This document shows, one piece after another, positions 1-56,322 of a DNA stretch of 56,322 nt. A model generated the notes under the pieces. It was not told the DNA's origin and did no database searches. It saw only the letters and a program-made list of their open reading frames with translations. Within the stretch, counting starts at the first letter, position 1. Each line of letters starts with the position of its first letter. Made by a program: the position numbers and the translations under genes. Source of the DNA: Prorocentrum cordatum (taxonomy: Eukaryota); contig CAUYUJ010000096.1 of the NCBI GenBank assembly GCA_963575745.1, positions 62,001 to 118,322 on the forward strand, written 5' to 3'.

Positions 1-239
1 TCTCTGCTCGTGCCGCGGCGGTCGCGGTCTCGATCGCGATCGCGGTCGCGGTCCAAGCTGGAGTCACGGCCGTCCCTGCGGTCGCAGCGATCATAGTCTC
101 CATCTCGGCGGTCATCGCGGTAGTCCCGACGATCGCGGCGGTCGCGGTCGCGGTCCCGATCTTGCTCGTAGTTCTTGTCGAATCCGCGGTGGCCGTTCCA
201 CGAGTCGTCGCCCCGGCGGCGCTCGTAGCCCTTGCCCAT
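1..239 (-). CDS. 5' part of an Arg/Asp-rich ORF (MGKGYERRRGDDSWNG...RDRDRD) running off the window; probably retroelement ORF1-like
   Basis: Own translation: ATG at 239 on minus strand, no stop to position 1; RD-dipeptide-rich like the N-terminus of the LINE ORF1 at 14886. Confidence 0.4.
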   Translation of the reverse strand, partial: MGKGYERRRGDDSWNGHRGFDKNYEQDRDRDRDRRDRRDYRDDRRDGDYDRCDRRDGRDSSLDRDRDRDRDRDRRGTSR

Positions 240-339
240 GGTGTCTGCGGTAGGAGAGGTGGAAGCGGAGGCAGAACGAAGGTGGTGTCGCCAAACTCGC
301 AAGACTGCTCGAACCCTTTGAACAGAAACGCTCCACGGA

Positions 340-2560
340 GCGGCATGCGCAGCAGCAGGGATGAGGTCCATAGGGTACCCCAGCAATAATAACTCGAATG
401 CCAGTTCGAGAGCCCAGCCCGTCGTGGGCCCAATGGATAGCTTAAGATACTGGGAACGCGCAAACCTGCTAGAGAACAAAGAGACCACCATAGCGAACTT
501 GCGCGGGAGTCGGCCTGGCCACGTAATGATGTTGGCACCGGGACGGGCTTCCACTTCGCCTGCTTGCCGAGGCCTGTTGAGATTCTTGGGGAAGACCAGG
601 ATATCGGGGCCAACCGTGCGGATCTCAAGATCAACCCAAATGCGCGGTTCCGTAGGGCCCGCGATTGTGGAACCCGCACTCAGGCGTATATGATATACTT
701 CTTGTAGGTATACAAGTGTACATGCACGGCCGCAATGTGTACTCATCCCAAGAAAATCATCCACATAACGACATTGGCCTAGAGGGGGCCTATCTTGATC
801 ACGGAGCCGTCGGAACCCAGCGGCACCCAGCCGAGCCTCATCTCGAAGGGCCTGGAGCTCAAACCAGCACGTAAGCACGGAGAGGGCAGCTCCAGATAGA
901 ACACTACCTATATGGGGGCCCCTTCATTTCATACATGATGCCACCTAGCGAGGCGAGGGAAATCCAGGAGACCGCCACGAGTGCCTTGTGCACGTCATGC
1001 GCCGAAATCTTGAACCTGCCAGGGGGAGTTGAACCCGTCCAGGGCTTGGTCAGGGGTGTCCGTGCATGCTTGGCGAGGGTGGCATCTACTCCAAAGTCCC
1101 CGAACAATCTCTGACGCCGCGCCCATCCATGCCTGCGACGCTGCCGCTGCACTGCGCTGTTCAAAAGCCTGGTCGGCGTCTGCTACGACCGCGCTGAGCC
1201 CTGAGAGGGGTGTGGCGCAGCGCCCGCAGCGCGTTCCTAAAGCTTGTGGAAGGGGCTCGAGGAGTCGGCGAACCTCATCAGCTGCATGGTTAGTGATAAG
1301 GACCTCCGAACTCACCTTACTCCTGGATAGAAGGTCGCGTGCAGCGCGGCTGATGATCTGAAATCCGCGCGGTCCTGGGACCTGGGGGCAATTTATAACC
1401 CTTCGGAGACAACTGTGAAAAGGGCTTGCCGCGCGTCCGCTCTCCCGATGGGGAGGGGCATTTTCCTTTGACCGTTGGGGGGACATACGGCGGCTTCGCG
1501 TCCGCCGAGGGTGCGGGCGTCAGGCGTGGGGCGCGCGGCCAAGGCGGAAGCGCCGCCGCCGCGCGGCCCCGCATCGACGCGGCAACGTCGTGCGGCGAGA
1601 TGTCGGGCCTGAGGGTCCAGTCGGGGTCCGACATGGCCAGCTGGTGGAGGTGCCTCATCATGTCGTCACCGTCGCACGCCCGCACCTTGTCGCACTCTTT
1701 GTCATCGGCGATGATCGCGCAATCCCCAGCCTCGCCCAGGCTCCTTGATAGATCGTGATCGACCTGCTGCCAGGCTGGTGGTGGGGCAGGTGTCGCGATC
1801 CATCTGTTCGAGATCCACTGCTGTAGATGCCGAAATTACGTCGTAGCACGCGGGGGGGAATGCGCGCCTTGGCCGCCCGCGTGCTCAGCGCCGCCCGCGC
1901 CTCGCGCAATGCCCTGTGCGGGCGGGGCCGCGCCGGTGGCCGCCGGGGGCCGCCCAGGCGGCGTGGGCGCCAAGGGGTTGACGGCGGGCCCTCGGGCGGA
2001 TGAAGGAGTGCCACGGAGGTGTAGTCAGCGCAGAAGCGGCTGGCCGACGCGCGATCCTTCCAGCGGGGTGCCTTGCTGCAGGTAGCCCGAGGGGGCTGTC
2101 GGTGAACTTCCAGTGTCGGTGCAAACTTCATCGTCGATGCCATGTGCGTAACCGCCGGGCTAACCCACATGCGGTACTCGGCGTCCTCAGCTGGCAGGCG
2201 TTGCGGTGGCCGACGTGCACTGGGCTGCCGAAGCCGTCGGAGGTGCAGGTCGATGTGATGCACGGCCATCCGCTGCCTGAAGGGATCGTGGGAAGTGCCA
2301 AGCCATCGAGGCCGCTAACAGATGGGCGCCCACCTCCAAGCGGGTGAGGAAGATGAAGACAGGTAAGTCCTTCCACTTGGCCGCCAGGAAGGCCAGCGGG
2401 AGCCCCGGCCTGCGGCCCTCGAACAGCCAGAGGGGGCCGATATGGCCCGTGAGGTGGCGGTGTTCGGCGATCTGGAGCTGGTAGAGGGCCCCGGGCGGCG
2501 CCGACTCGGACAAGGCTCCTGTGTAATCCACAGAGACGTCCTGTTCGATGCCATCCGGGG
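340..2560 (-). pseudogene. Degenerate Penelope-like (PLE-type) reverse transcriptase, several frameshifts; boundaries approximate
   Basis: Motifs in order across frames: IIADDKE (~1695-1716), PYVPPTVKGKC (~1458-1491), HSCLRRVINCP (~1385-1417), ADADQAFEQ (~1157-1183), G-x-PIGSVLS (~895-920, frameshifted), RYVDD (756-770), WVDLEI (621-638). Confidence 0.65.
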
Positions 2561-2855
2561 CTATCTCCTGGGCCGCCGTTAGGACTGTGCTCGCCCAGGC
2601 AGGCGCGCCGCCATGGCGGGGGGCGGCGGCGCTGGGCGCTGCGGGTCGTCACCATCGTGTGGAGCTGGCCCGTGCCCCGCCGCCTGCTGATAGCCTCGGA
2701 CTCCATGGCGTCGCTCTGGTTGCACTTCGGGTTGAAACGTCGGATAGCAAGCGCCTCAAAGTGGGGTGAGGCTCGCCCCGTCCTCAGCAGCAGCACTGGT
2801 AGGACAAGCAACGATCCTAGGCTGCGGCGGAGGACTCGGCAGCGAGGTCGGCGAC

Positions 2856-2943
2856 CTGGGCCGATCCGAGGGTGAAGCGCAGCTCGTGCATGCTCGGCGA
2901 CTCGGCCCAGTAGACCAGGGGGCGCAGTGTCCCGTAGGAGCGC
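2856..2943 (-). other. Candidate host micro-exon (RSYGTLRPLVYWAESPSMHELRFTLGSAQ)
   Basis: AG acceptor at 2945-2944, CAG|GT donor at 2856/2855, GC3-rich open frame. Confidence 0.3.
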
Positions 2944-3014
2944 CTCGCCGATGTGCAGCCCGCTGTGGCTGCCGAGCACATAGACAGCGGATCGGGCCTC
3001 CGTGCGCGGGGGGC

Positions 3015-3060
3015 CGAGGAAGCGCCCGAAAATCTGCAGCAGCAGGGGCTGCCCCCAGTC
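3015..3060 (-). other. Candidate host micro-exon (DWGQPLLLQIFGRFL)
   Basis: ccctccAG acceptor, G|GC donor, GC3-rich codons. Confidence 0.3.
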
Positions 3061-3473
3061 CTGGAGGGCCTCGCGGAGACCCGGGGCGGCGATGGACAGG
3101 AGCTACTTGGCCCATGACGGTATGCGTCGTTGTGCCTGCGCGCGTCGCAAGCGAAGAATTGCCAGCATAACCAATGAAAAGCCATGCGTACTCCACAAGT
3201 AAGCTCCTCGAAAAGGACGAAACAAGAGCCTCTGTGGGCCAGCGACATATTCCATCAAACAGGACAACAAACTGACCAAACGTGGTACTGCATGGCGGTG
3301 TCCGCGTTGTGACCATGTCCACTGTCGTAGCCGACTGGCTGCCTCTTCCTGAGGGATGGCCGCTGAACGGCATAGAAAACTCTGGACGAGTGAACACACC
3401 GAGTTGTGGTCCTGAATGTGGCGTAGGGGGAGCGGCCAGCGGACCATGGGGCGCTCTTGGGCCTCCTCAAGGG

Positions 3474-3971
3474 CTACGAGCCCGCCGACCAGCGACCGCT
3501 CGAGGACGTCGGCCACCCGTCGTTGGAGATGCCAATGTCCATCCGTAGCAACGTCCTCGCATCGTCGTCGGTGATGTCCATGTCCGTGTGCATGTTCATC
3601 ACGTCTCTGATCTCCTCGTGGGGCTCCCGCTGGATGCGGAGGTACCGCGTCTGGTTGTCCCTGATGCTCTCCTCCACCAGGGCCCTCTGGAAGGACGGAT
3701 ACAGGAAATCCAAGTAGCCTTGGAAGAAATCGCAGTAGACGGTTGGGAGCTGATGGAGGCATCCCGTCCACTGGACTCCGGGCCCGAGAAAGTGTCGGAG
3801 ACTTCGCGCGTTGCCGTCTTGCAGCAAGCAATGTCTGAGGTCGGGCATGAACTCCACGTCGGAGAAAAATGATAAGAAACCGATGTACTGCACCGCCTCA
3901 CTCTGAGGCACAAGAACACCAAATATATGGAATATGGAAGCGCGCCGTCGGATGACGCTACTTGAGCTCAT
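3474..3971 (-). CDS. Hypothetical protein fragment of unknown origin
   Basis: 165-codon ORF with ordinary globular composition (FFQGYLDFLYPSFQRALVEESIRDNQ...); no motif recognised. Confidence 0.3.
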   Translation of the reverse strand: MSSSSVIRRRASIFHIFGVLVPQSEAVQYIGFLSFFSDVEFMPDLRHCLLQDGNARSLRHFLGPGVQWTGCLHQLPTVYCDFFQGYLDFLYPSFQRALVEESIRDNQTRYLRIQREPHEEIRDVMNMHTDMDITDDDARTLLRMDIGISNDGWPTSSSGRWSAGS

Positions 3972-4143
3972 GATCCCCGTTGCCTCGCGGCCGTGTCGGC
4001 CAAGACGGTAAGAGAGTCACTGTTTGCGTGCATGTTTTCCACAGATCCAGCGCCCACCAGTAGACTGTGACCATCACTATGGCTGCGAGCGTCACGCGGG
4101 CCGTAGGGAGAAATAGAAGGAACATACGGACTTATGGGCGGGT

Positions 4144-4164
4144 GAGAGACAGAGAGAGAGGGAC

Positions 4165-4210
<46 letters not shown>
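4144..4210. repeat. (GA)n microsatellite
   Basis: Direct reading. Confidence 0.95.
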
Positions 4211-5144
4211 GCAGTGACGAATAATTGCGAGCGAGTGAATGGGTGGATCTATGAACGAGTGAATGCGTGATGGAGGAGGGAGGAACAGAGGGAAGGTGGG
4301 AGGGAAGGACCAACGATCTGCAGAGAGTGCATCCGACGGGCGGGAACACCTGCGAACATCCAACAGAGCATATAATGGGTATCGCCGTAGCCGGTGTCCA
4401 TGTGGAGGGAGGGGCCGGTCCATATCCTCGTAAGGGGTGCTGCTCGGCCGCGACCGCCGCGTAATAGTAAATCCCCGCCTGAGGCTGCCCATCGCCCCGA
4501 GGCTCCACGACCGCTTGAGGCGCGGCACTCGGGCCGCGCAGTCTGCGCCCCGCCTGCGCTGCCAGCTGCTGCCGCTGCCGCTGCGCCCCGAAGTGCCGAG
4601 AGGTTCGCAGCGCCAGCAGCAAGCTCCCACAGCTGCCGCCGCTTCTGCAGCCGAAGAGCGACGCGCGGCGGCAATGCGTGTGTCAACTCGTCACCCAACT
4701 CGGGGCCGTGGATGTCCGCGGCCGCTCTGCCCGCCTCGCCGAGCTCCGAAACGCCTGTTGCAGGCACCAGCGCAGCCGCCTCCTGGGCCATCACGTTGTC
4801 CAACTCCATGGTTGGCGTCGCCTCTCCAGCGCCCGCTCTTCTGCTACGCCCGCGCGGGCGGCGCCGCCGCCGAAAAACAACAAATGGCGCGGCCGCTTCC
4901 GTGAGCGGGGCGGGTCGGGCGGGGGCACCGCCAGCACGGCCACGGCCGTGCGGAGAAGGCCCTCAGCCGCGCGCAACAAGCGCGCCGCCTCGCCGCACCC
5001 AGCAGGAACACGGCCCGAATGCCCAGCAGCAACATGGACCGCGATGAACGCGCCGCGCGCGGGCAGCCTGTGTACCTGGCATCGGTGCGTCGGCGGCGGG
5101 GCCAGCGAACGAGCGATCTTGAACCAGAGCAGTCCTGGGCGGCA

Positions 5145-5176
5145 TGGAGGGAGGGAGGGAGGGAGGGAGGGAGGGA

Positions 5177-5207
<31 letters not shown>

Positions 5208-5386
5208 GGAGGAGGAGGAGGAGGAGGAGGAGGAGGAGGAAGAAGAAGAGGAGGAGGAGGAGGAGGAGGAGGAGGAGGAGGAAGAGAAAGGAGGATGGGG
5301 ATGAGGAGGAGGAGGACGAGGGGGAGTAGGAGGAGAAGAAGGAAGAGGAGGAGGCGGAGGAGGAGGAGGAGGAGGAGGAGGAGGAC
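5145..5386. repeat. (GGGA)n + (GAG)n microsatellite
   Basis: Direct reading. Confidence 0.95.
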
Positions 5387-5734
5387 CAATGTAAAACCAA
5401 GAGTCACCAACGATGTTTGAATACGCCATCCTCCAAGCTCCCTCTGCATAGGCTCCTACAGCGGTTCATCCACAGAGAAACCTGCCTCGTTGGACGACAA
5501 CCGTTTGAAGACCTTGAACCATGCCAACAAATTATTCCCGGCATTCCAACGCCACGGATAAACTGGACTGTTGCGTCTTGGCGACCCTGAATCGTGCCAT
5601 AACGCCATTCCTGGGACTTCAACACCGTGAATCATCGTAACTGCTGCGCCCTCATAATCGTGAGCTTTTCCAAAACACCATTTCTGGTACGTCGATCATG
5701 GGAAGTCGTAAACATCAGGAACTTTTTCGGCAAG

Positions 5735-6140
5735 AATGCGCGCGGCGCTAAGGCGAGAACCGCACTTTGGAAAGGAGCCGCCCTCAACCCGTGAAGCTCT
5801 TGCAACATTTGTAAACAAATGTGCGCGCCGCTAAAGCGAGAGCCGCATTTTGAAAACGACCCGCCCTCAATCAATGAAACTCTTGCAAACGTTGAAAACA
5901 AATTTGCGAGGCGCTAGTGCGAGAACCACATTTTGAAAACCACCTGCCCTAAATCCGTGAAGCTCTTGCAAATTTAAAGCCAATGTGCGCGGCTCTAAAG
6001 CGAGAACCACATTTTGAAAACGACCCGCCCTTCATCCGTGAAGCTCTTGCAATTTGTTCAAACGAATGTGCGCGCCGTTCGGGCGAGAGCCACATTTTGA
6101 AAACCACCCGCCCTCCATCTGTGAAGCGGTTGCCAATGTT
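5735..6140. repeat. Degenerate ~82-bp tandem repeat, ~5 copies
   Basis: ccacattttgaaaac..ccgccct..atccgtgaagctcttgcaa...atgtgcgcg..gctaaagcgaga recurs at ~5761, 5843, 5926, 6008, 6090. Confidence 0.85.
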
Positions 6141-6239
6141 TAAGCTTCAGGGTCATAAGTGGTGAGGAGGGCTCAGGCGAAACGGCCGAACCGCCCTAAA
6201 AACTGGCCTCGGGGCGCGACAGGGAGCAATTATCCACAA

Positions 6240-7160
6240 GGAGAAAGAATGGAGGAGGAGAAGGGGGAGGAGGAGGAAGAGGAGGAGGAGGAGGAGGAGG
6301 AGGAGGAGGAGGAGAAGGAGGAGGAGGAGGAGGAAAAGGAGGAGGAGGAGGGGGAGGAGGAGGAGGAGGAGGAGGAGGAGGAGAAAGAGAAGGAGGAGGA
6401 GGAGGAGGAGGAGGAGGGGGCGGAGGAGGAGGAGGAGGAAGAGGAGGAGGAGGTCTCTCCCGCCTCTACTGCGCTCGGTCTTTCTGGCTTGTGGTTCCCT
6501 CCTCCTTCCCTCCCTCCCTGGGTTTGCACCCCGCGGTTCCCTGGGGGTCGGCCGCGCACGCCCGCCGCGCGCGCCTTACGCGGCCTCTCCCGCGCCGACT
6601 GACCCGCCCTCGTGTTGCGCAGGGGACCGCTGAGGCAAAAGGGGGGGAGGAGGAGGAGGAGGAGGAGGAGGAGGAGGAGGAGGAGGAGGAGGAGGAGGAG
6701 GAGGACGAGGAGGAGGAGGAGACAGAGGAGGAGGGGGAGGAGGAGGAGGAGGAGACAGAGGAGGAGGGGGAGGAGGAGGAGGAGGAGGAGGAGGAGAGGG
6801 AGGAGGAGAAAGGAGGAGGAAGAAGGAGGATGAGGACGGATGATGATGCTGATGATGCTGACGAGGAGGAGGAGGAAGAGGAGGAGGGGTATGACGATAT
6901 GGCGAAGGTGGAGCAGAACAGGGTATATAAGATAGTGAAGGTGATGCTGATTATGATGATGCTGCTGGTAATGATGGTGGTGATGGTGATAGCGATGCCG
7001 ATGATGATGAGGGGAATGACAAAAATAAAGGGAGGGAAAATGGTGGAGGCGAAAGACGGATAATGACATACAGTAGAAGCAGGAACGCGATGATACTGCA
7101 GCGGGGAGAAACATTGAGGAAACAACGAATATGATGAGCAGGAGGAGGAGGAGCGGGAGG
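6240..7160. repeat. (GAG)n and (GAT)n microsatellite blocks
   Basis: Direct reading (6240-6452, 6645-6890, ~6940-7010). Confidence 0.9.
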
Positions 7161-8369
7161 GCGGGGGCAACATCACGATCTAGAAGACGCGATCACAAGG
7201 GGGTGGAGGAGTCAGGAGGGGGACCCGGAGGACCAGTGTAGTCCCAACATGTTTCCACGATGTTGCAGTGCACTCTCCGGTCCTGAGCCCCTCTTCATTC
7301 GTTCCTGCCAATGTCCTTTCTGTCTTTTCTCACTGCGCGGGACGCCCCCGTTGAAAGGCGAACGTCCCATGGGCGCGCACTTCAGGCTGGCCCTGCGGTG
7401 AACGGAGACGTTCTCCACCCGTCGAGCTCTACGGAAGGTGCCAGGGTGGGGCTTGCAATCCACGGGAGTGCCCACTGACAGCCCCGCTCTGAGAACAGAG
7501 CCACGCTCCACCCGAGCAGCTGCTGCACATACGTTCTGGTCGTGAAGCCCAACGGACCCCAGAAGCGAGAACCCCGCTTTGAAAATGAACCACTCTCCGT
7601 CTGTGTACTCCAGATTTTGTAATAAAGGGAGGGGGGTCTCATTTCGGGGGGGGTCTCTTCCAGGCTATCTTGGAGGGCCTGGGGGGGTCTGGGGACGATG
7701 TTTTGGAGGGTTCTCCCACGGGGGGTGGTCTGAAATGGCTTGTCTTGGAGGGTCCAGACCCCCTCCCGTTTATTACGAAATCTGGAGTAGCTGTTGCACA
7801 ACGCGTGGTTGATAAAGCCTGATGCGCTCACGGGCGATAGACTCATACGGACAAAAAGAACAACCCTTCGTCCGTGCGGCTGTCTCACACCCTCGCGCTT
7901 GTGGTAGTACTGATGTCGTGCCCGTAGCTGTTGATTTCATCTGCACGTGCGCAACGCTAACGCGAAACTCCATTTTGAAAAAGTAGTGCCCTCCATCCGT
8001 GCAGCTGCTAGAATTTGGACGCCCGATATGGGTACCGAAAACATGGGTACTATGCCCAACAGCAAATGTTGTCCCAAACCAACAGCGGCCGCTGTTGGGC
8101 AGGCGGCCTCCTGTCTCGAATGGACACAGGCCACGGCGGCGTGGACAGCGAACCCTGTTCAAACTGAACAAGATCCGCTGTTGGGCATTGTACCCATTCT
8201 TTCAGTACCCATTTCGTGCGTGCAGATAGAAGCTTCGACCTCCAAAACAATAGGGGGTGGTCCGACAGGGAGGACGTTCTTCATAAAGGGAGAGGGTGGA
8301 CAAGGAATAGGGCGGATGAGGTGAAGCGTGGCCGACTTGGTATGGAGTATGGAAGGAGGATGACTCTGA

Positions 8370-8401
8370 AGAGGAGGAGGAGGAGGAGGATAAGGATGAT
8401 T

Positions 8402-8468
<67 letters not shown>

Positions 8469-9090
8469 GGAGGAGGAGGAGGAGGAGGAGGAATAGGAGG
8501 AGGAGGAGGAGGAGGAGGAGGAGGAGGAGGAGGAGGAGGAGGAGGACAAGGACGAGGACGAGGAGAAGGCACATCGCTGTTTCGATGCCACCGTGCCGCG
8601 GCTGGCGACGACGAGACGCCAAAAAGCTTCTGCCAACAGGGAGGAGGTACGGCGTTCCGAATATGTCGGTCCAGAGGGACTACATCTCCTCGCTGCGTGC
8701 CTGGATGACCACGCCGCGGAGGAGGGCAGCATCGAGGAACTCATGTTGCGGACGCCTGAGTGGTAACCGCAGCGGAGACGGAGGTGGATGATGATGATGA
8801 TGCTGATGAGGTTGTTGTTGATGATGATGATGATGATGAGGAGGAGGAGGAGGAGGATGATGATGATGATGCTGATGTGGTTGTTGATGATGATGATGCT
8901 GCTGTTGATGCTGATGATGATGAGGAGAAGGAGAAGGATGATGATAATGAGGAGGAGGAGGAAGATGGCCAGGAGGAGAAGGAGGAGAATGAGGACGAGG
9001 AGGAGGAGGAGGAGGAGGAGGAATAGCAAGAACAGCAATGAGACGGAGAAAGAGGAGGAGGAGGAGGAGGAGGAGGAGGAGGAGGAGGAG
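8370..9090. repeat. (GAG)n/(GAT)n microsatellite blocks, 3' flank or tail of the LINE
   Basis: Direct reading. Confidence 0.9.
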
Positions 9091-9174
9091 CGACCGTACC
9101 AAGAAGGAACGAGACGAGGGCAGGCGGGCAAGACGCGAGAAGAGGGCAAGTGTCCGCGTGTCCGCTTGTCACGT

Positions 9175-12100
9175 CTATGGCCGCATCGCATGCAGTGCAG
9201 CAGCTAGGCACTCAGAGCCTGTAGTGTAAAGAAGCGCGGCGCGGGGCGCGGCGTGCGTAATGATACGCAGTTTGTTGTAGAAGTGAAATGAAAGTGCTGT
9301 CCTGCGAACAGCTTCTGAAATTGTGTGCTCTGGGTTTGCGTGTTGCTCTGACGTCCCTAGGCCAATTCGCACGAGGGGGTCCGAGGAGAGAAAGGAACGA
9401 GGTAACGCGAGGAAGTGAAGAAGGCGAGGACAGGTGAGGTAGTGGCCGAGACGGTCAGGGCAAGCTTCGCGCCCGAGCAGACACGTGCGGCGCGGTCCAA
9501 ATGGGAATCGGTGACTGGTCCACCATGCTCCCGCTAGCGTTTTAAAGACAGCCCAGCGGATGGCTGGAGCTTTCTTTGAAAAGGTATTCTGATAGCTCCT
9601 TCCAGCGGGTTGGTAGGGCTGGGGGGAGCACGATTTCTGGGAGAGCCGACGAGAGGCGGCGCGCTAGGGTCTCTGCGAACTTGTCGGGGTAGGAGGGAGG
9701 CGTGTAGGACCGAGGCAAGAGTTCGCTGGACCCTAGAGCGGCGCGCTTCGTTGGTGGCAGCAGCGTGCTCGTCTGCAGCGGCTTGTTGCGCCGAGCGCCA
9801 GATGGGCAGTGAAACGTCGTGTGGCGGCTGACCGTCGACGAGGTCTCGCCAGTATTCCACGATACCTGGACTTTTCCAAAACACAGGCGAGATCGTGCCC
9901 CGAATACGGGCCTGCCCCAAATCCGCTAGAGACAGTTCTGGATTGAGCTGGTCCATGGCCAGGATGAGAGCGCGATACAGCGGCTTCCAGTCGGGAAGCG
10001 TGGCCGTGGCGGCGCGCCAGGCCGCTGCGAGTGAAAGCGTGGCCAGTGAATTGGGGGAGGACGAGGGCGACCACGAGCGAGTGCCGAGGAGGTCGACGAG
10101 GCGCCAGGAGTTGGGGGGTGCACGTAAAATTTTGTGCAGCGTGCAGCGTTCGTGCCGCAGAAATGTGGCAGGGAACGGGAAGTATTGCGTGAGATACGAT
10201 AGCACAGTTATAACACATGTGTTATATTACTTGATGGCAACTGAGGGGCCAGGCGCGCTCGCCGCAAGCTGCGCCACCCGTAGCCAGTATTTGTCGAATG
10301 CGGCCTTCCATTGGATGTCTAGAGTGACGGCGGGACCGATGAGTACCCCTAGATAGCGGGCGTACTCGGCAATTTGAAAGTGCTGCCACTCTGGGACTAG
10401 AAATTTGAGCAAGCGCTGAGTGAGGGATTGTACGGCAGGTGAGAAGGCGGCCCACAAGGGCACAATCACTGTCTTCTGAATCTGAAGTTCGAGTCCTGCG
10501 AGAGTAGCAATGGCCCGAAAAGGGGGAAGGAGGAAATGGAGAGTCCCCAGGCGAGCGAGGACAAGGCCCAGATCATCTGCGCAGGCCCCGAGCTTATTAG
10601 ATCCAGGAAGAATGTTTAAAATCTGGGCGAGATGACGGATGGGGGCATCAAACGCAAGGGCCCAGATTGATCCTGAAAGAGGACAGCACTGCAGCACCCC
10701 AGAGCCGATTTCGAACATGTATTGAAGCTGGCCACCGACGCGGGCCCACGCCCCTGGAGAATGGTAAAGCGCACGGATGACATTGAGATACCCTGGGGGA
10801 ACTCCGTGAGCCGCCAAAGAAGCAAACAGGAATTCCCATCCTAAGGATGGGAAGGCGGCCTTGATATCGAAACTGACTAAGATGGGAAGGGCATCTAGGG
10901 CAGCTGGGGAATGGCCTGCTCTACGGGCTTCAGAATCTAGCGTCAGAACGTGTTGTCCAAAATTACGGCCCTTTACAAATCCCTGTTGCGTGTCTACCGT
11001 TCTCTCTTTTACCGCATCCACTAAGCCCATGTTCACGACGTGGGCAATCAGTTTGGCGTCGCAGTTCTTTAGGGAGAGGGGGCGAGTGGCACCTGGAGCA
11101 CGAAATGCGGCGTATTGGTCCTGGGGCTCATCACCTTTTGGAAGAAACGCGAAGACGGAATCGTTGAACTGAAACGGGGCCATTCCTGTTTCGAACATCT
11201 GCATCATGAGGTCATATGAGATCTGAGAGGAGCCTGGAGAGGTAGCCCATGCAGCATAAGGTATCTGGTCAGGGCCTGGGGCAGTGTGACGTACCTTACG
11301 TAGGGCTCTCTGAAAGTCCTGAAGAGCTGGAACCCGCAGGTCCGCGCAATCGAAGACGGGGAGGTGCTGGGCCAAGTACGAGTGGACTGCGTTGGGGTCC
11401 ACGTTCTTGCTCGAGAAGATGGGCTGCCAGAACTTCTGAAGACCTCCGAAAATGCCCTCGGGAGAGCTGGTGGTGGGGAGGGCTTTGTTGGGTGTCCCCT
11501 CTTTCGGAATCCTAAGTCCTGCTAGAACGAGGCGTCGACGAAAAGGGTTCCAGGCCTGCGCTCGGCGCATGAGCTGCAACGCGGCCTTGCGGCTGCCGGC
11601 CTGGTCCATCTGCATCTCGGCGTGGGACTGGAGCTGGCGCTTCGTAGCGATGGCGACGCGTCTGTCATAGTCTGCGGTAACTGCTGCATCCATAAGCTCG
11701 ATGTACCCGTCTCTGTTGATGAGCTCGGGCCCATTGTCGGTAAGGTGAAGGCGAGCGGCGCCAATGTCCGTCGTGGCCATGAGGAGTGCAGCTGTGTCTG
11801 AGTCTTTTCGCCATACCGTCCGAGCAATGGCACGTAGTGTAGTAAGCCTCCCATGCTTCGCCCATCGGCTTTGATCATGTAGGGTGGCTCGCTGTTGAAG
11901 ATTACGAGTGAGGCGAGCCGCTTCTTTGATGATGAGCTTGTGTTGTTTCCAGGCTCCAGTTGGCGTGAGAGCTGCCGAGGCGATGTTGTCCTTCAGGAAG
12001 TTGAAATGGCGCAGGTACGTGGGATCGTGGAAGATGAGCGGATCAATGGCCTGTTCCTCCTTCTGCGCCGCCGATGCGTTGACCAGCAGCAGGTGCAGGA

Positions 12101-13031
12101 TCGCATGGTCACTGAGGCCTTTATCTGATAAGGCAGCGCCGTCTTTGTGGATCTTGAGGCGGGCGTCAACATTCATGAGATCGATGCCCGACAGCGATGC
12201 GAAGATGCGATCTATGGCGGTTGCCGCTTGTGTGTTGGCCGAGAAGGGCGTGGGCAGGTCGTGCGTAACTTCCGTGAGCGAGGCAAACAATTGGCGCCAA
12301 CGTGCTTGTTCGCGCTGATACTGTCCATCAGGTGCCATTGGGCACCAGCGTGCTGATGGATCCTTGAAGTTAAAGGAGGGGGCCGCGCTGGTGTTGAAAT
12401 CGCCCATGGCAATGAATAGCCGCTGATGAGGGTACTGCGCTGCCCATTGACGGGAAGCATGCCACGCTTCCGTCACTCTATCCATATCCTTAGCCTGCAG
12501 GTCGTGATTGTGTACATTCATGATGAGCGTTTCGAAGCCTGTGGTGTGGTTGGCCACATGGGGGACAGCCGCCCTCCCGCGTATCACTGGCCAAAGTGAG
12601 GTGGAGGTCGTCGTCATCGATGGCGTCGGCACTAAGAAGGCAATGCCGCCCTTGCCGCGGTTGTGAGGGAAGCCACTGAAGAAGGCCTGATAGTCGTAGG
12701 GAAGCTTGCCGAGGTGTGATTCGAGATCGAGCTGTGTGCTGTGCACCTCTTGGAGAGCGATGAGCGACTGCTTGCGCATAAAGGGAGCGAGCTGCCGAAT
12801 CTTTCCCCAGCGCTTGGCATCATCATGGCAGAGTAGCCCGCGAGCGTTCCAACAGATGTAACTGCCTGCCGTATCAGCTGTAGAAGGGCGTGTACGTGTA
12901 CGTGTAGTCCGTGGCCGACAGTTGCTGAATGGCGAGCTGGAGTCCGACGAGGATGAAGAAGCGCTAGAAGAGGACGATAACGAAGAAGCCGAAGATGAGC
13001 TGAAAGTTGAGGCCGAGCCATTCTGAATCAT
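9175..13031 (-). pseudogene. LINE ORF2: AP endonuclease + reverse transcriptase + C-terminal Zn knuckle (disrupted)
   Basis: ATG 13031; APE motifs WNARGL, ALQEVH, GDFN, IDRIF, SDH; RT motifs APGPD, RPLSL, FDIKAAFPSL, GVLQCCPLS, CADD, YLGV; in-frame TAA at 10227-10229 with same-frame continuation; frameshifts ~9693 and ~9580 restore KTLAGAWWTSHRF...CLLG...DRLGHYLTCP; TAG at 9175. Confidence 0.9.
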
Positions 13032-13033
13032 AT

Positions 13034-13462
13034 CTATATTGGGAATGTGATCTTGCTCGGGAAGAAGTAGAGCTTGCGCGGGATGAGGCAGATCATGCCG
13101 CGGAAGTAGCGAATCTGGTGGGCACTCCAGGCCCGAGAAATCTGAAATAACATCTGAAAGGTTCTCCTGTTCCTTGGGGGCACCAGGGGCGTCCCAATCC
13201 CCGCGTGCTTGTCGTCGCAGTGCAGGTGGAACTGCTGGTGCTCTATGATGCTGAAGATCTGATCTGGGTTCCTGTGGCGCACATTCAGGCTGAAGAGGAG
13301 CTTGCGCAGCTTCGGGGCAAGGAGGCTGGAGGTCAGGAGCTGGCCGAAGGTGCTGTAGAGGATGAGGCCAATGTCCTCGTGGTGCTTCAGACCCAGGAGG
13401 TCTAGCATGGTCTCCGTCTGTGGTCGTGGTTCTCCATGGAGACCAGCGTTTGTTAAAGCCAT
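13034..13462 (-). CDS. Small intervening LINE ORF (142 aa), unknown function
   Basis: ATG overlaps the end of ORF1 (ATGGCTTTAA); its TAG is 2 nt before the ORF2 ATG; non-repetitive Leu/Ile/His-rich sequence. Confidence 0.55.
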   Translation of the reverse strand: MALTNAGLHGEPRPQTETMLDLLGLKHHEDIGLILYSTFGQLLTSSLLAPKLRKLLFSLNVRHRNPDQIFSIIEHQQFHLHCDDKHAGIGTPLVPPRNRRTFQMLFQISRAWSAHQIRYFRGMICLIPRKLYFFPSKITFPI

Positions 13463-14886
13463 TGTACTGTGTCCTCAGCTTTGTAGAGAGCGGCAAATTC
13501 TGCAGCGATGGTGGCTTTGTTGATAGGAACCTTGGACAACGCATCTTGATTCCAACGAATGACCGTGGCCGCGTCCATGCCAGTGAGCTCCAGTTTGGCG
13601 GTGGGGATGGTGTTGCAGAAAATACGTCCTTGATCACGACGCGCGCGCCAATTGCGCGTGGGGTAGTGGGCCTGACAGAGAGCGAGTAGCTTTTTAGTTT
13701 GAGTTTCCATTCTGATGCGCTTGATGTTCTTATCGGGGTTGACGTAGAGCGGGACGTACTGGCCGTGGTTGATGACGCAGTTAGTGGGGGTCTGAACTGT
13801 GAACTTTCTGTAACCTCCTCGTCCTGGAAGCTGAAGGGCACGAGCGAGCGCAATGGATTTGGTAATGGCGACAGATCGGCCGCCCAGAAGCTGAAGCATG
13901 TAGCGCCGATTGGGTCCTTCACCGTGAATCTGGAACTGCTGCGGGGCCACTTCAGCTGCATCCAGCCATTCTGTGATGGGCGTGCGAACTGCGGCAGCGT
14001 CGACGGGCTGCGCGGAGGAGAGAATGTAGATGGCGGGATCGGGCTCGCGATCCCAGTCTGAGAGCTTGGCCATGTCCAGGATGGGAGCATCGGCTTCGCC
14101 CAGGCTGAGCTGCTGATTGATACGCTGGATGGCGCTCCAGACTTCCTTATGTTGTGATTCTTGTTTGGCTTGAGCGATCTTGATAGCCATGAGGTCTTGT
14201 TCTTGCCCATCCAATCTGCGAGTGGTAGCTGCTTCGTGTCGCTGTAGAGCGGCAATGAACTGCGTTTGCGAGGCGGATACTGTTTCTCCAACTGCGGTAT
14301 TGATTGCTGCCACTTGTGATGCCATGATATGCTTGAGCTCGCGCTGAATGTCTGGGTCCAACGTTGATTGAGACCACGGTCCGCCTGCTGGCGTGGCGGT
14401 GCCTTCTGCTGCATGAGCTGGGGCGGCAGGAAGCTGTGCGGCGGGTAGTTGTGCGGCTTCGTGGGTGTCGCGTGTGGTTTGAGCTTCATGGTGTTCACGT
14501 GCTTGTCGTTCTTGCTGTGCGTGTTGATGAGCTTGCCAGTGAGCTTGTTCTTGAGAGGGAAAAGTAGGTGCTGCATCGAGTTCTTCCAGTGCTGCTCGCT
14601 GCCATGCGTCTTGCGTGGCTGCTGAATGAAATCCACGAGGGGCGCCGTTAGCTTCACGTTCGAGAGGGCCTTTAGAGCGTCCACTGTGTCCTTTGTGCGG
14701 CGGGCGTGAACCTTCAGATGAAGAAATGCGTTGGCGTCGATCCTTATCACGTCGGCGATGTCGATCACGGTCGCGGTCTCTATCTCTGTCGCGCCTTGCT
14801 GAGTGTCTGCGGCGATCCCGACGGTGTCCACTGGCCTGACTTCTGCTCTTGGAGTCACTTCGTGAAGAGGCGGAGGCGGAGTCCAT
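13453..14886 (-). CDS. LINE ORF1 protein (477 aa): RS/RD-rich N-terminus, Q/E/A-rich coiled coil, globular C-terminus
   Basis: Long ATG-initiated ORF ~210 nt after the SL relict, upstream of APE-RT; heptad-like LDGQEQDLMAIKIAQAKQESQHKEVWSAIQRINQQL. Confidence 0.85.
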   Translation of the reverse strand: MDSASASSRSDSKSRSQASGHRRDRRRHSARRDRDRDRDRDRHRRRDKDRRQRISSSEGSRPPHKGHSGRSKGPLEREANGAPRGFHSAATQDAWQRAALEELDAAPTFPSQEQAHWQAHQHAQQERQAREHHEAQTTRDTHEAAQLPAAQLPAAPAHAAEGTATPAGGPWSQSTLDPDIQRELKHIMASQVAAINTAVGETVSASQTQFIAALQRHEAATTRRLDGQEQDLMAIKIAQAKQESQHKEVWSAIQRINQQLSLGEADAPILDMAKLSDWDREPDPAIYILSSAQPVDAAAVRTPITEWLDAAEVAPQQFQIHGEGPNRRYMLQLLGGRSVAITKSIALARALQLPGRGGYRKFTVQTPTNCVINHGQYVPLYVNPDKNIKRIRMETQTKKLLALCQAHYPTRNWRARRDQGRIFCNTIPTAKLELTGMDAATVIRWNQDALSKVPINKATIAAEFAALYKAEDTVQWL

Positions 14887-15094
14887 ACGGAAGTGTGGTA
14901 CAGCACTATGCCACGTGTTGCCTGTCCGATACCAAGCGAGAGAAGAGCCAATCCAAATACCTGCAATCGAATTAGTTGAATTAGTAATTGTGTGACAGTG
15001 AGCTTCGTCTTGCGAATATGGAGCGGAGCCGTGGGCTGGGCGGCCTCACGGTCCAGTGAGTTATAGAATGGAACCGAGCTGAACGGCCAGCTGC

Positions 15095-15131
15095 CTTGAG
15101 CCAGAATGGCTTGAGCCAAAATGGCTACGGA
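15095..15131 (-). other. Dinoflagellate spliced leader (22 nt, perfect) plus tandem 15-nt relict SL
   Basis: Minus strand TCCGTAGCCATTTTGGCTCAAG (15131-15110) followed by CCATTCTGGCTCAAG (15109-15095). Confidence 0.97.
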
Positions 15132-15490
15132 GGAGGAGGAGGAGGAGGAGGAGGAGGAGGAGGAGGAGGAGGAGGAGGGGCAGCAGCGGGGCGCGAGCAC
15201 AAAGAGCGGCCCCGCTCCTGGAGGCAGCGGCGCGCTTAGTGGGCGTCCGCGCCAACCCAGGCCGCCGCTGCCGTTGGTGCCGGCTCGGCCCGCGCCGGCG
15301 CTGGACTGATGCGGCGCGGGGGCCTGAGAGGCAGCGGCCGCGGCCGCTTCGCCTGCGGGGGGAGTGCGGGGGAGGGAGGGAGGGAGGGAGGGAGGAGGGG
15401 AGGAGAAGGAGGAGGAGGAGGAGGAGGCTGAGAACGAGGAGGAGGAGATGGAGGAGGAGGAGAAGAGGAGGAGGGATGGAGGGAGGGAGC
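15132..15490. repeat. (GAG)n/(GGGA)n microsatellites, 5' flank of the LINE
   Basis: Direct reading. Confidence 0.85.
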
Positions 15491-16324
15491 GGCAGCGGCC
15501 GCGGCCGCTTCGCCTGCGGGGGGGGGTGCGGGGGCGAGGCGCCGACATACGTCCAGAAGGTCGGCCCTATGAGAGCACGTCAATTGGGCCGGAGCCCGAG
15601 ATGCGCTTTGGATCCCTGTGTGATCCATGAGCGTGAAGCTCGCGGAGGAGGGGCGGCGACGACGAAGACGACGACGAGGAACAACAACCAAGACAAGTCG
15701 GCAAAAAGCCTACACTTTGGAAAAGGCCGGCCAAGAGCCAACGTTTACGCGTCAGCATGCATTCGGAGTGGCGGAATAGGAGCGAAGTAATGCGAGGTGC
15801 ACTATTCAACTGAAGGCATGCGCTCCTCAGGAGGCCTACCATAAATCGAATGATGATGCCCTGATTATTTTCTTCATGCATTGCCGACGATTGTGAATCT
15901 TTTACTGGGGTTGTCTGGCGAGCCAGAAACTCTGTCCATTACTGTCGAAATTCGGATTCACGCCATCAGCTCCAATAGCCAAGTCTTGTCTGTACTCATC
16001 TCTGACTACGCAATTTTCAGAAGATGTATACAACGCTTCTCCCGAATCCGCGGAGTCGTACTTGAGAGCCACTTGCTGCCTGAATCCGGGTGCCAATGTG
16101 CAACTGCACATTGCAATCTGCTGAGCGACCCTGTCGCATTATTCCACGTGACCTGGGCTGCAGCAGCGGGCCAATCATAATGTTCACGCAACTGAAATTT
16201 TCCCCAATCAGAGCTTGCCTCGGTAGGGTTCCTGGCGGATTCATATGGTTAGGTGAACATTGCCGCCGATTTCTGCGGCCCGCCCTGGTGCCCGGGTGCC
16301 TGGGTGCCCAGGTGCCCGGGCGAC

Positions 16325-16882
16325 TTCTAGCCCTATGGCCCTATAGCCTTCTAGCCCTATAGCCCTGTAGCCCTATAGCCCAACAGGCCTATAGCCCTAT
16401 AGCCCTATATCCTGATAGCCTTATAGCCCTATCGCCCTAGAGCCCTGAAGCTCTATAGTCCTATAGCCCTATAGCCCCATAATCCGATATAGCCCTATAT
16501 AGCCTTACAGCCCAATAGCCCTATAGCCTTGTAGCCCTATAGCCCTATATTCCTATAGCCATATAGCCTTATAACCCTTTAGCCCTATAGTCCCTATAGC
16601 TCTGTATGCCTATAGCCCTATAGCCCCATCGCCCTATAGTCCTATGGTCCTATCGCCCCAAAACCCATAGCCCTATGGCCCTATAGCCCTATAGCCCTAT
16701 AGCCCCATAGCCCCATAGCCCTATAGCCCTACAGCCCTATAGCCCTATGGCCCTATAGCGCTATAGCCCTACAGCCCTATAGACCTATAGCCCTATGGCC
16801 CTATAGCTCTATAGTTCCATAGCCCTGTAGCCCGACAGCCCCATCGCCCTATAGCCCAATAGCCACATAGCCCTCTAGCCCT
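16325..16882. repeat. (GCCCTATA)n 8-bp minisatellite
   Basis: Direct reading, many degenerate units. Confidence 0.95.
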
Positions 16883-17239
16883 AAGCAGACTTCGATTTTT
16901 TTCTCCATTGTCATGTGCTGAAGTATTGAATATCCTATGCCATCCCAGCGATCGTCTATTTCTGCAAGTGCCCGAGCATGTCCGCGACATGTTTTATGAT
17001 GTTCGGGCCAGCCGCTGCCTGCCAACTTGCGACATTCTGCTATTCCTGCCAACATATCAAGTGTATCCTTCAGTTCTTCAACGCTGCCTCCGAAGTCCGC
17101 CGACCCTTTGTGGGTCCTCAGGCGTGTGAGATTGTTCCCCCCCATAATCCCCCCATGGGGGCCACAAACCTCGAATTAAACCCCCCCCGGGCCGCGCCAG
17201 GTTCCGGACAATGCGCGCCAAGGGGGGGGAACGCCCCAA

Positions 17240-17765
17240 AATGTTCCAAGAAGGCACCAAGACGCCCCCCCACGCGGTCCAAGAGGGCCGCGAATCGTTG
17301 GAATATCGACCCCAGACGCCGGCGATGGTCCCCAGACGCTCTCCGCAGCCTCCAAGACAACCCAAAATGCCCCGAAGATGTGCCCCAACAGGGTCCCCAG
17401 ACGCAAAAATGGCCCCATTCCCTTCGTAAAACGTGCCTTTTTTCGCAAACTCGCTTTCCCGCCTGTCCGACGCTCCAAGACGGCCTATGACGCCCCCGAA
17501 GTCGCCCCAGGACGGCCCAAAAGGCCTTCAAGAGGGCCCCCACATTGCCCCAGAGGGCCTCCAGACGGCCCCAGACGCACCCGACACGGCCCAAGGCCGC
17601 CTGAAAACGAGCCCGCGAGAGGGCCGGGAGGGGGACCACGATCCAAAAGGCAACCAAAAGGCCCTCAGGAGCTCCCAGGAGGTCCCCCTAGAACCCCCTA
17701 AGACGAACCCATGAGGCCCAAAAGGGGCCCCAAGAGACCCCAAAACGGCGCAAGAGGCCTCCAAC
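17240..17765 (+). repeat. Degenerate CCCCAAGACGG-type short-period interspersed repeat
   Basis: Same family at ~42750-43300(+), ~50140-50720(-), ~53985-54340(-). Confidence 0.7.
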
Positions 17766-18319
17766 CTGCACTCTTCCTCCCCCTCCCCGTCCTCCAGACT
17801 ACGTCCTCCCGACTACTATCCATGAGCCCTCTATTGTCGTCGTCGCCGTCGTCGCCTTCTTCATCCCCGCACCCTACTCATCGCCCAATTCCTCCTCATC
17901 CTCCTCCTCCCCCTCCTTATCCTCATCCAGCTCTTCCGTCCCCCCCCCCTCCCCGCATCGGCAGATGTTCTGAAATGGTAGGAGGCCCCCGAGAGGCCAA
18001 ACACGAGATCCCGACCAACATCCTCTAACCCTCTACCGTCGTCGTCGTCGTCGCCGTCCTCACGCCCATCTTCTACTCAACCTTTTCCTCTTCCTCCCCG
18101 TCCTCCACCTCGTTCTCATTCTCCACCTACTCCTCCCTACCCCCGTTTCGGCAGATGTACGAGACCTCGACACTGCCTGCCAAAAACCACCCATAACGAA
18201 TCGTAGAACTCAACCTACATACGAAAGGCCTCATACCGACAACCCAGGCACGGTGGCGGGATGGGCCCGCCACCGTGCCTCTCCTTTCCCTCTACGTGCA
18301 CAGATCTATCCTCAAAAAG

Positions 18320-20005
<1,686 letters not shown>

Positions 20006-20907
20006 AGTCCCTCCTTGCCCGCCTGCTCGATCACAAGATAGACCCAAACATGTCGGCCCACGGGAGCTTCCGAGAACCACTTGCGGCGGGGGCCGAAACG
20101 ATGTCCAAGGTTGCACTGGCGCGTGTTCACGGGCGATCATGGGGAATCTGCCAGCGACGATTTCGACAATTCGAACCGCGCGCGCGCCGCAAACACTCCA
20201 TCAACACACCGGGCACAAAGGCGCACCGACACGCAACACCCATGCGCAAGCAATTACGTTATTTTCACGATACGTCTCTGTGTTTTGCTGAATGCTGGCG
20301 GTGTGCCCGTGGTGCGCCTGCGTCGTGGTGCTCGCGAACGTGCGTTTCCAATGGCAGCGCCCCCGCACAAACGATAGCTCGGTAACGCGACAGGAGAACT
20401 CTAAACTCAGGCCATGCAAGAATATTCCTGGCGTCCATATCCAGAATTCGTCAAATTCATGTTCATTGTAAATTTGGCAGCAATTCCGTTTTGCAAATAT
20501 GAACTCAAGAAACACGCGCCCCTACCAGATGGTTTTTCCGCCCTTGCCAGATGTGCAGTCGCCCACCCATCAGAGCCCCCACCCCCGATCAAGCTCTCCT
20601 TTGTCTCCCCCCCCCGCCCGGCCGTCCTCTTGCAATCAAGATGCGTCTGCTTCCTCCCGGGTGTGAACGATGGCTTCCGTCACTCTCCCCTCGCTCTGAT
20701 CCCTTGCGCCCGGAGCCCCCCGCAAAACGCCCCAAGCCCCGTGGGCATCTTTGAAAATTGCGAGCGTTCCCTGCGTCAAAACACACACGAAACATATTCG
20801 GTTGCAGCGCTACCCCCCGCCACTCCTCCGCCCCCGTGATGTCTTGGCCACCGAATCTCCTCAAAACGCACCCGGTGCCCCTATGTTCGACAAAATTGCG
20901 GGCGTGT

Positions 20908-21091
20908 TGTGGCAGCAGCGAGATGAGCGGATGCTTTTGCCTTGAGCCAAATCGGCAAACAACAGTACTGCCTTCTCTAGCTGACCTCTGCGTCTGAAAC
21001 AAACGAGTTCCCAAACTCGCTCTCATGACATGATCAACAGAAAAGACCATTAAGCTAAACCTATAATACCGAAATCAGGAAGCCTGTCACA
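20908..21091 (-). repeat. 3' LTR (184 bp)
   Basis: 181/184 identical to 30868-31051; termini TGTGACAG...CTGCCACA. Confidence 0.97.
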
Positions 21092-21181
21092 TGGGTCAAG
21101 CTTTCTCCTAGGTTTAGCTTCCCCGTTCAGAAAGCAACAACTGTACACAGCAAGTCAGACATCCTAGAAGAACAGGATGGG

Positions 21182-24100
21182 CTAGGAAGGTGAGTGAGAA
21201 AGGGGGGTCGTCCCGGAGGCCAACCCCAGGGCTGACTGAGCTGAGACAAACTCCGCCCACGATATCAGACGGGAGTCGCCGTCGAGGGTCCTTCTCGAAG
21301 CAGCATGGGATCGGTCCTTCGCACCGGGCTGCTCCTTACGACGGGCCATCTCAGCGCCCTCGTCTATGAGTACCAGCCGACCGTTGGCCAGCAGATTGGC
21401 CAGGGCGGCGTTGCTCTTGCTCACGTCGTCCTTCGTGAGTGCATCCACTGGCATCCTGCCGTGTGGCACCCACCGCACATGGCCCCGGGCTCTCTCGAGG
21501 GTCTCGCAAACCCCCGCCAGGTCCAGGGCGGTGCGCCTGTCTCGGGCACTGGCGTTGCCCTCCTTGAGCATTGTGTCGTAGATGCTTTTTGCATCTACTA
21601 CATGAACTTGATCTACTCGGCCGCCTAGTCGACAGTCCCTCCGGAGAACTGTCGTGAATGGTCCTGAACCCCTGGACGTGTCATTCACATCTACATCTCT
21701 GAAAACCACATCCCGGTACAAGACCTGCAGAAACTCTACTTCCGCCACTGCGGCAGAGAGGGCCTGGGTTTCCCCCGCCAAGGTCGACGAGACCTTCCTA
21801 CGCAACTTAGAGCTACGCCATCCTAACACGGAGGCCTTCACGGCGCAGTTATCCAGCACGCTCCTGTCCGTGGCAAGGATCATCCACGCACCCTGGGTGG
21901 GGTCTTCGGGGAGACCCCTCTCGTCCACAAGCCCTTCGTTAGCTCCAACACCTCCAGCATTCGAGAAGGACACAAACGCCATGCGGTCAGGGTCGAGCTT
22001 CCAAATGCTGAGGCCTCTGGAGGCCGTCGACCTCAAGTACCTCACCATACGATTGGCGATCGTGACGTCGCCGGTCGTAGCTTCCTTAAGACTACTAGCC
22101 ACAATGCTGGCAGCCCCTGCCGCCTCGGGTCGCGTCTCTCGACCGACCCAGTTAAGCTTATATATCAGGGAACGGAGGGACTTGAACTCTGCGGGAGTGA
22201 GAGGTGCTTTCTTTAGCCCGAGCCTCCCGCGCTCCATGCTCACTGGCCTGACCTCCTCTAGTATGTACTTCTCTTGATCGATGAGGGTCCGGTGGGGAGC
22301 AAACGACACGCGCCGTCCGGCGTGCTCGACTGGCCCCTCGTGGCAGTCGCGGTACTTCCCGAATTTGAACCGGGACTCGAGCACCTGACGAATCCAGGTG
22401 CGGGTCTCCCGAGAGCTGCTGGATATGAAGAAGTCATCCACTTCTAGAAGAATCATGTTCAGAATCGCCCCGTCGGGGGCGTACCTAATCCACCAGCACG
22501 GTTCAAGTAGGCTCCTTACGAAACCCTGTTTCTGCAGAAACCCGACCACGGTTTTCCTCCAAGCCAGGGGGGCATCGTCGAGCCCATACACGTTAACAAG
22601 CAAACGGATCAGGGACCCCTTTTCCACTCGGATCCCCTCGCAGGGTTCCACGTAAATCTCGCCTTGGGTCCTCTGCACCGGGTTCGATTGGCAGAACGCG
22701 TTTTTGACATCGGCTATGTCTCCTAGATGACCCAAGTTCATCATGACTTGGACAAACATGAGGATTGACGTGGTCTGAGGTGTGGGCGAATACACGAACA
22801 ACGAACCGGCATCGGGGTCCTTATGCCCGTGGACGCACCATCTCGACTTGGCAGCAGGCTCGGCGAAAGTGCCTTCCACCGGCTTCCACCGACGCACCAT
22901 TCGACTGGTGATTATCCGGTCTGGACAGGTGCGCCTGACGGCCTCCGCCTCCCTAGGAGGTATCACTTCCACCGCCCCCGAGCCCATCATGTTCTGCCAC
23001 TCTTTATCATCAGACATCTCGAACTTCGCTCTCTCCGCTGGGCTGAGCTGTTTGAGGGGAATCTCTCCCCCACGGCTGGCCGCCAGAACCCCGAAGTCCC
23101 CGGAGCTCTCGACCCTTTCCACGAGTCCCAGAAAACACCCGTCCTCGCTGGTCTCCACGAGAAACGAAGTCCCGCCCTCGACCTCGGTCCGGGCCTCAAT
23201 CTCGGCCACCCGTCGTCCAACAAGCTCTCCCCTGGGCCTCGACTGGCTTCTCTCCCTACTGTCTCTGGCGGCGGCAGCGGCACCGACAGCAGCAGCAGAC
23301 GACGACGGAACCGAGTCGGCCTCTTCAGCTGCTGGCTGCTCCAGGCCCGGGGGTGGCTCCACTCGTGGCCGCTTAGCCTCGCTGACCTCTGGTGGACAAC
23401 TGGCGGACCGAACTCCTGGCACCTCGTCTCCCAGGGGTCTCCGAAAACAGTGAGGGGCGTCGCTCGGCTGCTCGAGCTTGGCCCTAGCTGGCCTGACCGG
23501 CGCGGCCGGAGAGGGCGAGGGAGGAGACGACGCCACAGGGAGAGGAGGTTCGGAGGACGGAGGATCGACAGCTTCTCCGGAGATCCCTTTGTCGGGCCCC
23601 GGGACCGCCTGGGGATCCCCTTCGCCCGGAGGCGTGCCAGTACCTGACGATTCTCCTGGCTCCTCGATGCTCTCTGAAATCGAGGGGAGTCGTGTCATCT
23701 CGGACCCCGCGTTGGCCACCGCCGAACCCCCCGCCGATGATGGCCTGGACCGAGGACCCCGCGACCGGAGAAGAGGAGGCCCCGAACCGATGGGATCAAA
23801 ACCACGACCCACGGAGGGAGGGCCCACTGGGCCCGAAGGCTCGGCCACCTCGGACCTGACCCCGGGTCCCGCCAACTGAGGGGCAGAATCCGATTCTGGC
23901 GACAGAGGTTGATCCCAGGCCTCTTCGGGAGGGGGGCCTTCTCGCTGCACGTCCACGGCTGACGCTCGCCTAGACTGCGCCTGGGCCATGAGCTCGGACC
24001 ACTGTGGATCTTGGGCTACTTGAATCCCGAACTCCTCTTCGGGACTAGCGTGCCGCGCCTGTTCGGGGGAGCACTTCCATAGTCGGGCTCTCACTGCCAC

Positions 24101-27100
24101 CCAGACTTTTCCCCTCTCGGCCAACACCGCGACCCCGGGTCCCGTCCAAGCGTCCCGCCTGCGACCCAGCGTGTCCGCCCGCGACCCGGCCCGAGTGAGC
24201 CTGCGCCACACAAACACCCACTGACCAGGGCTGAAAACAGTCTGGGATGGCCCCTTGGCCTTGCTGGCCTTGTGTATCTTATCTCGGGCGGTGGTCTCCA
24301 TGGCCAGACGGCGAGCGACATCTCGGACTCTCTGAGAGCGGGCGAACTCCGCACCGGCAGAGTCCTGTTCGGACGGTGGCCGCAAGCAGTCTTGCCATCC
24401 GGGAAGGCCCAAGTGGTCATCCGACAGAATCTCATGCGGTAAGCGTGGGTTCTCTCCGAAAACCAACTGCATGGGCGAAAAGCCTCCCCGGTGCCAAAAC
24501 CTGTTTTTGTGGGCGCAGAGCTCATAGATGAGCTCGTCCAGTTCTTGCACGTCTCCGGGCAGAGCGGACCCGGCCTCGACCTCGCTTTTGATTCGTTCTT
24601 TGATCCATCCCCCGTGGCGCTCAACCCGACCGTTCTGCCAGGGGGAGTTAGCATCGCAGACGTGGTGCAGTACCCCCCATTGCTCTAGGCCGCGAGCAAA
24701 TCTCTCTTCGAACTCTGGGCCCCCATCTGAGAGAAGAAAGTGAGGAGCGCCGAATGGCCTTATCCAGGCTGAGACGAACGCGCGCCACACAAGAGAGGCC
24801 TTGGGTTCCTCGACCCGCACGCATATCTGCAGGTTGGATCCGTGATCGACGATCTTGAGATAGGGCAGGACCTTGTCCTGATATGGAACATAAAACAAAT
24901 CGACGCCCACAATGTGGTTAAAACGAAAAGTCCGCGGCATGGCGACTCGGCGATGACTGCTTGACCGAGCCCGCTCGGCACACTCTGAGCACTTAAAGGA
25001 GTCTCGAACCCACTTCAGAATGTGGACCTTGACTCCCCCGGCTCTCAAGACTCGCACGAATTTCCTATTGCACGGGTGTCCCATGTTAACGTGCAACCGC
25101 AACGCCAGCCTCTTTTCGGTCTCCGATGGGTCCGGAAGGGGTTCGCTCACCTTGACACTGCTGGGAAGCCTAGTCTCGGGCACATCTTCGTCCTCACTCC
25201 CTTCCGGATCCTCCTCCTCGGGGCCCAGGCCTTCATCTCCCTCAGGAAAGTCTCCTTCCTCGTACTGGGCCCAAGTCACCGGCCGTGGTCGACGAGGTCC
25301 GCTCCATTCTTCTGTCACTGCGCGAGACACGGCCTCCGCAAAGGCCGGAGGATACTCCTGGGCAGAGGAGGTCCTGCTCTTACCCTCGAGCAGCACGTGT
25401 CTGTGGTCCCCCGGACAGAGGTGCCCCTCGAGGATCTCTTGGAGTCTGGGGTGGTTCGTTAAGATCCCGGTCGGTTTCTTGTTTAACCCATCTCTGGTCA
25501 CACTCAAACCAAAGGTGCACATGTCAACCCGCGTCCTGCGGACCCCGGGTAGGTTAGACACGAGCTGAACTACCTTAGTTGCCCACGAACTCGCGAACAG
25601 AGGGTGTTCAAAAGCAAAGTACCGGCCTTTCGCTACCCGATCGCTAGCGATCTCCATGCACAGAATAAGATCGTTTATGCCCTCGACGATCGCTCGTTTC
25701 CATTTGATCGGATCGCGAGCGGCCTGACTGATCCTGCTGATGATCGAAAATACTCGACAAGGTGGGCAGAGCCAGGTCAGCTCGGGGTCGTCTCGGTCGA
25801 GGGCCTCCCAAAGCTCCCTGCGGTCCTTGGGAATCCGGGAGTCCCAGCCTTGGGCAATATCCCAACTGGCCCTGGGACCCAGCGCCCCCCCCCGACGCTC
25901 GACCCTGGGAGCAATCCTAGGGGGAAAAAACACTTCCATAAAGGCCGTCCCCCTCTTACGTGGCAGGGCGCGGTCTAATAGCACCGCTGTCTCAGAGTCG
26001 TCCGGGGCCGAAACCATAGCCTCCAGGGAAGCTCTGACGCGGGGAGGGCACGACACCTCGTGATCGTCATTGACGACATCCCCCAACAACCATTCGGCTC
26101 CCTCAAACTCGGCCGAAACCCGGTCTGGGAACCCCCCGGCGTCAGCCCCCGCAAGTCTCTCCTTGGCCCGTCCCCGGGGTTGAGATCCCGCGAGACGATC
26201 TTGACTCACCAATTCTCTCGCTGTCGGAACCGTGTCCTCAGTCAGAAATATCGGAAAGCAGGAAGAGGAGTTATGGAGAGGAGAGGTGGAAGGAGTCAGA
26301 GAGCAGGGACACGAGGAGCGACACTTCTCCGCACCTGGCGCAACAGAAGCAGTGCAGCCGCCTCGAGAGAAGACGGCACCAAGGCCTAGCGAACGACCCC
26401 TCGGCCGTTCTGCTCCACTACTGGCTCGTCCTAGGTCCCTGGGCCAGAGCTGCTGATGTCGCTCATGTCGCTCAGGACCTCCCAGCCCGCTGCGGGACTC
26501 TCCTCCTCTGGTATGGAATAGAGACTGCCCACGGTCGTCGCTGACGTCGTCGTTGTCCCCGTCGTAGTGAGTCCGTCCCGCTCGCCCAGCGGCTGGTACG
26601 ATTGGGGTGCCTGAGCTGGCTGCGACGGCATACTCTGCTGTGCTGCCGGCGGCTGACCCGTCGGTGGTGCCGACTGCGCTGGCTGCTCGCTGCCACTGCT
26701 GCCCGCCCCTGCCGCTCCCGCTGGCGACTCGTACCATGGATCCCCCATCTGCCAGGCTGGGTTCGCCTGCCCTGTGTTCATCACCTGGGCGATGGAAGCG
26801 ACGGCCGTCCCGATGTTCACCACCATGTACCCGATCTGCTGGAGTGCCGTCTCCACGTTGTTCACCGCGCCGACAAGGCCATTGATGGACTCCTGTAGGG
26901 TGTCCAGACTCTCCGCGAAGCTCTCGAACGTCCCCAGGATGTTCCTGATGTGCTGGATGCCCTGGAAGATCTGCCGCAGACCCTCCTGGGTCTCGCTGGG
27001 CACACTGAGCGCCTGAGTCGCCACAGCCGTCATCTGATCCAGAACCGACTGGATCTGCCCAAACGCTCGAATGCCCTCCGGCACCTCCTGCAGCTGCCAT

Positions 27101-27304
27101 TGGAGGCTCTGGAGGAGCCCAGCGAGCTGGTTGACCGTGGTCAGCGCCGCGCCCCCCGATCGGAAGCCCGGGTCCTCCTGGAGGTACTGGAGCATCCTCT
27201 GGGAGTTGGCCGCGGCCTGCCTGGCTGCTTCCGCTGCCGACGGAGGTGGTGGCTGATCTCCTCCTGGTCCTCCTTGCTGGCCGACTGGGATCCACTCGAT
27301 CCTC
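21182..27304 (-). CDS. pol: Pol portion of the copia polyprotein: spacer, MTase-like domain, integrase, Pro-rich linker, RT, RNase H
   Basis: Part of the 2314-codon frame; IN LHVNMGH...CSEC, VGVDLF, LSDGGPEF, NGRVERHGG; RT AKSRWCVHGHKDPD, ADVKNAFCQ, VYGLDDAP, EVDD, FKFGK; RH SFSNAG, SSTLAGETQA, VDAKSIYD, VDALTK. Confidence 0.92.
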   Translation of the reverse strand, partial: EDRVDPSRPARRTRRRSATTSVGSGSSQAGRGQLPEDAPVPPGGPGLPIGGRGADHGQPARWAPPEPPMAAAGGAGGHSSVWADPVGSGSDDGCGDSGAQCAQRDPGGSAADLPGHPAHQEHPGDVRELRGESGHPTGVHQWPCRRGEQRGDGTPADRVHGGEHRDGRRFHRPGDEHRAGEPSLADGGSMVRVASGSGRGGQQWQRAASAVGTTDGSAAGSTAEYAVAASSGTPIVPAAGRAGRTHYDGDNDDVSDDRGQSLFHTRGGESRSGLGGPERHERHQQLWPRDLGRASSGAERPRGRSLGLGAVFSRGGCTASVAPGAEKCRSSCPCSLTPSTSPLHNSSSCFPIFLTEDTVPTARELVSQDRLAGSQPRGRAKERLAGADAGGFPDRVSAEFEGAEWLLGDVVNDDHEVSCPPRVRASLEAMVSAPDDSETAVLLDRALPRKRGTAFMEVFFPPRIAPRVERRGGALGPRASWDIAQGWDSRIPKDRRELWEALDRDDPELTWLCPPCRVFSIISRISQAARDPIKWKRAIVEGINDLILCMEIASDRVAKGRYFAFEHPLFASSWATKVVQLVSNLPGVRRTRVDMCTFGLSVTRDGLNKKPTGILTNHPRLQEILEGHLCPGDHRHVLLEGKSRTSSAQEYPPAFAEAVSRAVTEEWSGPRRPRPVTWAQYEEGDFPEGDEGLGPEEEDPEGSEDEDVPETRLPSSVKVSEPLPDPSETEKRLALRLHVNMGHPCNRKFVRVLRAGGVKVHILKWVRDSFKCSECAERARSSSHRRVAMPRTFRFNHIVGVDLFYVPYQDKVLPYLKIVDHGSNLQICVRVEEPKASLVWRAFVSAWIRPFGAPHFLLSDGGPEFEERFARGLEQWGVLHHVCDANSPWQNGRVERHGGWIKERIKSEVEAGSALPGDVQELDELIYELCAHKNRFWHRGGFSPMQLVFGENPRLPHEILSDDHLGLPGWQDCLRPPSEQDSAGAEFARSQRVRDVARRLAMETTARDKIHKASKAKGPSQTVFSPGQWVFVWRRLTRAGSRADTLGRRRDAWTGPGVAVLAERGKVWVAVRARLWKCSPEQARHASPEEEFGIQVAQDPQWSELMAQAQSRRASAVDVQREGPPPEEAWDQPLSPESDSAPQLAGPGVRSEVAEPSGPVGPPSVGRGFDPIGSGPPLLRSRGPRSRPSSAGGSAVANAGSEMTRLPSISESIEEPGESSGTGTPPGEGDPQAVPGPDKGISGEAVDPPSSEPPLPVASSPPSPSPAAPVRPARAKLEQPSDAPHCFRRPLGDEVPGVRSASCPPEVSEAKRPRVEPPPGLEQPAAEEADSVPSSSAAAVGAAAAARDSRERSQSRPRGELVGRRVAEIEARTEVEGGTSFLVETSEDGCFLGLVERVESSGDFGVLAASRGGEIPLKQLSPAERAKFEMSDDKEWQNMMGSGAVEVIPPREAEAVRRTCPDRIITSRMVRRWKPVEGTFAEPAAKSRWCVHGHKDPDAGSLFVYSPTPQTTSILMFVQVMMNLGHLGDIADVKNAFCQSNPVQRTQGEIYVEPCEGIRVEKGSLIRLLVNVYGLDDAPLAWRKTVVGFLQKQGFVRSLLEPCWWIRYAPDGAILNMILLEVDDFFISSSSRETRTWIRQVLESRFKFGKYRDCHEGPVEHAGRRVSFAPHRTLIDQEKYILEEVRPVSMERGRLGLKKAPLTPAEFKSLRSLIYKLNWVGRETRPEAAGAASIVASSLKEATTGDVTIANRMVRYLRSTASRGLSIWKLDPDRMAFVSFSNAGGVGANEGLVDERGLPEDPTQGAWMILATDRSVLDNCAVKASVLGWRSSKLRRKVSSTLAGETQALSAAVAEVEFLQVLYRDVVFRDVDVNDTSRGSGPFTTVLRRDCRLGGRVDQVHVVDAKSIYDTMLKEGNASARDRRTALDLAGVCETLERARGHVRWVPHGRMPVDALTKDDVSKSNAALANLLANGRLVLIDEGAEMARRKEQPGAKDRSHAASRRTLDGDSRLISWAEFVSAQSALGLASGTTPLSHSPS
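25320..25945 (-). other. C5 cytosine DNA methyltransferase-like domain within Pol
   Basis: Ordered motifs FMEVFFPPR (I-like), WDIAQGWD (II/III), LCPPCRVFS (IV, PC), FAFEHP (VI), VDMCTFGL (VII), KKPTGIL (VIII), AQEYPPAFAEAV (X-like). Confidence 0.72.
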
Positions 27305-28111
27305 TCCGCACACCGTACAGCGAGAGCCACTTCCCCATTGATTCCCGTAGTGCTTGATGGCTCTGGGCGGATGGGGGCACCGGTCCGCGGGTGGTGCGGC
27401 GGATGCCTCCGGCTTCGGCGCTGGCTTCGGCGGTGGCTTCCCGGCTGCTGGCCTGGTCAACGGAGCGTCCCCGCACCCCGCAGCACGAGGGGGCACCTCG
27501 ATCCCGGCCGCGATCACCTCGGGAGGAGGTCCGTCGGGCGGTGGAGGAGTCGCTCCCGCCTGCACCATGGCTGCCGCCGCAGCCGCCGCCCCAGGAGGTG
27601 CCTGAGGAGGGAGTGGCACGGGGGGAAACTCCATGGCTGCCGCTGCTGCCTGCCAGCGCACTGGTCCTGGCCTTGCTCCTGGCTTGGGGCTTGGCCTGAC
27701 CGCTGCCCGAGCCGTCCTCTGAGCCTCGGCTTGTCCTGCACCGAAGGCCGCGTGATCGTACTGGATGATGTTCCCGCTCGGATCGGGCGCCCCCTGGAAC
27801 GGCCCCGCCAGAAGTACCTGCGTCGCTGTAGCACTCGAACCTGCTGGACTCCCGAGAGGGGGCAGCTCCAACTGCTGGCCACTCGATGTTCCTGGCGTCG
27901 CCTGGGGCATGGCAGCGTCGGCCTCGTCGAGGCCTGCGGTTGCCTGGTCGAACGACTCCGAGGACACATCTGACTCTGCGTTCCGACGTGCCAGAAACTC
28001 CTCGGTCGCCTGGGCTGCCTTGCCGGTGGTGGCCCTCTTCGGGCCCGCCTGGGCGGTTGCCGTCAACACGACAAGGATTGCTACACGAAGCCCTGCCATG
28101 ACTCCTTGCAT
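26431..28111 (-). CDS. Nested overlapping ORF (~560 aa after repairing one indel at ~27305): hydrophobic N-terminus, Pro/Ala-rich region, CxH...CxxC, amphipathic helical domain
   Basis: MQGVMAGLRVAILVVLTATAQAG...CPH..GNQWGSGSRCTVCG in one frame joins ERIEWIP...LQSLQWQLQEV...FESFAESLDTLQESINGLVGAVNNVETALQQI in the next; stop at 26431. Confidence 0.6.
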
Positions 28112-30722
28112 GGACGCTGGAGACAAACTGCGATTGCTGAAAGTTGCGCTGTTGGAAGCGTCGCTGATAGCTGCAGCTCGAGCCGATGGCTACGGATAGG
28201 ACCATGAGTGTGTGTGCCGTCAGGCACCACAACCTTACGGCGTTAACGACGAGGGCCTTAGTTCCCTGCTCAAGCGCCCGACACAGGTTTCGTGACACCT
28301 TCTTTCCCAGAGTTTCCCAAAGCTCCGAGACCCTGCTCCTACTCCTGGCTCGAGCGGTCTCCACTGTCGTCTCGTCCTTCTGCATCGCCTTAGCACTCGC
28401 TCGGGATCCTGAGGCAACTACTGATGACGAGCAGGCCGTCTGAGCCCGCGGCACGATTCCTAGAACTCCGTGCTCTCGTACTCCGAATTGCTCTGGGACC
28501 ACTCCGTCTGGTCGCCTGGGACCTGGGACGATGATGAGGACCGATGTGATGATGTACTTGCTGAGCTCGCCAGTCGCGTCCATGATGGGTGCTCTCTCGC
28601 CTGCTGACAGCTGGAAGGAAGTGGCCGCCAGGAAAGGATACTTCTCTAGCGCACTCGTCGGCGCCAAAAGAGAACCTGACACCGCGCATACGATATCTGC
28701 CATGCGGTGTCCCGAACTGAGCTTCTGTAAAGGAATGTCGCGCCTCAACTTGCTGGACGACAGCATATTCCTGGGCAGGTCGAGGGTGCGCCCCAGGAAG
28801 TCTAGCAAGTTGACGCTCAAAATATGCGGGACGTCCTCATTCAGGACAGTCGTCTCGACGATCCCGAGGACCCCGCCGAGGCACAGTGGATACAGCACGG
28901 TGCCGATCACTCGCGCCTCACCGCCGATGCCGTGTGCCTTCTTGGGCGCCTTGAACTCCCTCGGTACTGCGACGTAGCATAGCCCCTGCTTGGCCAGGGA
29001 CTCGGCCTCGAGGTTGAGGGAAGGCAGGCCGTCGATGTCGCTGCCTGCTCCAGGGTCGACCAAGCCCTGCGTCACTGCCGCATTCAGGAAAACATCCGTG
29101 GCCCTGACCTCTGCCTGCACCCGCTGCAGAACCTGCAGCTCGTCGCGCGAGATCACCGGGTAGTTGTTGCAGCCGTCGAACGTGTAGCCCGCCAGGCCCC
29201 GGCTTGCTGAGGCCTCCTTCCGATCTCGCGGAGGGTGAGGACACTCGCGATGCCAGTGACCTTTCTCCTTGCAGTTGTGGCACTTCGTTATCTTCATGAG
29301 CTTCTTGCGGTGTGCATCTTCGGACCTTGCTCCTCGATCTCCTGGCTCGCGTCGTCCTCCGCTGCGACCTGGCCGAGCATCTCGACCCTTGCCGCGGCTG
29401 CGGCCCTTGCCGGCACCGCTGGGGGGACGAGCGCCAAAGTACTCGCGGTCCTGCTTAGCCGCCCGCTTCAAGTCCTTGTTCTGCTTCCAGGTGCGCTTGA
29501 CCTGTCTCTCCATCTGCATGTATACCTCCTCGGCCTCGCCCTCAGAGATGTCTAGATCGTCGATCTCCGCCAAAATGGCTTGCGCGTCGCCCTCCGACAG
29601 GTCGTCGGAGTCGTCGTCTCCCTCCTCAGCATCTTCGTCGTAGTAGGAGTCGTCTCCGGCTTCGTCAGCCCCTGGGTTGGCCGTCGGGAACGACTGCTGA
29701 GGGTAGGACGAGGGAGGAGGGGAAAGAATCTGACCGCCCGCGTTGTCTCGGCCGACTTCTGCGGCGAGGACTGGATGCGAGCTTGTCCTACCCGGAAGTA
29801 GCTTCTCGCCGCTTCCGTAATCTAGCTGTCTCAGCGCCCACGATACTTGATCGTAGTCAAGGCTGCCGCGGGTGAGCGTCCTCAGGTTCTGCTGGCCCTG
29901 TGCTGACAAACCAGCACCTTCTTCCAGTAGAAAGCCCTTCAGCTTAGTAGACATCCAGATATCGTGGGTCTCGGCCTCGGCGAGCTGCTGGTCGCGCCTG
30001 ATGACGAACTGCGTCAGCGTCTCCTTGGACTCTCGCGTGCACTCGATGAGTGCTCGCCTTCCTGCTCGCCTGAGGTCGTCTCCCTCACGCTCGCCCGCCA
30101 TGGCGTCCATGCGGCGCAGGACCGCGTCCAGCCACTGCCCGCCGGTGATCACGTCGTCGCTGAGATCCTCGAACTTCGCCTGCATGGCCCAGTCGAACCC
30201 CTTCATCAGTTTCTCGTAGCGCCGCCAGACCTGGACATCCGTGCCCTGGTTCCAGCGCAAGATAGACTTCTTCCACAGTCTGTAGTGGGCCCAGCCGGGC
30301 CACGAGGGAGGATCGGAGAAGTCGCCCTTGGACCACTGGCTGGACGACCACTCCTGGCCTTGCCACTCCTGGCTGGGCCATCCCTGGTCGCGCGACCGCC
30401 ATTCTCGCTGCTGCCAGCTCTGATCCTTCCACTGATCTGAGCCGTCCTTGTCGCGCTTCCAGGGATCCGTGTCCTCCCACGGGTCCTTCTCTTCTCGTTG
30501 TCTACACGATCTCGTATCCGTCGAGCCTGCTGTCTCGCCGATAGTGTCCCTCACTACCTCTCTGACCAGGTCGCGCAGCTGCGCGCGGAACTGGTCCCCC
30601 TGCTCGACAACAGGTCCTCCTGACCCAGCGGGCTGACCGGCAGCGGCCGCCGGAGCTGGCGGTGGCTGCTCGGTGCTGCCCATCGTCGCATAGACACCAT
30701 CGTTGTTGTTGTCTGCCGGCAT
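27305..30722 (-). CDS. gag: Gag-protease portion of the copia polyprotein
   Basis: First ATG 30722; RESKETLTQFVIR capsid-like motif; CHNCKEKGHWHREC zinc knuckle (29241-29282); protease-like LVDPGA (~29046-29063) and ILSVNLLDFLG; frame as assembled stays open to 27141. Confidence 0.88.
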
Positions 30723-30851
30723 GCTCACGCCCGCCGTGGATCCACGCACTGCACGTCCTCGGAGGAGCGGCAGTCGCCTGGCCTCTCGAGCGGTCCCGAC
30801 GCCACCGCCCTAGCGGCGCCTGGGTCCACCCCTGCCGGCCATGGCTGACCA

Positions 30852-30865
30852 CCGCTCCGCTACCA
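30852..30865 (-). promoter_or_regulatory. Primer binding site (tRNA-Met(i)-like)
   Basis: TGGTAGCGGAGCGG 2 nt inside the 5' LTR end; resembles the complement of initiator Met tRNA 3' ends. Confidence 0.8.
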
Positions 30866-30867
30866 AC

Positions 30868-31051
30868 TGTGGCAGCAGCGAGATGAGCGGATGCTTTTGC
30901 CTTGAGCCAAATCGGCAAACAACAGTACTGCCTTCTCTAGCTGACCTCTGCGTCTGAAACAAACGAGTTCCCAAACTCGCTCTCATGACATGATCAACAG
31001 AAAAGATCATTAACCTAAACCTATAATGCCGAAATCAGGAAGCCTGTCACA
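30868..31051 (-). repeat. 5' LTR (184 bp)
   Basis: Matches 20908-21091; followed by PBS. Confidence 0.97.
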
Positions 31052-31773
31052 GTGTGGCGCTTCAAACTACAAGCGGGAGCTTTCGATGTCGGCCATGGTC
31101 GTCGTCAACCCCCACGCCCGGCCCCCGCGAAACCAACGCCCATCAGCTTAAACGTTTCCTGCTTCAGCGAGCAGCGGGAAAAGACTGGTTGGCGCTCCTG
31201 CGAATCGGTGGTATGCAGCAAAAAGCTGCGTACCGCAGTTTGGAATTCCACCAATCCACAACACATTGGGTCGGCGGATGTGGCGTCAGCCTGTAGAATC
31301 TTCCATTTCTCCTTGGTCCGTGCCGCAGGTTGTCTGATATTGCATACCTGTCAACATGCGGTCGCATATGGTTTCGAGCTTGAGACGATTTGCACATCCA
31401 TGTATTCGTCCAAGGCCTTCCAGCCTCGGTATGACTTTACGTGTGTTGGCATCCTCGCGCAGCGTCTGGTCTAAATTCGCACCTCTTGATGTCGAACTCC
31501 CAACGGTCGAGACTAACTCGCCGATTTGTGTGCTCATCCGAGAAATTCCTCACTCCATAATGAGTGGAATATTCATCATGTCTACGTGGCATTACTGTTG
31601 CCACACTCCACCAGAACAACAACCGAAACCACCTTCTAAACACTATCTTGGTGGCGTTCCGCGCCGATGCAGACAGGGTTGCACGTCGAAGCGAAATGAC
31701 TCAAAGCCTCACTCACACAAGACGTGCTATAAACAAATCTGTAAGTGCAGTGGGCGGAATAGCTGCAAACCCC

Positions 31774-31808
31774 CTTGAACCCATGGGCTTGAACCAAAAT
31801 GGCTACGG
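31774..31808 (-). other. Near-perfect DinoSL plus degenerate relict SL heading a second retroposed sequence
   Basis: CCGTAGCCATTTTGGTTCAAG (31808-31788, one C>T) then CCCATGGGTTCAAG. Confidence 0.88.
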
Positions 31809-32700
31809 GGTGGGGTGCGGGGGGTGGGGAGTACGAGGGGGCGGGGGGAGGGAGGGGAGGGGGGGGAGGATGGATGGGGGGGGGATAGGGGGGGGGGGGA
31901 AAGAGGAGGGAGGGTGGAGGGGGAGGGGGGGGGGGGGGGGGGAGGAGGGAGGGGGAGGAGGGAGGAACAGAGGGAGGGCGGCAACGAGGGAGGTGAGAAG
32001 GAGAGGTGGAAGGGGAGGCGGGAGGAGGGGAGAGGATGAATGGGGGAATCAGCGCGATCTGAACGGTGTCCCTTCCGCGGCCGCTTCGCCTGAGAGGGGG
32101 AGGGGGGCGGGGGCGGGAGGGGGAGGAGGACTTGAGGCTCCCCTCGCTGGGATAGACAATAACGGCGGACAACTGTCGGGCGTTTTCGGCTTCTGCGTTC
32201 CTTGCTGGGCCCTGGGACCGTCAAAAGACGGCTCGGGATGAAAATCGCTTCTGGGGAGAAGGTGCAGACCACGGGGTGACCACGTTGCAAAACAAAAGAC
32301 AACACGACGTCGGAGGTTTACGAAGAATGGGGGAAGGGGAGGAGAAGGGGGAGGGATGGAGAGATGGTAGAAGGAGATGGGAGGAATGGGGAGGGGAAAG
32401 AATGGGGAGAATGAGGGATTGGGCTTGGTCTTCCCGGCTAGGGGATGGAGACGTTCACCCAGGCGGGCATCTCCGTTGAACAGGGGGAAAAGGGGTGAGG
32501 ATGGGAGGAGGCGGCCGAGGGATGGAGATGCCCGTCTAGATAGGCAGGCATCTTTCTCCGTTGCTCAAATAAGCGGGCAGGAAGAGAGGAGAGAGGCGGA
32601 AGGGATGGAGAGACGTAAAAGGCAGGGTGGGGTGGGGGGCGCAAGGGGCAGAGGGGGAGGGGGAGAAGGAGGGGGAGGGATGCAGAGAGGGAGGATGAGG
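31809..32700. repeat. G/A-rich low-complexity tract
   Basis: Poly-G and degenerate GGA runs. Confidence 0.75.
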
Positions 32701-33007
32701 TCGTTGAGTTCTCATCTTGAACGAGTAATCCCACTAGCCCTCGGGACGGAGGTGGTCTCGAGCGTTCCTTGTTCCAACCCCACTGTTCCCCTTCAGCGAG
32801 GGTTTATCATTTATTACTGCTCCTGATTAGGGCTACCCTCGTCCCCCGCTCGACTGGCCGCAAACCAGGAAGTGTGAACGCCCCACCCCACCATGTTCGC
32901 GCCGACCTTCGAACATTCACGCTCGTGCATTTTTCCTGCGTCGGCGGGAGGAAAGACGAGCCCGTGACACGTCGCGCGGCCTCCTGGACTCGGCGGGCCC
33001 GGGTCGC

Positions 33008-33085
33008 CTGGATCAGGAGCATGCGCCAGTCCTCCGAGCTGGCCGGGTCGTTCACCGTGCCCCCGGTGCTGAAGCTCTCCCAGGC
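33008..33085 (-). other. Candidate host micro-exon, 78 nt (AWESFSTGGTVNDPASSEDWRMLLIQ)
   Basis: Pyrimidine tract ccttccccccgccAG acceptor, CAG|GC donor, strongly GC3 codons. Confidence 0.45.
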
Positions 33086-33159
33086 CTGGCGGGGGGAAGG
33101 CAGGGTAGAGAAGGGGGCTTCATCGACTCCAGGGGGAGGGAAGGAGAGAAAGGGCTATT

Positions 33160-33540
33160 CTGATGATGATGATGATGATGATGATGATGCTGATGGTGAT
33201 GGTGATGGTGGTGGTGATGATGATGCTGTTATTGGTGGTGGTGATGATGATGTTGATGATGATGATGATGACGACAGCATTGATGATGCAGATGCTGCTG
33301 CTGATGATGCTGCTGATATTGTTGTTGTTGTTGATGATGATGATGATGCATATAATGATACTGATGCTGCTGATGCTGAGGATGCTGATGCCGAAGATGA
33401 TGCTGATGCTGCTGCTAACGATGATGCTGGTGATGAGGATGAGGATGAGGATGGGGATGCTGATTATGTTGTTGTTGATGATGGAGAGGGATGAGGATGA
33501 GGAGGAGAGGGATGAGGAGGAAGAGGAGGAGTAGGAGGAG
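33160..33540. repeat. Degenerate (GAT)n/(GAG)n microsatellite
   Basis: Direct reading. Confidence 0.93.
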
Positions 33541-34009
33541 CAGGCGCCCCCAGTGCGTTTCTTCAGGACACGGCACATACACAAAGCAGGAACGCGCAGC
33601 TGTGAAGCCTGCTTCTCCCCCAGACGAGTTCGAGGAATTTACTTAGAAAGGTCCATAACCTTGTCTGTCGCGGATGCTTTTTGGACGCTTTTGGCATGTG
33701 CTGGGTCTCCTGAGGCTTCTGGGGGCCTCCCGGGGTCTGGACCCAGGGCGGCACTCGAACTCACGGGCGGGTGCTGGGGGAGGTGCTGTCCACAGGGGGG
33801 CGGCGAGGGGGTAGGCAAGCAAGGCGAAGGAGCGGGACATGGAGGACTCGCACATTCGGTGGTTCAAAGATGGGAAGCGCCAGCGCCTTCGTGCCGCAAA
33901 GCGCTCGTGCCATCAGTCTGGCTCGCTCGACGACCGAATCGATCCAGCACCAATCCGACGCGCTCCCCCCCTGGACAGGGGAGGAAGATATGGGAGAGGA
34001 ATTCTCCAC

Positions 34010-34350
34010 CGCTGCCCCTCCTGGTCTTCCTTCCTCCCCTCCTCCCCACTCCGCCTCATCCTTCTGCAACCCCTTCCTCCCTCCTCCTTTTGCGAACCCC
34101 CTCTCCCTCCTCCTTCCCTTCTTCCCACCCTTCTCCCCCCTCCTCCTCCCCCCACCTCCTCCTTCTCCTCCTCTTCCTCCTCCTGCTCCTTCTCCTCTTT
34201 CTCCTCCTCCCTTCGCCTCCTCCTCCTCCTCTTCCGCCTCCCCCGCCTCCCTCTTCATCCTTTCTCCTCCTGCTCCATCCTCCTCCTCACGCGTCTCTCG
34301 TCCCTCCTTCTTCCCTGCTGCTTCCCGCTCCTCCTGCTCGCCACCACCCT
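34010..34350. repeat. Degenerate (CCT)n microsatellite
   Basis: Direct reading. Confidence 0.88.
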
Positions 34351-34595
34351 CCCCGCACCGCGCACGTGTGCTGCACGTCTGCCTTCCGGTGCTCTCCCCT
34401 CGGAGGCGGGCCAATCGAGACAACGGCGGCTCTCCCGCCTGGCCCAGATCCGCTCGAGAGCGGCCCCTGGGCCCCTCCCAGGGTCCAGTCTGGCCCGTTG
34501 TCCGAGGTGGACCCGGCCGTGGCGACGAGAAGCCTCCAGGAGGCTCAACGGAGGGCGGGGAACGCCAGGGAGGGCCTCCGTGGTGTCGGCTGGCC

Positions 34596-34699
34596 CTCCT
34601 CCGGCAGGGCTGCCCGTCGGTCTTCGGTCCACGGCTCGGGCTTCAGGCGGCCGTTCGGGACGATCCGCCCCTCGACGAGGCGCAGCTGGAGGAGCAAAC
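34596..34699 (-). other. Candidate host micro-exon (LLLQLRLVEGRIVPNGRLKPEPWTEDRRAALPE)
   Basis: ccccAG acceptor at 34701-34700, GC3-rich frame; donor position uncertain. Confidence 0.35.
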
Positions 34700-35136
34700 C
34701 TGGGGTCCGAAAGCCTCCAGGAACCGACGAGAACTCACGGAAAACCCGCTATGAGGGGCAGAGAATCATCGACCTGGAATCGGCGACACATCTCGGATAG
34801 GTCCCCGATAGCGAGCTTGCACGTTCACGGGCGGGGTTGGCTACGGGGCCCCGATCGATCAACGGGCGATCGGGGGTCGATGCATCTCCCCCCGAGCCAT
34901 CCCGCCCTAACATTGTCCCAATCCTCCCCCCTCTCTGGGACGCCTGGTGATTTCGGGTTATAGCTCGGGCCTCAGGCGGCCGTCTGGGCACCCCCAGAAA
35001 GCTCTCGGCGAGGCACAGCTGCTGGAACGCACTCCGAGGCTGGAAGCCCGCCGAGAGCCTGCGATACCGCCCGCAGAGCTCAAACCTCGAACCCCCTGAG
35101 CCCGTCCCCCCCCCAACATTGCACCTGACAATCCCC

Positions 35137-35176
<40 letters not shown>

Positions 35177-35617
35177 ACGTCATGGTCTTTGTCGTCGTCT
35201 TCGTCGTCGTCGTCTTCGTCGTCGCCGTCGTCGCCGTCGTCCCCCCCTTCCCCTTCCTTTTTCGCCTGCTCCCGACCCCAGCCCTGGGGCCTCCCAACCG
35301 CTCGGGGTGCAGAGCTCCAGGCTGAGCGTGCTCGGCCAGGGGCCGCCCGGCGCTGGCGCGGGCGCGGTGGCGGCGCCGCGGTGGATGACCTCCGGGGCGC
35401 GCCGGGTGGCCCTCGCCGCGGGCCGCGGGAGCGCGGCCGCCGCACTTTGGCAGCCCCCGGCGGTGGGGAGGAGGAGGAGGAGGAGGAGGAGGAGGAGGAG
35501 GAGGAGGAGGAGGAGGATGAAGCCGCGATCGCTCGATCCCGCCCCCTTTTTCCCCGCAGGGGGGCCCGAGGCGGCAGCCAGCGCGGCCATCGCAGGCCCC
35601 TTAGGCCCGCGATAACA

Positions 35618-38600
35618 ATGCCAACTGTCATCGCGACCGACGCCAGCTGCGACAACTACCGCATTTACTGTTATGACATCAAAGGACCAGAGGTACCGGA
35701 GCCCCGCCTGGCACAGGAGGCTACGCCGACATCGTGCTGACGGCCGAGTACGACTTTGGCTCCGCAATGCACGACAGCTACTTCAGGCGCATCACAACTC
35801 GCAACAGTCACCGCGACATCCACATCAAGCTCCAACCATGGCGACATCATGGAGAGCAACCACGAGCGGATCGGGATCGGCACAAACACCGTGGAGATCA
35901 GCATCGGGCCGCCCACGATCCAGAGCTAGAGCTACAACACCGAGACCCACTACATCAACCATCGGTGCAAAACTCGCACGTTGAAAGAACCACAACTGGA
36001 TTGACCAATTGGCCGACAATCACCCGGACAAGTCCTGGAACCAGAATCTCAACGGGAAAGGTATCTACCAGAACGGCAAGGGGAGGAACGACCACCAGGA
36101 ACCCGTCAGAAACAACCAGAAGGGCAAGGGCAAGAACAACAAGGGAAAAATGCAATACCCAACCCGAAAAGGAAAAGGCGCCCAAGAAGAAGGACGACGG
36201 CCAGAACTACAACAACAACAGCTATAACGAGCACATCACCAACACGATCAACAACGCCATGCCCATGCGGACAATCTATGCCGTCAGGAGGCACGACTGG
36301 GAGCTACCCACCAACGAACACAAACTAAGGGAATAATGGAAGAAGATCAAACACGCTGAGGAGCGAAGAGCGGCAGCTGCCGTCGTCAAGAACAGCGCAG
36401 CAGGTTTACCTACCACCGACGCCGTCACACAGATCGCCTTCATCAAAGCGATGGTGCTCAACAGCATGCCCCTGGCCCAGCAGGCGAAGACGATCGACGA
36501 CACCAAGAGGACCATGAAGGACTACTACGAGCACTCAAAGAACCACCAGCAACAGATAACGATCTACATTAACGAGATTGAGAACAACATCGAGGAGCTC
36601 ACCACCCTCCAGCGCGACATTAGCAACGCCAGATATGGTCGACACAGTGACACAGAAACTGCAGATGACGAAGCAGATCAACCACAAAGGAGCATGCTAC
36701 CAAGAAGATCGGTTACACCATCACCAGCCCCAAGGAGGCAAGCAGGGGCAGGTGAAGCCACAGACGGGCGGGACCTCGGCACCACGCTCGGGACTTTGAA
36801 GGAGGACAGCCAGCGTATGGCCAACGGCATCGAGAAAAAAACAACGCTGCAGCCAACGACGAGACCAACACTCTCAGAAGACACCTCCGAGCGACGAACT
36901 AAGCTGCACGCCGACATGAGAAGAACTGGCATCACGAGGCGACAAGGGCCGAGACTACCACAGCGAGCTTACTAAGGGGATGCAAGGCTCAAATCAGACC
37001 ACATCAACATCAACGATGGCATCGTACCACGAGCACATGCAGACGATCAATGCGGAGAAGCCTAACAGGGCGGAGGAGGATATCGACGCCATGAGGAGAT
37101 CGCCAGCAGAAATGGGACACCAGCCGCTGACAACAAGCGGCAGCCAACTACAGAGAGAGCTCCAAGACATGAAGGAGACACTTGCCGACACTAAACACAT
37201 TCGGGACACCATGGGGCGGAATCTTCGAGACCCAAGAAGATTAACAGGATGACTGCAGAAATGCCACAACATGACCCTAGAAGCCGAGGACCACATCGCC
37301 AGCATCGGGCCAAAGCGGCAGAAGACAGGACCAAGGACCACAACGACACCACGATCCTGTATCAGAGGTGGGGCGATGCAGAGGAAAGGCACATCCAAGC
37401 GAAGCAGGAGTTACTGGTGCAACACTGGCGCATGGAGGCTGCTATCCACATTACCACCGAGGAGTGCCAGTATAGCCTTGCCAGCATCGAGCAGAACATG
37501 CGTAACAGGGACCTTGAAAACACCAGACAACAAGAAGAGTACCTGCAAAAGGTCATCACCGACATGCACAACTACAAACAGCAAGTGAACTACCATGCTC
37601 TACAAGCCGAAGGACAGGTTCAGCTCGCACTGCAGCGAGCTGAGATGGGCACACCAGAACAGCACGAAGCCTTCCAACGCGAAACACAAGCATACCGCCA
37701 CAGGGAGACGCAGTGGAGACTTATCAAGGAAGCGCACGAGAGGAGGACGGAGGACGCTACATAGGAGTTACAGTACGCCAGACAGGCGGCTCTCTTTGCC
37801 TAGCAGCGCCTCCACAACGTCGAGATGGTCGACGCCATCAACCAGGCTCTCAGCATGCCGATCAGTATGTACGACGAGGACGTCACAGCCGCCACGACTA
37901 CAGTGTTCCCAACCGTCCAGCCACTTGAGCATCCACTTGAGGATGGAGAAACATAGGATACCCAGACACAGTCCGACGAAATGCCGCGAGAAGATGAAGT
38001 ACATGCAGTATTTGTATCACAACCAGGCGAACATCATCAGGGGCAGTGCCACACGTCCACTCCGCCAAGGACGCAGAGGAGCACGACTTCGCCACCAGGA
38101 GAATCCCAGCAGACCAACGAGATGGAATGGCCAACGCCGCCAGCTTGGACATCGGGATCCATGCCGCCAGGACAACCACGTCCGCCCTCCATCCACGCTC
38201 CAGAGATCACCATCATCGACACGCCATCACCTGTGAGGAAAAGGGAGGACGGCATCACCCCAACGGAGCAGATGACGCCACCAGCTGTAAGCCCCTACAG
38301 AACCCTCATTGGCACACCTGGGAGAAGATCATCGGCGCCACCATCTCGGAAGCACTCAGCGCCGACAACGCGGAGCGCAAGCGCACGAACAGTGACGAGG
38401 GCCACTATCGACCCCAACGAGCCCCACATTATTGTCACTGCGACCCCTGCGGCCAAGCCCCTCCCCGACAAAACTACGACGGACAAAGAAGCCGAAGTTG
38501 CCGGAGAATCAACGGACTCATACTGACGGCCACATAGCGGCGTTGGACCGCATAAAAGCGACGCCGCACATGGCGAATCTGGCGCACCATCACATGCCAA

Positions 38601-40900
38601 CCTACCCAGACCGGCAAGACCCACCGCAACGGGACGACAGTGCCCTCAACCAACATGCGGACGAGGAAATTAAGACGGGCAGACCAACAGGCCCTAACCA
38701 CCGACGGGGACCAGCCGTGGCGCCATTCCGACGGCATGCAAAGCCAACGGCACCCCACATTCAGGGCATCGGAGCGACGGACGACGTACTTAATGCACGA
38801 CGGCCAACGCCACTGCCATTTTTAACAGTGCCACAGTGCACCACAGTACCAGTACAGCCCAGGGAAAAGAAACAACTGGGACTTAGCGACCGAGTGTTGA
38901 GACAGGATGTGGGAGACCGATATCAACATCGGCTACCCCATGACCTTTACCCTGCAGATGTGAAAGAAGGCGCCTGCAGCGGCAGAGGCAACACATCGCA
39001 TGGCTACGCTGAAGGACCTGCCACCCAAGAGGTCAACAACAATATCCACGAACGACAGACGTCAGCCGACGAGCAACCCTGCTCCGTGCGAGAGGGCCAG
39101 CCATCGGGAGACCATATATTCCGATAAGCCCAGCGAATAAAAGCGGTGAAGGCCAACTTCGCAGTGACCGAGCCTACCGCCGACGTCCTCAGGCGCACCT
39201 CCACGCCCCACTTCGCCACCGACTTTCCCGACTTACATGAAGCAGAGTGGTTCAACCCAGCAGCCATCATGGCACTGGAACGTGCCCCACCCAGAACCCA
39301 CGGAGTGATCAAGCGGATCCACCTGTACTCCGACGGCACTCACTAGTAACTATTATCGAAGATGACGATGGATTTGAATAGCTGAGCACCATGCCAGCCA
39401 AAGTCACAGACTCTGGGCGAACACCATAGGATCGACACGTATTGCCCAACCACGTACAGGTACGAGACCAGGCGACCCAATGTCCGACATTTCCTTCAAC
39501 GTCGCCTTCGTGAGGATTACCAAGGCCATTTCCACTAACATGAGCGACCAGGGTATCCAGTACGACATCAACTACGACAACAACGAACGATCTACCTCTG
39601 CACATGAGCGCCAACCAAATGGAAATCATGACTCCGGATCGTCGCTCACGGACGCCTCCTCCGTGGACGACCTCGCAACATACGCCACCACAATCCCGCA
39701 GAACGCTACACAAACGGGGACCACCTTGCTCTGGATAGTGGAATCAAGGGTACGAGGACATATAATACGACTCAACATAAAACAATCACACAGATCACGT
39801 TGCTACTCTTCGGAGGTGGGTCAAGGACGATGAAGGAACACATGGCCAACGAGGGAGCGACATGCATACCGAGCACCTACAGCGACCAGACCGTCGAGCT
39901 CTTTGACTCCCAGACGGCACTTGGCGCAATTATTACTGCAACGGCGACCATGGGACTGGAAATCAAGAAAAGGATCAACACATTCATGATCAGCAGAGGC
40001 CCGCTACGGAAGCAGGTACTCAGAAGATATATCATACGAAACGATAAACAAGTCCTCTACAATGACTTCTTTGTGATATCTAGATTGAATAACAACGACC
40101 ACGTATGGAGCAACCTCGCGGAGACAGAAGACAAGAACCACGCAGTGGAGTACATGAATGGATGCCGGCAAGCAACAGGTCACCACGCGACTCACATCAG
40201 CACCCCACAAGCATCCAACCTCAAGGTATTGGCGACCGCCAATCGATTGCCTCCGACAATGGTAAGACGCGCACGCAGACTACATTACTTATCGCTGACT
40301 CCTACTACGTGTGCCCACAATACTACTAAGGCTCATCGACCAGGACCTCCACCACGAGGCAAGCTGGCCACCGATATCAACGATTATATACAGTGGATGT
40401 GCAGCTACCTGGACGACGCTGAGCACTAAACCCAGTCAACCGACATGTGCGAAGTACTTCAAGCAGCAAGAGCTGACCCGCCAAGATTCAAGGCCACCGT
40501 CAAGACAGCGGTCGCACGGTATCTACGGCGGCAAACAGACCAAGCACACCAAGAGCAGTGGTACTGCGCTCTCGAACCATACCAGAACACCGACGATATG
40601 CCAGCACTCCCGACCATGCCACCACTACCACCTCAGCCAAGGTACATGTGCTATCAGTGCGGAGCGACCTTCTACAAGAAGAACGCCTCCTACACACACC
40701 TGTGAAAGTACCCAAAACGGCACACACCCCACAAGATGAGCAAGGGGAGCGACACCCACCTACCAATACCACACCTACTCGCGTGGGCTCGACACCCCCG
40801 CGGCCTGCGGCGCTCCAGAGCGCGGTGCGCTCTGCGACGGCGCGGTGGATCAGGGATGTCCGCCAGGGACGTGCGCAGCAGCAGGAGATTGAAGAAGCGC
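35618..40900 (+). pseudogene. Heavily decayed, internally deleted non-LTR retrotransposon remnant
   Basis: A/C-rich strand with broken ORFs: coiled-coil fragments (36.3-37.8 kb), RNase H-like IHLYSDG (~39317-39337), VRGH and LFDSQTA, post-RT-like RARRLHYL / LLRLIDQD, CYQCGATF...H zinc finger (~40648-40700); no RT core seen. Confidence 0.5.
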
Positions 40901-42639
40901 CCGCAGCTGAATTCACGTGTGGATGATCCCGAGGCCCGCCCTGGATACACATGCGGAAAGCCAGCGTGACTGGCCAGAGAAGGGCCGTGCGCCGCGAAGA
41001 CATCCAGCCACGTGTGTACCCGGCCCTCGCAGGCCAGCCGCGTCGCGTATACCCAGCTTGCTGGTAGGGCAGCGGCGCAGGGGGGGGGGGGGCAAGGCGA
41101 CGACGGATCTATGGGACCCTAGCGCACCGAGGAGCACGGCAGCGAGGTTGGAGGGCCGACGAGGTGAAGCAGATGGCCTCCAGCTCGGAGCGCCGAGGGG
41201 AGCGCCGAAGTGCCGCCCAGGCCGGCTGGCTTCGCGCCTCGCGCGCGAGAGAGGCGCCGAGGCGCTGCTGCCCTGGTGCCGCTGCACCCGGCACGGGGCC
41301 GCCCAGAGGCGCCCATGAACGACCGATGCAAAAGGCAACGAGGAGGGACGCGGCCCACATTTAGCCGGTCCGATGGAGGGTTGAGGGGGGGGGCGGGGGA
41401 AGGAGTGGCGAGGAGGAGCGAGGAGAACTGATGAGCAGCGAGAAGGACGGGTTTTCTTCCCTGGGAGCAGGCAAACGCTCCCATGGATTAGTGATCCGTG
41501 AATCTGTCTGCGACGCGAGCGCGGGGGGGGGGCATAGTCAAAATTACTATTCGATCCACACGTCCACCCAGGGCAGAACGACACGACGAGGTCGTCAGAC
41601 TCTGGTTCCGCTGTAGTTGCACTGCGGTTGGTTGCCATTTGCGCAAGGTGGTTTAGAGCTTACGGGGGCATCTCCAATCCCTGCTGCGACCGCGGCCACG
41701 CACCGCCTACACGCGCCCGCAGGACCACGCCATCTCGCCGTGGCGGCTTTCGTGGGCGAGGCCACCGGCTCTGCGCGAGTCGACCGTTGCCCTTTCGGCC
41801 GTCGTCCCGGAAGACGGGGCCGTGAATCCATGGATTAGTGAAACGGACCCAGGGGGCCTTTTATCCATGGGTTGGTGCAACGCACCCAGGCCCCCCTCGA
41901 GCGCACCACAATCATTTCTGTTTGGTCCCCGGGGCCCCTGCGCTAACCCATGGTGTCCTTTGCCCGTTATTTGCGGCAACTTGCACATGCAGATTCGCAG
42001 CATGGAGGTGGTGAAGCGGACGACGGGGGCGCCCGAGCGACGCGCCGAACGCAATCGACACAACGGAGCCCCGGCGGCTCGCAGGCTAGCCAGCAGGCGA
42101 TGTGAGCAGGCTCCGAACGAGCGGAGACGTTGCCGAACAGCAGTCTGGGTCGAGGACCGACGTGAGCAAACGCCGCGGGAAAACGATGAGAAACCGACTC
42201 CCCTAAAAGCTCGACCATATTGGCAGCGCTGCTCCTCAAGCAAGCGATGTGGCTGGAACGGACGACATGTCGCGAGCACCTGGCCAATCGCCCAGATAAC
42301 CGAATACCTCGCTTGTGCGCAACAGGCGTGTATCGCCTATCGCACACTGGATGTGTACTTTGAAGGTGCCAGAAGCCTTAGACGTCAAAATTATGACATA
42401 TCCGCGACCGTGACTCGAGGCACGAAGTGGAGTGTCCTCATGTCCCCTGGAATCATTCTCTGTATTGAGTTCCGCAAGCTTCTCGAAGGGGGCCACAGCC
42501 CGGAGTTGCGGGCGCTCTCGGGGGCTCTCGCTCGCTCCCGGAGGGTGGTCCCCGCACGACTTCTCCGAGAGCCCAGGGCGCGCTGTTCGGGACGCGCATG
42601 TCCAACACGGCCTAAGAGGGTTCCGAAAACAGTCCTGGA

Positions 42640-43300
42640 GCTTTCTTGGGCGTCTCCTGGGGCGACTTGGAGGCCCTGGAGGGCGGCCCAGAACTCGTCA
42701 GAAACGAATGGTTTTTGTATGGTTGTGGCACTGCCGCCGTTTTGGTCTCCAGAGCGTCCAAGGCTGCCCGAGAGGCGCCCAAGATCGTTCAGAAACGGCC
42801 CAAGAGCTCCCAAGAGGGGGAACATGAACTGACATTTTGAGCTCTTCGCCCCAAGATGACGCCAAGATCCCCCCAGAGGCCCCAGAGGTGCCCCCAAGAG
42901 GACCAAATCAGGCCCCCAAGCAGCCCCCGAGACGCTTCCAAGACGGCCGACATGGCCCCAAGAGAGCCCAAGACGGCCCCAAGATGTCTCCAATCCGGCC
43001 CAAGACGCACACAAGGCGGCCTATGATGGCCTCAAGATGGCCCAAAAGGTCTCCATGAGGCCTCCAAGACGGCCCGCGAGGCCTCCAAGAGGCCATGCAG
43101 AAAAGCCCGAAGAGGCCCAAATCGTTGATTTTCCTTCGGTGTTTGAAGGGGTTGGCCATTTGCACCTCCACCCCAACATGGCCCTGGATGGTTCCAAGAT
43201 GCCCCCCAAAAGACCCCCCGAACCCCCAAACTGCTCCCAAGAAGTCTCCCAGCCGATCCGGAAGGCCTCCGAGAGAGCCTCCAGGAACGCCCTAAGAGAC
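42640..43300 (+). repeat. CCCCAAGACGG-family interspersed repeat
   Basis: Direct reading. Confidence 0.7.
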
Positions 43301-43435
43301 CTCTCCTCTTCTTTTTCCCTACCTAGGCCCTGCCTAGAAGGGTTCTTACTCGGTATGCTTAAAGAGCCGGGCGGGGCAACTCGCCCCAGGCGGTCCCCCC
43401 AGTATCCGCCCCGCGGTTCCCCCAGTTACGTCCCC

Positions 43436-43795
43436 TTAGCTTAGCGTTGCTTATCTCATCTTAGCTTAGCTTATTTCATCTTAGCTTAGCTTAGCTTCAT
43501 ATTAGCTCAGGTTTATCTTAGCTTAGCTTACCTTCAGCTTAGCTTCGCTGAACTTTAGCACAGCATAGCACAGCATAGCAGAGCGTAACATAGCGCAGCA
43601 CAGCATATCATAGCAACGCCCAGCATAGCATATCATAGCGCAACTTAGCATAGCATATCATAGCATAGCTTAGCACAGCGCAGCATGACATAGCATAGCA
43701 TAGCATAGCATAGCGCAACATAGCATAGCGCAACATAGCATAGCACAGCATAGCATCGCATAGCGCAGCATAGCATGGCATGGCATAGCATAGCA
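43436..43795. repeat. Adjacent pentamer satellites (CTTAG)n then (AGCAT)n
   Basis: Direct reading; switch at ~43556. Confidence 0.95.
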
Positions 43796-44329
43796 ACTCA
43801 TGCTGCTTTCCTAGGGGCTCCAACTTCTAGGTAGGGTCGCACTGGGGTACTTCTTCTTCTTCCTTCTCGCCCACGTGTTCCCCGACAGGTTTCTCCCATT
43901 GCTCGGGGAATACGTGGTCCGATAGCTTGAGCCCGAAGCTCGGCCACATAGGCGTATCCTGAAATGCAGGGGGCGGCGGCGATTCGCCGTAGGCGTCTTC
44001 GATACATATATATATATATATATATATAGATGTTACATATATATATATATATATAGATGGATCTCTCTTTCTATATATCGGAGGTGAGGGGGTGAGATCG
44101 AAGTGGAACGGAGAGCCCCCCTACCGGGAAATCGATTTCGGTTTCGTGTTCGTGCGTGCCGTGCGGGCGAGGCGAAGCTGCGTGGGCGGGCGAAAGAAAG
44201 TCTCCTGTGGCTGAGGCGCGGCCGGAGCAAAAGAACCTTGACCGGGCGGCCGGTGCCCCGCGGTGTCCCGCCGGTGTCCCGCTCGGGGGCGGGTGGCGCG
44301 CGGTGTCCCGCCAGTGTCCCGTCGGTGTC

Positions 44330-45083
44330 CCGATGAAAATGATGACGATGATGATGCTGTTGATGATGTTGACGATGATGCTGATCATGGTGATGGTGGT
44401 GATGATGATGGTATCCCGATGATGATAATGATGTTGACGAAGTTGATGATGATGGTGGTGATGGTGGTGATGATGATGGTGCCCCGATGATGATGATGTT
44501 GGTGATGGTGCTGCTGAAAAAGATGATGGTGCCCTGATGAAAATGATGATGATCATGAAAATGTTGATGGTGATCCGATGATTTGATGATGATGAGGATG
44601 ACGATGAAGGTGTCCCGCTGATGTTGATGATGACGTTGCTGATGATGCTGTTGATGATGATGGTGATGGTGATGATGAAGGTGTCCAGATGATGATGATA
44701 ATGATGATGATGATGGCGAGGATGGTGTCCAGATGATGATGATGAGGATGAGGATGAAGTGATGATGGTGATGATTTTGATGAGGGAGGCCCAGTGATGG
44801 TGAGGATGATGATGATGTTGATGATGATGGTGTCCCGATGATGTTGATGATGCTGGTGATGATGATGATGGTGACGATGACGATGGTGTTCCGATGATGA
44901 TGATGATGTTGATGATGCTGATGTTGCCCATAATTATGATGATGGTGTCCCGATGATGATGTTGATGATGTGGTTCATGGCCATGGTGATATAATGATGA
45001 TGGTGTTCCGATTATGATGATGATGATGGTGTCCCGATGGTGATGATGTTCATGATGATGGTGATGATGATGGTGTCCCGATG

Positions 45084-45115
<32 letters not shown>

Positions 45116-45225
45116 GTTGATAATGATGGTGATGAAGTGATGATGATGATGGTGCCCCGATGATGCTGATGATGATGATGATGTTGATGACGATGATGCT
45201 GATGATGTTGATGATGATGACATTG
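44330..45225. repeat. (GAT)n tract with recurrent GGTGTCCC punctuation
   Basis: Direct reading. Confidence 0.93.
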
Positions 45226-45428
45226 GTTGTGATATCAGTTGTGATTTCGATAGTGAAATCGATAGTTAGACCGAATGTGAGATCGATGGTGAACTCGACC
45301 GTGGGATCGATAGTGAGATCGATCGTCAGATCCATTGTGAGATCGGTCGAATGCAATAGATCGAGTGTGATCGATCGAGTGATATCGATCGAGCGAGGTG
45401 AGATCGATAGTGATACCGATCGAGTGAG
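45226..45428. repeat. ~12-bp GTGAGATCGATA-type minisatellite
   Basis: Direct reading. Confidence 0.8.
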
Positions 45429-45498
45429 ACGTTGGTTCCCCCCCGAACCTCCTTATCACCCGAAGGAAGGTCGTATAGGTATTTATATATATATACAT

Positions 45499-45526
45499 AC
45501 TAGAACCACGCGCGCGCTACGCGCGC
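45499..45526 (-). mobile_element. Helitron-like 3' terminus (GC hairpin + CTAG|T)
   Basis: Minus strand GCGCGCG-TAG-CGCGCGC, 6 nt, CTAG, then T of an AT tract. Confidence 0.4.
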
Positions 45527-45684
45527 TCTTAGGTTCTAGCTTCGTCCGGGGCAACGGCCAAACAACGGACGAGGAGGTTGAAGGCTGAATGCACTTCGGT
45601 TATTCGTCGAGTTTCGCGGTCGTGGTTCGAAAGAGCTTTTGGGCGCTCCTCGCCCCCAGGCGGCCCGAGGCGGCCGAAAACGAC

Positions 45685-46389
45685 ACCTCTTCCTCGTCCT
45701 CCTCTTTCCCCCTGCTCTTGCTCCTCTCCTCCAAAATTTTCCTCCTCCCCCCATCGTCCCCTCCTTTTCCCCCTTCCTCTTCCTCCGCCCCCTTCCTCCC
45801 CTCCTCCTCCTCTTGCTCCTCCGCATCCTCCTCTTCCTCCTCCTCCGCCCCTCTCCTTCTCCACCTACTTTCCCTCCTCCTCCTCCTCCTCCCCTCTCCT
45901 CCTCCTCCTCCTCATCATCAACCATCACAGCATCATCTTCATCCCCTCCTCCTCCTCCTCCTCCTCCTCCTCCTCCTCTTCCTCCTCCCCCTCCCTCCTC
46001 CTCCTCGCCTCCTCCTCGTCGTCCTCCTCCTCCTCCTCTCACTCCTCCTTCTCCTGCTCCTTCTCCTCCTCCTGTTCAGACTACATGGCTCGCCAAACGG
46101 CACTGCGACGCCGCGCAAGCATTGGGCCACATCGGATAAAGGGAACACTCGGGGGAGGCCTCCCTCTTGCTCTTCCTCCTCCTTTTCTCCTCTTCCGCCG
46201 CATCCTCCTCCCCTCCTCCTGCTCCTCCTCCTCCGCCTCCTTCTCCTCCTCCGCCCTGCTCCTCCTCCTCCTCGTCCTTCTCCTCCTCCTCCTCCTCCTC
46301 CTCCCCTCCGCTCCTCCTCCTCCTCCTCCTTTTCCTCCTCCTCTTCCTCCTTCGCCTCCTCCCCATCATCATCATCATCATCATCATCC

Positions 46390-46421
<32 letters not shown>

Positions 46422-46582
46422 GTTATCACCCCCCTTCCCTCCTCCTCCCCCCGCCCCCCTTCTCTCTCCCCCCCCTCCTCCCCCCCTCGTTCTCCTCTTC
46501 CTCCTTTCCTCTTCCTCCTCCTCCTCCTCCTCGTCCATCTCCTGTTCCTCCTTTCCTCTTCCTCCTCCTCCTCCACCTCCTC
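45685..46582. repeat. (CCT)n/(CAT)n microsatellites
   Basis: Direct reading. Confidence 0.9.
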
Positions 46583-49059
46583 CGCGTGCAAGAAATCCAA
46601 CAACATGTCGCGGAAATCAACGAACTGTGTCCCTCCGGGTTTTTTCGGGCGTCCTTCTAGGACTTGTCGGGGCCGTCTTAGGGCCCCCTTGGGCGCCCTG
46701 GGAACCCGGAAATCATGTTCCGATAGAGGCTTCGGGGAACATGATTTCGGACGCTGCGGAAGAGGCCTCCCGAGAATCTCTATAGGCAGCTCTGCTTGCC
46801 CCCGTTGTGGCTCTGTTGGGTGCCTTTTGGGGCTCTCTTGGGCTGGCTTGTAGCTCTCATGGGTCATCTTGGGTCCCTCTTGGGCCGTCTTGGAGCTCCT
46901 CGGGGTGGCACTGTGAAGACGTCGTCGTCGTCGCCGTTCGCCGATTGGCGGCGTCAACTGTTGTCATCGTCGTCCATCGTCGTCGTCGTCGTCGTCGTCG
47001 TCGCCGGTCGTCGCCGTCGACGACCGTCGTCGTCATCGTCGCCGTCGCCGATCACCGTCGCCGATCGTCGATCGGCCCCGAGCCCTCCCGCCCCCTCCTC
47101 CTCCTCTCCTCCTCCTCCTCCTCTTCCTCCTCCTCCTCCTAATCTGCCTCCTCTTCCTCTTCCTCCTCCTCCCCCTCCTCCTCCTCCTCCTCCTCCTGAA
47201 ATCATGTTCCCGGAGACGCTTCCGGGGACAGGATTTCGAACGATGCAGGAAAGACTGGGTCCAGGGTGGCTCTGCGCACGCGGACAGCGTCGCCGCCGTC
47301 GGCGTGGCCGTCGTCGTCGTCGCCGTCGATCGTCGATCGGCGACGTCGACTGTTGTCATCGTCGTCTATCGTCGTCGTCGTCGGTCGTCGACCGTCGTCG
47401 TCGTCGTCGTCGTCGTCGTCATCGTCGTCAATCACCGTCGCCGGTCGTCGTCGCCGATCGTCGATCGCCCTCGAGCCTCCTCCTCTCTCCCCCCTTCCTC
47501 CCCTCCACTCCTCCTCCCCGCCTCCTCCTCCTCCTTCTCCTCTTCCTTCTCCTCCTCCTCCTCCTCCTCCTCCTCCTCCTTCGCCCTCTCCGTCTCCTCC
47601 GCGCGGAAGAAATCCAACAGCATCTCGCGCAAATCAGCGAACTATGGCCCTCCGGGCCTTTTCGAACGTCCATTTAGGGCCTTTTTTGGGGACCGTCTTA
47701 GGGCCCTCTTGGGCGTCGCGGGAACCAGGAAATCATGTTCCCGGAGAGGCTTCTGGGAACATGATTTCGAAAGAGGCCCTCTTGGGCCTCCCTGAGGCCG
47801 TGTTGGGAGCCTCCTGGGCCAACTTTGGGGCCTCTTGGGCCGTCTTGGGGGTTCCGTGAGCCTCACAGGACGACCCTTTTGGGCCGTCTTGGGCCCTCTT
47901 GGGTCTCTCTTGGGCTGTCTTGGGGCTCGGGGGCGTCTGGGGCACTGTAAGGACCAAGCAAGCAAATATGCTGAAAACGTACGTTGTACAACGGGAGTGG
48001 GCCGATTTTTGCCTCTTGAAGGCCCTCTTCGGCCAGCTTCAAACCATCTCGGACCCTCTTGAGGCGCTCTTGGACGTCTTGGGGCCCCGTTGGGCCTCGC
48101 TGAGGCTGTCGGACAGCGCCGCCGCCGTCGGCGTGGCCGTCGTCGTCGTCGCCGTCGATCATCGATCGGCGGCGTCGACTGTTGTCATCTTCGTCGAACG
48201 TCATCGGTTGTCGTCGTGGTCGTCGTCGTCGTCGTCGTCGTCGTCGTGAATCACCGTCGCCGGTCGTCGTCTCCGACCGTCGATCGCCCTCGAGCCTCCT
48301 CCTCCTCTCTCCCCCCCTCCTCCCCTGCACTCCTCCTCCCCGCCTCGTCCTTCTCCTCTTCCTCTTCCTCCTCCCCCTCCTCCTCCTCCTCCTCCTCCTC
48401 CTCCTCCTCCTGCTCCTCCTCCTTCGCCCTCTCCGTCTCCTCCGCGCGGAATAAAATCCAACAACATCTCACGAAAATCAGCGAACTGTGGCCCTCTGGG
48501 AATTTTTGAATGTCATTTTAAGGCCCTTTTGGAGCCGTCCTGGGGCCCCCTTGGGCGTCCTGGGAACCCGGAAATCATGTTCCCGGAGAAGCTTCTGGGA
48601 ACATGATTTCGAACGAGGCCCTCTTGGGCCTCCCTAGGGCCGTCTTGGGGGCCTCCTGGGCCGGCTTTGGGGCCTTTGGGGCCGTCTTGGGCCGTCTTGG
48701 GGCTCCTCGGGGGCCACTCTGAGGACGAAGCAAGCGAGTATGCTGAAATTGTAAGTTTTACAAGAGGAATGGGTAAAGTTGTGCCTCTTGAAGGCCCTCT
48801 TGGGGCCCTCTTCGGCCATCTTCAAGCCATCTCGGGCCCTCTTGGGGCGCTCTTGGACGTCTTGGGGCCCTCTGGGGCCTCGATGAGGCTGTCTTGTGTG
48901 CCTCTTGGGCTGTCACGCGGGCAGCGTCGCCGCCGTCGGCGTGGCCGTCGTCGTCGCCGTCGATCGTCGATCGGCGGCGTCGACTGTTGTCATCGTCGTC
49001 GATCGTCGTCGTTGTCGGTCGTCGACCGTCGTCGATCGTCGTCGTCGTCGTCATCGTCA

Positions 49060-49101
<42 letters not shown>

Positions 49102-49810
49102 ATCACCGTCGCCGGTCGTCGATCGCCCTCGAGCCTCCTCCTCTCTCCCCCCCTCCTCCCCTCCATTCCTCCTCCCTGCCTCCTCCTTCTTCTCCTCTTC
49201 CTCCTCCTCCTCCTCCTTCGCCCTCTCCGTCTCCTCTGCGCGGGAGAAATCCAACAACATCTCACGTAAATCAACGAACTGTGGCCATCCTGGCCTTTTT
49301 GAAGGTCCTTTTAGGGCCCTTTTGGGGCCGTCCTGGGGCCCTCTTGGGCGTCCTAGAAACCCGGAAATCATGTTCCCGGAGAGGCTTCCGGGAACATGAT
49401 TTCGAACGAGGCACTCTTGGGCCTTCCTGAGGCCGTCTTGGGGGCCTCCTGGGCCGGCTTTGGGGCCTCTTGGGCCGTCTTGGGGGGGTTTCCGTGAGCC
49501 TCACAGGACGACCCGTTTGGGCCGTCGTGGGCCCTCTTGGGTCTCTCTTGGGCTGTCTTGGGGCTCGGGGGCGTCTGGGGCACTGTGAGGACCAAGCAAA
49601 CGAGTATGCTGAAAATGTATGCTTTACGAATGGAAATAAGCCGGTGTTTGCCTCTTGAAGACCCTCTTGGGGCCCTCTTCGGCCATCTTCAAGCCTTCTC
49701 GGGCCCTGTTGGGGCGCTCTTGAGCGTCTTGGGGCCCTCTTGGGCCTCGCTGAGGCTGTCTTGTGAGCCTCTTGGGCTGTTTTTGGGGCCTCATGGGCCG
49801 TCTTGGGCGG
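46580..49810. repeat. Composite tandem repeat, ~4 units of 0.8-1.0 kb, each with a 17-bp-arm palindrome, CTTGG-rich block, (GTC)n and (CCT)n
   Basis: aaatccaacaacat anchors at ~46593, 47610, 48454, 49247. Confidence 0.9.
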
Positions 49811-50029
49811 GTTCGTGGACCCCACAGGACGCCCGGGGCGGCCATGCCAACCGGTGGCACCACCCCACCCCCGCCCCCGGGCCCGGCCGTCTGTCCTACT
49901 GCTCCTCTCCAAACCCTCGTTCCCTAACCTCCCGATCATGTCCCCGGACCCCCGTCCCTCCCCCCCAGAGCACCGCAGCAGTAGGAAAGCGTTCCGAAAC
50001 GATGAGAAATCATGTTTCCGGAAAGCGTT

Positions 50030-50821
50030 CAAGAATATGAATCGTACGTCGTCCAAGGCGCCTCGGAAGGCGCAGAATACTCCTCCAAGGCGCGGAATCA
50101 TGTTCCCCGACCGCCTTCCGGGAACATGATGGGGACGACCTCCTGAGGGCCTCCAGTGGGCCTCTTTGGGGCCTCTCGGAGGCCTGTGGGGCTTTCCTGG
50201 AAGCGTCTTGGGGCGCGCTCAGGGCCATTTTTGGGCATCTTGGGGGCCTCTTTGGGGCCTCGTGGGGCCTCGCGGGGCCCTCTTGGGGACCGCTGGGCTC
50301 GCTTAGGCAGTCTTGAAGCCCTGTCGGGGCACTCCTGGAACCGTCTTGGGCGGCTCCTGGGCCATCTTGGGGCTCTCCAGGGCCGTCTTGGGACGATTTT
50401 GGGGGTCTCTTGGGCCGTCTTGGGGCGGTCTTGGGGGCCTCTTCGGCCGTCTTGGAGCGGTTTTGGGAGACTCTTGGACGGCCTTGGAGCGTCTGAACCC
50501 CGAAAAAGCGAGAAGGCCAAAAACCTAAAAATATAATAATGATAATAATAACAACGATGTTGGCTTGTCGGGGCTCTCTTGGGAGGCCTCTTGGGATGCC
50601 TTCGGGGCCTCATGAAGCTCTCTTGGAACGTCTTCGGGCCTTCCTGGCCATTCCTGAAGCTATCTATGCGCGTCTTGGAGCGTTCGCGGGCCGTCTTGGG
50701 CGGCCTCGAACTGTTCCTGGCGGTCCCAGGGGCCCTCCGGGACGCTTCGGACGCTCCCGGGGGCGCCCTGCACACCCCATGGAGATGACAGGCACCGCCC
50801 CGGGGCCCTACTCCGATATAA

Positions 50822-50875
<54 letters not shown>

Positions 50876-51680
50876 AAAAAAAGAGAGAGGGAGAAAGAGA
50901 GAGAGAGAGAGAGAAGCCCATACGTAAAACATGTAGGATTGTGTACACAGGAGAAGGACAATCTATAGAAACGTAGTACGTCGTCCAAGGCGCCTCGGAA
51001 GGCGCCTCGGAAAGCGCAGAATACTCCTCCAAGGCGCGGAATCATGTTCCCGGACCGCCTTCCGGGAACATGACGGCCTTCTGAGGGCCTCCAGTGGGCC
51101 TCTTGGGGGCCTCTCGGAGGCCTGTATATATATATATATATATATATACATTATATATATATGTGTATGTATATACATACATATATATAGACCCATACGT
51201 AAGACATGTAGGACTGTGCACACAGGAGAAGGACAATCTATATAAACATAGGTACGTCGTCCAAGGCGCCTCGGAAGGCGCCTCGGAAAGCGCAGAATAC
51301 TCCTCCAAGGCGCGGAATCATGTTCCCGGACCGCCTTCCGGGAACATGATGGGGACGACCTTCTGAGGGCCTCCAGTGGGCCTCTTGGGGGCCTCTCGGA
51401 GGCCTGTTGGGCTCTCCTGGAGGCGTTTTGGGGCGCGCTCAGGGCCATTGTTGGGCATCTTGGGGGCCTCTATATATGGGGAAGAATTCGAAATAGGTGG
51501 AAGGAAGTGGCACGACTCGGGAGGGCTTGGGGGAGGGGTATGTATGTATGTATATGTGTATGTATGTATGTATGTATGCATGTATGAATGTATGTATGTA
51601 TGTATATATGTATGTATGTATGTATATATATATATGTATATTTGTATATATTTGTACATATATGTGTATATATAATGTGT

Positions 51681-51714
<34 letters not shown>

Positions 51715-52145
51715 GTATTTATATATACGTGTATATAGAAACATGCATAAAACATATAGGAGTGTGTACACAGGAGAAGGACAATCTATATAAACACAGG
51801 TATACTCGTCGAAGACGCCTCGGATGGCGCCTCGGAAAGCGCAGAATACTCCTGCAAGGCGCGGAATCATGTTCCCGGACCGTCTTCCGGGAACATGATT
51901 GGGACAACCTTCTGAGGGCCTCCAGGGGGCCTCTTGGGGGCCTCTCGGAGGCCTGTTGGGCTCCCCTGGAGGCGTCTTGGGGTTCGCTCAGGGCCATTGT
52001 TGGGCATCTTGGGGGCCTCTATATGTGGGGAAGAAATTGAAATACGTGGAAGGAAGTGGCACGACTCGGGAGGGCTTGGGGGAGGGGTATGTGTATATAT
52101 ATATGATATATATATATATATATATGATATATATGCATATATACG

Positions 52146-52185
<40 letters not shown>

Positions 52186-52659
52186 AATGTGTATATATAC
52201 ACATATATAGTTATGTATATATGTTTGTGTATGTATATGTATATATACGTTATATATAGACCCATACGTAAGCCATGTAGGACTGTGTACACAGGAGAAG
52301 GGCAATCTATATAAACATAGGTACGTTGCCCAAGGCACCTCGGAAGGCGCCTCGGAAAGCGCAGAATACTCCTGCAAGGCGCTGAATCATGTTCCCGGAC
52401 CGCCTTCCGGGAACATGATGGGCACAACCTTCTGAGGGCCTCCCGTGGGCCTCTTGGGGGCCTCTCGGAGGCCTGTGGGGCTCTCCTGGAGGCGTCTTGG
52501 GGCGCGCTCAAGGCCATTGTTGGGCATCTTGGGGACCTCTATGTATGGGGAAGAATTTGAAATACGTGGAAGGAAGTGGCACGACTCGGGAGGGCTTGGG
52601 GGAGGGGTATATATATATGTGTGTGTATATATATGTGTGTGTGCGTATGTGTATATATG

Positions 52660-52690
<31 letters not shown>
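50030..52690. repeat. Composite tandem repeat, 0.3-0.55-kb units separated by (TA)n/(GA)n
   Basis: cccatacgtaagacatgtagg...ggcgcctcggaaggcgcctcggaaagcgcagaatactcc...palindrome at ~50917, 51192, 51750, 52261. Confidence 0.9.
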
Positions 52691-52695
<5 letters not shown>

Positions 52696-53119
52696 AGATC
52701 TTGTTGGCTCGCTTCGCTTCGCCACAACATCTTGTCCCTCATCCTCATCCTTGGCGCAGGAGCGCTGGTCTGGTATCCCGCCGCGCTTTCTGGTCACAGA
52801 ATGTGGCGAGCTCGTGAACTTCCATTGCCATGTGGGTGTAAATTTGATGTGTGTCGCGAGCTCAGCGGCTATGGGGGATGAAGCATGATGTTATTGCAGC
52901 ACCGATTCGGAGGACAATGGGTTGGTGGCCGTGCCTGTGGTCGCGCTGGCGCTCGTGTTGGACACCGTGCCGGCGGGCGTGCTGGTGGCCATGCTGCTCG
53001 TTATGGTGGCGGTCGTGCGGGGGATGGTGCTTGTGGGCGGTGGTGCTAGTGGGCGGTGGTGCTGGCGGTCACGCTGGCGGCGTGCTTGTTGTCGTGCTGG
53101 TGGTCGTGGGGCCAACGTG

Positions 53120-53479
53120 GGCGTGGGTTTTCATCAGGAGTGAGCATGTAAGGCAGCCCACAGCCACCCGACGGGCCCAAACAATTTTTGGTTCACGTCG
53201 ACGGCTGTTTTTTCGCACCGGGCCTCCTGGGCGTCTGGCGCCCTCCGGGCACGCCGGCGCCCTCAGGGCTGCGTGGGTGTGTGTTTTCGTAAGGCGTGAA
53301 CATGTCCGGAAGCGCAGAGCCACCCGACGTGCCGAATCAATTTTTGCTTCACGTCGACGGGCATTATTTTCTTCGGGGCCTCGGATGGGGGGCTTCTGGC
53401 GCCCTCCGGGCACGCGGGCGCCGAGGGGCTGCCGTGTGTGTGGTGTGTGTGTGTGTGTGTGTGCGTGTGTATGTATGTA

Positions 53480-53515
<36 letters not shown>

Positions 53516-53985
53516 TGTTCGTGCGTGTGGGTGTGTGTGTATGTGTGTTTGTCTGTTTGTGTGTTTGTGCGTTCGTGTGTGTGCGTGTGTTTTCGTACGG
53601 AATCAGCATGTGCGCGGGCGCAAAACCACCCGACGGGTTGAACCAACCAATTTTTGGTTTACGTCGACGGCTGCTTCTTTTTTTCGGGCCCCAGATGGGG
53701 GCTTCTGGCGTTTCGGGCACGCCGTGCCGAGAGGCTGTCGTGGCTGTGGGTTTTCGTAAGGAAGAAGCATGTCCTGGGGCGCGGAGCCACCCCGCGCGCT
53801 GAACAAATTTTGGTTTACGTCGACGGCTGCTTTGTCTGTTCGGCCCCAAGATGGGGTGCGTCTGGCGCTCTCCGGGCACGCTGGCGCCGAGGGGCCGTCG
53901 AGGGTGTGAGTTTTCCTAAGGATGGAGCATATCCCGGGGCGCGGAGCCACCCCTCGGGCGAAGCCAATTTTGGTTCGGGGCCTTG
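53120..53985. repeat. ~160-bp tandem repeat, ~5 copies, with a (GT)n insert at ~53434-53590
   Basis: ttttcgtaagg..gagcatgt...gccacccgacg...ttttggtttacgtcgacgg recurs. Confidence 0.85.
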
Positions 53986-54519
53986 GGGGCCTTGGGGGCC
54001 TCTGGAGAGTGTGTTCGGGGTATCCTGGAGCGGGAGGGCCGAAATGTCGGCTCGGATCCTGTCGTGGGGCCTTTCTTGGAGCCGTCTTGAGGGTCCCTGG
54101 AGCCGTCTTAGAAGCCTCTTTGGCCGTCTTGGGGCTGTCTTGGGGCCGTCTTGAAGGTGTCTTAAGCCGTCTGGGGGCAATCTTGGAATCCCCATGTGGC
54201 CGTTTTGGAGAGGCGGGTGTGGCAAACGCGTAAATCCAAGAATCGTCGAAGACCATGGGAAATCAATGAATTTTGCCTGTTGGGGCTCTCTTGGGAAGGC
54301 TCTCGGAGGCCTCTTGGGGCGTCTTGGAGGCCTCGTGGGCCTTCGTAGGAGCAACTGGGGCATCATAGAGCGGAATGTGGGCCGGTCGGACCAGCTTGGG
54401 GGTAATTTCGGGCATTGTCGGAGCTGTCGTGAGCCCGTTCAGAGCTCTTCCGGGGGGGCGAATTAGGTGACGCCCATCCGGGGGGGGGGGTTCCCTTATA
54501 TTTTGATAGGGAAAAGGAC

Positions 54520-54569
<50 letters not shown>

Positions 54570-54794
54570 CCCAGACGTAAGACATGTAGAACTGTGTACA
54601 CAGGAGAAGGACAATCTATAGAAACGTAGTACGTCGTCCAAGGCGCCTCGGAAGGCGCCTCGGAGAGCGCAGAATACTCCTCCAAGGCGCGGAATCATGT
54701 TCCTGGACCGCCTTCCGGTAACATGACGGGGACGACCTTCTGAGGGCCTCCAGTTGGCCTCTTGGGGGCCTCTTGGAGGCCTGTATATATACAT

Positions 54795-54831
<37 letters not shown>

Positions 54832-55277
54832 GTATATGTATATATATAGATATATATATATGTGTATATATATGTATATGTATAGACCCATACGTAAGAC
54901 ATGTAGGACTGTGTACACAGGAGAAAAACAATATATATAAACATAGGTACGTTGTCCAAGGCGCCTCGGAAGGCGCCTCGGAAAGCGCAGAATACTCCTC
55001 CAAGGCGCGGGATCATGTTCCCGGACCGCCTTCCGGGAACATGATGGGGACGACCTTCTGAGGGCCTCCAGTGGGCCTCTTGGGGGCCTCTCGGAGGCCC
55101 GTTGGGCTCTCCTGGAGGCGTCTTGGGGCGCGCTCAGGGCCATTGTTGGGCATCTTGGGGGCCTCTATATATGGGGAAGTATTTGAAATGCGTGGAAGGA
55201 AGTGGCACGACTCGGGAGGGCTTGGGGGAGGGGTGTATATATATATGTATGTATAAATGTGTGTGCGTATGTGTGTG

Positions 55278-55341
<64 letters not shown>

Positions 55342-55535
55342 CCCATACGTAAGACATGTAGGATTGTGTACACAAGAGAAGGACAATCTATAGAAACATA
55401 CGTACGTCGTCCAAAGCGCCTCGGAAGGCGCCTCGGAAAGCACAGAATACTCCTCCAAGGCGCGGAATCATGTTCCCGGACCGCCTTCCGGGAACATGAT
55501 GGGGACGACCTCCTGAGGGCCTCCAGTGGGCCTCT
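54520..55535. repeat. Three further units of the 50.0-52.7 kb composite repeat
   Basis: Units at ~54570, 54887, 55343 between (GA)n/(TA)n. Confidence 0.9.
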
Positions 55536-55660
55536 CTCTCTCTCTTTTTTTTTTTTTTTTTTGTTTTTTGTTAAGAAATGGAGACCCAGCTTTGGTGAAT
55601 TTCTTAACCCCGGTGCGAGACCCAGCTTTCGCCGCCGAATTTCTTAACGAATCGGCTGAA

Positions 55661-56322
55661 AGGGTTGTGCTGAGGGGTTGTGCTGAGGGGCTGTGCTGAG
55701 GGGTTGTGATGCGGGGTTGCGCTGAGGGGTTGTGCTGAGGGGTTGTGCTGAGGGGTTGTGCTGAGGGGTTGTGCTGGGGTGTTGAGCTGAGGGGTTGTGC
55801 TGGAGGGTAGTGCTGACGGGTTGTGCTGAGGGGTGGGGCTGAAGGGTTGTGCTGAGGGGTTGTGCTGAGGGGTTGTGCTGAGGGGGTTGTGCTGCGGGTG
55901 TGCTGAGGGGTTTGCTGGGGGGTTGGGCTGAGGGGTTGTGCTGGGGGGTTGTGCTGAGGGTTGTGGTGTGAGGGGTTGTGCCCGGGGGTTGTGCTGAGGG
56001 GTTGTGCTGAGGGTTTGTGCTGTGGGGGTTGTGCTGGGGGGTTGTGCTGAGGAGTTGTGGTGATGAGGGGTTGTGCCCGGGGGTTGTGCTGAGGGGTTGT
56101 GCTGAGGGTTTGTGCTGTGGGGGTTGTGCTGGGGGGTTGTGCTGAGGAGTTGTGGTGATGAGGGGTTGTGCCCGGGGGTTGTGCTGAGGGGTTGTGCTGA
56201 GGGTTTGTGCTGTGGGGGTTGTGCTGGGGGGTTGTGCTGAGGAGTTGTGGTGATGAGGGGTTGTGCCCGGGGGTTGTGCTGAGGGGTTGTGCTGAGGGTT
56301 TGTGCTGTGGGGGTTGTGCTGG
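55661..56322. repeat. 13-bp G-rich minisatellite (GAGGGGTTGTGCT)n with a 95-bp higher-order repeat; runs off the window
   Basis: Variant marker ggagttgtggtgat at 56051, 56146, 56241. Confidence 0.96.

What the first reader, a model, noticed from the sequence alone, without database searches (positions are those of the whole stretch)
25320..25945. Ty1/copia polyprotein carrying a C5 DNA-methyltransferase-like domain between protease and integrase
Seen: a ~205-aa globular segment in the Pol frame, just upstream of the integrase HHCC, with FMEVFFPPR, WDIAQGWD, LCPPCRVFS, FAFEHP, VDMCTFGL, KKPT and AQEYPPAFAEAV. Established: C5-MTases have motifs I (FxGxG), IV (PCxxFS catalytic Cys), VI (ENV), VII, VIII and X in this order, and DNMT capture is known for Symbiodinium LINE and DIRS elements and a charophyte Ty3/Gypsy. 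I do not recall it being characterised in a copia, but cannot verify that. Inference: a protease-released, particle-packaged MTase could methylate the element's own cDNA before integration (self-silencing or host mimicry). The divergent motifs I and VIII and the very short target-recognition region suggest a distinct subfamily or altered activity.
Basis: partly seen in the sequence, partly recalled or inferred. Interest (0 to 1): 0.88.

Follow-up and report, generated by a model that had tools for sequence, protein, structure and literature searches.

The report
Copia retrotransposon carrying mini cytosine-methyltransferase domain
A jumping gene of the Copia type, apparently from a coral-symbiont-like dinoflagellate, carries between its protease and integrase a small, strongly conserved domain related to the short DNA cytosine methyltransferases of viruses, something reported for other jumping-gene classes in these algae but said to be missing from Copia.

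Summary
All seven motifs lie in one frame at 25320-25945 (-), inside a 10.1-kb LTR Copia element (20908-31051). The segment is a real domain: 3867 cluster representatives match it at E<=0.001. Where the neighbouring domains are detectable, it sits after the zinc knuckle and before the integrase. It is about as conserved as integrase and RT. AlphaFold gives a confident model (pLDDT 94.8). All 41 listed Foldseek PDB rows and the eight best VIA-align rows are C5 cytosine methyltransferases. Pfam does not see it. Profile-profile comparison links it over its whole length to ~220-aa phage/prophage C5-MTases (97.4%), and these link to Dcm-type enzymes (97.7%). The catalytic Cys, the ENV-type Glu, the motif-I aromatic residue and the motif-II acid are 99-100% conserved. 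The glycine loop is replaced by S-P-P-R, and the target-recognition domain by a Cys/His cluster. Methyl transfer is therefore inferred, not shown. The copy in the window looks defective, with frame breaks and a private change in motif I. Five literature searches found no description; a 2018 paper states that Symbiodinium Copia lacks any DNMT domain. Verdict: new variant of a known kind, interest 0.72.

The parts
20904..20907 (.). GTGT flanking the element; the same four bases lie at 31052-31055. Possible 4-bp target-site duplication.
   Evidence: Read from the sequence. A 5-bp match fails (CGTGT against GTGTG).
20908..21091 (-). 3' LTR, 184 bp, with TG...CA ends
   Evidence: Direct-repeat family D5, 98% identical to 30868-31051. 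The alignment shows 3 mismatches in 184.
21287..23074 (-). RT and RNase H-like block. The Pfam RVT_2 match is at 22352-22861.
   Evidence: RVT_2 E 1.8e-12, 47.9 bits against cut-off 31.6, residues 1777-1946 of P0002. tblastn with six relatives covers 23074-21287. The RNase H part is assigned by position and conservation only.
24614..25096 (-). Integrase: zinc-finger His/Cys residues (25096-24974) and the rve core with D, D, E motifs
   Evidence: rve E 3.5e-6, 27.6 bits, below the cut-off of 32.6. rve was found in 11 of 27 long relatives.
25301..25945 (-). C5-methyltransferase-like accessory domain (residues 13-227 of the 231-aa query). Cys75 codon is 25757-25759, Glu125 codon 25607-25609. Motif-I residue 19 (Phe here, Ser in 94% of the family) is 25925-25927.
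25946..28649 (-). Poorly conserved linker in which the reading frame changes. Frame A stops at 27141. A coiled-coil-like stretch is read in a third frame (26431-27456). Frame B carries the downstream enzymes.
   Evidence: ORF list. Third-position GC is 0.86-0.87 in frame C against 0.39-0.43 in frame B for 27200-26700. Frame C has stops upstream of 27456. No relative matches the linker, apart from one weak hit.
28683..29075 (-). Retropepsin-type protease. Active-site Asp codon is 29055-29057 (VDPGAG); flap GIGG at 28914-28934.
   Evidence: AF2 model of 28650-29252 has pLDDT 74.1 overall and 81-92 over residues 61-190, except one block at 71. All listed Foldseek PDB rows are Ddi1 RVP domains, retroviral proteases or a bacterial retropepsin-like protease; best E 4.2e-4. 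The Asp is nearly invariant in 14 sequences. Pfam found nothing.
29238..29282 (-). Gag CCHC zinc knuckle
   Evidence: zf-CCHC E 0.0032, 17.9 bits, below the cut-off of 20.8. A zinc-knuckle match was found in 12 of 27 long relatives, above the zf-CCHC cut-off in 8 of them.
29283..30722 (-). Gag-like region, from the first Met of frame A
   Evidence: tblastn with five of six relatives covers 30383-28653 in this frame.
30849..30865 (-). Primer-binding-site-like stretch, TGGTAGCGGAGCGGTGG, two bases after the 5' LTR
   Evidence: Read from the sequence. Its likeness to the initiator-Met tRNA primer sites of Copia elements is recalled, not tested.
30868..31051 (-). 5' LTR

Best explanation
Shown: the segment is a genuine accessory enzyme domain of a very large lineage of Ty1/copia retrotransposons. 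All named relatives come from Symbiodiniaceae dinoflagellates. The domain is a roughly 215-residue, TRD-less member of the C5 cytosine-methyltransferase superfamily. Its closest relatives are the ~210-230-aa stand-alone C5-MTases of phages, prophages and giant algal viruses. It keeps the catalytic Cys of motif IV (S-P-P-C-x-x-F-S), the Glu of motif VI (F-E-H-P), the aromatic residue and leading Glu of motif I, and an invariant Asp at the motif II position. It also keeps the K-P-T..T-N block that it shares with the short viral enzymes. The glycine loop of motif I is replaced by S-P-P-R. The target-recognition domain is replaced by a short conserved Cys/His cluster (C155, C189, H193, H195).

Inferred: after cleavage from Pol by the element's protease, the domain works inside the particle as a SAM-dependent cytosine-C5 methyltransferase of low sequence specificity. 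Cys75 would attack C6 of the flipped base and Glu125 would protonate N3. The target would be the element's own reverse-transcribed DNA, so that the new copy enters an almost fully CG-methylated genome already marked as self.

The copy in the window is probably not functional.

The confidence of 0.38 is for the whole statement, including the inferred DNA-methylating mechanism. For the shown part alone (a real, constrained domain homologous to C5-MTases) I would give about 0.9.
For: Family and constraint:
- 3867 representatives match at E<=0.001.
- In 11 of 11 relatives where rve is detectable, the domain lies N-terminal to it. Where detectable, CCHC lies upstream and RVT_2 downstream.
- Mean pairwise identity in 14 polyproteins is 0.30-0.43 for the domain, 0.37-0.48 for integrase, 0.37-0.49 for RT and 0.20-0.29 for linkers.

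Fold:
- The AF2 model has pLDDT 94.8 and pTM 0.90.
- All 41 listed Foldseek PDB rows are DNMT1, DNMT3, MET1 or ZMET2; best E 3.3e-4.
- VIA-align against 48,161 chains gives C5-MTases in its eight best rows: DNMT3A Z 11.3 (193 aligned, rmsd 5.0), DNMT3B 10.8, prophage MTase 3g7u 9.9, M.HhaI 9.8.
- The BFVD best hits are 210-225-aa viral proteins, among them a putative cytosine MTase of Tetraselmis virus 1 (E 3.2e-6 to 9e-4).

Sequence:
- tblastn against phages hits the Bacillus phage BCP8-2 and BMBsp2 'C-5 cytosine DNA methylase' genes (E 7e-3 to 1e-2).
- Pairwise BLASTP to BCP8-2 gp179 gives E 2e-9 and shares KPT-ILTNHP. That phage protein passes Pfam PF00145 at 30.4 bits against a cut-off of 22.
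- hhalign of the Copia family against the short-MTase family gives probability 97.4%, E 1e-11, 198 columns, full length of both. The short family against Dcm-type enzymes gives 97.7%, E 2e-12.
- A family profile against the PDB returns only three DNMT2-type chains, all aligned at the PPC motif (E 0.064-1.5).

Residues in 138 copies: E16 96%, F/Y18 99%, R22 98%, D41 100%, C75 99%, E125 99%, P127 100%, K169 99%, T171 99%, H195 99%.

Context (PMC5890265, passages read): most CG sites in Symbiodinium are methylated. DIRS-borne DNMTs methylate CG de novo in yeast. The authors propose cDNA self-methylation for those elements.
Against: - Pfam PF00145 does not match the window's domain at E<=1. Only 2 of 46 family members match it weakly (best E 0.047).
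- Direct hhalign of the family against Dcm-type C5-MTases gives only 1.7-2.6% probability, so the sequence link is transitive.
- phmmer of the single sequence against the PDB finds only an unrelated FMN reductase at E 0.68.
- The structural margin over generic Rossmann dehydrogenases is modest (Z 11.3 against 8.6).
- The SAM loop FxGxG is not kept (S-P-P-R). The motif III strand is absent or much shortened in the model. QxRxR of motif VIII is not recognisable, and no TRD is present. SAM binding and DNA recognition are therefore unproven.
- I found no experimental work on the short viral branch either (listing only).
- CpG observed/expected in the element (0.88) does not differ from the flanks (0.84-0.87).
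- The window's copy has Phe at residue 19, where 94% of the family has Ser. All three contigs of a related public run read Ser at that place (25926 A>G, depth 46 of 46).
- Its polyprotein is split over two or three frames.
Confidence: 0.38

Rival explanations
1. The domain keeps C5-MTase-type covalent pyrimidine chemistry or base-flipping binding but is not a SAM-dependent methyltransferase. It could be a DNMT3L-like binding module. It could also be an enzyme that uses Cys75 and Glu125 for another reaction on nucleic acid, with a different ligand in the remodelled pocket.
For: The glycines of motif I are replaced by P-P-R in 84-98% of copies. No strand or 'GD[IV]' motif III is modelled between residues 41 and 68. 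hhalign puts a gap opposite the short MTases' motif III segment. There is no TRD. Pfam PF00145 fails.
Against: Pocket residues are under very strong conservation: E16, F/Y18, S19, R22, D41 and G45 at 94-100%. These include the aromatic and acidic residues that bind the adenosine of SAM in canonical enzymes (role recalled from M.HhaI). The short viral relatives, which pass PF00145, also carry an Arg at the same loop position (G-T-R). The loop variant therefore predates the Copia capture. A pure binding module would not need an invariant Cys-Glu pair.
Confidence: 0.3
2. It is an RNA cytosine-C5 methyltransferase in the manner of DNMT2. It would act on the element's genomic RNA or on the primer tRNA inside the particle, rather than on DNA.
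For: The only PDB sequences that the family profile reaches are DNMT2 and tRNA(Cys38) methyltransferases. There is no TRD for duplex DNA recognition. De Mendoza et al. raise RNA methylation as a possibility for SymbioLINE-DNMT (PMC5890265, discussion passage).
Against: The DNMT2 matches are weak (E 0.064-1.5) and cover only the PPC motif. The best structural matches are DNA enzymes, with DNMT2 lower (S. pombe Dnmt2 Z 8.0). The nearest sequence relatives are phage proteins annotated as DNA methylases, though that activity is itself untested.
Confidence: 0.15
3. The motifs are a chance resemblance in a generic Rossmann-like or non-functional spacer of the polyprotein.
For: There is no Pfam hit. 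Short-chain dehydrogenases also reach Z about 8 against the model.
Against: The family has thousands of homologues with invariant Cys, Glu, Asp and Lys. Its conservation equals that of integrase and is far above the linkers. Profile-profile probability to bona fide PF00145 members is 97.4% over the full length. Every top structural hit in two PDB searches and one viral library is a C5-MTase.
Confidence: 0.02

Closest known systems
Short (~210-230 aa) stand-alone C5 cytosine methyltransferases of phages, prophages and giant viruses. Examples are Bacillus phage BCP8-2 gp179 (P0299, 224 aa) and the putative cytosine DNA methyltransferase of Tetraselmis virus 1 (218 aa).
   Same: They have the same size and lack a TRD. 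The full-length profile-profile match is 97.4%. Shared features: E-x-[FY]-x at motif I with an Arg in the loop, S-P-x-C-x-x-[FY]-S, F-x-E-x-P, C-x-[FY] followed by K-P-T-x-x-x-T-N, a Cys/His cluster, and a C-terminal P-x-x-L-C helix. The best BFVD structural matches have TM 0.53-0.69.
   Different: The viral proteins are free-standing genes, pass Pfam PF00145, and keep one Gly in the loop (A-G-T-R) and the E-W-D / D-I motifs II and III. The Copia domain is embedded in Pol, has S-P-P-R, has P-P-C instead of P-D-C, has E-H-P instead of E-N-P, and has a shorter motif II-III segment. As far as I could find, the activity of the short branch is itself uncharacterised (listing only).
Retrotransposon-borne DNMTs: SymbioLINE-DNMT, SymbioDIRS-Dnmt3 and KnitGypsy-Dnmt3 (de Mendoza et al. 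2018, PMC5890265), and EpiLTRs (bioRxiv 10.64898/2026.05.21.726589)
   Same: A C5-MTase-family domain sits inside a retrotransposon coding region. For the Symbiodinium elements the host clade is the same. The catalytic Cys and Glu are conserved, and the proposed role is methylation of the element's own nucleic acid.
   Different: Those domains are PF00145-detectable, full-size DNMT3, DNMT4-like or bacterial-like enzymes in LINE, DIRS, Gypsy or chromovirus elements. This one is a TRD-less short-type domain that Pfam misses, in a Copia element between PR and IN. The 2018 paper states that Symbiodinium Copia 'lacks any DNMT domain'. The 2026 preprint does not contain the word Copia.
Canonical C5 DNA methyltransferases (M.HhaI, Dcm, DNMT1, DNMT3A/B)
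   Same: They share the Rossmann-type catalytic fold (Z 8.8-11.3). The PC Cys and the ENV Glu align in register even in the weak direct hhalign.
   Different: The Copia domain has no TRD: about 190 residues of it span M.HhaI 10-326. It has no FxGxG and no recognisable QxRxR. It has about 215 residues against 327 or more.
Heat-activated Ty1-copia-like elements of Symbiodinium microadriaticum (SmTCL; Chen et al. 2017, PMC5776459)
   Same: Same superfamily and host family, with LTR - gag - PR - IN - RT - RNase H order.
   Different: That paper describes only RT, integrase, RNase H and LTRs (passages read). It mentions no extra domain. Whether SmTCLs carry this domain was not tested here.

Membership tests
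C5 cytosine methyltransferase (Pfam PF00145 / DNMT superfamily) | Matches the PF00145 profile above its gathering score | tested here: not met
   No family at E<=1 for the window's domain. 2 of 46 family members match PF00145, best E 0.047. 0 of 27 long relatives match at E<=0.001.
C5 cytosine methyltransferase (Pfam PF00145 / DNMT superfamily) | Class I Rossmann methyltransferase fold, with C5-MTases as the nearest structures | tested here: met
   pLDDT 94.8. All 41 listed Foldseek rows are DNMTs. The VIA-align top 8 are all C5-MTases, Z 11.3-8.8, with the first other fold at 8.6.
C5 cytosine methyltransferase (Pfam PF00145 / DNMT superfamily) | Motif IV Pro-Cys with the catalytic Cys | tested here: met
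   P73 98%, P74 70%, C75 99%, F78 90% and S79 91% in 138 copies. Aligned to PCQ-FS of DNMT2 and of Dcm-type enzymes.
C5 cytosine methyltransferase (Pfam PF00145 / DNMT superfamily) | Motif VI E-N-V with the catalytic Glu | tested here: met
   E125 99% and P127 100%. Asn is replaced by His (79%) or Gln (18%). In register with ENV in hhalign.
C5 cytosine methyltransferase (Pfam PF00145 / DNMT superfamily) | Motif I F-x-G-x-G SAM-binding loop | tested here: not met
   The consensus is E-x-[FY]-S-P-P-R. The aromatic residue is kept (99%), but there is no Gly at the loop positions (P20 84%, P21 92%, R22 98%).
C5 cytosine methyltransferase (Pfam PF00145 / DNMT superfamily) | Motif II acidic residue and motif III Asp for the adenosine of SAM | tested here: inconclusive
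   D41 is 100% conserved at the offset of the short MTases' S-x-E.
C5 cytosine methyltransferase (Pfam PF00145 / DNMT superfamily) | Motif VIII Q-x-R-x-R and a target-recognition domain between motifs VIII and IX | tested here: not met
   The region reads D-x-C-x-F-G...K-P-T...T-N, followed by C-x-G-x-H-x-H. There is no insert of TRD size in a domain of about 215 residues.
C5 cytosine methyltransferase (Pfam PF00145 / DNMT superfamily) | SAM-dependent methyl transfer to C5 of cytosine | not testable with these tools
   Needs biochemistry.
Short viral/prophage C5-MTase branch (BCP8-2 gp179-like) | Full-length profile homology and the same TRD-less size | tested here: met
   hhalign probability 97.4%, E 1e-11, query 10-224 against template 3-224. 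BLASTP E 2e-9. BFVD hits of 210-225 aa.
Short viral/prophage C5-MTase branch (BCP8-2 gp179-like) | Free-standing gene of a virus or prophage | tested here: not met
   Here it is a domain inside a Copia Pol frame.
Ty1/copia LTR retrotransposon | Copia-type RT (RVT_2), with integrase upstream of RT | tested here: met
   RVT_2 47.9 bits against cut-off 31.6. The rve core at 24641-24919 lies upstream of RT at 22352-22861 on the coding strand.
Ty1/copia LTR retrotransposon | LTRs with TG..CA ends, target-site duplication, and PBS next to the 5' LTR | tested here: met
   184-bp LTRs, 181 of 184 identical, TG..CA. GTGT lies on both flanks, which is 4 bp, not the usual 5. The PBS-like TGGTAGCGGAGC was read from the sequence; its tRNA match is recalled only.
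Ty1/copia LTR retrotransposon | Gag zinc knuckle and retropepsin protease upstream of integrase | tested here: met
   zf-CCHC E 0.0032, sub-threshold here. The protease model matches Ddi1, EIAV, RSV and HIV retropepsins.
Ty1/copia LTR retrotransposon | One continuous (or singly frameshifted) gag-pol reading frame in an intact copy | tested here: not met
   Frame A ends at 27141. GC3 puts the coding frame of 27200-26700 in a third frame. The enzymes are in frame B. Relatives have single ORFs of 2500-2650 aa.

The most novel reading that the evidence does not exclude
The Copia-borne mini-methyltransferases are catalytically active, sequence-unspecific C5-MTases captured from a virus. They are encoded by what is reported to be the most abundant retrotransposon superfamily of Symbiodiniaceae. 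They would therefore be a major and so far uncounted source of the 'default' genome-wide CG hypermethylation of these dinoflagellates, which lack Dnmt1 and Dnmt3. They would also define the smallest working C5-MTase architecture, with a zinc-type Cys/His cluster in place of the TRD.
Probability: 0.12. Interest if true: 0.95.

Novelty: new variant of a known kind. Interest (0 to 1): 0.72.

Why it matters
Capture of cytosine methyltransferases by retrotransposons is known for LINE, DIRS and Gypsy elements. In the same algae, Copia elements are reported as the most abundant retrotransposons, and they were explicitly reported to lack a DNMT domain (PMC5890265). That survey counted DNMT genes with the Pfam model PF00145, which this domain does not hit.

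A family with thousands of representatives that keeps the catalytic Cys and Glu would change the count of methyltransferase-like genes in Symbiodiniaceae genomes. It would add a fourth retrotransposon class to the list. It would also point to short viral methyltransferases as donors.

It offers a compact natural test case for two questions: what a C5-MTase can do without a target-recognition domain, and what it can do without the glycine SAM loop.

If the domain is active, it bears on how these genomes reach near-complete CG methylation without Dnmt1 or Dnmt3.

Tried and rejected
- The whole-genome search failed because no genome is held for this window.
- Earlier scan findings, searched by sequence and by words, returned nothing.
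- dN/dS among close copies could not be computed. With P0005 it returned only 2 loci, 95% and 35% identical.
- The sequencing-run search listed one DNA holder (share 0.35) and no RNA holder, so nothing can be said about expression.
- Laying that run's contigs showed 483 pieces at 85-100% identity and 787 differing places. Only 40 of these were printed, too few for a substitution analysis.
- Direct hhalign of the family against Dcm-type profiles was weak (1.7% and 2.6%; the -glob run was meaningless).
- The genome search with PF00145 gave only the E. coli dcm locus and no control loci.
- The first Dcm homologue search returned only orthologues of >=74% identity. I replaced it with 77 more diverse loci.
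- CpG depletion as a footprint of self-methylation: no difference from the flanks.
- The Cys/His cluster as a zinc site could not be checked, because model coordinates are not exposed.
- A cysteine-protease reading of the Cys/His residues was dropped once a retropepsin was found upstream and the fold proved to be MTase-like.
- Literature: five searches found no description of this domain in Copia and no work on the short viral branch. Supplements of PMC5890265 were not opened.
Full report
**Observation.** The minus-strand translation of 25320-25945 is open. It belongs to a 2335-codon open frame, 21182-28189.

**The element.** Two 184-bp direct repeats, at 20908-21091 and 30868-31051, differ at 3 positions. 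They start with TG, end with CA and are flanked by GTGT on both sides. Between them, on the minus strand, the following parts lie in order:
- a Gag-like region with a sub-threshold CCHC knuckle at 29238-29282;
- a protease;
- a long linker;
- the domain in question;
- an integrase, with rve E 3.5e-6 at 24641-24919;
- a Copia-type RT, with RVT_2 at 47.9 bits against a cut-off of 31.6.

The protease was invisible to Pfam. An AlphaFold model of 28650-29252, built with 13 relatives, has pLDDT 81-92 over residues 61-190, except one block at 71. All its listed Foldseek matches are Ddi1 RVP domains, retroviral proteases or a bacterial retropepsin-like protease. The placement 'between protease and integrase in a Ty1/copia element' is therefore correct.

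**The domain is real and constrained.** phmmer of a 231-aa stretch (25289-25981) against 1.84 billion cluster representatives found 3867 proteins at E<=0.001 and 1270 at <=1e-10. I scanned 27 long hits with Pfam:
- 10 carry RVT_2, 11 carry rve, and 12 have a zinc-knuckle match, above the zf-CCHC cut-off in 8;
- 6 show no family at all;
- none carries RVT_1 or PF00145.

In all 11 hits with rve, the domain lies 115-220 residues upstream of it. Only 4 of the 20 clusters that I looked up carry an organism name. All four are Symbiodiniaceae: Cladocopium goreaui, Durusdinium trenchii (twice) and Effrenium voratum.

In an alignment of 14 polyproteins, mean pairwise identity per 40-residue block is 0.30-0.43 in the domain. 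It is 0.37-0.48 in integrase, 0.37-0.49 in RT and 0.20-0.29 in the linkers. In 138 full-length copies of the domain, 27 positions are >=85% conserved.

**What it is.** Pfam gives nothing for the window's copy. Only 2 of 46 family members touch PF00145, at E of about 0.05. A family profile against all PDB sequences returns three chains, all of DNMT2 type and all aligned at the PPC motif (E 0.064-1.5).

The AlphaFold model, built from 46 sequences, has pLDDT 94.8 and pTM 0.90. The structural searches gave these results:
- Foldseek against the PDB lists only DNMT1, DNMT3, MET1 and ZMET2 chains (41 of 41 rows; best E 3.3e-4, TM 0.4-0.5).
- VIA-align against 48,161 representative chains puts C5-MTases in the first eight places. 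DNMT3A has Z 11.3, DNMT3B 10.8, a prophage MTase 9.9 and M.HhaI 9.8. About 190 model residues span M.HhaI 10-326.
- The first unrelated Rossmann protein comes at Z 8.6, so the margin is real but not large.
- In the viral structure library, the best matches are proteins of 210-225 residues. One is a putative cytosine methyltransferase of Tetraselmis virus 1.

tblastn against phage genomes then hit 'C-5 cytosine DNA methylase' genes of Bacillus phages (E 7e-3 to 1e-2). One of these, BCP8-2 gp179 (224 aa), passes PF00145 at 30.4 bits against a cut-off of 22. It aligns pairwise to the window's domain with E 2e-9, including an identical KPT-ILTNHP. It stands for a very large group of 210-230-aa proteins.

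Profile-profile comparison closes the chain. The Copia family against this short family gives 97.4% probability, E 1e-11, over the full length of both. The short family against 77 Dcm-type enzymes gives 97.7%, E 2e-12. The direct comparison of the Copia family with Dcm-type enzymes stays at 1.7-2.6%, although PC and ENV fall in register. The homology is therefore well supported, but transitive.

**Anatomy of the active site.**
- Motif I reads E-x-[FY]-S-P-P-R. The leading acid (96%) and the aromatic residue (99%) are kept, but the glycines are gone. The short viral enzymes have A-G-T-R, so the Arg is shared.
- An invariant Asp41 sits at the offset of their S-x-E (motif II).
- G45-W46-D47 follows. 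No β3 strand is modelled there.
- Motif IV is S-P-P-C-x-x-F-S (C75 99%).
- Motif VI is F-E-[HQ]-P (E125 99%, P127 100%).
- In place of Q-x-R-x-R and the TRD come D-x-C-x-F-G, K169-P-T171 (99% each), T-N176, and then C189-x-G-x-H193-x-H195.

That the Cys/His residues form a zinc site is my inference. So is the assignment of roles by analogy with M.HhaI, which I recall rather than tested.

**Mechanism.** Shown: the fold, the homology, the conserved Cys-Glu pair, a conserved pocket at the cofactor site, and the position in Pol. Inferred: release by the element's protease, SAM-dependent methyl transfer to cytosine C5 with little sequence specificity, and action on the element's cDNA.

This reading parallels what de Mendoza et al. 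proposed for SymbioDIRS-Dnmt3, in a genome where most CG sites are methylated (PMC5890265, passages read). I give it 0.38. I give 0.30 to a non-methylating activity or binding role, because motifs I and III are remodelled. I give 0.15 to an RNA target.

CpG content gives no signal: 0.88 in the element against 0.84-0.87 in the flanks.

**The copy in the window.** Gag and protease are in one frame, which stops at 27141. The enzymes are in another frame. Third-position GC content shows that 27200-26700 is read in the third frame, as a coiled-coil-like stretch. Relatives have one ORF of 2500-2650 codons.

Residue 19 is Phe, where 94% of the family has Ser. In the one public run that holds the family, all three contigs over that place read the Ser codon (25926 A>G, depth 46 of 46). 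That run holds 483 contig pieces at 85-100% identity. R115 and S202 also depart from the family consensus, but they occur in the nearest relatives too. The copy is young by its LTRs but probably defective, unless the frame changes are assembly errors.

**Novelty.** The 2018 paper counted DNMT genes with PF00145 (figure legend) and states that Symbiodinium Copia 'lacks any DNMT domain'. A 2026 preprint that lists TE-borne DNMTs does not contain the word Copia. The paper on S. microadriaticum Copia elements mentions only RT, integrase and RNase H. Five full-text searches found nothing else. I did not open supplements, and I could not query InterPro or Repbase.

I rate the finding as a new variant of a known kind, with interest 0.72.

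Noticed in passing
window 10230-15566 (-): A 1779-codon open frame with an Exo_endo_phos endonuclease (E 8.8e-11) and RVT_1 (E 8.3e-15). This is a LINE-type element about 5 kb from the Copia. Its first ~900 residues have no Pfam match, PF00145 included, so it is not an obvious SymbioLINE-DNMT.
   Followed up: partly
window 26431-27456 (-): A 341-codon ORF in a third frame inside the Copia linker. It has very high third-position GC (0.86) and heptad-like, coiled-coil composition. Pfam gives only sub-threshold hits to coiled-coil families, and no match was found in the family proteins held.
   Followed up: partly
window 27296-27380 (-), frame B of the linker: A Cys/His-rich stretch (CPHPP...CTVCGEDR) that may be a small zinc ribbon. 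One relative (P0056) has a GRF zinc finger (E 3.2e-9) at the corresponding place in its linker.
   Followed up: no
window 16256-16900, 18446-19600 and 33137-33520: Long arrays of very short tandem repeats, with units of 8 bp (CCCTATAG-like) and 9-15 bp, on both sides of the Copia element.
   Followed up: no
L085 (Bacillus phage BCP8-2, 123620-126355): The short C5-MTase gene (gp179, 224 aa) is separated from a second, longer 'C-5 cytosine methylase II' gene by an HNH endonuclease gene. This arrangement may say something about how the short form arose or works.
   Followed up: no
window 20800-31150, public run X1: Differences between the window's copy and the 483 related contig pieces are dominated by transitions (A>G 166, G>A 176, C>T 147, T>C 120, against 12-37 for each transversion). 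Several pieces carry indels in the linker and one carries an indel in the MTase-like domain (25884).
   Followed up: no

What the first reader, a model, noticed from the sequence alone, without database searches (positions are those of the whole stretch)
30901..30916. Spliced-leader-like motif built into both LTRs
Seen: both LTRs (20941-20956 and 30901-30916) read GCCGATTTGGCTCAAG in element sense, 14/16 identical to the DinoSL 3' part GCCATTTTGGCTCAAG. It follows a T-rich stretch and lies 33 nt from the LTR 3' end. Established: first strand transfer needs 5'/3' R homology, and trans-splicing replaces the RNA 5' end. Inference: if the genomic RNA is trans-spliced at this AG, strong-stop cDNA ends in anti-SL, and the SL mimic in the 3' LTR supplies the homology for transfer. 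This would be an LTR adaptation to SL trans-splicing.
Basis: partly seen in the sequence, partly recalled or inferred. Interest (0 to 1): 0.78.

Follow-up and report, generated by a model that had tools for sequence, protein, structure and literature searches.

The report
Spliced-leader piece inside copia LTRs
Both end repeats of a jumping gene in a dinoflagellate genome carry a worn copy of the short leader that the host splices onto its messenger RNAs, and many distant relatives keep the same piece at the same place, so it is probably tied to how these elements copy themselves, although no RNA data were available to test that.

Summary
GCCGATTTGGCTCAAG sits on the minus strand in both 184-bp LTRs of an intact 10.1-kb Ty1/copia element. 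It is 14/16 identical to the DinoSL 3' part, follows TGTTGTTT, and ends 33 nt before the LTR end.

It is more than a chance match or a decaying relic. Of 67 related copia loci (window included), 13 carry an exact SL word of 9-11 nt on the sense strand of the LTR; none does on the antisense strand. In 11 of the 13 the word is the SL 3' end, TGGCTCAAG. A hairpin of varying sequence usually precedes it, and an A-run like the dinoflagellate poly(A)-site motif AAAAG/C follows. Three of four published SmTCL elements of Symbiodinium microadriaticum carry the word inside their annotated LTRs.

The proposed mechanism remains inference: no RNA run was listed, so neither the splice acceptor nor the poly(A) site is mapped. 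The conserved hairpin, and the fact that only 9-11 nt match, are not explained by the homology model alone.

This scan had already noted similar blocks on two other pieces of this genome. I found no description in print.

The parts
30868..31051 (-). 5' LTR (184 bp, TGTGACAGG...GCTGCCACA in element sense)
   Evidence: blastn of the LTR against the window, 100% and 98.4% copies; sequence
20908..21091 (-). 3' LTR (184 bp, 3 differences from the 5' LTR at LTR positions 24, 38, 45)
   Evidence: sequence
30901..30916 (-). SL-like block in the 5' LTR (GCCGATTTGGCTCAAG). Its last 11 nt, TTTGGCTCAAG, equal the SL 3' end. The terminal AG at 30902-30901 is the proposed trans-splice acceptor (inferred).
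20941..20956 (-). SL-like block in the 3' LTR, identical to the 5' copy; the proposed acceptor homology for the first strand transfer (inferred)
30917..30924 (-). T-rich stretch TGTTGTTT directly 5' of the block (same at 20957-20964)
30894..30898 (-). AAAAG, 2 nt after the block (CTCAAG GC AAAAG); the same motif lies at 20934-20938 in the 3' LTR. It is the candidate poly(A) site, that is the R/U5 border (inferred).
   Evidence: AAAAG is the most shared 5-mer of related LTR ends, 24 of 40. AAAAG/C lies at the exact poly(A) site of dinoflagellate genes (passages of PMC2488372).
30854..30865 (-). Primer-binding site TGGTAGCGGAGC, 2 nt (GT) after the 5' LTR
   Evidence: the same or near-same word follows the LTR in most related loci and in a published SmTCL
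31052..31055 (-). Target-site duplication, ACAC in element sense; the other copy is at 20904-20907
   Evidence: flanks printed. The flanks are CA/TG-rich, so the exact length (4 bp) is not certain.
27141..30749 (-). gag-protease reading frame (CCHC knuckle; its tail overlaps the pol frame)
   Evidence: zf-CCHC E=0.0031, below Pfam's cut-off
21182..28126 (-). pol reading frame: integrase-like HHCC and D,D,E stretch, then RVT_2 reverse transcriptase, then an RNase H-like end
   Evidence: RVT_2 E=1.7e-12; the integrase is read from the sequence only and was not reported by Pfam

Best explanation
The block is a piece of the host spliced leader that an ancestor of this dinoflagellate copia lineage took into its LTR, at the border between U3 and a very short R. 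It has been kept since because the element's RNA is SL trans-spliced at the AG that ends the block.

Proposed working (inferred):
1. Transcription starts upstream in the 5' LTR.
2. The SL replaces everything up to ...CTCAAG.
3. Polyadenylation in the 3' LTR occurs at the AAAAG just downstream of the block.
4. The two RNA ends then share [SL 3' part + the few bases up to the A-run]. In this element that is TTTGGCTCAAGGCAAAA, 17 nt.
5. Minus-strand strong-stop cDNA, once it has copied the last 9-11 nt of the real SL, can pair with the block at the RNA 3' end and jump.
6. That part of the LTR is then re-made from the genuine SL in every round. This would explain why exactly TGGCTCAAG stays invariant while everything around it drifts.

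Shown: the element's anatomy, the SL likeness, the strand specificity, conservation across deep copia lineages, the hairpin, and the neighbouring AAAAG. Inferred: the acceptor, the poly(A) site, the jump and the re-templating.
For: (1) Anatomy: an intact Ty1/copia with 184-bp LTRs 98.4% alike, a TSD, a PBS and RVT_2.

(2) Exact SL words of 9 nt or more lie on the sense strand of LTR segments in 13 of 67 loci and on the antisense strand in 0 of 67; about 0.6 hits are expected in the 11,458 nt examined. The words are TGGCTCAAG in 9 loci, TTGGCTCAAG in 1, TTTGGCTCAAG in the window, AGCCATTTTGG in L029 and GCCATTTTGGC in L059.

(3) Gapped alignment to the 22-nt SL, score 18 or more: 8 of 42 LTR ends in sense, 0 of 42 in antisense, 24 of 820 internal windows, 5 of 840 shuffles.

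(4) Motif discovery without a target puts GGCTCA (10 of 40; shuffles gave at most 9 for any 6-mer) and GCCAT (17 of 40) among the most shared words of LTR ends, beside AAAAG (24 of 40).

(5) In an alignment of 13 block regions the only invariant columns are TGGCTCAA, plus G at 90%.

(6) On the RT tree the block-bearing rows are four deep lineages of the window's clade (L007; WIN+L018; L036; an 8-row clade), more than 1.2 changes per site from the window.

(7) An A-run followed by G or C lies 2-37 nt after the block in most block-bearing LTRs. AAAAG/C marks the exact poly(A) site in dinoflagellates (PMC2488372). In the window only GC separates the block from AAAAG, so without the SL part R would be about 6 nt.

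(8) Published, heat-induced SmTCL elements: TGGCTCAAG lies inside the authors' annotated LTR in 3 of 4 files, and as TTTGGCTCAAG in SmTCL3.

(9) Retroelement RNA of this genome does get the SL and is reverse transcribed with it: the LINE at 10227-15131(-) starts with a full SL plus a relic.
Against: No RNA evidence of any kind: no RNA holder was listed, so the acceptor, the transcription start and the poly(A) site are unmapped.

The 16-mer itself, at up to 2 mismatches, occurs in 0 of the 79 related loci; only its last 9-11 nt recur. A full-length strong-stop cDNA would therefore end in 11 or more unpaired bases, and the model needs an early jump.

Both LTRs of this element share the two non-SL bases (GA for AT). 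The cDNA of its last round thus did not carry SL positions 10-11 from a genuine SL.

A hairpin whose 3' arm is ...TGG(C) precedes CTCAAG in 11 of 12 block-bearing families. The homology model does not call for it and it might even hinder pairing. The window's own element is the one without it.

A 21-row subclade and the whole second clade lack exact SL words. They show TCTCAAG, CTCAG|GGGGCGC or AG|GGGGCCC instead, so an exact mimic is not required for these elements.

The loci are related and most come from one metagenome, so the P values overstate independence.

In C. elegans the full-length Cer1 RNA simply escapes SL1 trans-splicing (PMC3315495), which is another workable solution.
Confidence: 0.4

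Rival explanations
1. The conserved unit is a structural cis-signal: a hairpin plus CTCAAG at the U3/R border. It would serve transcription start, 3'-end formation (an upstream element used only in the 3' LTR) or RNA packaging. It may descend from an old SL capture, but the SL likeness plays no part in strand transfer.
For: CTCAAG in LTR zones is preceded by a perfect stem of 5 bp or more in 15 of 26 cases, against 18 of 376 elsewhere on the sense strand, 2 of 223 on the antisense strand, and 4.4% of all other LTR-end positions. The stems differ in sequence between families but keep pairing: GCCATC/GATGGC, GCCACG/CGTGGC, GCCAC/GTGGC, CCAAGCG/CGCTTGG, CCATGC/GCATGG. The second clade keeps AG|GGGGC(G/C)C without SL words. 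A conserved upstream box TTGACCA (7 of 40) fits a promoter-like layout.
Against: It does not explain why the invariant part equals the SL 3' end base for base in 12 families, or why other families keep the other SL half (GCCATTTTGG(C)) at the same place. The window's element keeps the SL T-run but has no strong hairpin. If AG|G were the transcription start, R in this element would be about 6-9 nt.
Confidence: 0.25
2. A passive by-product. Trans-spliced element RNA is sometimes reverse transcribed and leaves part of the SL in the LTR, once or repeatedly. The piece has no function and persists or recurs simply because the splice site stays the same.
For: SL relics from reverse-transcribed mRNA are commonplace in dinoflagellate genomes (passages in PMC9651163 and PMC3942190) and occur in this window on a LINE. 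The window's block has two mismatches, as a decaying relic would.
Against: Neutral relics should decay at random, yet the same 9 nt are intact in lineages whose RT differs by more than 1.2 changes per site and whose LTRs otherwise do not align. No locus has more than 11 exact SL bases, and none has a fresh 22-nt copy, which repeated passive capture should sometimes leave. The covarying hairpin indicates selection.
Confidence: 0.15
3. A built-in leader. Transcription starts at or just before the block, so the RNA carries an SL-like 5' end of its own and needs no trans-splicing. The block would then be the 5' end of a conventional R.
For: For one Amphidinium gene, an SL-like genomic sequence at the exact splice site was said to allow a message with a leader but without trans-splicing (passage of PMC2488372). 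An SL inside a Symbiodinium RNA virus genome has been read as mimicry (passage of PMC9651163).
Against: The cap-proximal SL half, which a leader mimic should keep, is the least conserved part. In most families a family-specific loop and stem replace it.
Confidence: 0.08
4. Chance resemblance of a 16-mer to the SL.
For: Only one independent event in this window; 2 mismatches.
Against: About 0.03-0.05 such matches are expected per window. The recurrence in 12 further loci and in 3 of 4 published SmTCLs, always on the sense strand and at the same place in the LTR layout, rules chance out.
Confidence: 0.02

Closest known systems
[quoted passage not shown]
   Same: An SL-derived sequence in genomic DNA on the sense strand, explained by reverse transcription of trans-spliced RNA. 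A textbook example, a full SL plus a truncated relic, lies in this window at 15095-15131(-).
   Different: Here the piece is inside an LTR, 135 nt from its start, and present in both LTRs. It is limited to the SL 3' 9-16 nt, is not stacked, and is conserved across deep lineages instead of decaying.
SmTCL1-4, heat-activated Ty1/copia-like elements of Symbiodinium microadriaticum (Chen et al., PMC5776459; whole text and supplementary sequence files read)
   Same: About 9-10 kb copia elements with short LTRs (118-254 bp as annotated). The one read (x16) has the window's TGGTAGCGGAGC-type PBS; SmTCL3's reads TGGTTATCAGCC. TGGCTCAAG lies inside the annotated LTR in 3 of 4 files, followed by an A-run.
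   Different: No SmTCL protein or DNA was compared with the window here. The nearest proteins found in any database were 55% identical. The paper does not mention the SL: its text has 0 occurrences of DinoSL, and I saw none when reading it.
R region and R hairpins of retroviruses and LTR retrotransposons (first strand transfer; general knowledge, recalled)
   Same: A short sequence present at both RNA ends, next to the poly(A) site and often folded, that lets strong-stop cDNA jump.
   Different: Here the 5' copy would not be transcribed from the element at all but supplied by the host through trans-splicing. This is untested.
Cer1 of C. elegans (PMC3315495, passages)
   Same: An LTR element in an organism with SL trans-splicing, with an SL1 acceptor near its 5' end.
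   Different: The 8-kb Cer1 RNA that encodes Gag and Pol is not trans-spliced; only a 2.4-kb spliced message was found with SL1 (and also without). No SL mimic in the LTR is reported.
SL-headed LINEs of this genome (this window, 10227-15131(-); earlier notes of this scan)
   Same: They show that retroelement RNA here is SL-capped and reverse transcribed.
   Different: LINEs copy the RNA to its 5' end, so a full SL at the element's very start is expected. No strand transfer or repeat is involved.

Membership tests
Ty1/copia LTR retrotransposon | Two direct long terminal repeats (TG...CA) flanked by a target-site duplication | tested here: met
   184-bp LTRs, 181/184 identical, TGTG...CACA. ACAC lies on both flanks, though the TSD length is uncertain in a CA-rich flank.
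Ty1/copia LTR retrotransposon | Copia-type reverse transcriptase (RVT_2) | tested here: met
   PF07727 E=1.7e-12, 47.9 bits against a cut-off of 31.6. 107 relatives at E<=1e-10, most listed rows with PF07727.
Ty1/copia LTR retrotransposon | Integrase upstream of reverse transcriptase | tested here: inconclusive
   Pfam reported no rve domain at E<=0.01. An HHCC-like stretch and D..D..E residues upstream of RVT_2 are read from the translation only.
Ty1/copia LTR retrotransposon | Primer-binding site complementary to a tRNA 3' end next to the 5' LTR | tested here: inconclusive
   TGGTAGCGGAGC lies 2 nt after the LTR and is shared by many relatives. No tRNA gene was compared; the initiator-tRNA assignment is recalled.
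Relict DinoSL of a retrocopy | Colinear match to the 22-nt DinoSL on the sense strand | tested here: met
   14/16 to SL positions 7-22, with the last 11 exact.
Relict DinoSL of a retrocopy | Lies at the 5' boundary of the retrocopy, often as a stack of full and truncated leaders | tested here: not met
   It lies at LTR positions 136-151, in both LTRs, with no stack and no SL positions 1-6.
Relict DinoSL of a retrocopy | Free to decay | tested here: not met
   TGGCTCAAG is invariant in 12 families whose LTRs otherwise do not align.
R region of an LTR retroelement | Present at both ends of the genomic RNA (between the RNA 5' end and the poly(A) site) | not testable with these tools
   No RNA run was listed. 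The only indirect support is AAAAG 2 nt downstream, matching the published poly(A)-site motif.
SL RNA gene | Full 22-nt exon followed by a GT donor and SL RNA body | tested here: not met
   SL positions 1-6 are absent. The block is followed by GC, not GT. No Rfam family matched anywhere in the window.

The most novel reading that the evidence does not exclude
A whole lineage of dinoflagellate copia elements has handed the 5' copy of its R region over to the host. The genomic RNA receives its 5' R by SL trans-splicing. The LTR-encoded SL piece next to the poly(A) site is the landing pad for the first jump. The last 9-11 bases of that piece are re-written from the genuine host leader at every round of retrotransposition, which is why they never drift.
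Probability: 0.3. Interest if true: 0.85.

Novelty: new variant of a known kind. Interest (0 to 1): 0.7.

Why it matters
Dinoflagellate nuclear mRNAs are reported to receive the spliced leader (abstract of PMC6050394, seen in a search listing). Copia elements are reported as the most abundant retrotransposons of Symbiodinium (passage of PMC5890265). They have also been proposed as a source of the reverse transcriptase behind the massive retrogene load (passage of PMC6050394).

An LTR element needs the same sequence at both RNA ends, and trans-splicing removes the 5' one. How these elements solve that has, as far as my searches show, not been addressed.

A conserved SL piece between U3 and the poly(A)-site motif gives a concrete, testable answer. 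It also gives a sequence tag for annotating U3/R/U5 in dinoflagellate LTRs. And it offers an experimental handle, SL-primed RT-PCR on the heat-inducible SmTCL elements.

Tried and rejected
- Whole-genome search for other copies: no genome is held for this window.
- RNA evidence: no RNA holder was listed; one DNA run (X1) held 0.36 of the sampled words.
- Laying X1-X3 contigs on the element: 515 X1 contigs were laid, 68 of them 99% or more alike. Only 40 of 792 differences were printed, none in the block, so nothing can be said about variants of the block or copies converted to the exact SL.
- Viral contigs held no relative.
- A 23-nt stretch of the window spanning the block and AAAAG had no exact match in genome contigs.
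- The SL 16-mer with up to 3 mismatches in the 79 loci gave 12 sense and 2 antisense hits, all with exactly 3 mismatches and mostly coding or noise. The signal appeared only when LTR ends were read next to the PBS.
- MAFFT did not align the hairpin arms, so I made no formal covariation count. I used per-sequence folds and shuffles instead.
- Rfam: no family matched in the window.
- Rejected: an SL RNA gene (no GT donor, no 5' part); an internal AG acceptor as in retrogene relics (the G of GCC follows T here, and C or T in the relatives, so the SL's internal AG is absent).
- Earlier-notes look-ups by sequence and by place near the window gave nothing.
- The word search in Chen et al.'s supplement misses motifs broken by the spaces of the sequence blocks, and files 13-18 were not searched. 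The count of 3 of 4 is therefore a lower bound.

Full report
**The observation.** The 16-mer GCCGATTTGGCTCAAG occurs exactly at 20941-20956 and 30901-30916, both on the minus strand. With up to 2 mismatches the window holds 3 matches, against 0.05 expected from shuffles. The third match (15110-15125, minus) is the exact DinoSL 3' part. Its context reads as a full 22-nt leader followed by a truncated second copy. The window therefore supplies its own reference SL, identical from its second base on to the 21-nt DinoSL quoted in a passage of PMC9651163. The block is 14/16 identical to SL positions 7-22, and its last 11 bases (TTTGGCTCAAG) are exact.

**The element.** The repeats are 184 bp (20908-21091 and 30868-31051). 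They differ at 3 positions, start TGTG and end CACA in minus-strand sense, and are flanked by ACAC on both sides. Two bases after the 5' LTR comes TGGTAGCGGAGC, a PBS-like word. Two long minus-strand frames fill the inside.
- The first frame has a CCHC knuckle, weak in Pfam (E=0.0031).
- The second has RVT_2 at E=1.7e-12. Upstream of it is a stretch that I read as integrase; Pfam does not report it.

This is an intact-looking, fairly young Ty1/copia element of 10.1 kb on the minus strand. Its RT-RNase H part has 107 relatives at E<=1e-10, at most 55% identical. The named ones come from Symbiodinium species, Durusdinium, Prorocentrum and Amphidinium. The host is therefore a dinoflagellate.

**Relatives.** No whole genome is held and no RNA run was listed. 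I took an alignment of 29 RT-RNase H sequences to the metagenome collection and obtained 79 loci; the viral collection gave none. Many contigs are 8-9 kb and begin and end in the same 56-123 nt. I read this as the assembler collapsing the two short LTRs. They start about 124 nt before a PBS, so the 3' part of the LTR can be read in register.

**A negative result first.** At up to 3 mismatches there are 12 sense and 2 antisense hits in the 79 loci. All have exactly 3 mismatches and most lie in coding sequence.

**What does recur.** Read next to the PBS, the LTR ends show this:

| Locus | Sequence |
|---|---|
| L001 | GCCATCTTACTGATGGCTCAAG |
| L002 | GCCACGTGACGTGGCTCAAG |
| L003 | GCCACTTCCGTGGCTCAAG |
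| L019 | GCCACCGCCGTGGCTCAAG |
| L004 | GCCATCGATGGATGGCTCAAG |
| L041 | GCCACGATGTGGCTCAAG |
| L034 | CCAAGCGCATCCGTCGCTTGGCTCAAG |
| L036 | CCATGCTGACGTGCATGGCTCAAG |
| L007 | CCAGCGCGCTGCCGCGCTGGCTCAAG |

L006 and L018 have forms of their own. The pattern is the SL 3' end TGGCTCAAG, preceded by a stem-loop whose 3' arm is the ...TGG(C) of that word.

**Counts.**
- Exact SL words of 9 nt or more occur on the sense strand of the LTR segment in 13 of 67 loci (window included) and on the antisense strand in 0 of 67. About 0.6 hits are expected in the 11,458 nt examined.
- Sixty-six of the 79 relatives went into this count. L073 was dropped as a near-copy of L064, L057 and L066 for doubtful PBS calls, and the rest had no LTR segment of 80 nt.
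- L036 has the word in its 3' LTR but a T-to-G change in the 5' LTR segment that was counted, so it is not among the 13.
- Two of the 13 keep the other half of the SL at the same place: AGCCATTTTGG in L029 and GCCATTTTGGC in L059.
- Gapped alignment to the 22-nt SL reaches 18 or more in 8 of 42 PBS-anchored LTR ends on the sense strand, 0 of 42 on the antisense strand, 24 of 820 internal windows and 5 of 840 shuffles. At 20 or more the figures are 3/42, 0/42, 11/820 and 0/840.
- Word counting without a target ranks AAAAG (24 of 40), GCCAT (17), AGGGG and GGGGC (17) and GGCTCA (10 of 40) among the most shared words. Shuffles gave at most 9 for any 6-mer.
- All these tests treat loci as independent. 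They are not: they are related, and most come from one metagenome.

**Depth of conservation.** On an RT-RNase H tree of 71 rows (9 loci, among them L041, had under 400 aligned residues and were left out) there are two large clades. The rows with GGCTCAAG in the LTR form four deep lineages of the window's clade: L007; the window with L018; L036; and an 8-row clade. The nearest rows to the window are 1.2-1.5 changes per site away. A 21-row subclade has altered forms such as TCTCAAG in L009 and L026. The second clade has CTCAG|GGGGCGC, CTCGAG|GGGCGC or AG|GGGGCCC. In an alignment of the 13 block regions the only invariant columns are TGGCTCAA, with the final G at 90%. A neutral relic would not survive like this.

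**The hairpin.** The minimum-energy fold pairs the TGG of the word in 11 of 12 block-bearing families. With the 26 upstream bases shuffled, a perfect stem as long as the observed one is reached with P<=0.031 in 9 of 12; for L006 and L018 my strict Watson-Crick stem criterion found no stem, so no shuffle P could be computed. CTCAAG in LTR zones follows a perfect stem of 5 bp or more in 15 of 26 cases. The comparison figures are 18 of 376 elsewhere on the sense strand, 2 of 223 on the antisense strand, and 4.4% of all other positions of LTR ends. The arms differ between families while pairing is kept. The window's own element is the exception: it keeps the SL T-run (GATTT for ATTTT) and has only a 3-bp GCC/GGC option.

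**The neighbouring A-run.** In the window the block is followed by GC and then AAAAG. In most block-bearing relatives an A-run followed by G or C lies 4-37 nt downstream. [quoted passage not shown] They also found that the SL acceptor is an AG without further consensus (passages of PMC2488372). If the A-run is the poly(A) site, the block lies at the very 3' end of the element's RNA. In that case R of this element, counted from the AG, would be only about 6 nt without the SL part and 17 nt with it.

**Published elements.** Chen et al. described four heat-induced copia elements of S. microadriaticum. I read the whole text; it holds no occurrence of DinoSL. Their supplementary annotated sequences show:
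- TTTGGCTCAAG inside the 5' LTR of SmTCL3 (annotated 3866..4044).
- GATGGCTCAAG followed by ...CAGCAAAAGG inside the 3' LTR of file x17.
- GTGGCTCAAG inside the LTR of file x19.
- File x16 has the CAG|GGGCCCC form and the same PBS as the window.

That is 3 of 4. It is a lower bound, because the word search misses motifs split by the spaces of the sequence blocks, and files 13-18 were not searched. The transcript contigs annotated there do not reach the LTR ends in a way that shows RNA termini.

**Interpretation.** I consider four things shown:
- The block is SL-derived.
- It is strand-specific.
- It is conserved as hairpin plus TGGCTCAAG in several deep copia lineages.
- It sits between U3 motifs and a poly(A)-site-like A-run.

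It may even explain this without selection, because R and U5 of both new LTRs are copied from the RNA 5' end; this is general knowledge of reverse transcription. A genuine SL on that end would rewrite those bases in every round.

Several points weigh against the simple form:
- The SL 5' half is missing, so the jump would have to come early.
- Both LTRs of this element share GA where the SL has AT, so rewriting did not reach that far.
- The hairpin has no role in the model.
- Many relatives manage without exact SL words.
- Cer1 of C. elegans shows the alternative of leaving the full-length RNA unspliced.

I put the trans-splicing and strand-transfer reading at 0.4, a structural cis-signal of SL ancestry at 0.25, a passive by-product at 0.15, a built-in leader at 0.08 and chance at 0.02.

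**Novelty.** I found no paper describing an SL piece in dinoflagellate LTRs or an SL-based R region. The searches were made, and passages were read. Two earlier notes of this scan report similar blocks in copia LTRs on other pieces of this genome; my tests agree with them. Relict leaders in retrocopies are well known. A conserved leader piece built into an LTR next to the poly(A) site is a new variant of that kind, and it can be tested directly on the heat-inducible SmTCL elements.

Noticed in passing
window 10227-15131 (-): A LINE (Exo_endo_phos E=1.1e-10 and RVT_1 E=3.9e-15, plus an upstream ORF at 13453-14886) whose 5' end is a full 22-nt spliced leader followed by a truncated second copy (CCATTCTGGCTCAAG). 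It is set directly in a (TCC)n microsatellite.
   Followed up: partly
window 25127-25849 (-), within the pol frame: Between protease and integrase lie several hundred residues with no Pfam match even at E<=5. The nearest Atlas clusters are unnamed 'hypothetical protein' sets (best score 0.96). This is a conserved extra domain of unknown function in these long copia elements.
   Followed up: partly
window 27141-28126 (-): The gag-protease frame and the pol frame overlap by about 985 nt in different frames. The tail of the first and the head of the second are low-complexity, so the real frameshift or junction is unclear.
   Followed up: no
L066:1-123 and 7497-7619 (minus strand): The terminal repeat of this distant copia contig carries four tandem truncated leader ends (…TTGGCTCAAG GC TTGGCTCAAG GC TTGGCTCAAG TG TGGCTCAAG) on the strand opposite to pol.
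   Followed up: no
L013 and L026, 30-80 nt before the PBS: Both carry CCGTCAGCCATT, the SL 5' half with one extra C. In L026 it lies directly after TCTCAAG, as if two partial leaders lay in tandem.
   Followed up: no
LTR ends of L001, L002, L003, L004, L006, L013, L030, L047 and others: A shared U3 box TTGACCA (7 of 40 LTR ends) lies 41-57 nt before the AG of the block. The window has TTGATCA at the comparable place. It may be a promoter element.
   Followed up: no
LTR ends of L004, L047, L068, L070 and SmTCL3: The stretch between the AG and the A-run often forms its own hairpin that encloses the AAAAG (for example GCGCTT...AAGCGC, GGCACCG...CGGTGCC). This is reminiscent of poly(A) hairpins in retroviral R regions (recalled).
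   Followed up: no
window 5100-9000, 16250-16900, 18400-19100, 44300-56322: The rest of the window is dominated by microsatellites and short tandem arrays: (GGA)n/(GAT)n, 8-nt CCCTATAG-type units, 13-nt units, and GGCC-TCTTGG-type 21-nt units.
   Followed up: no
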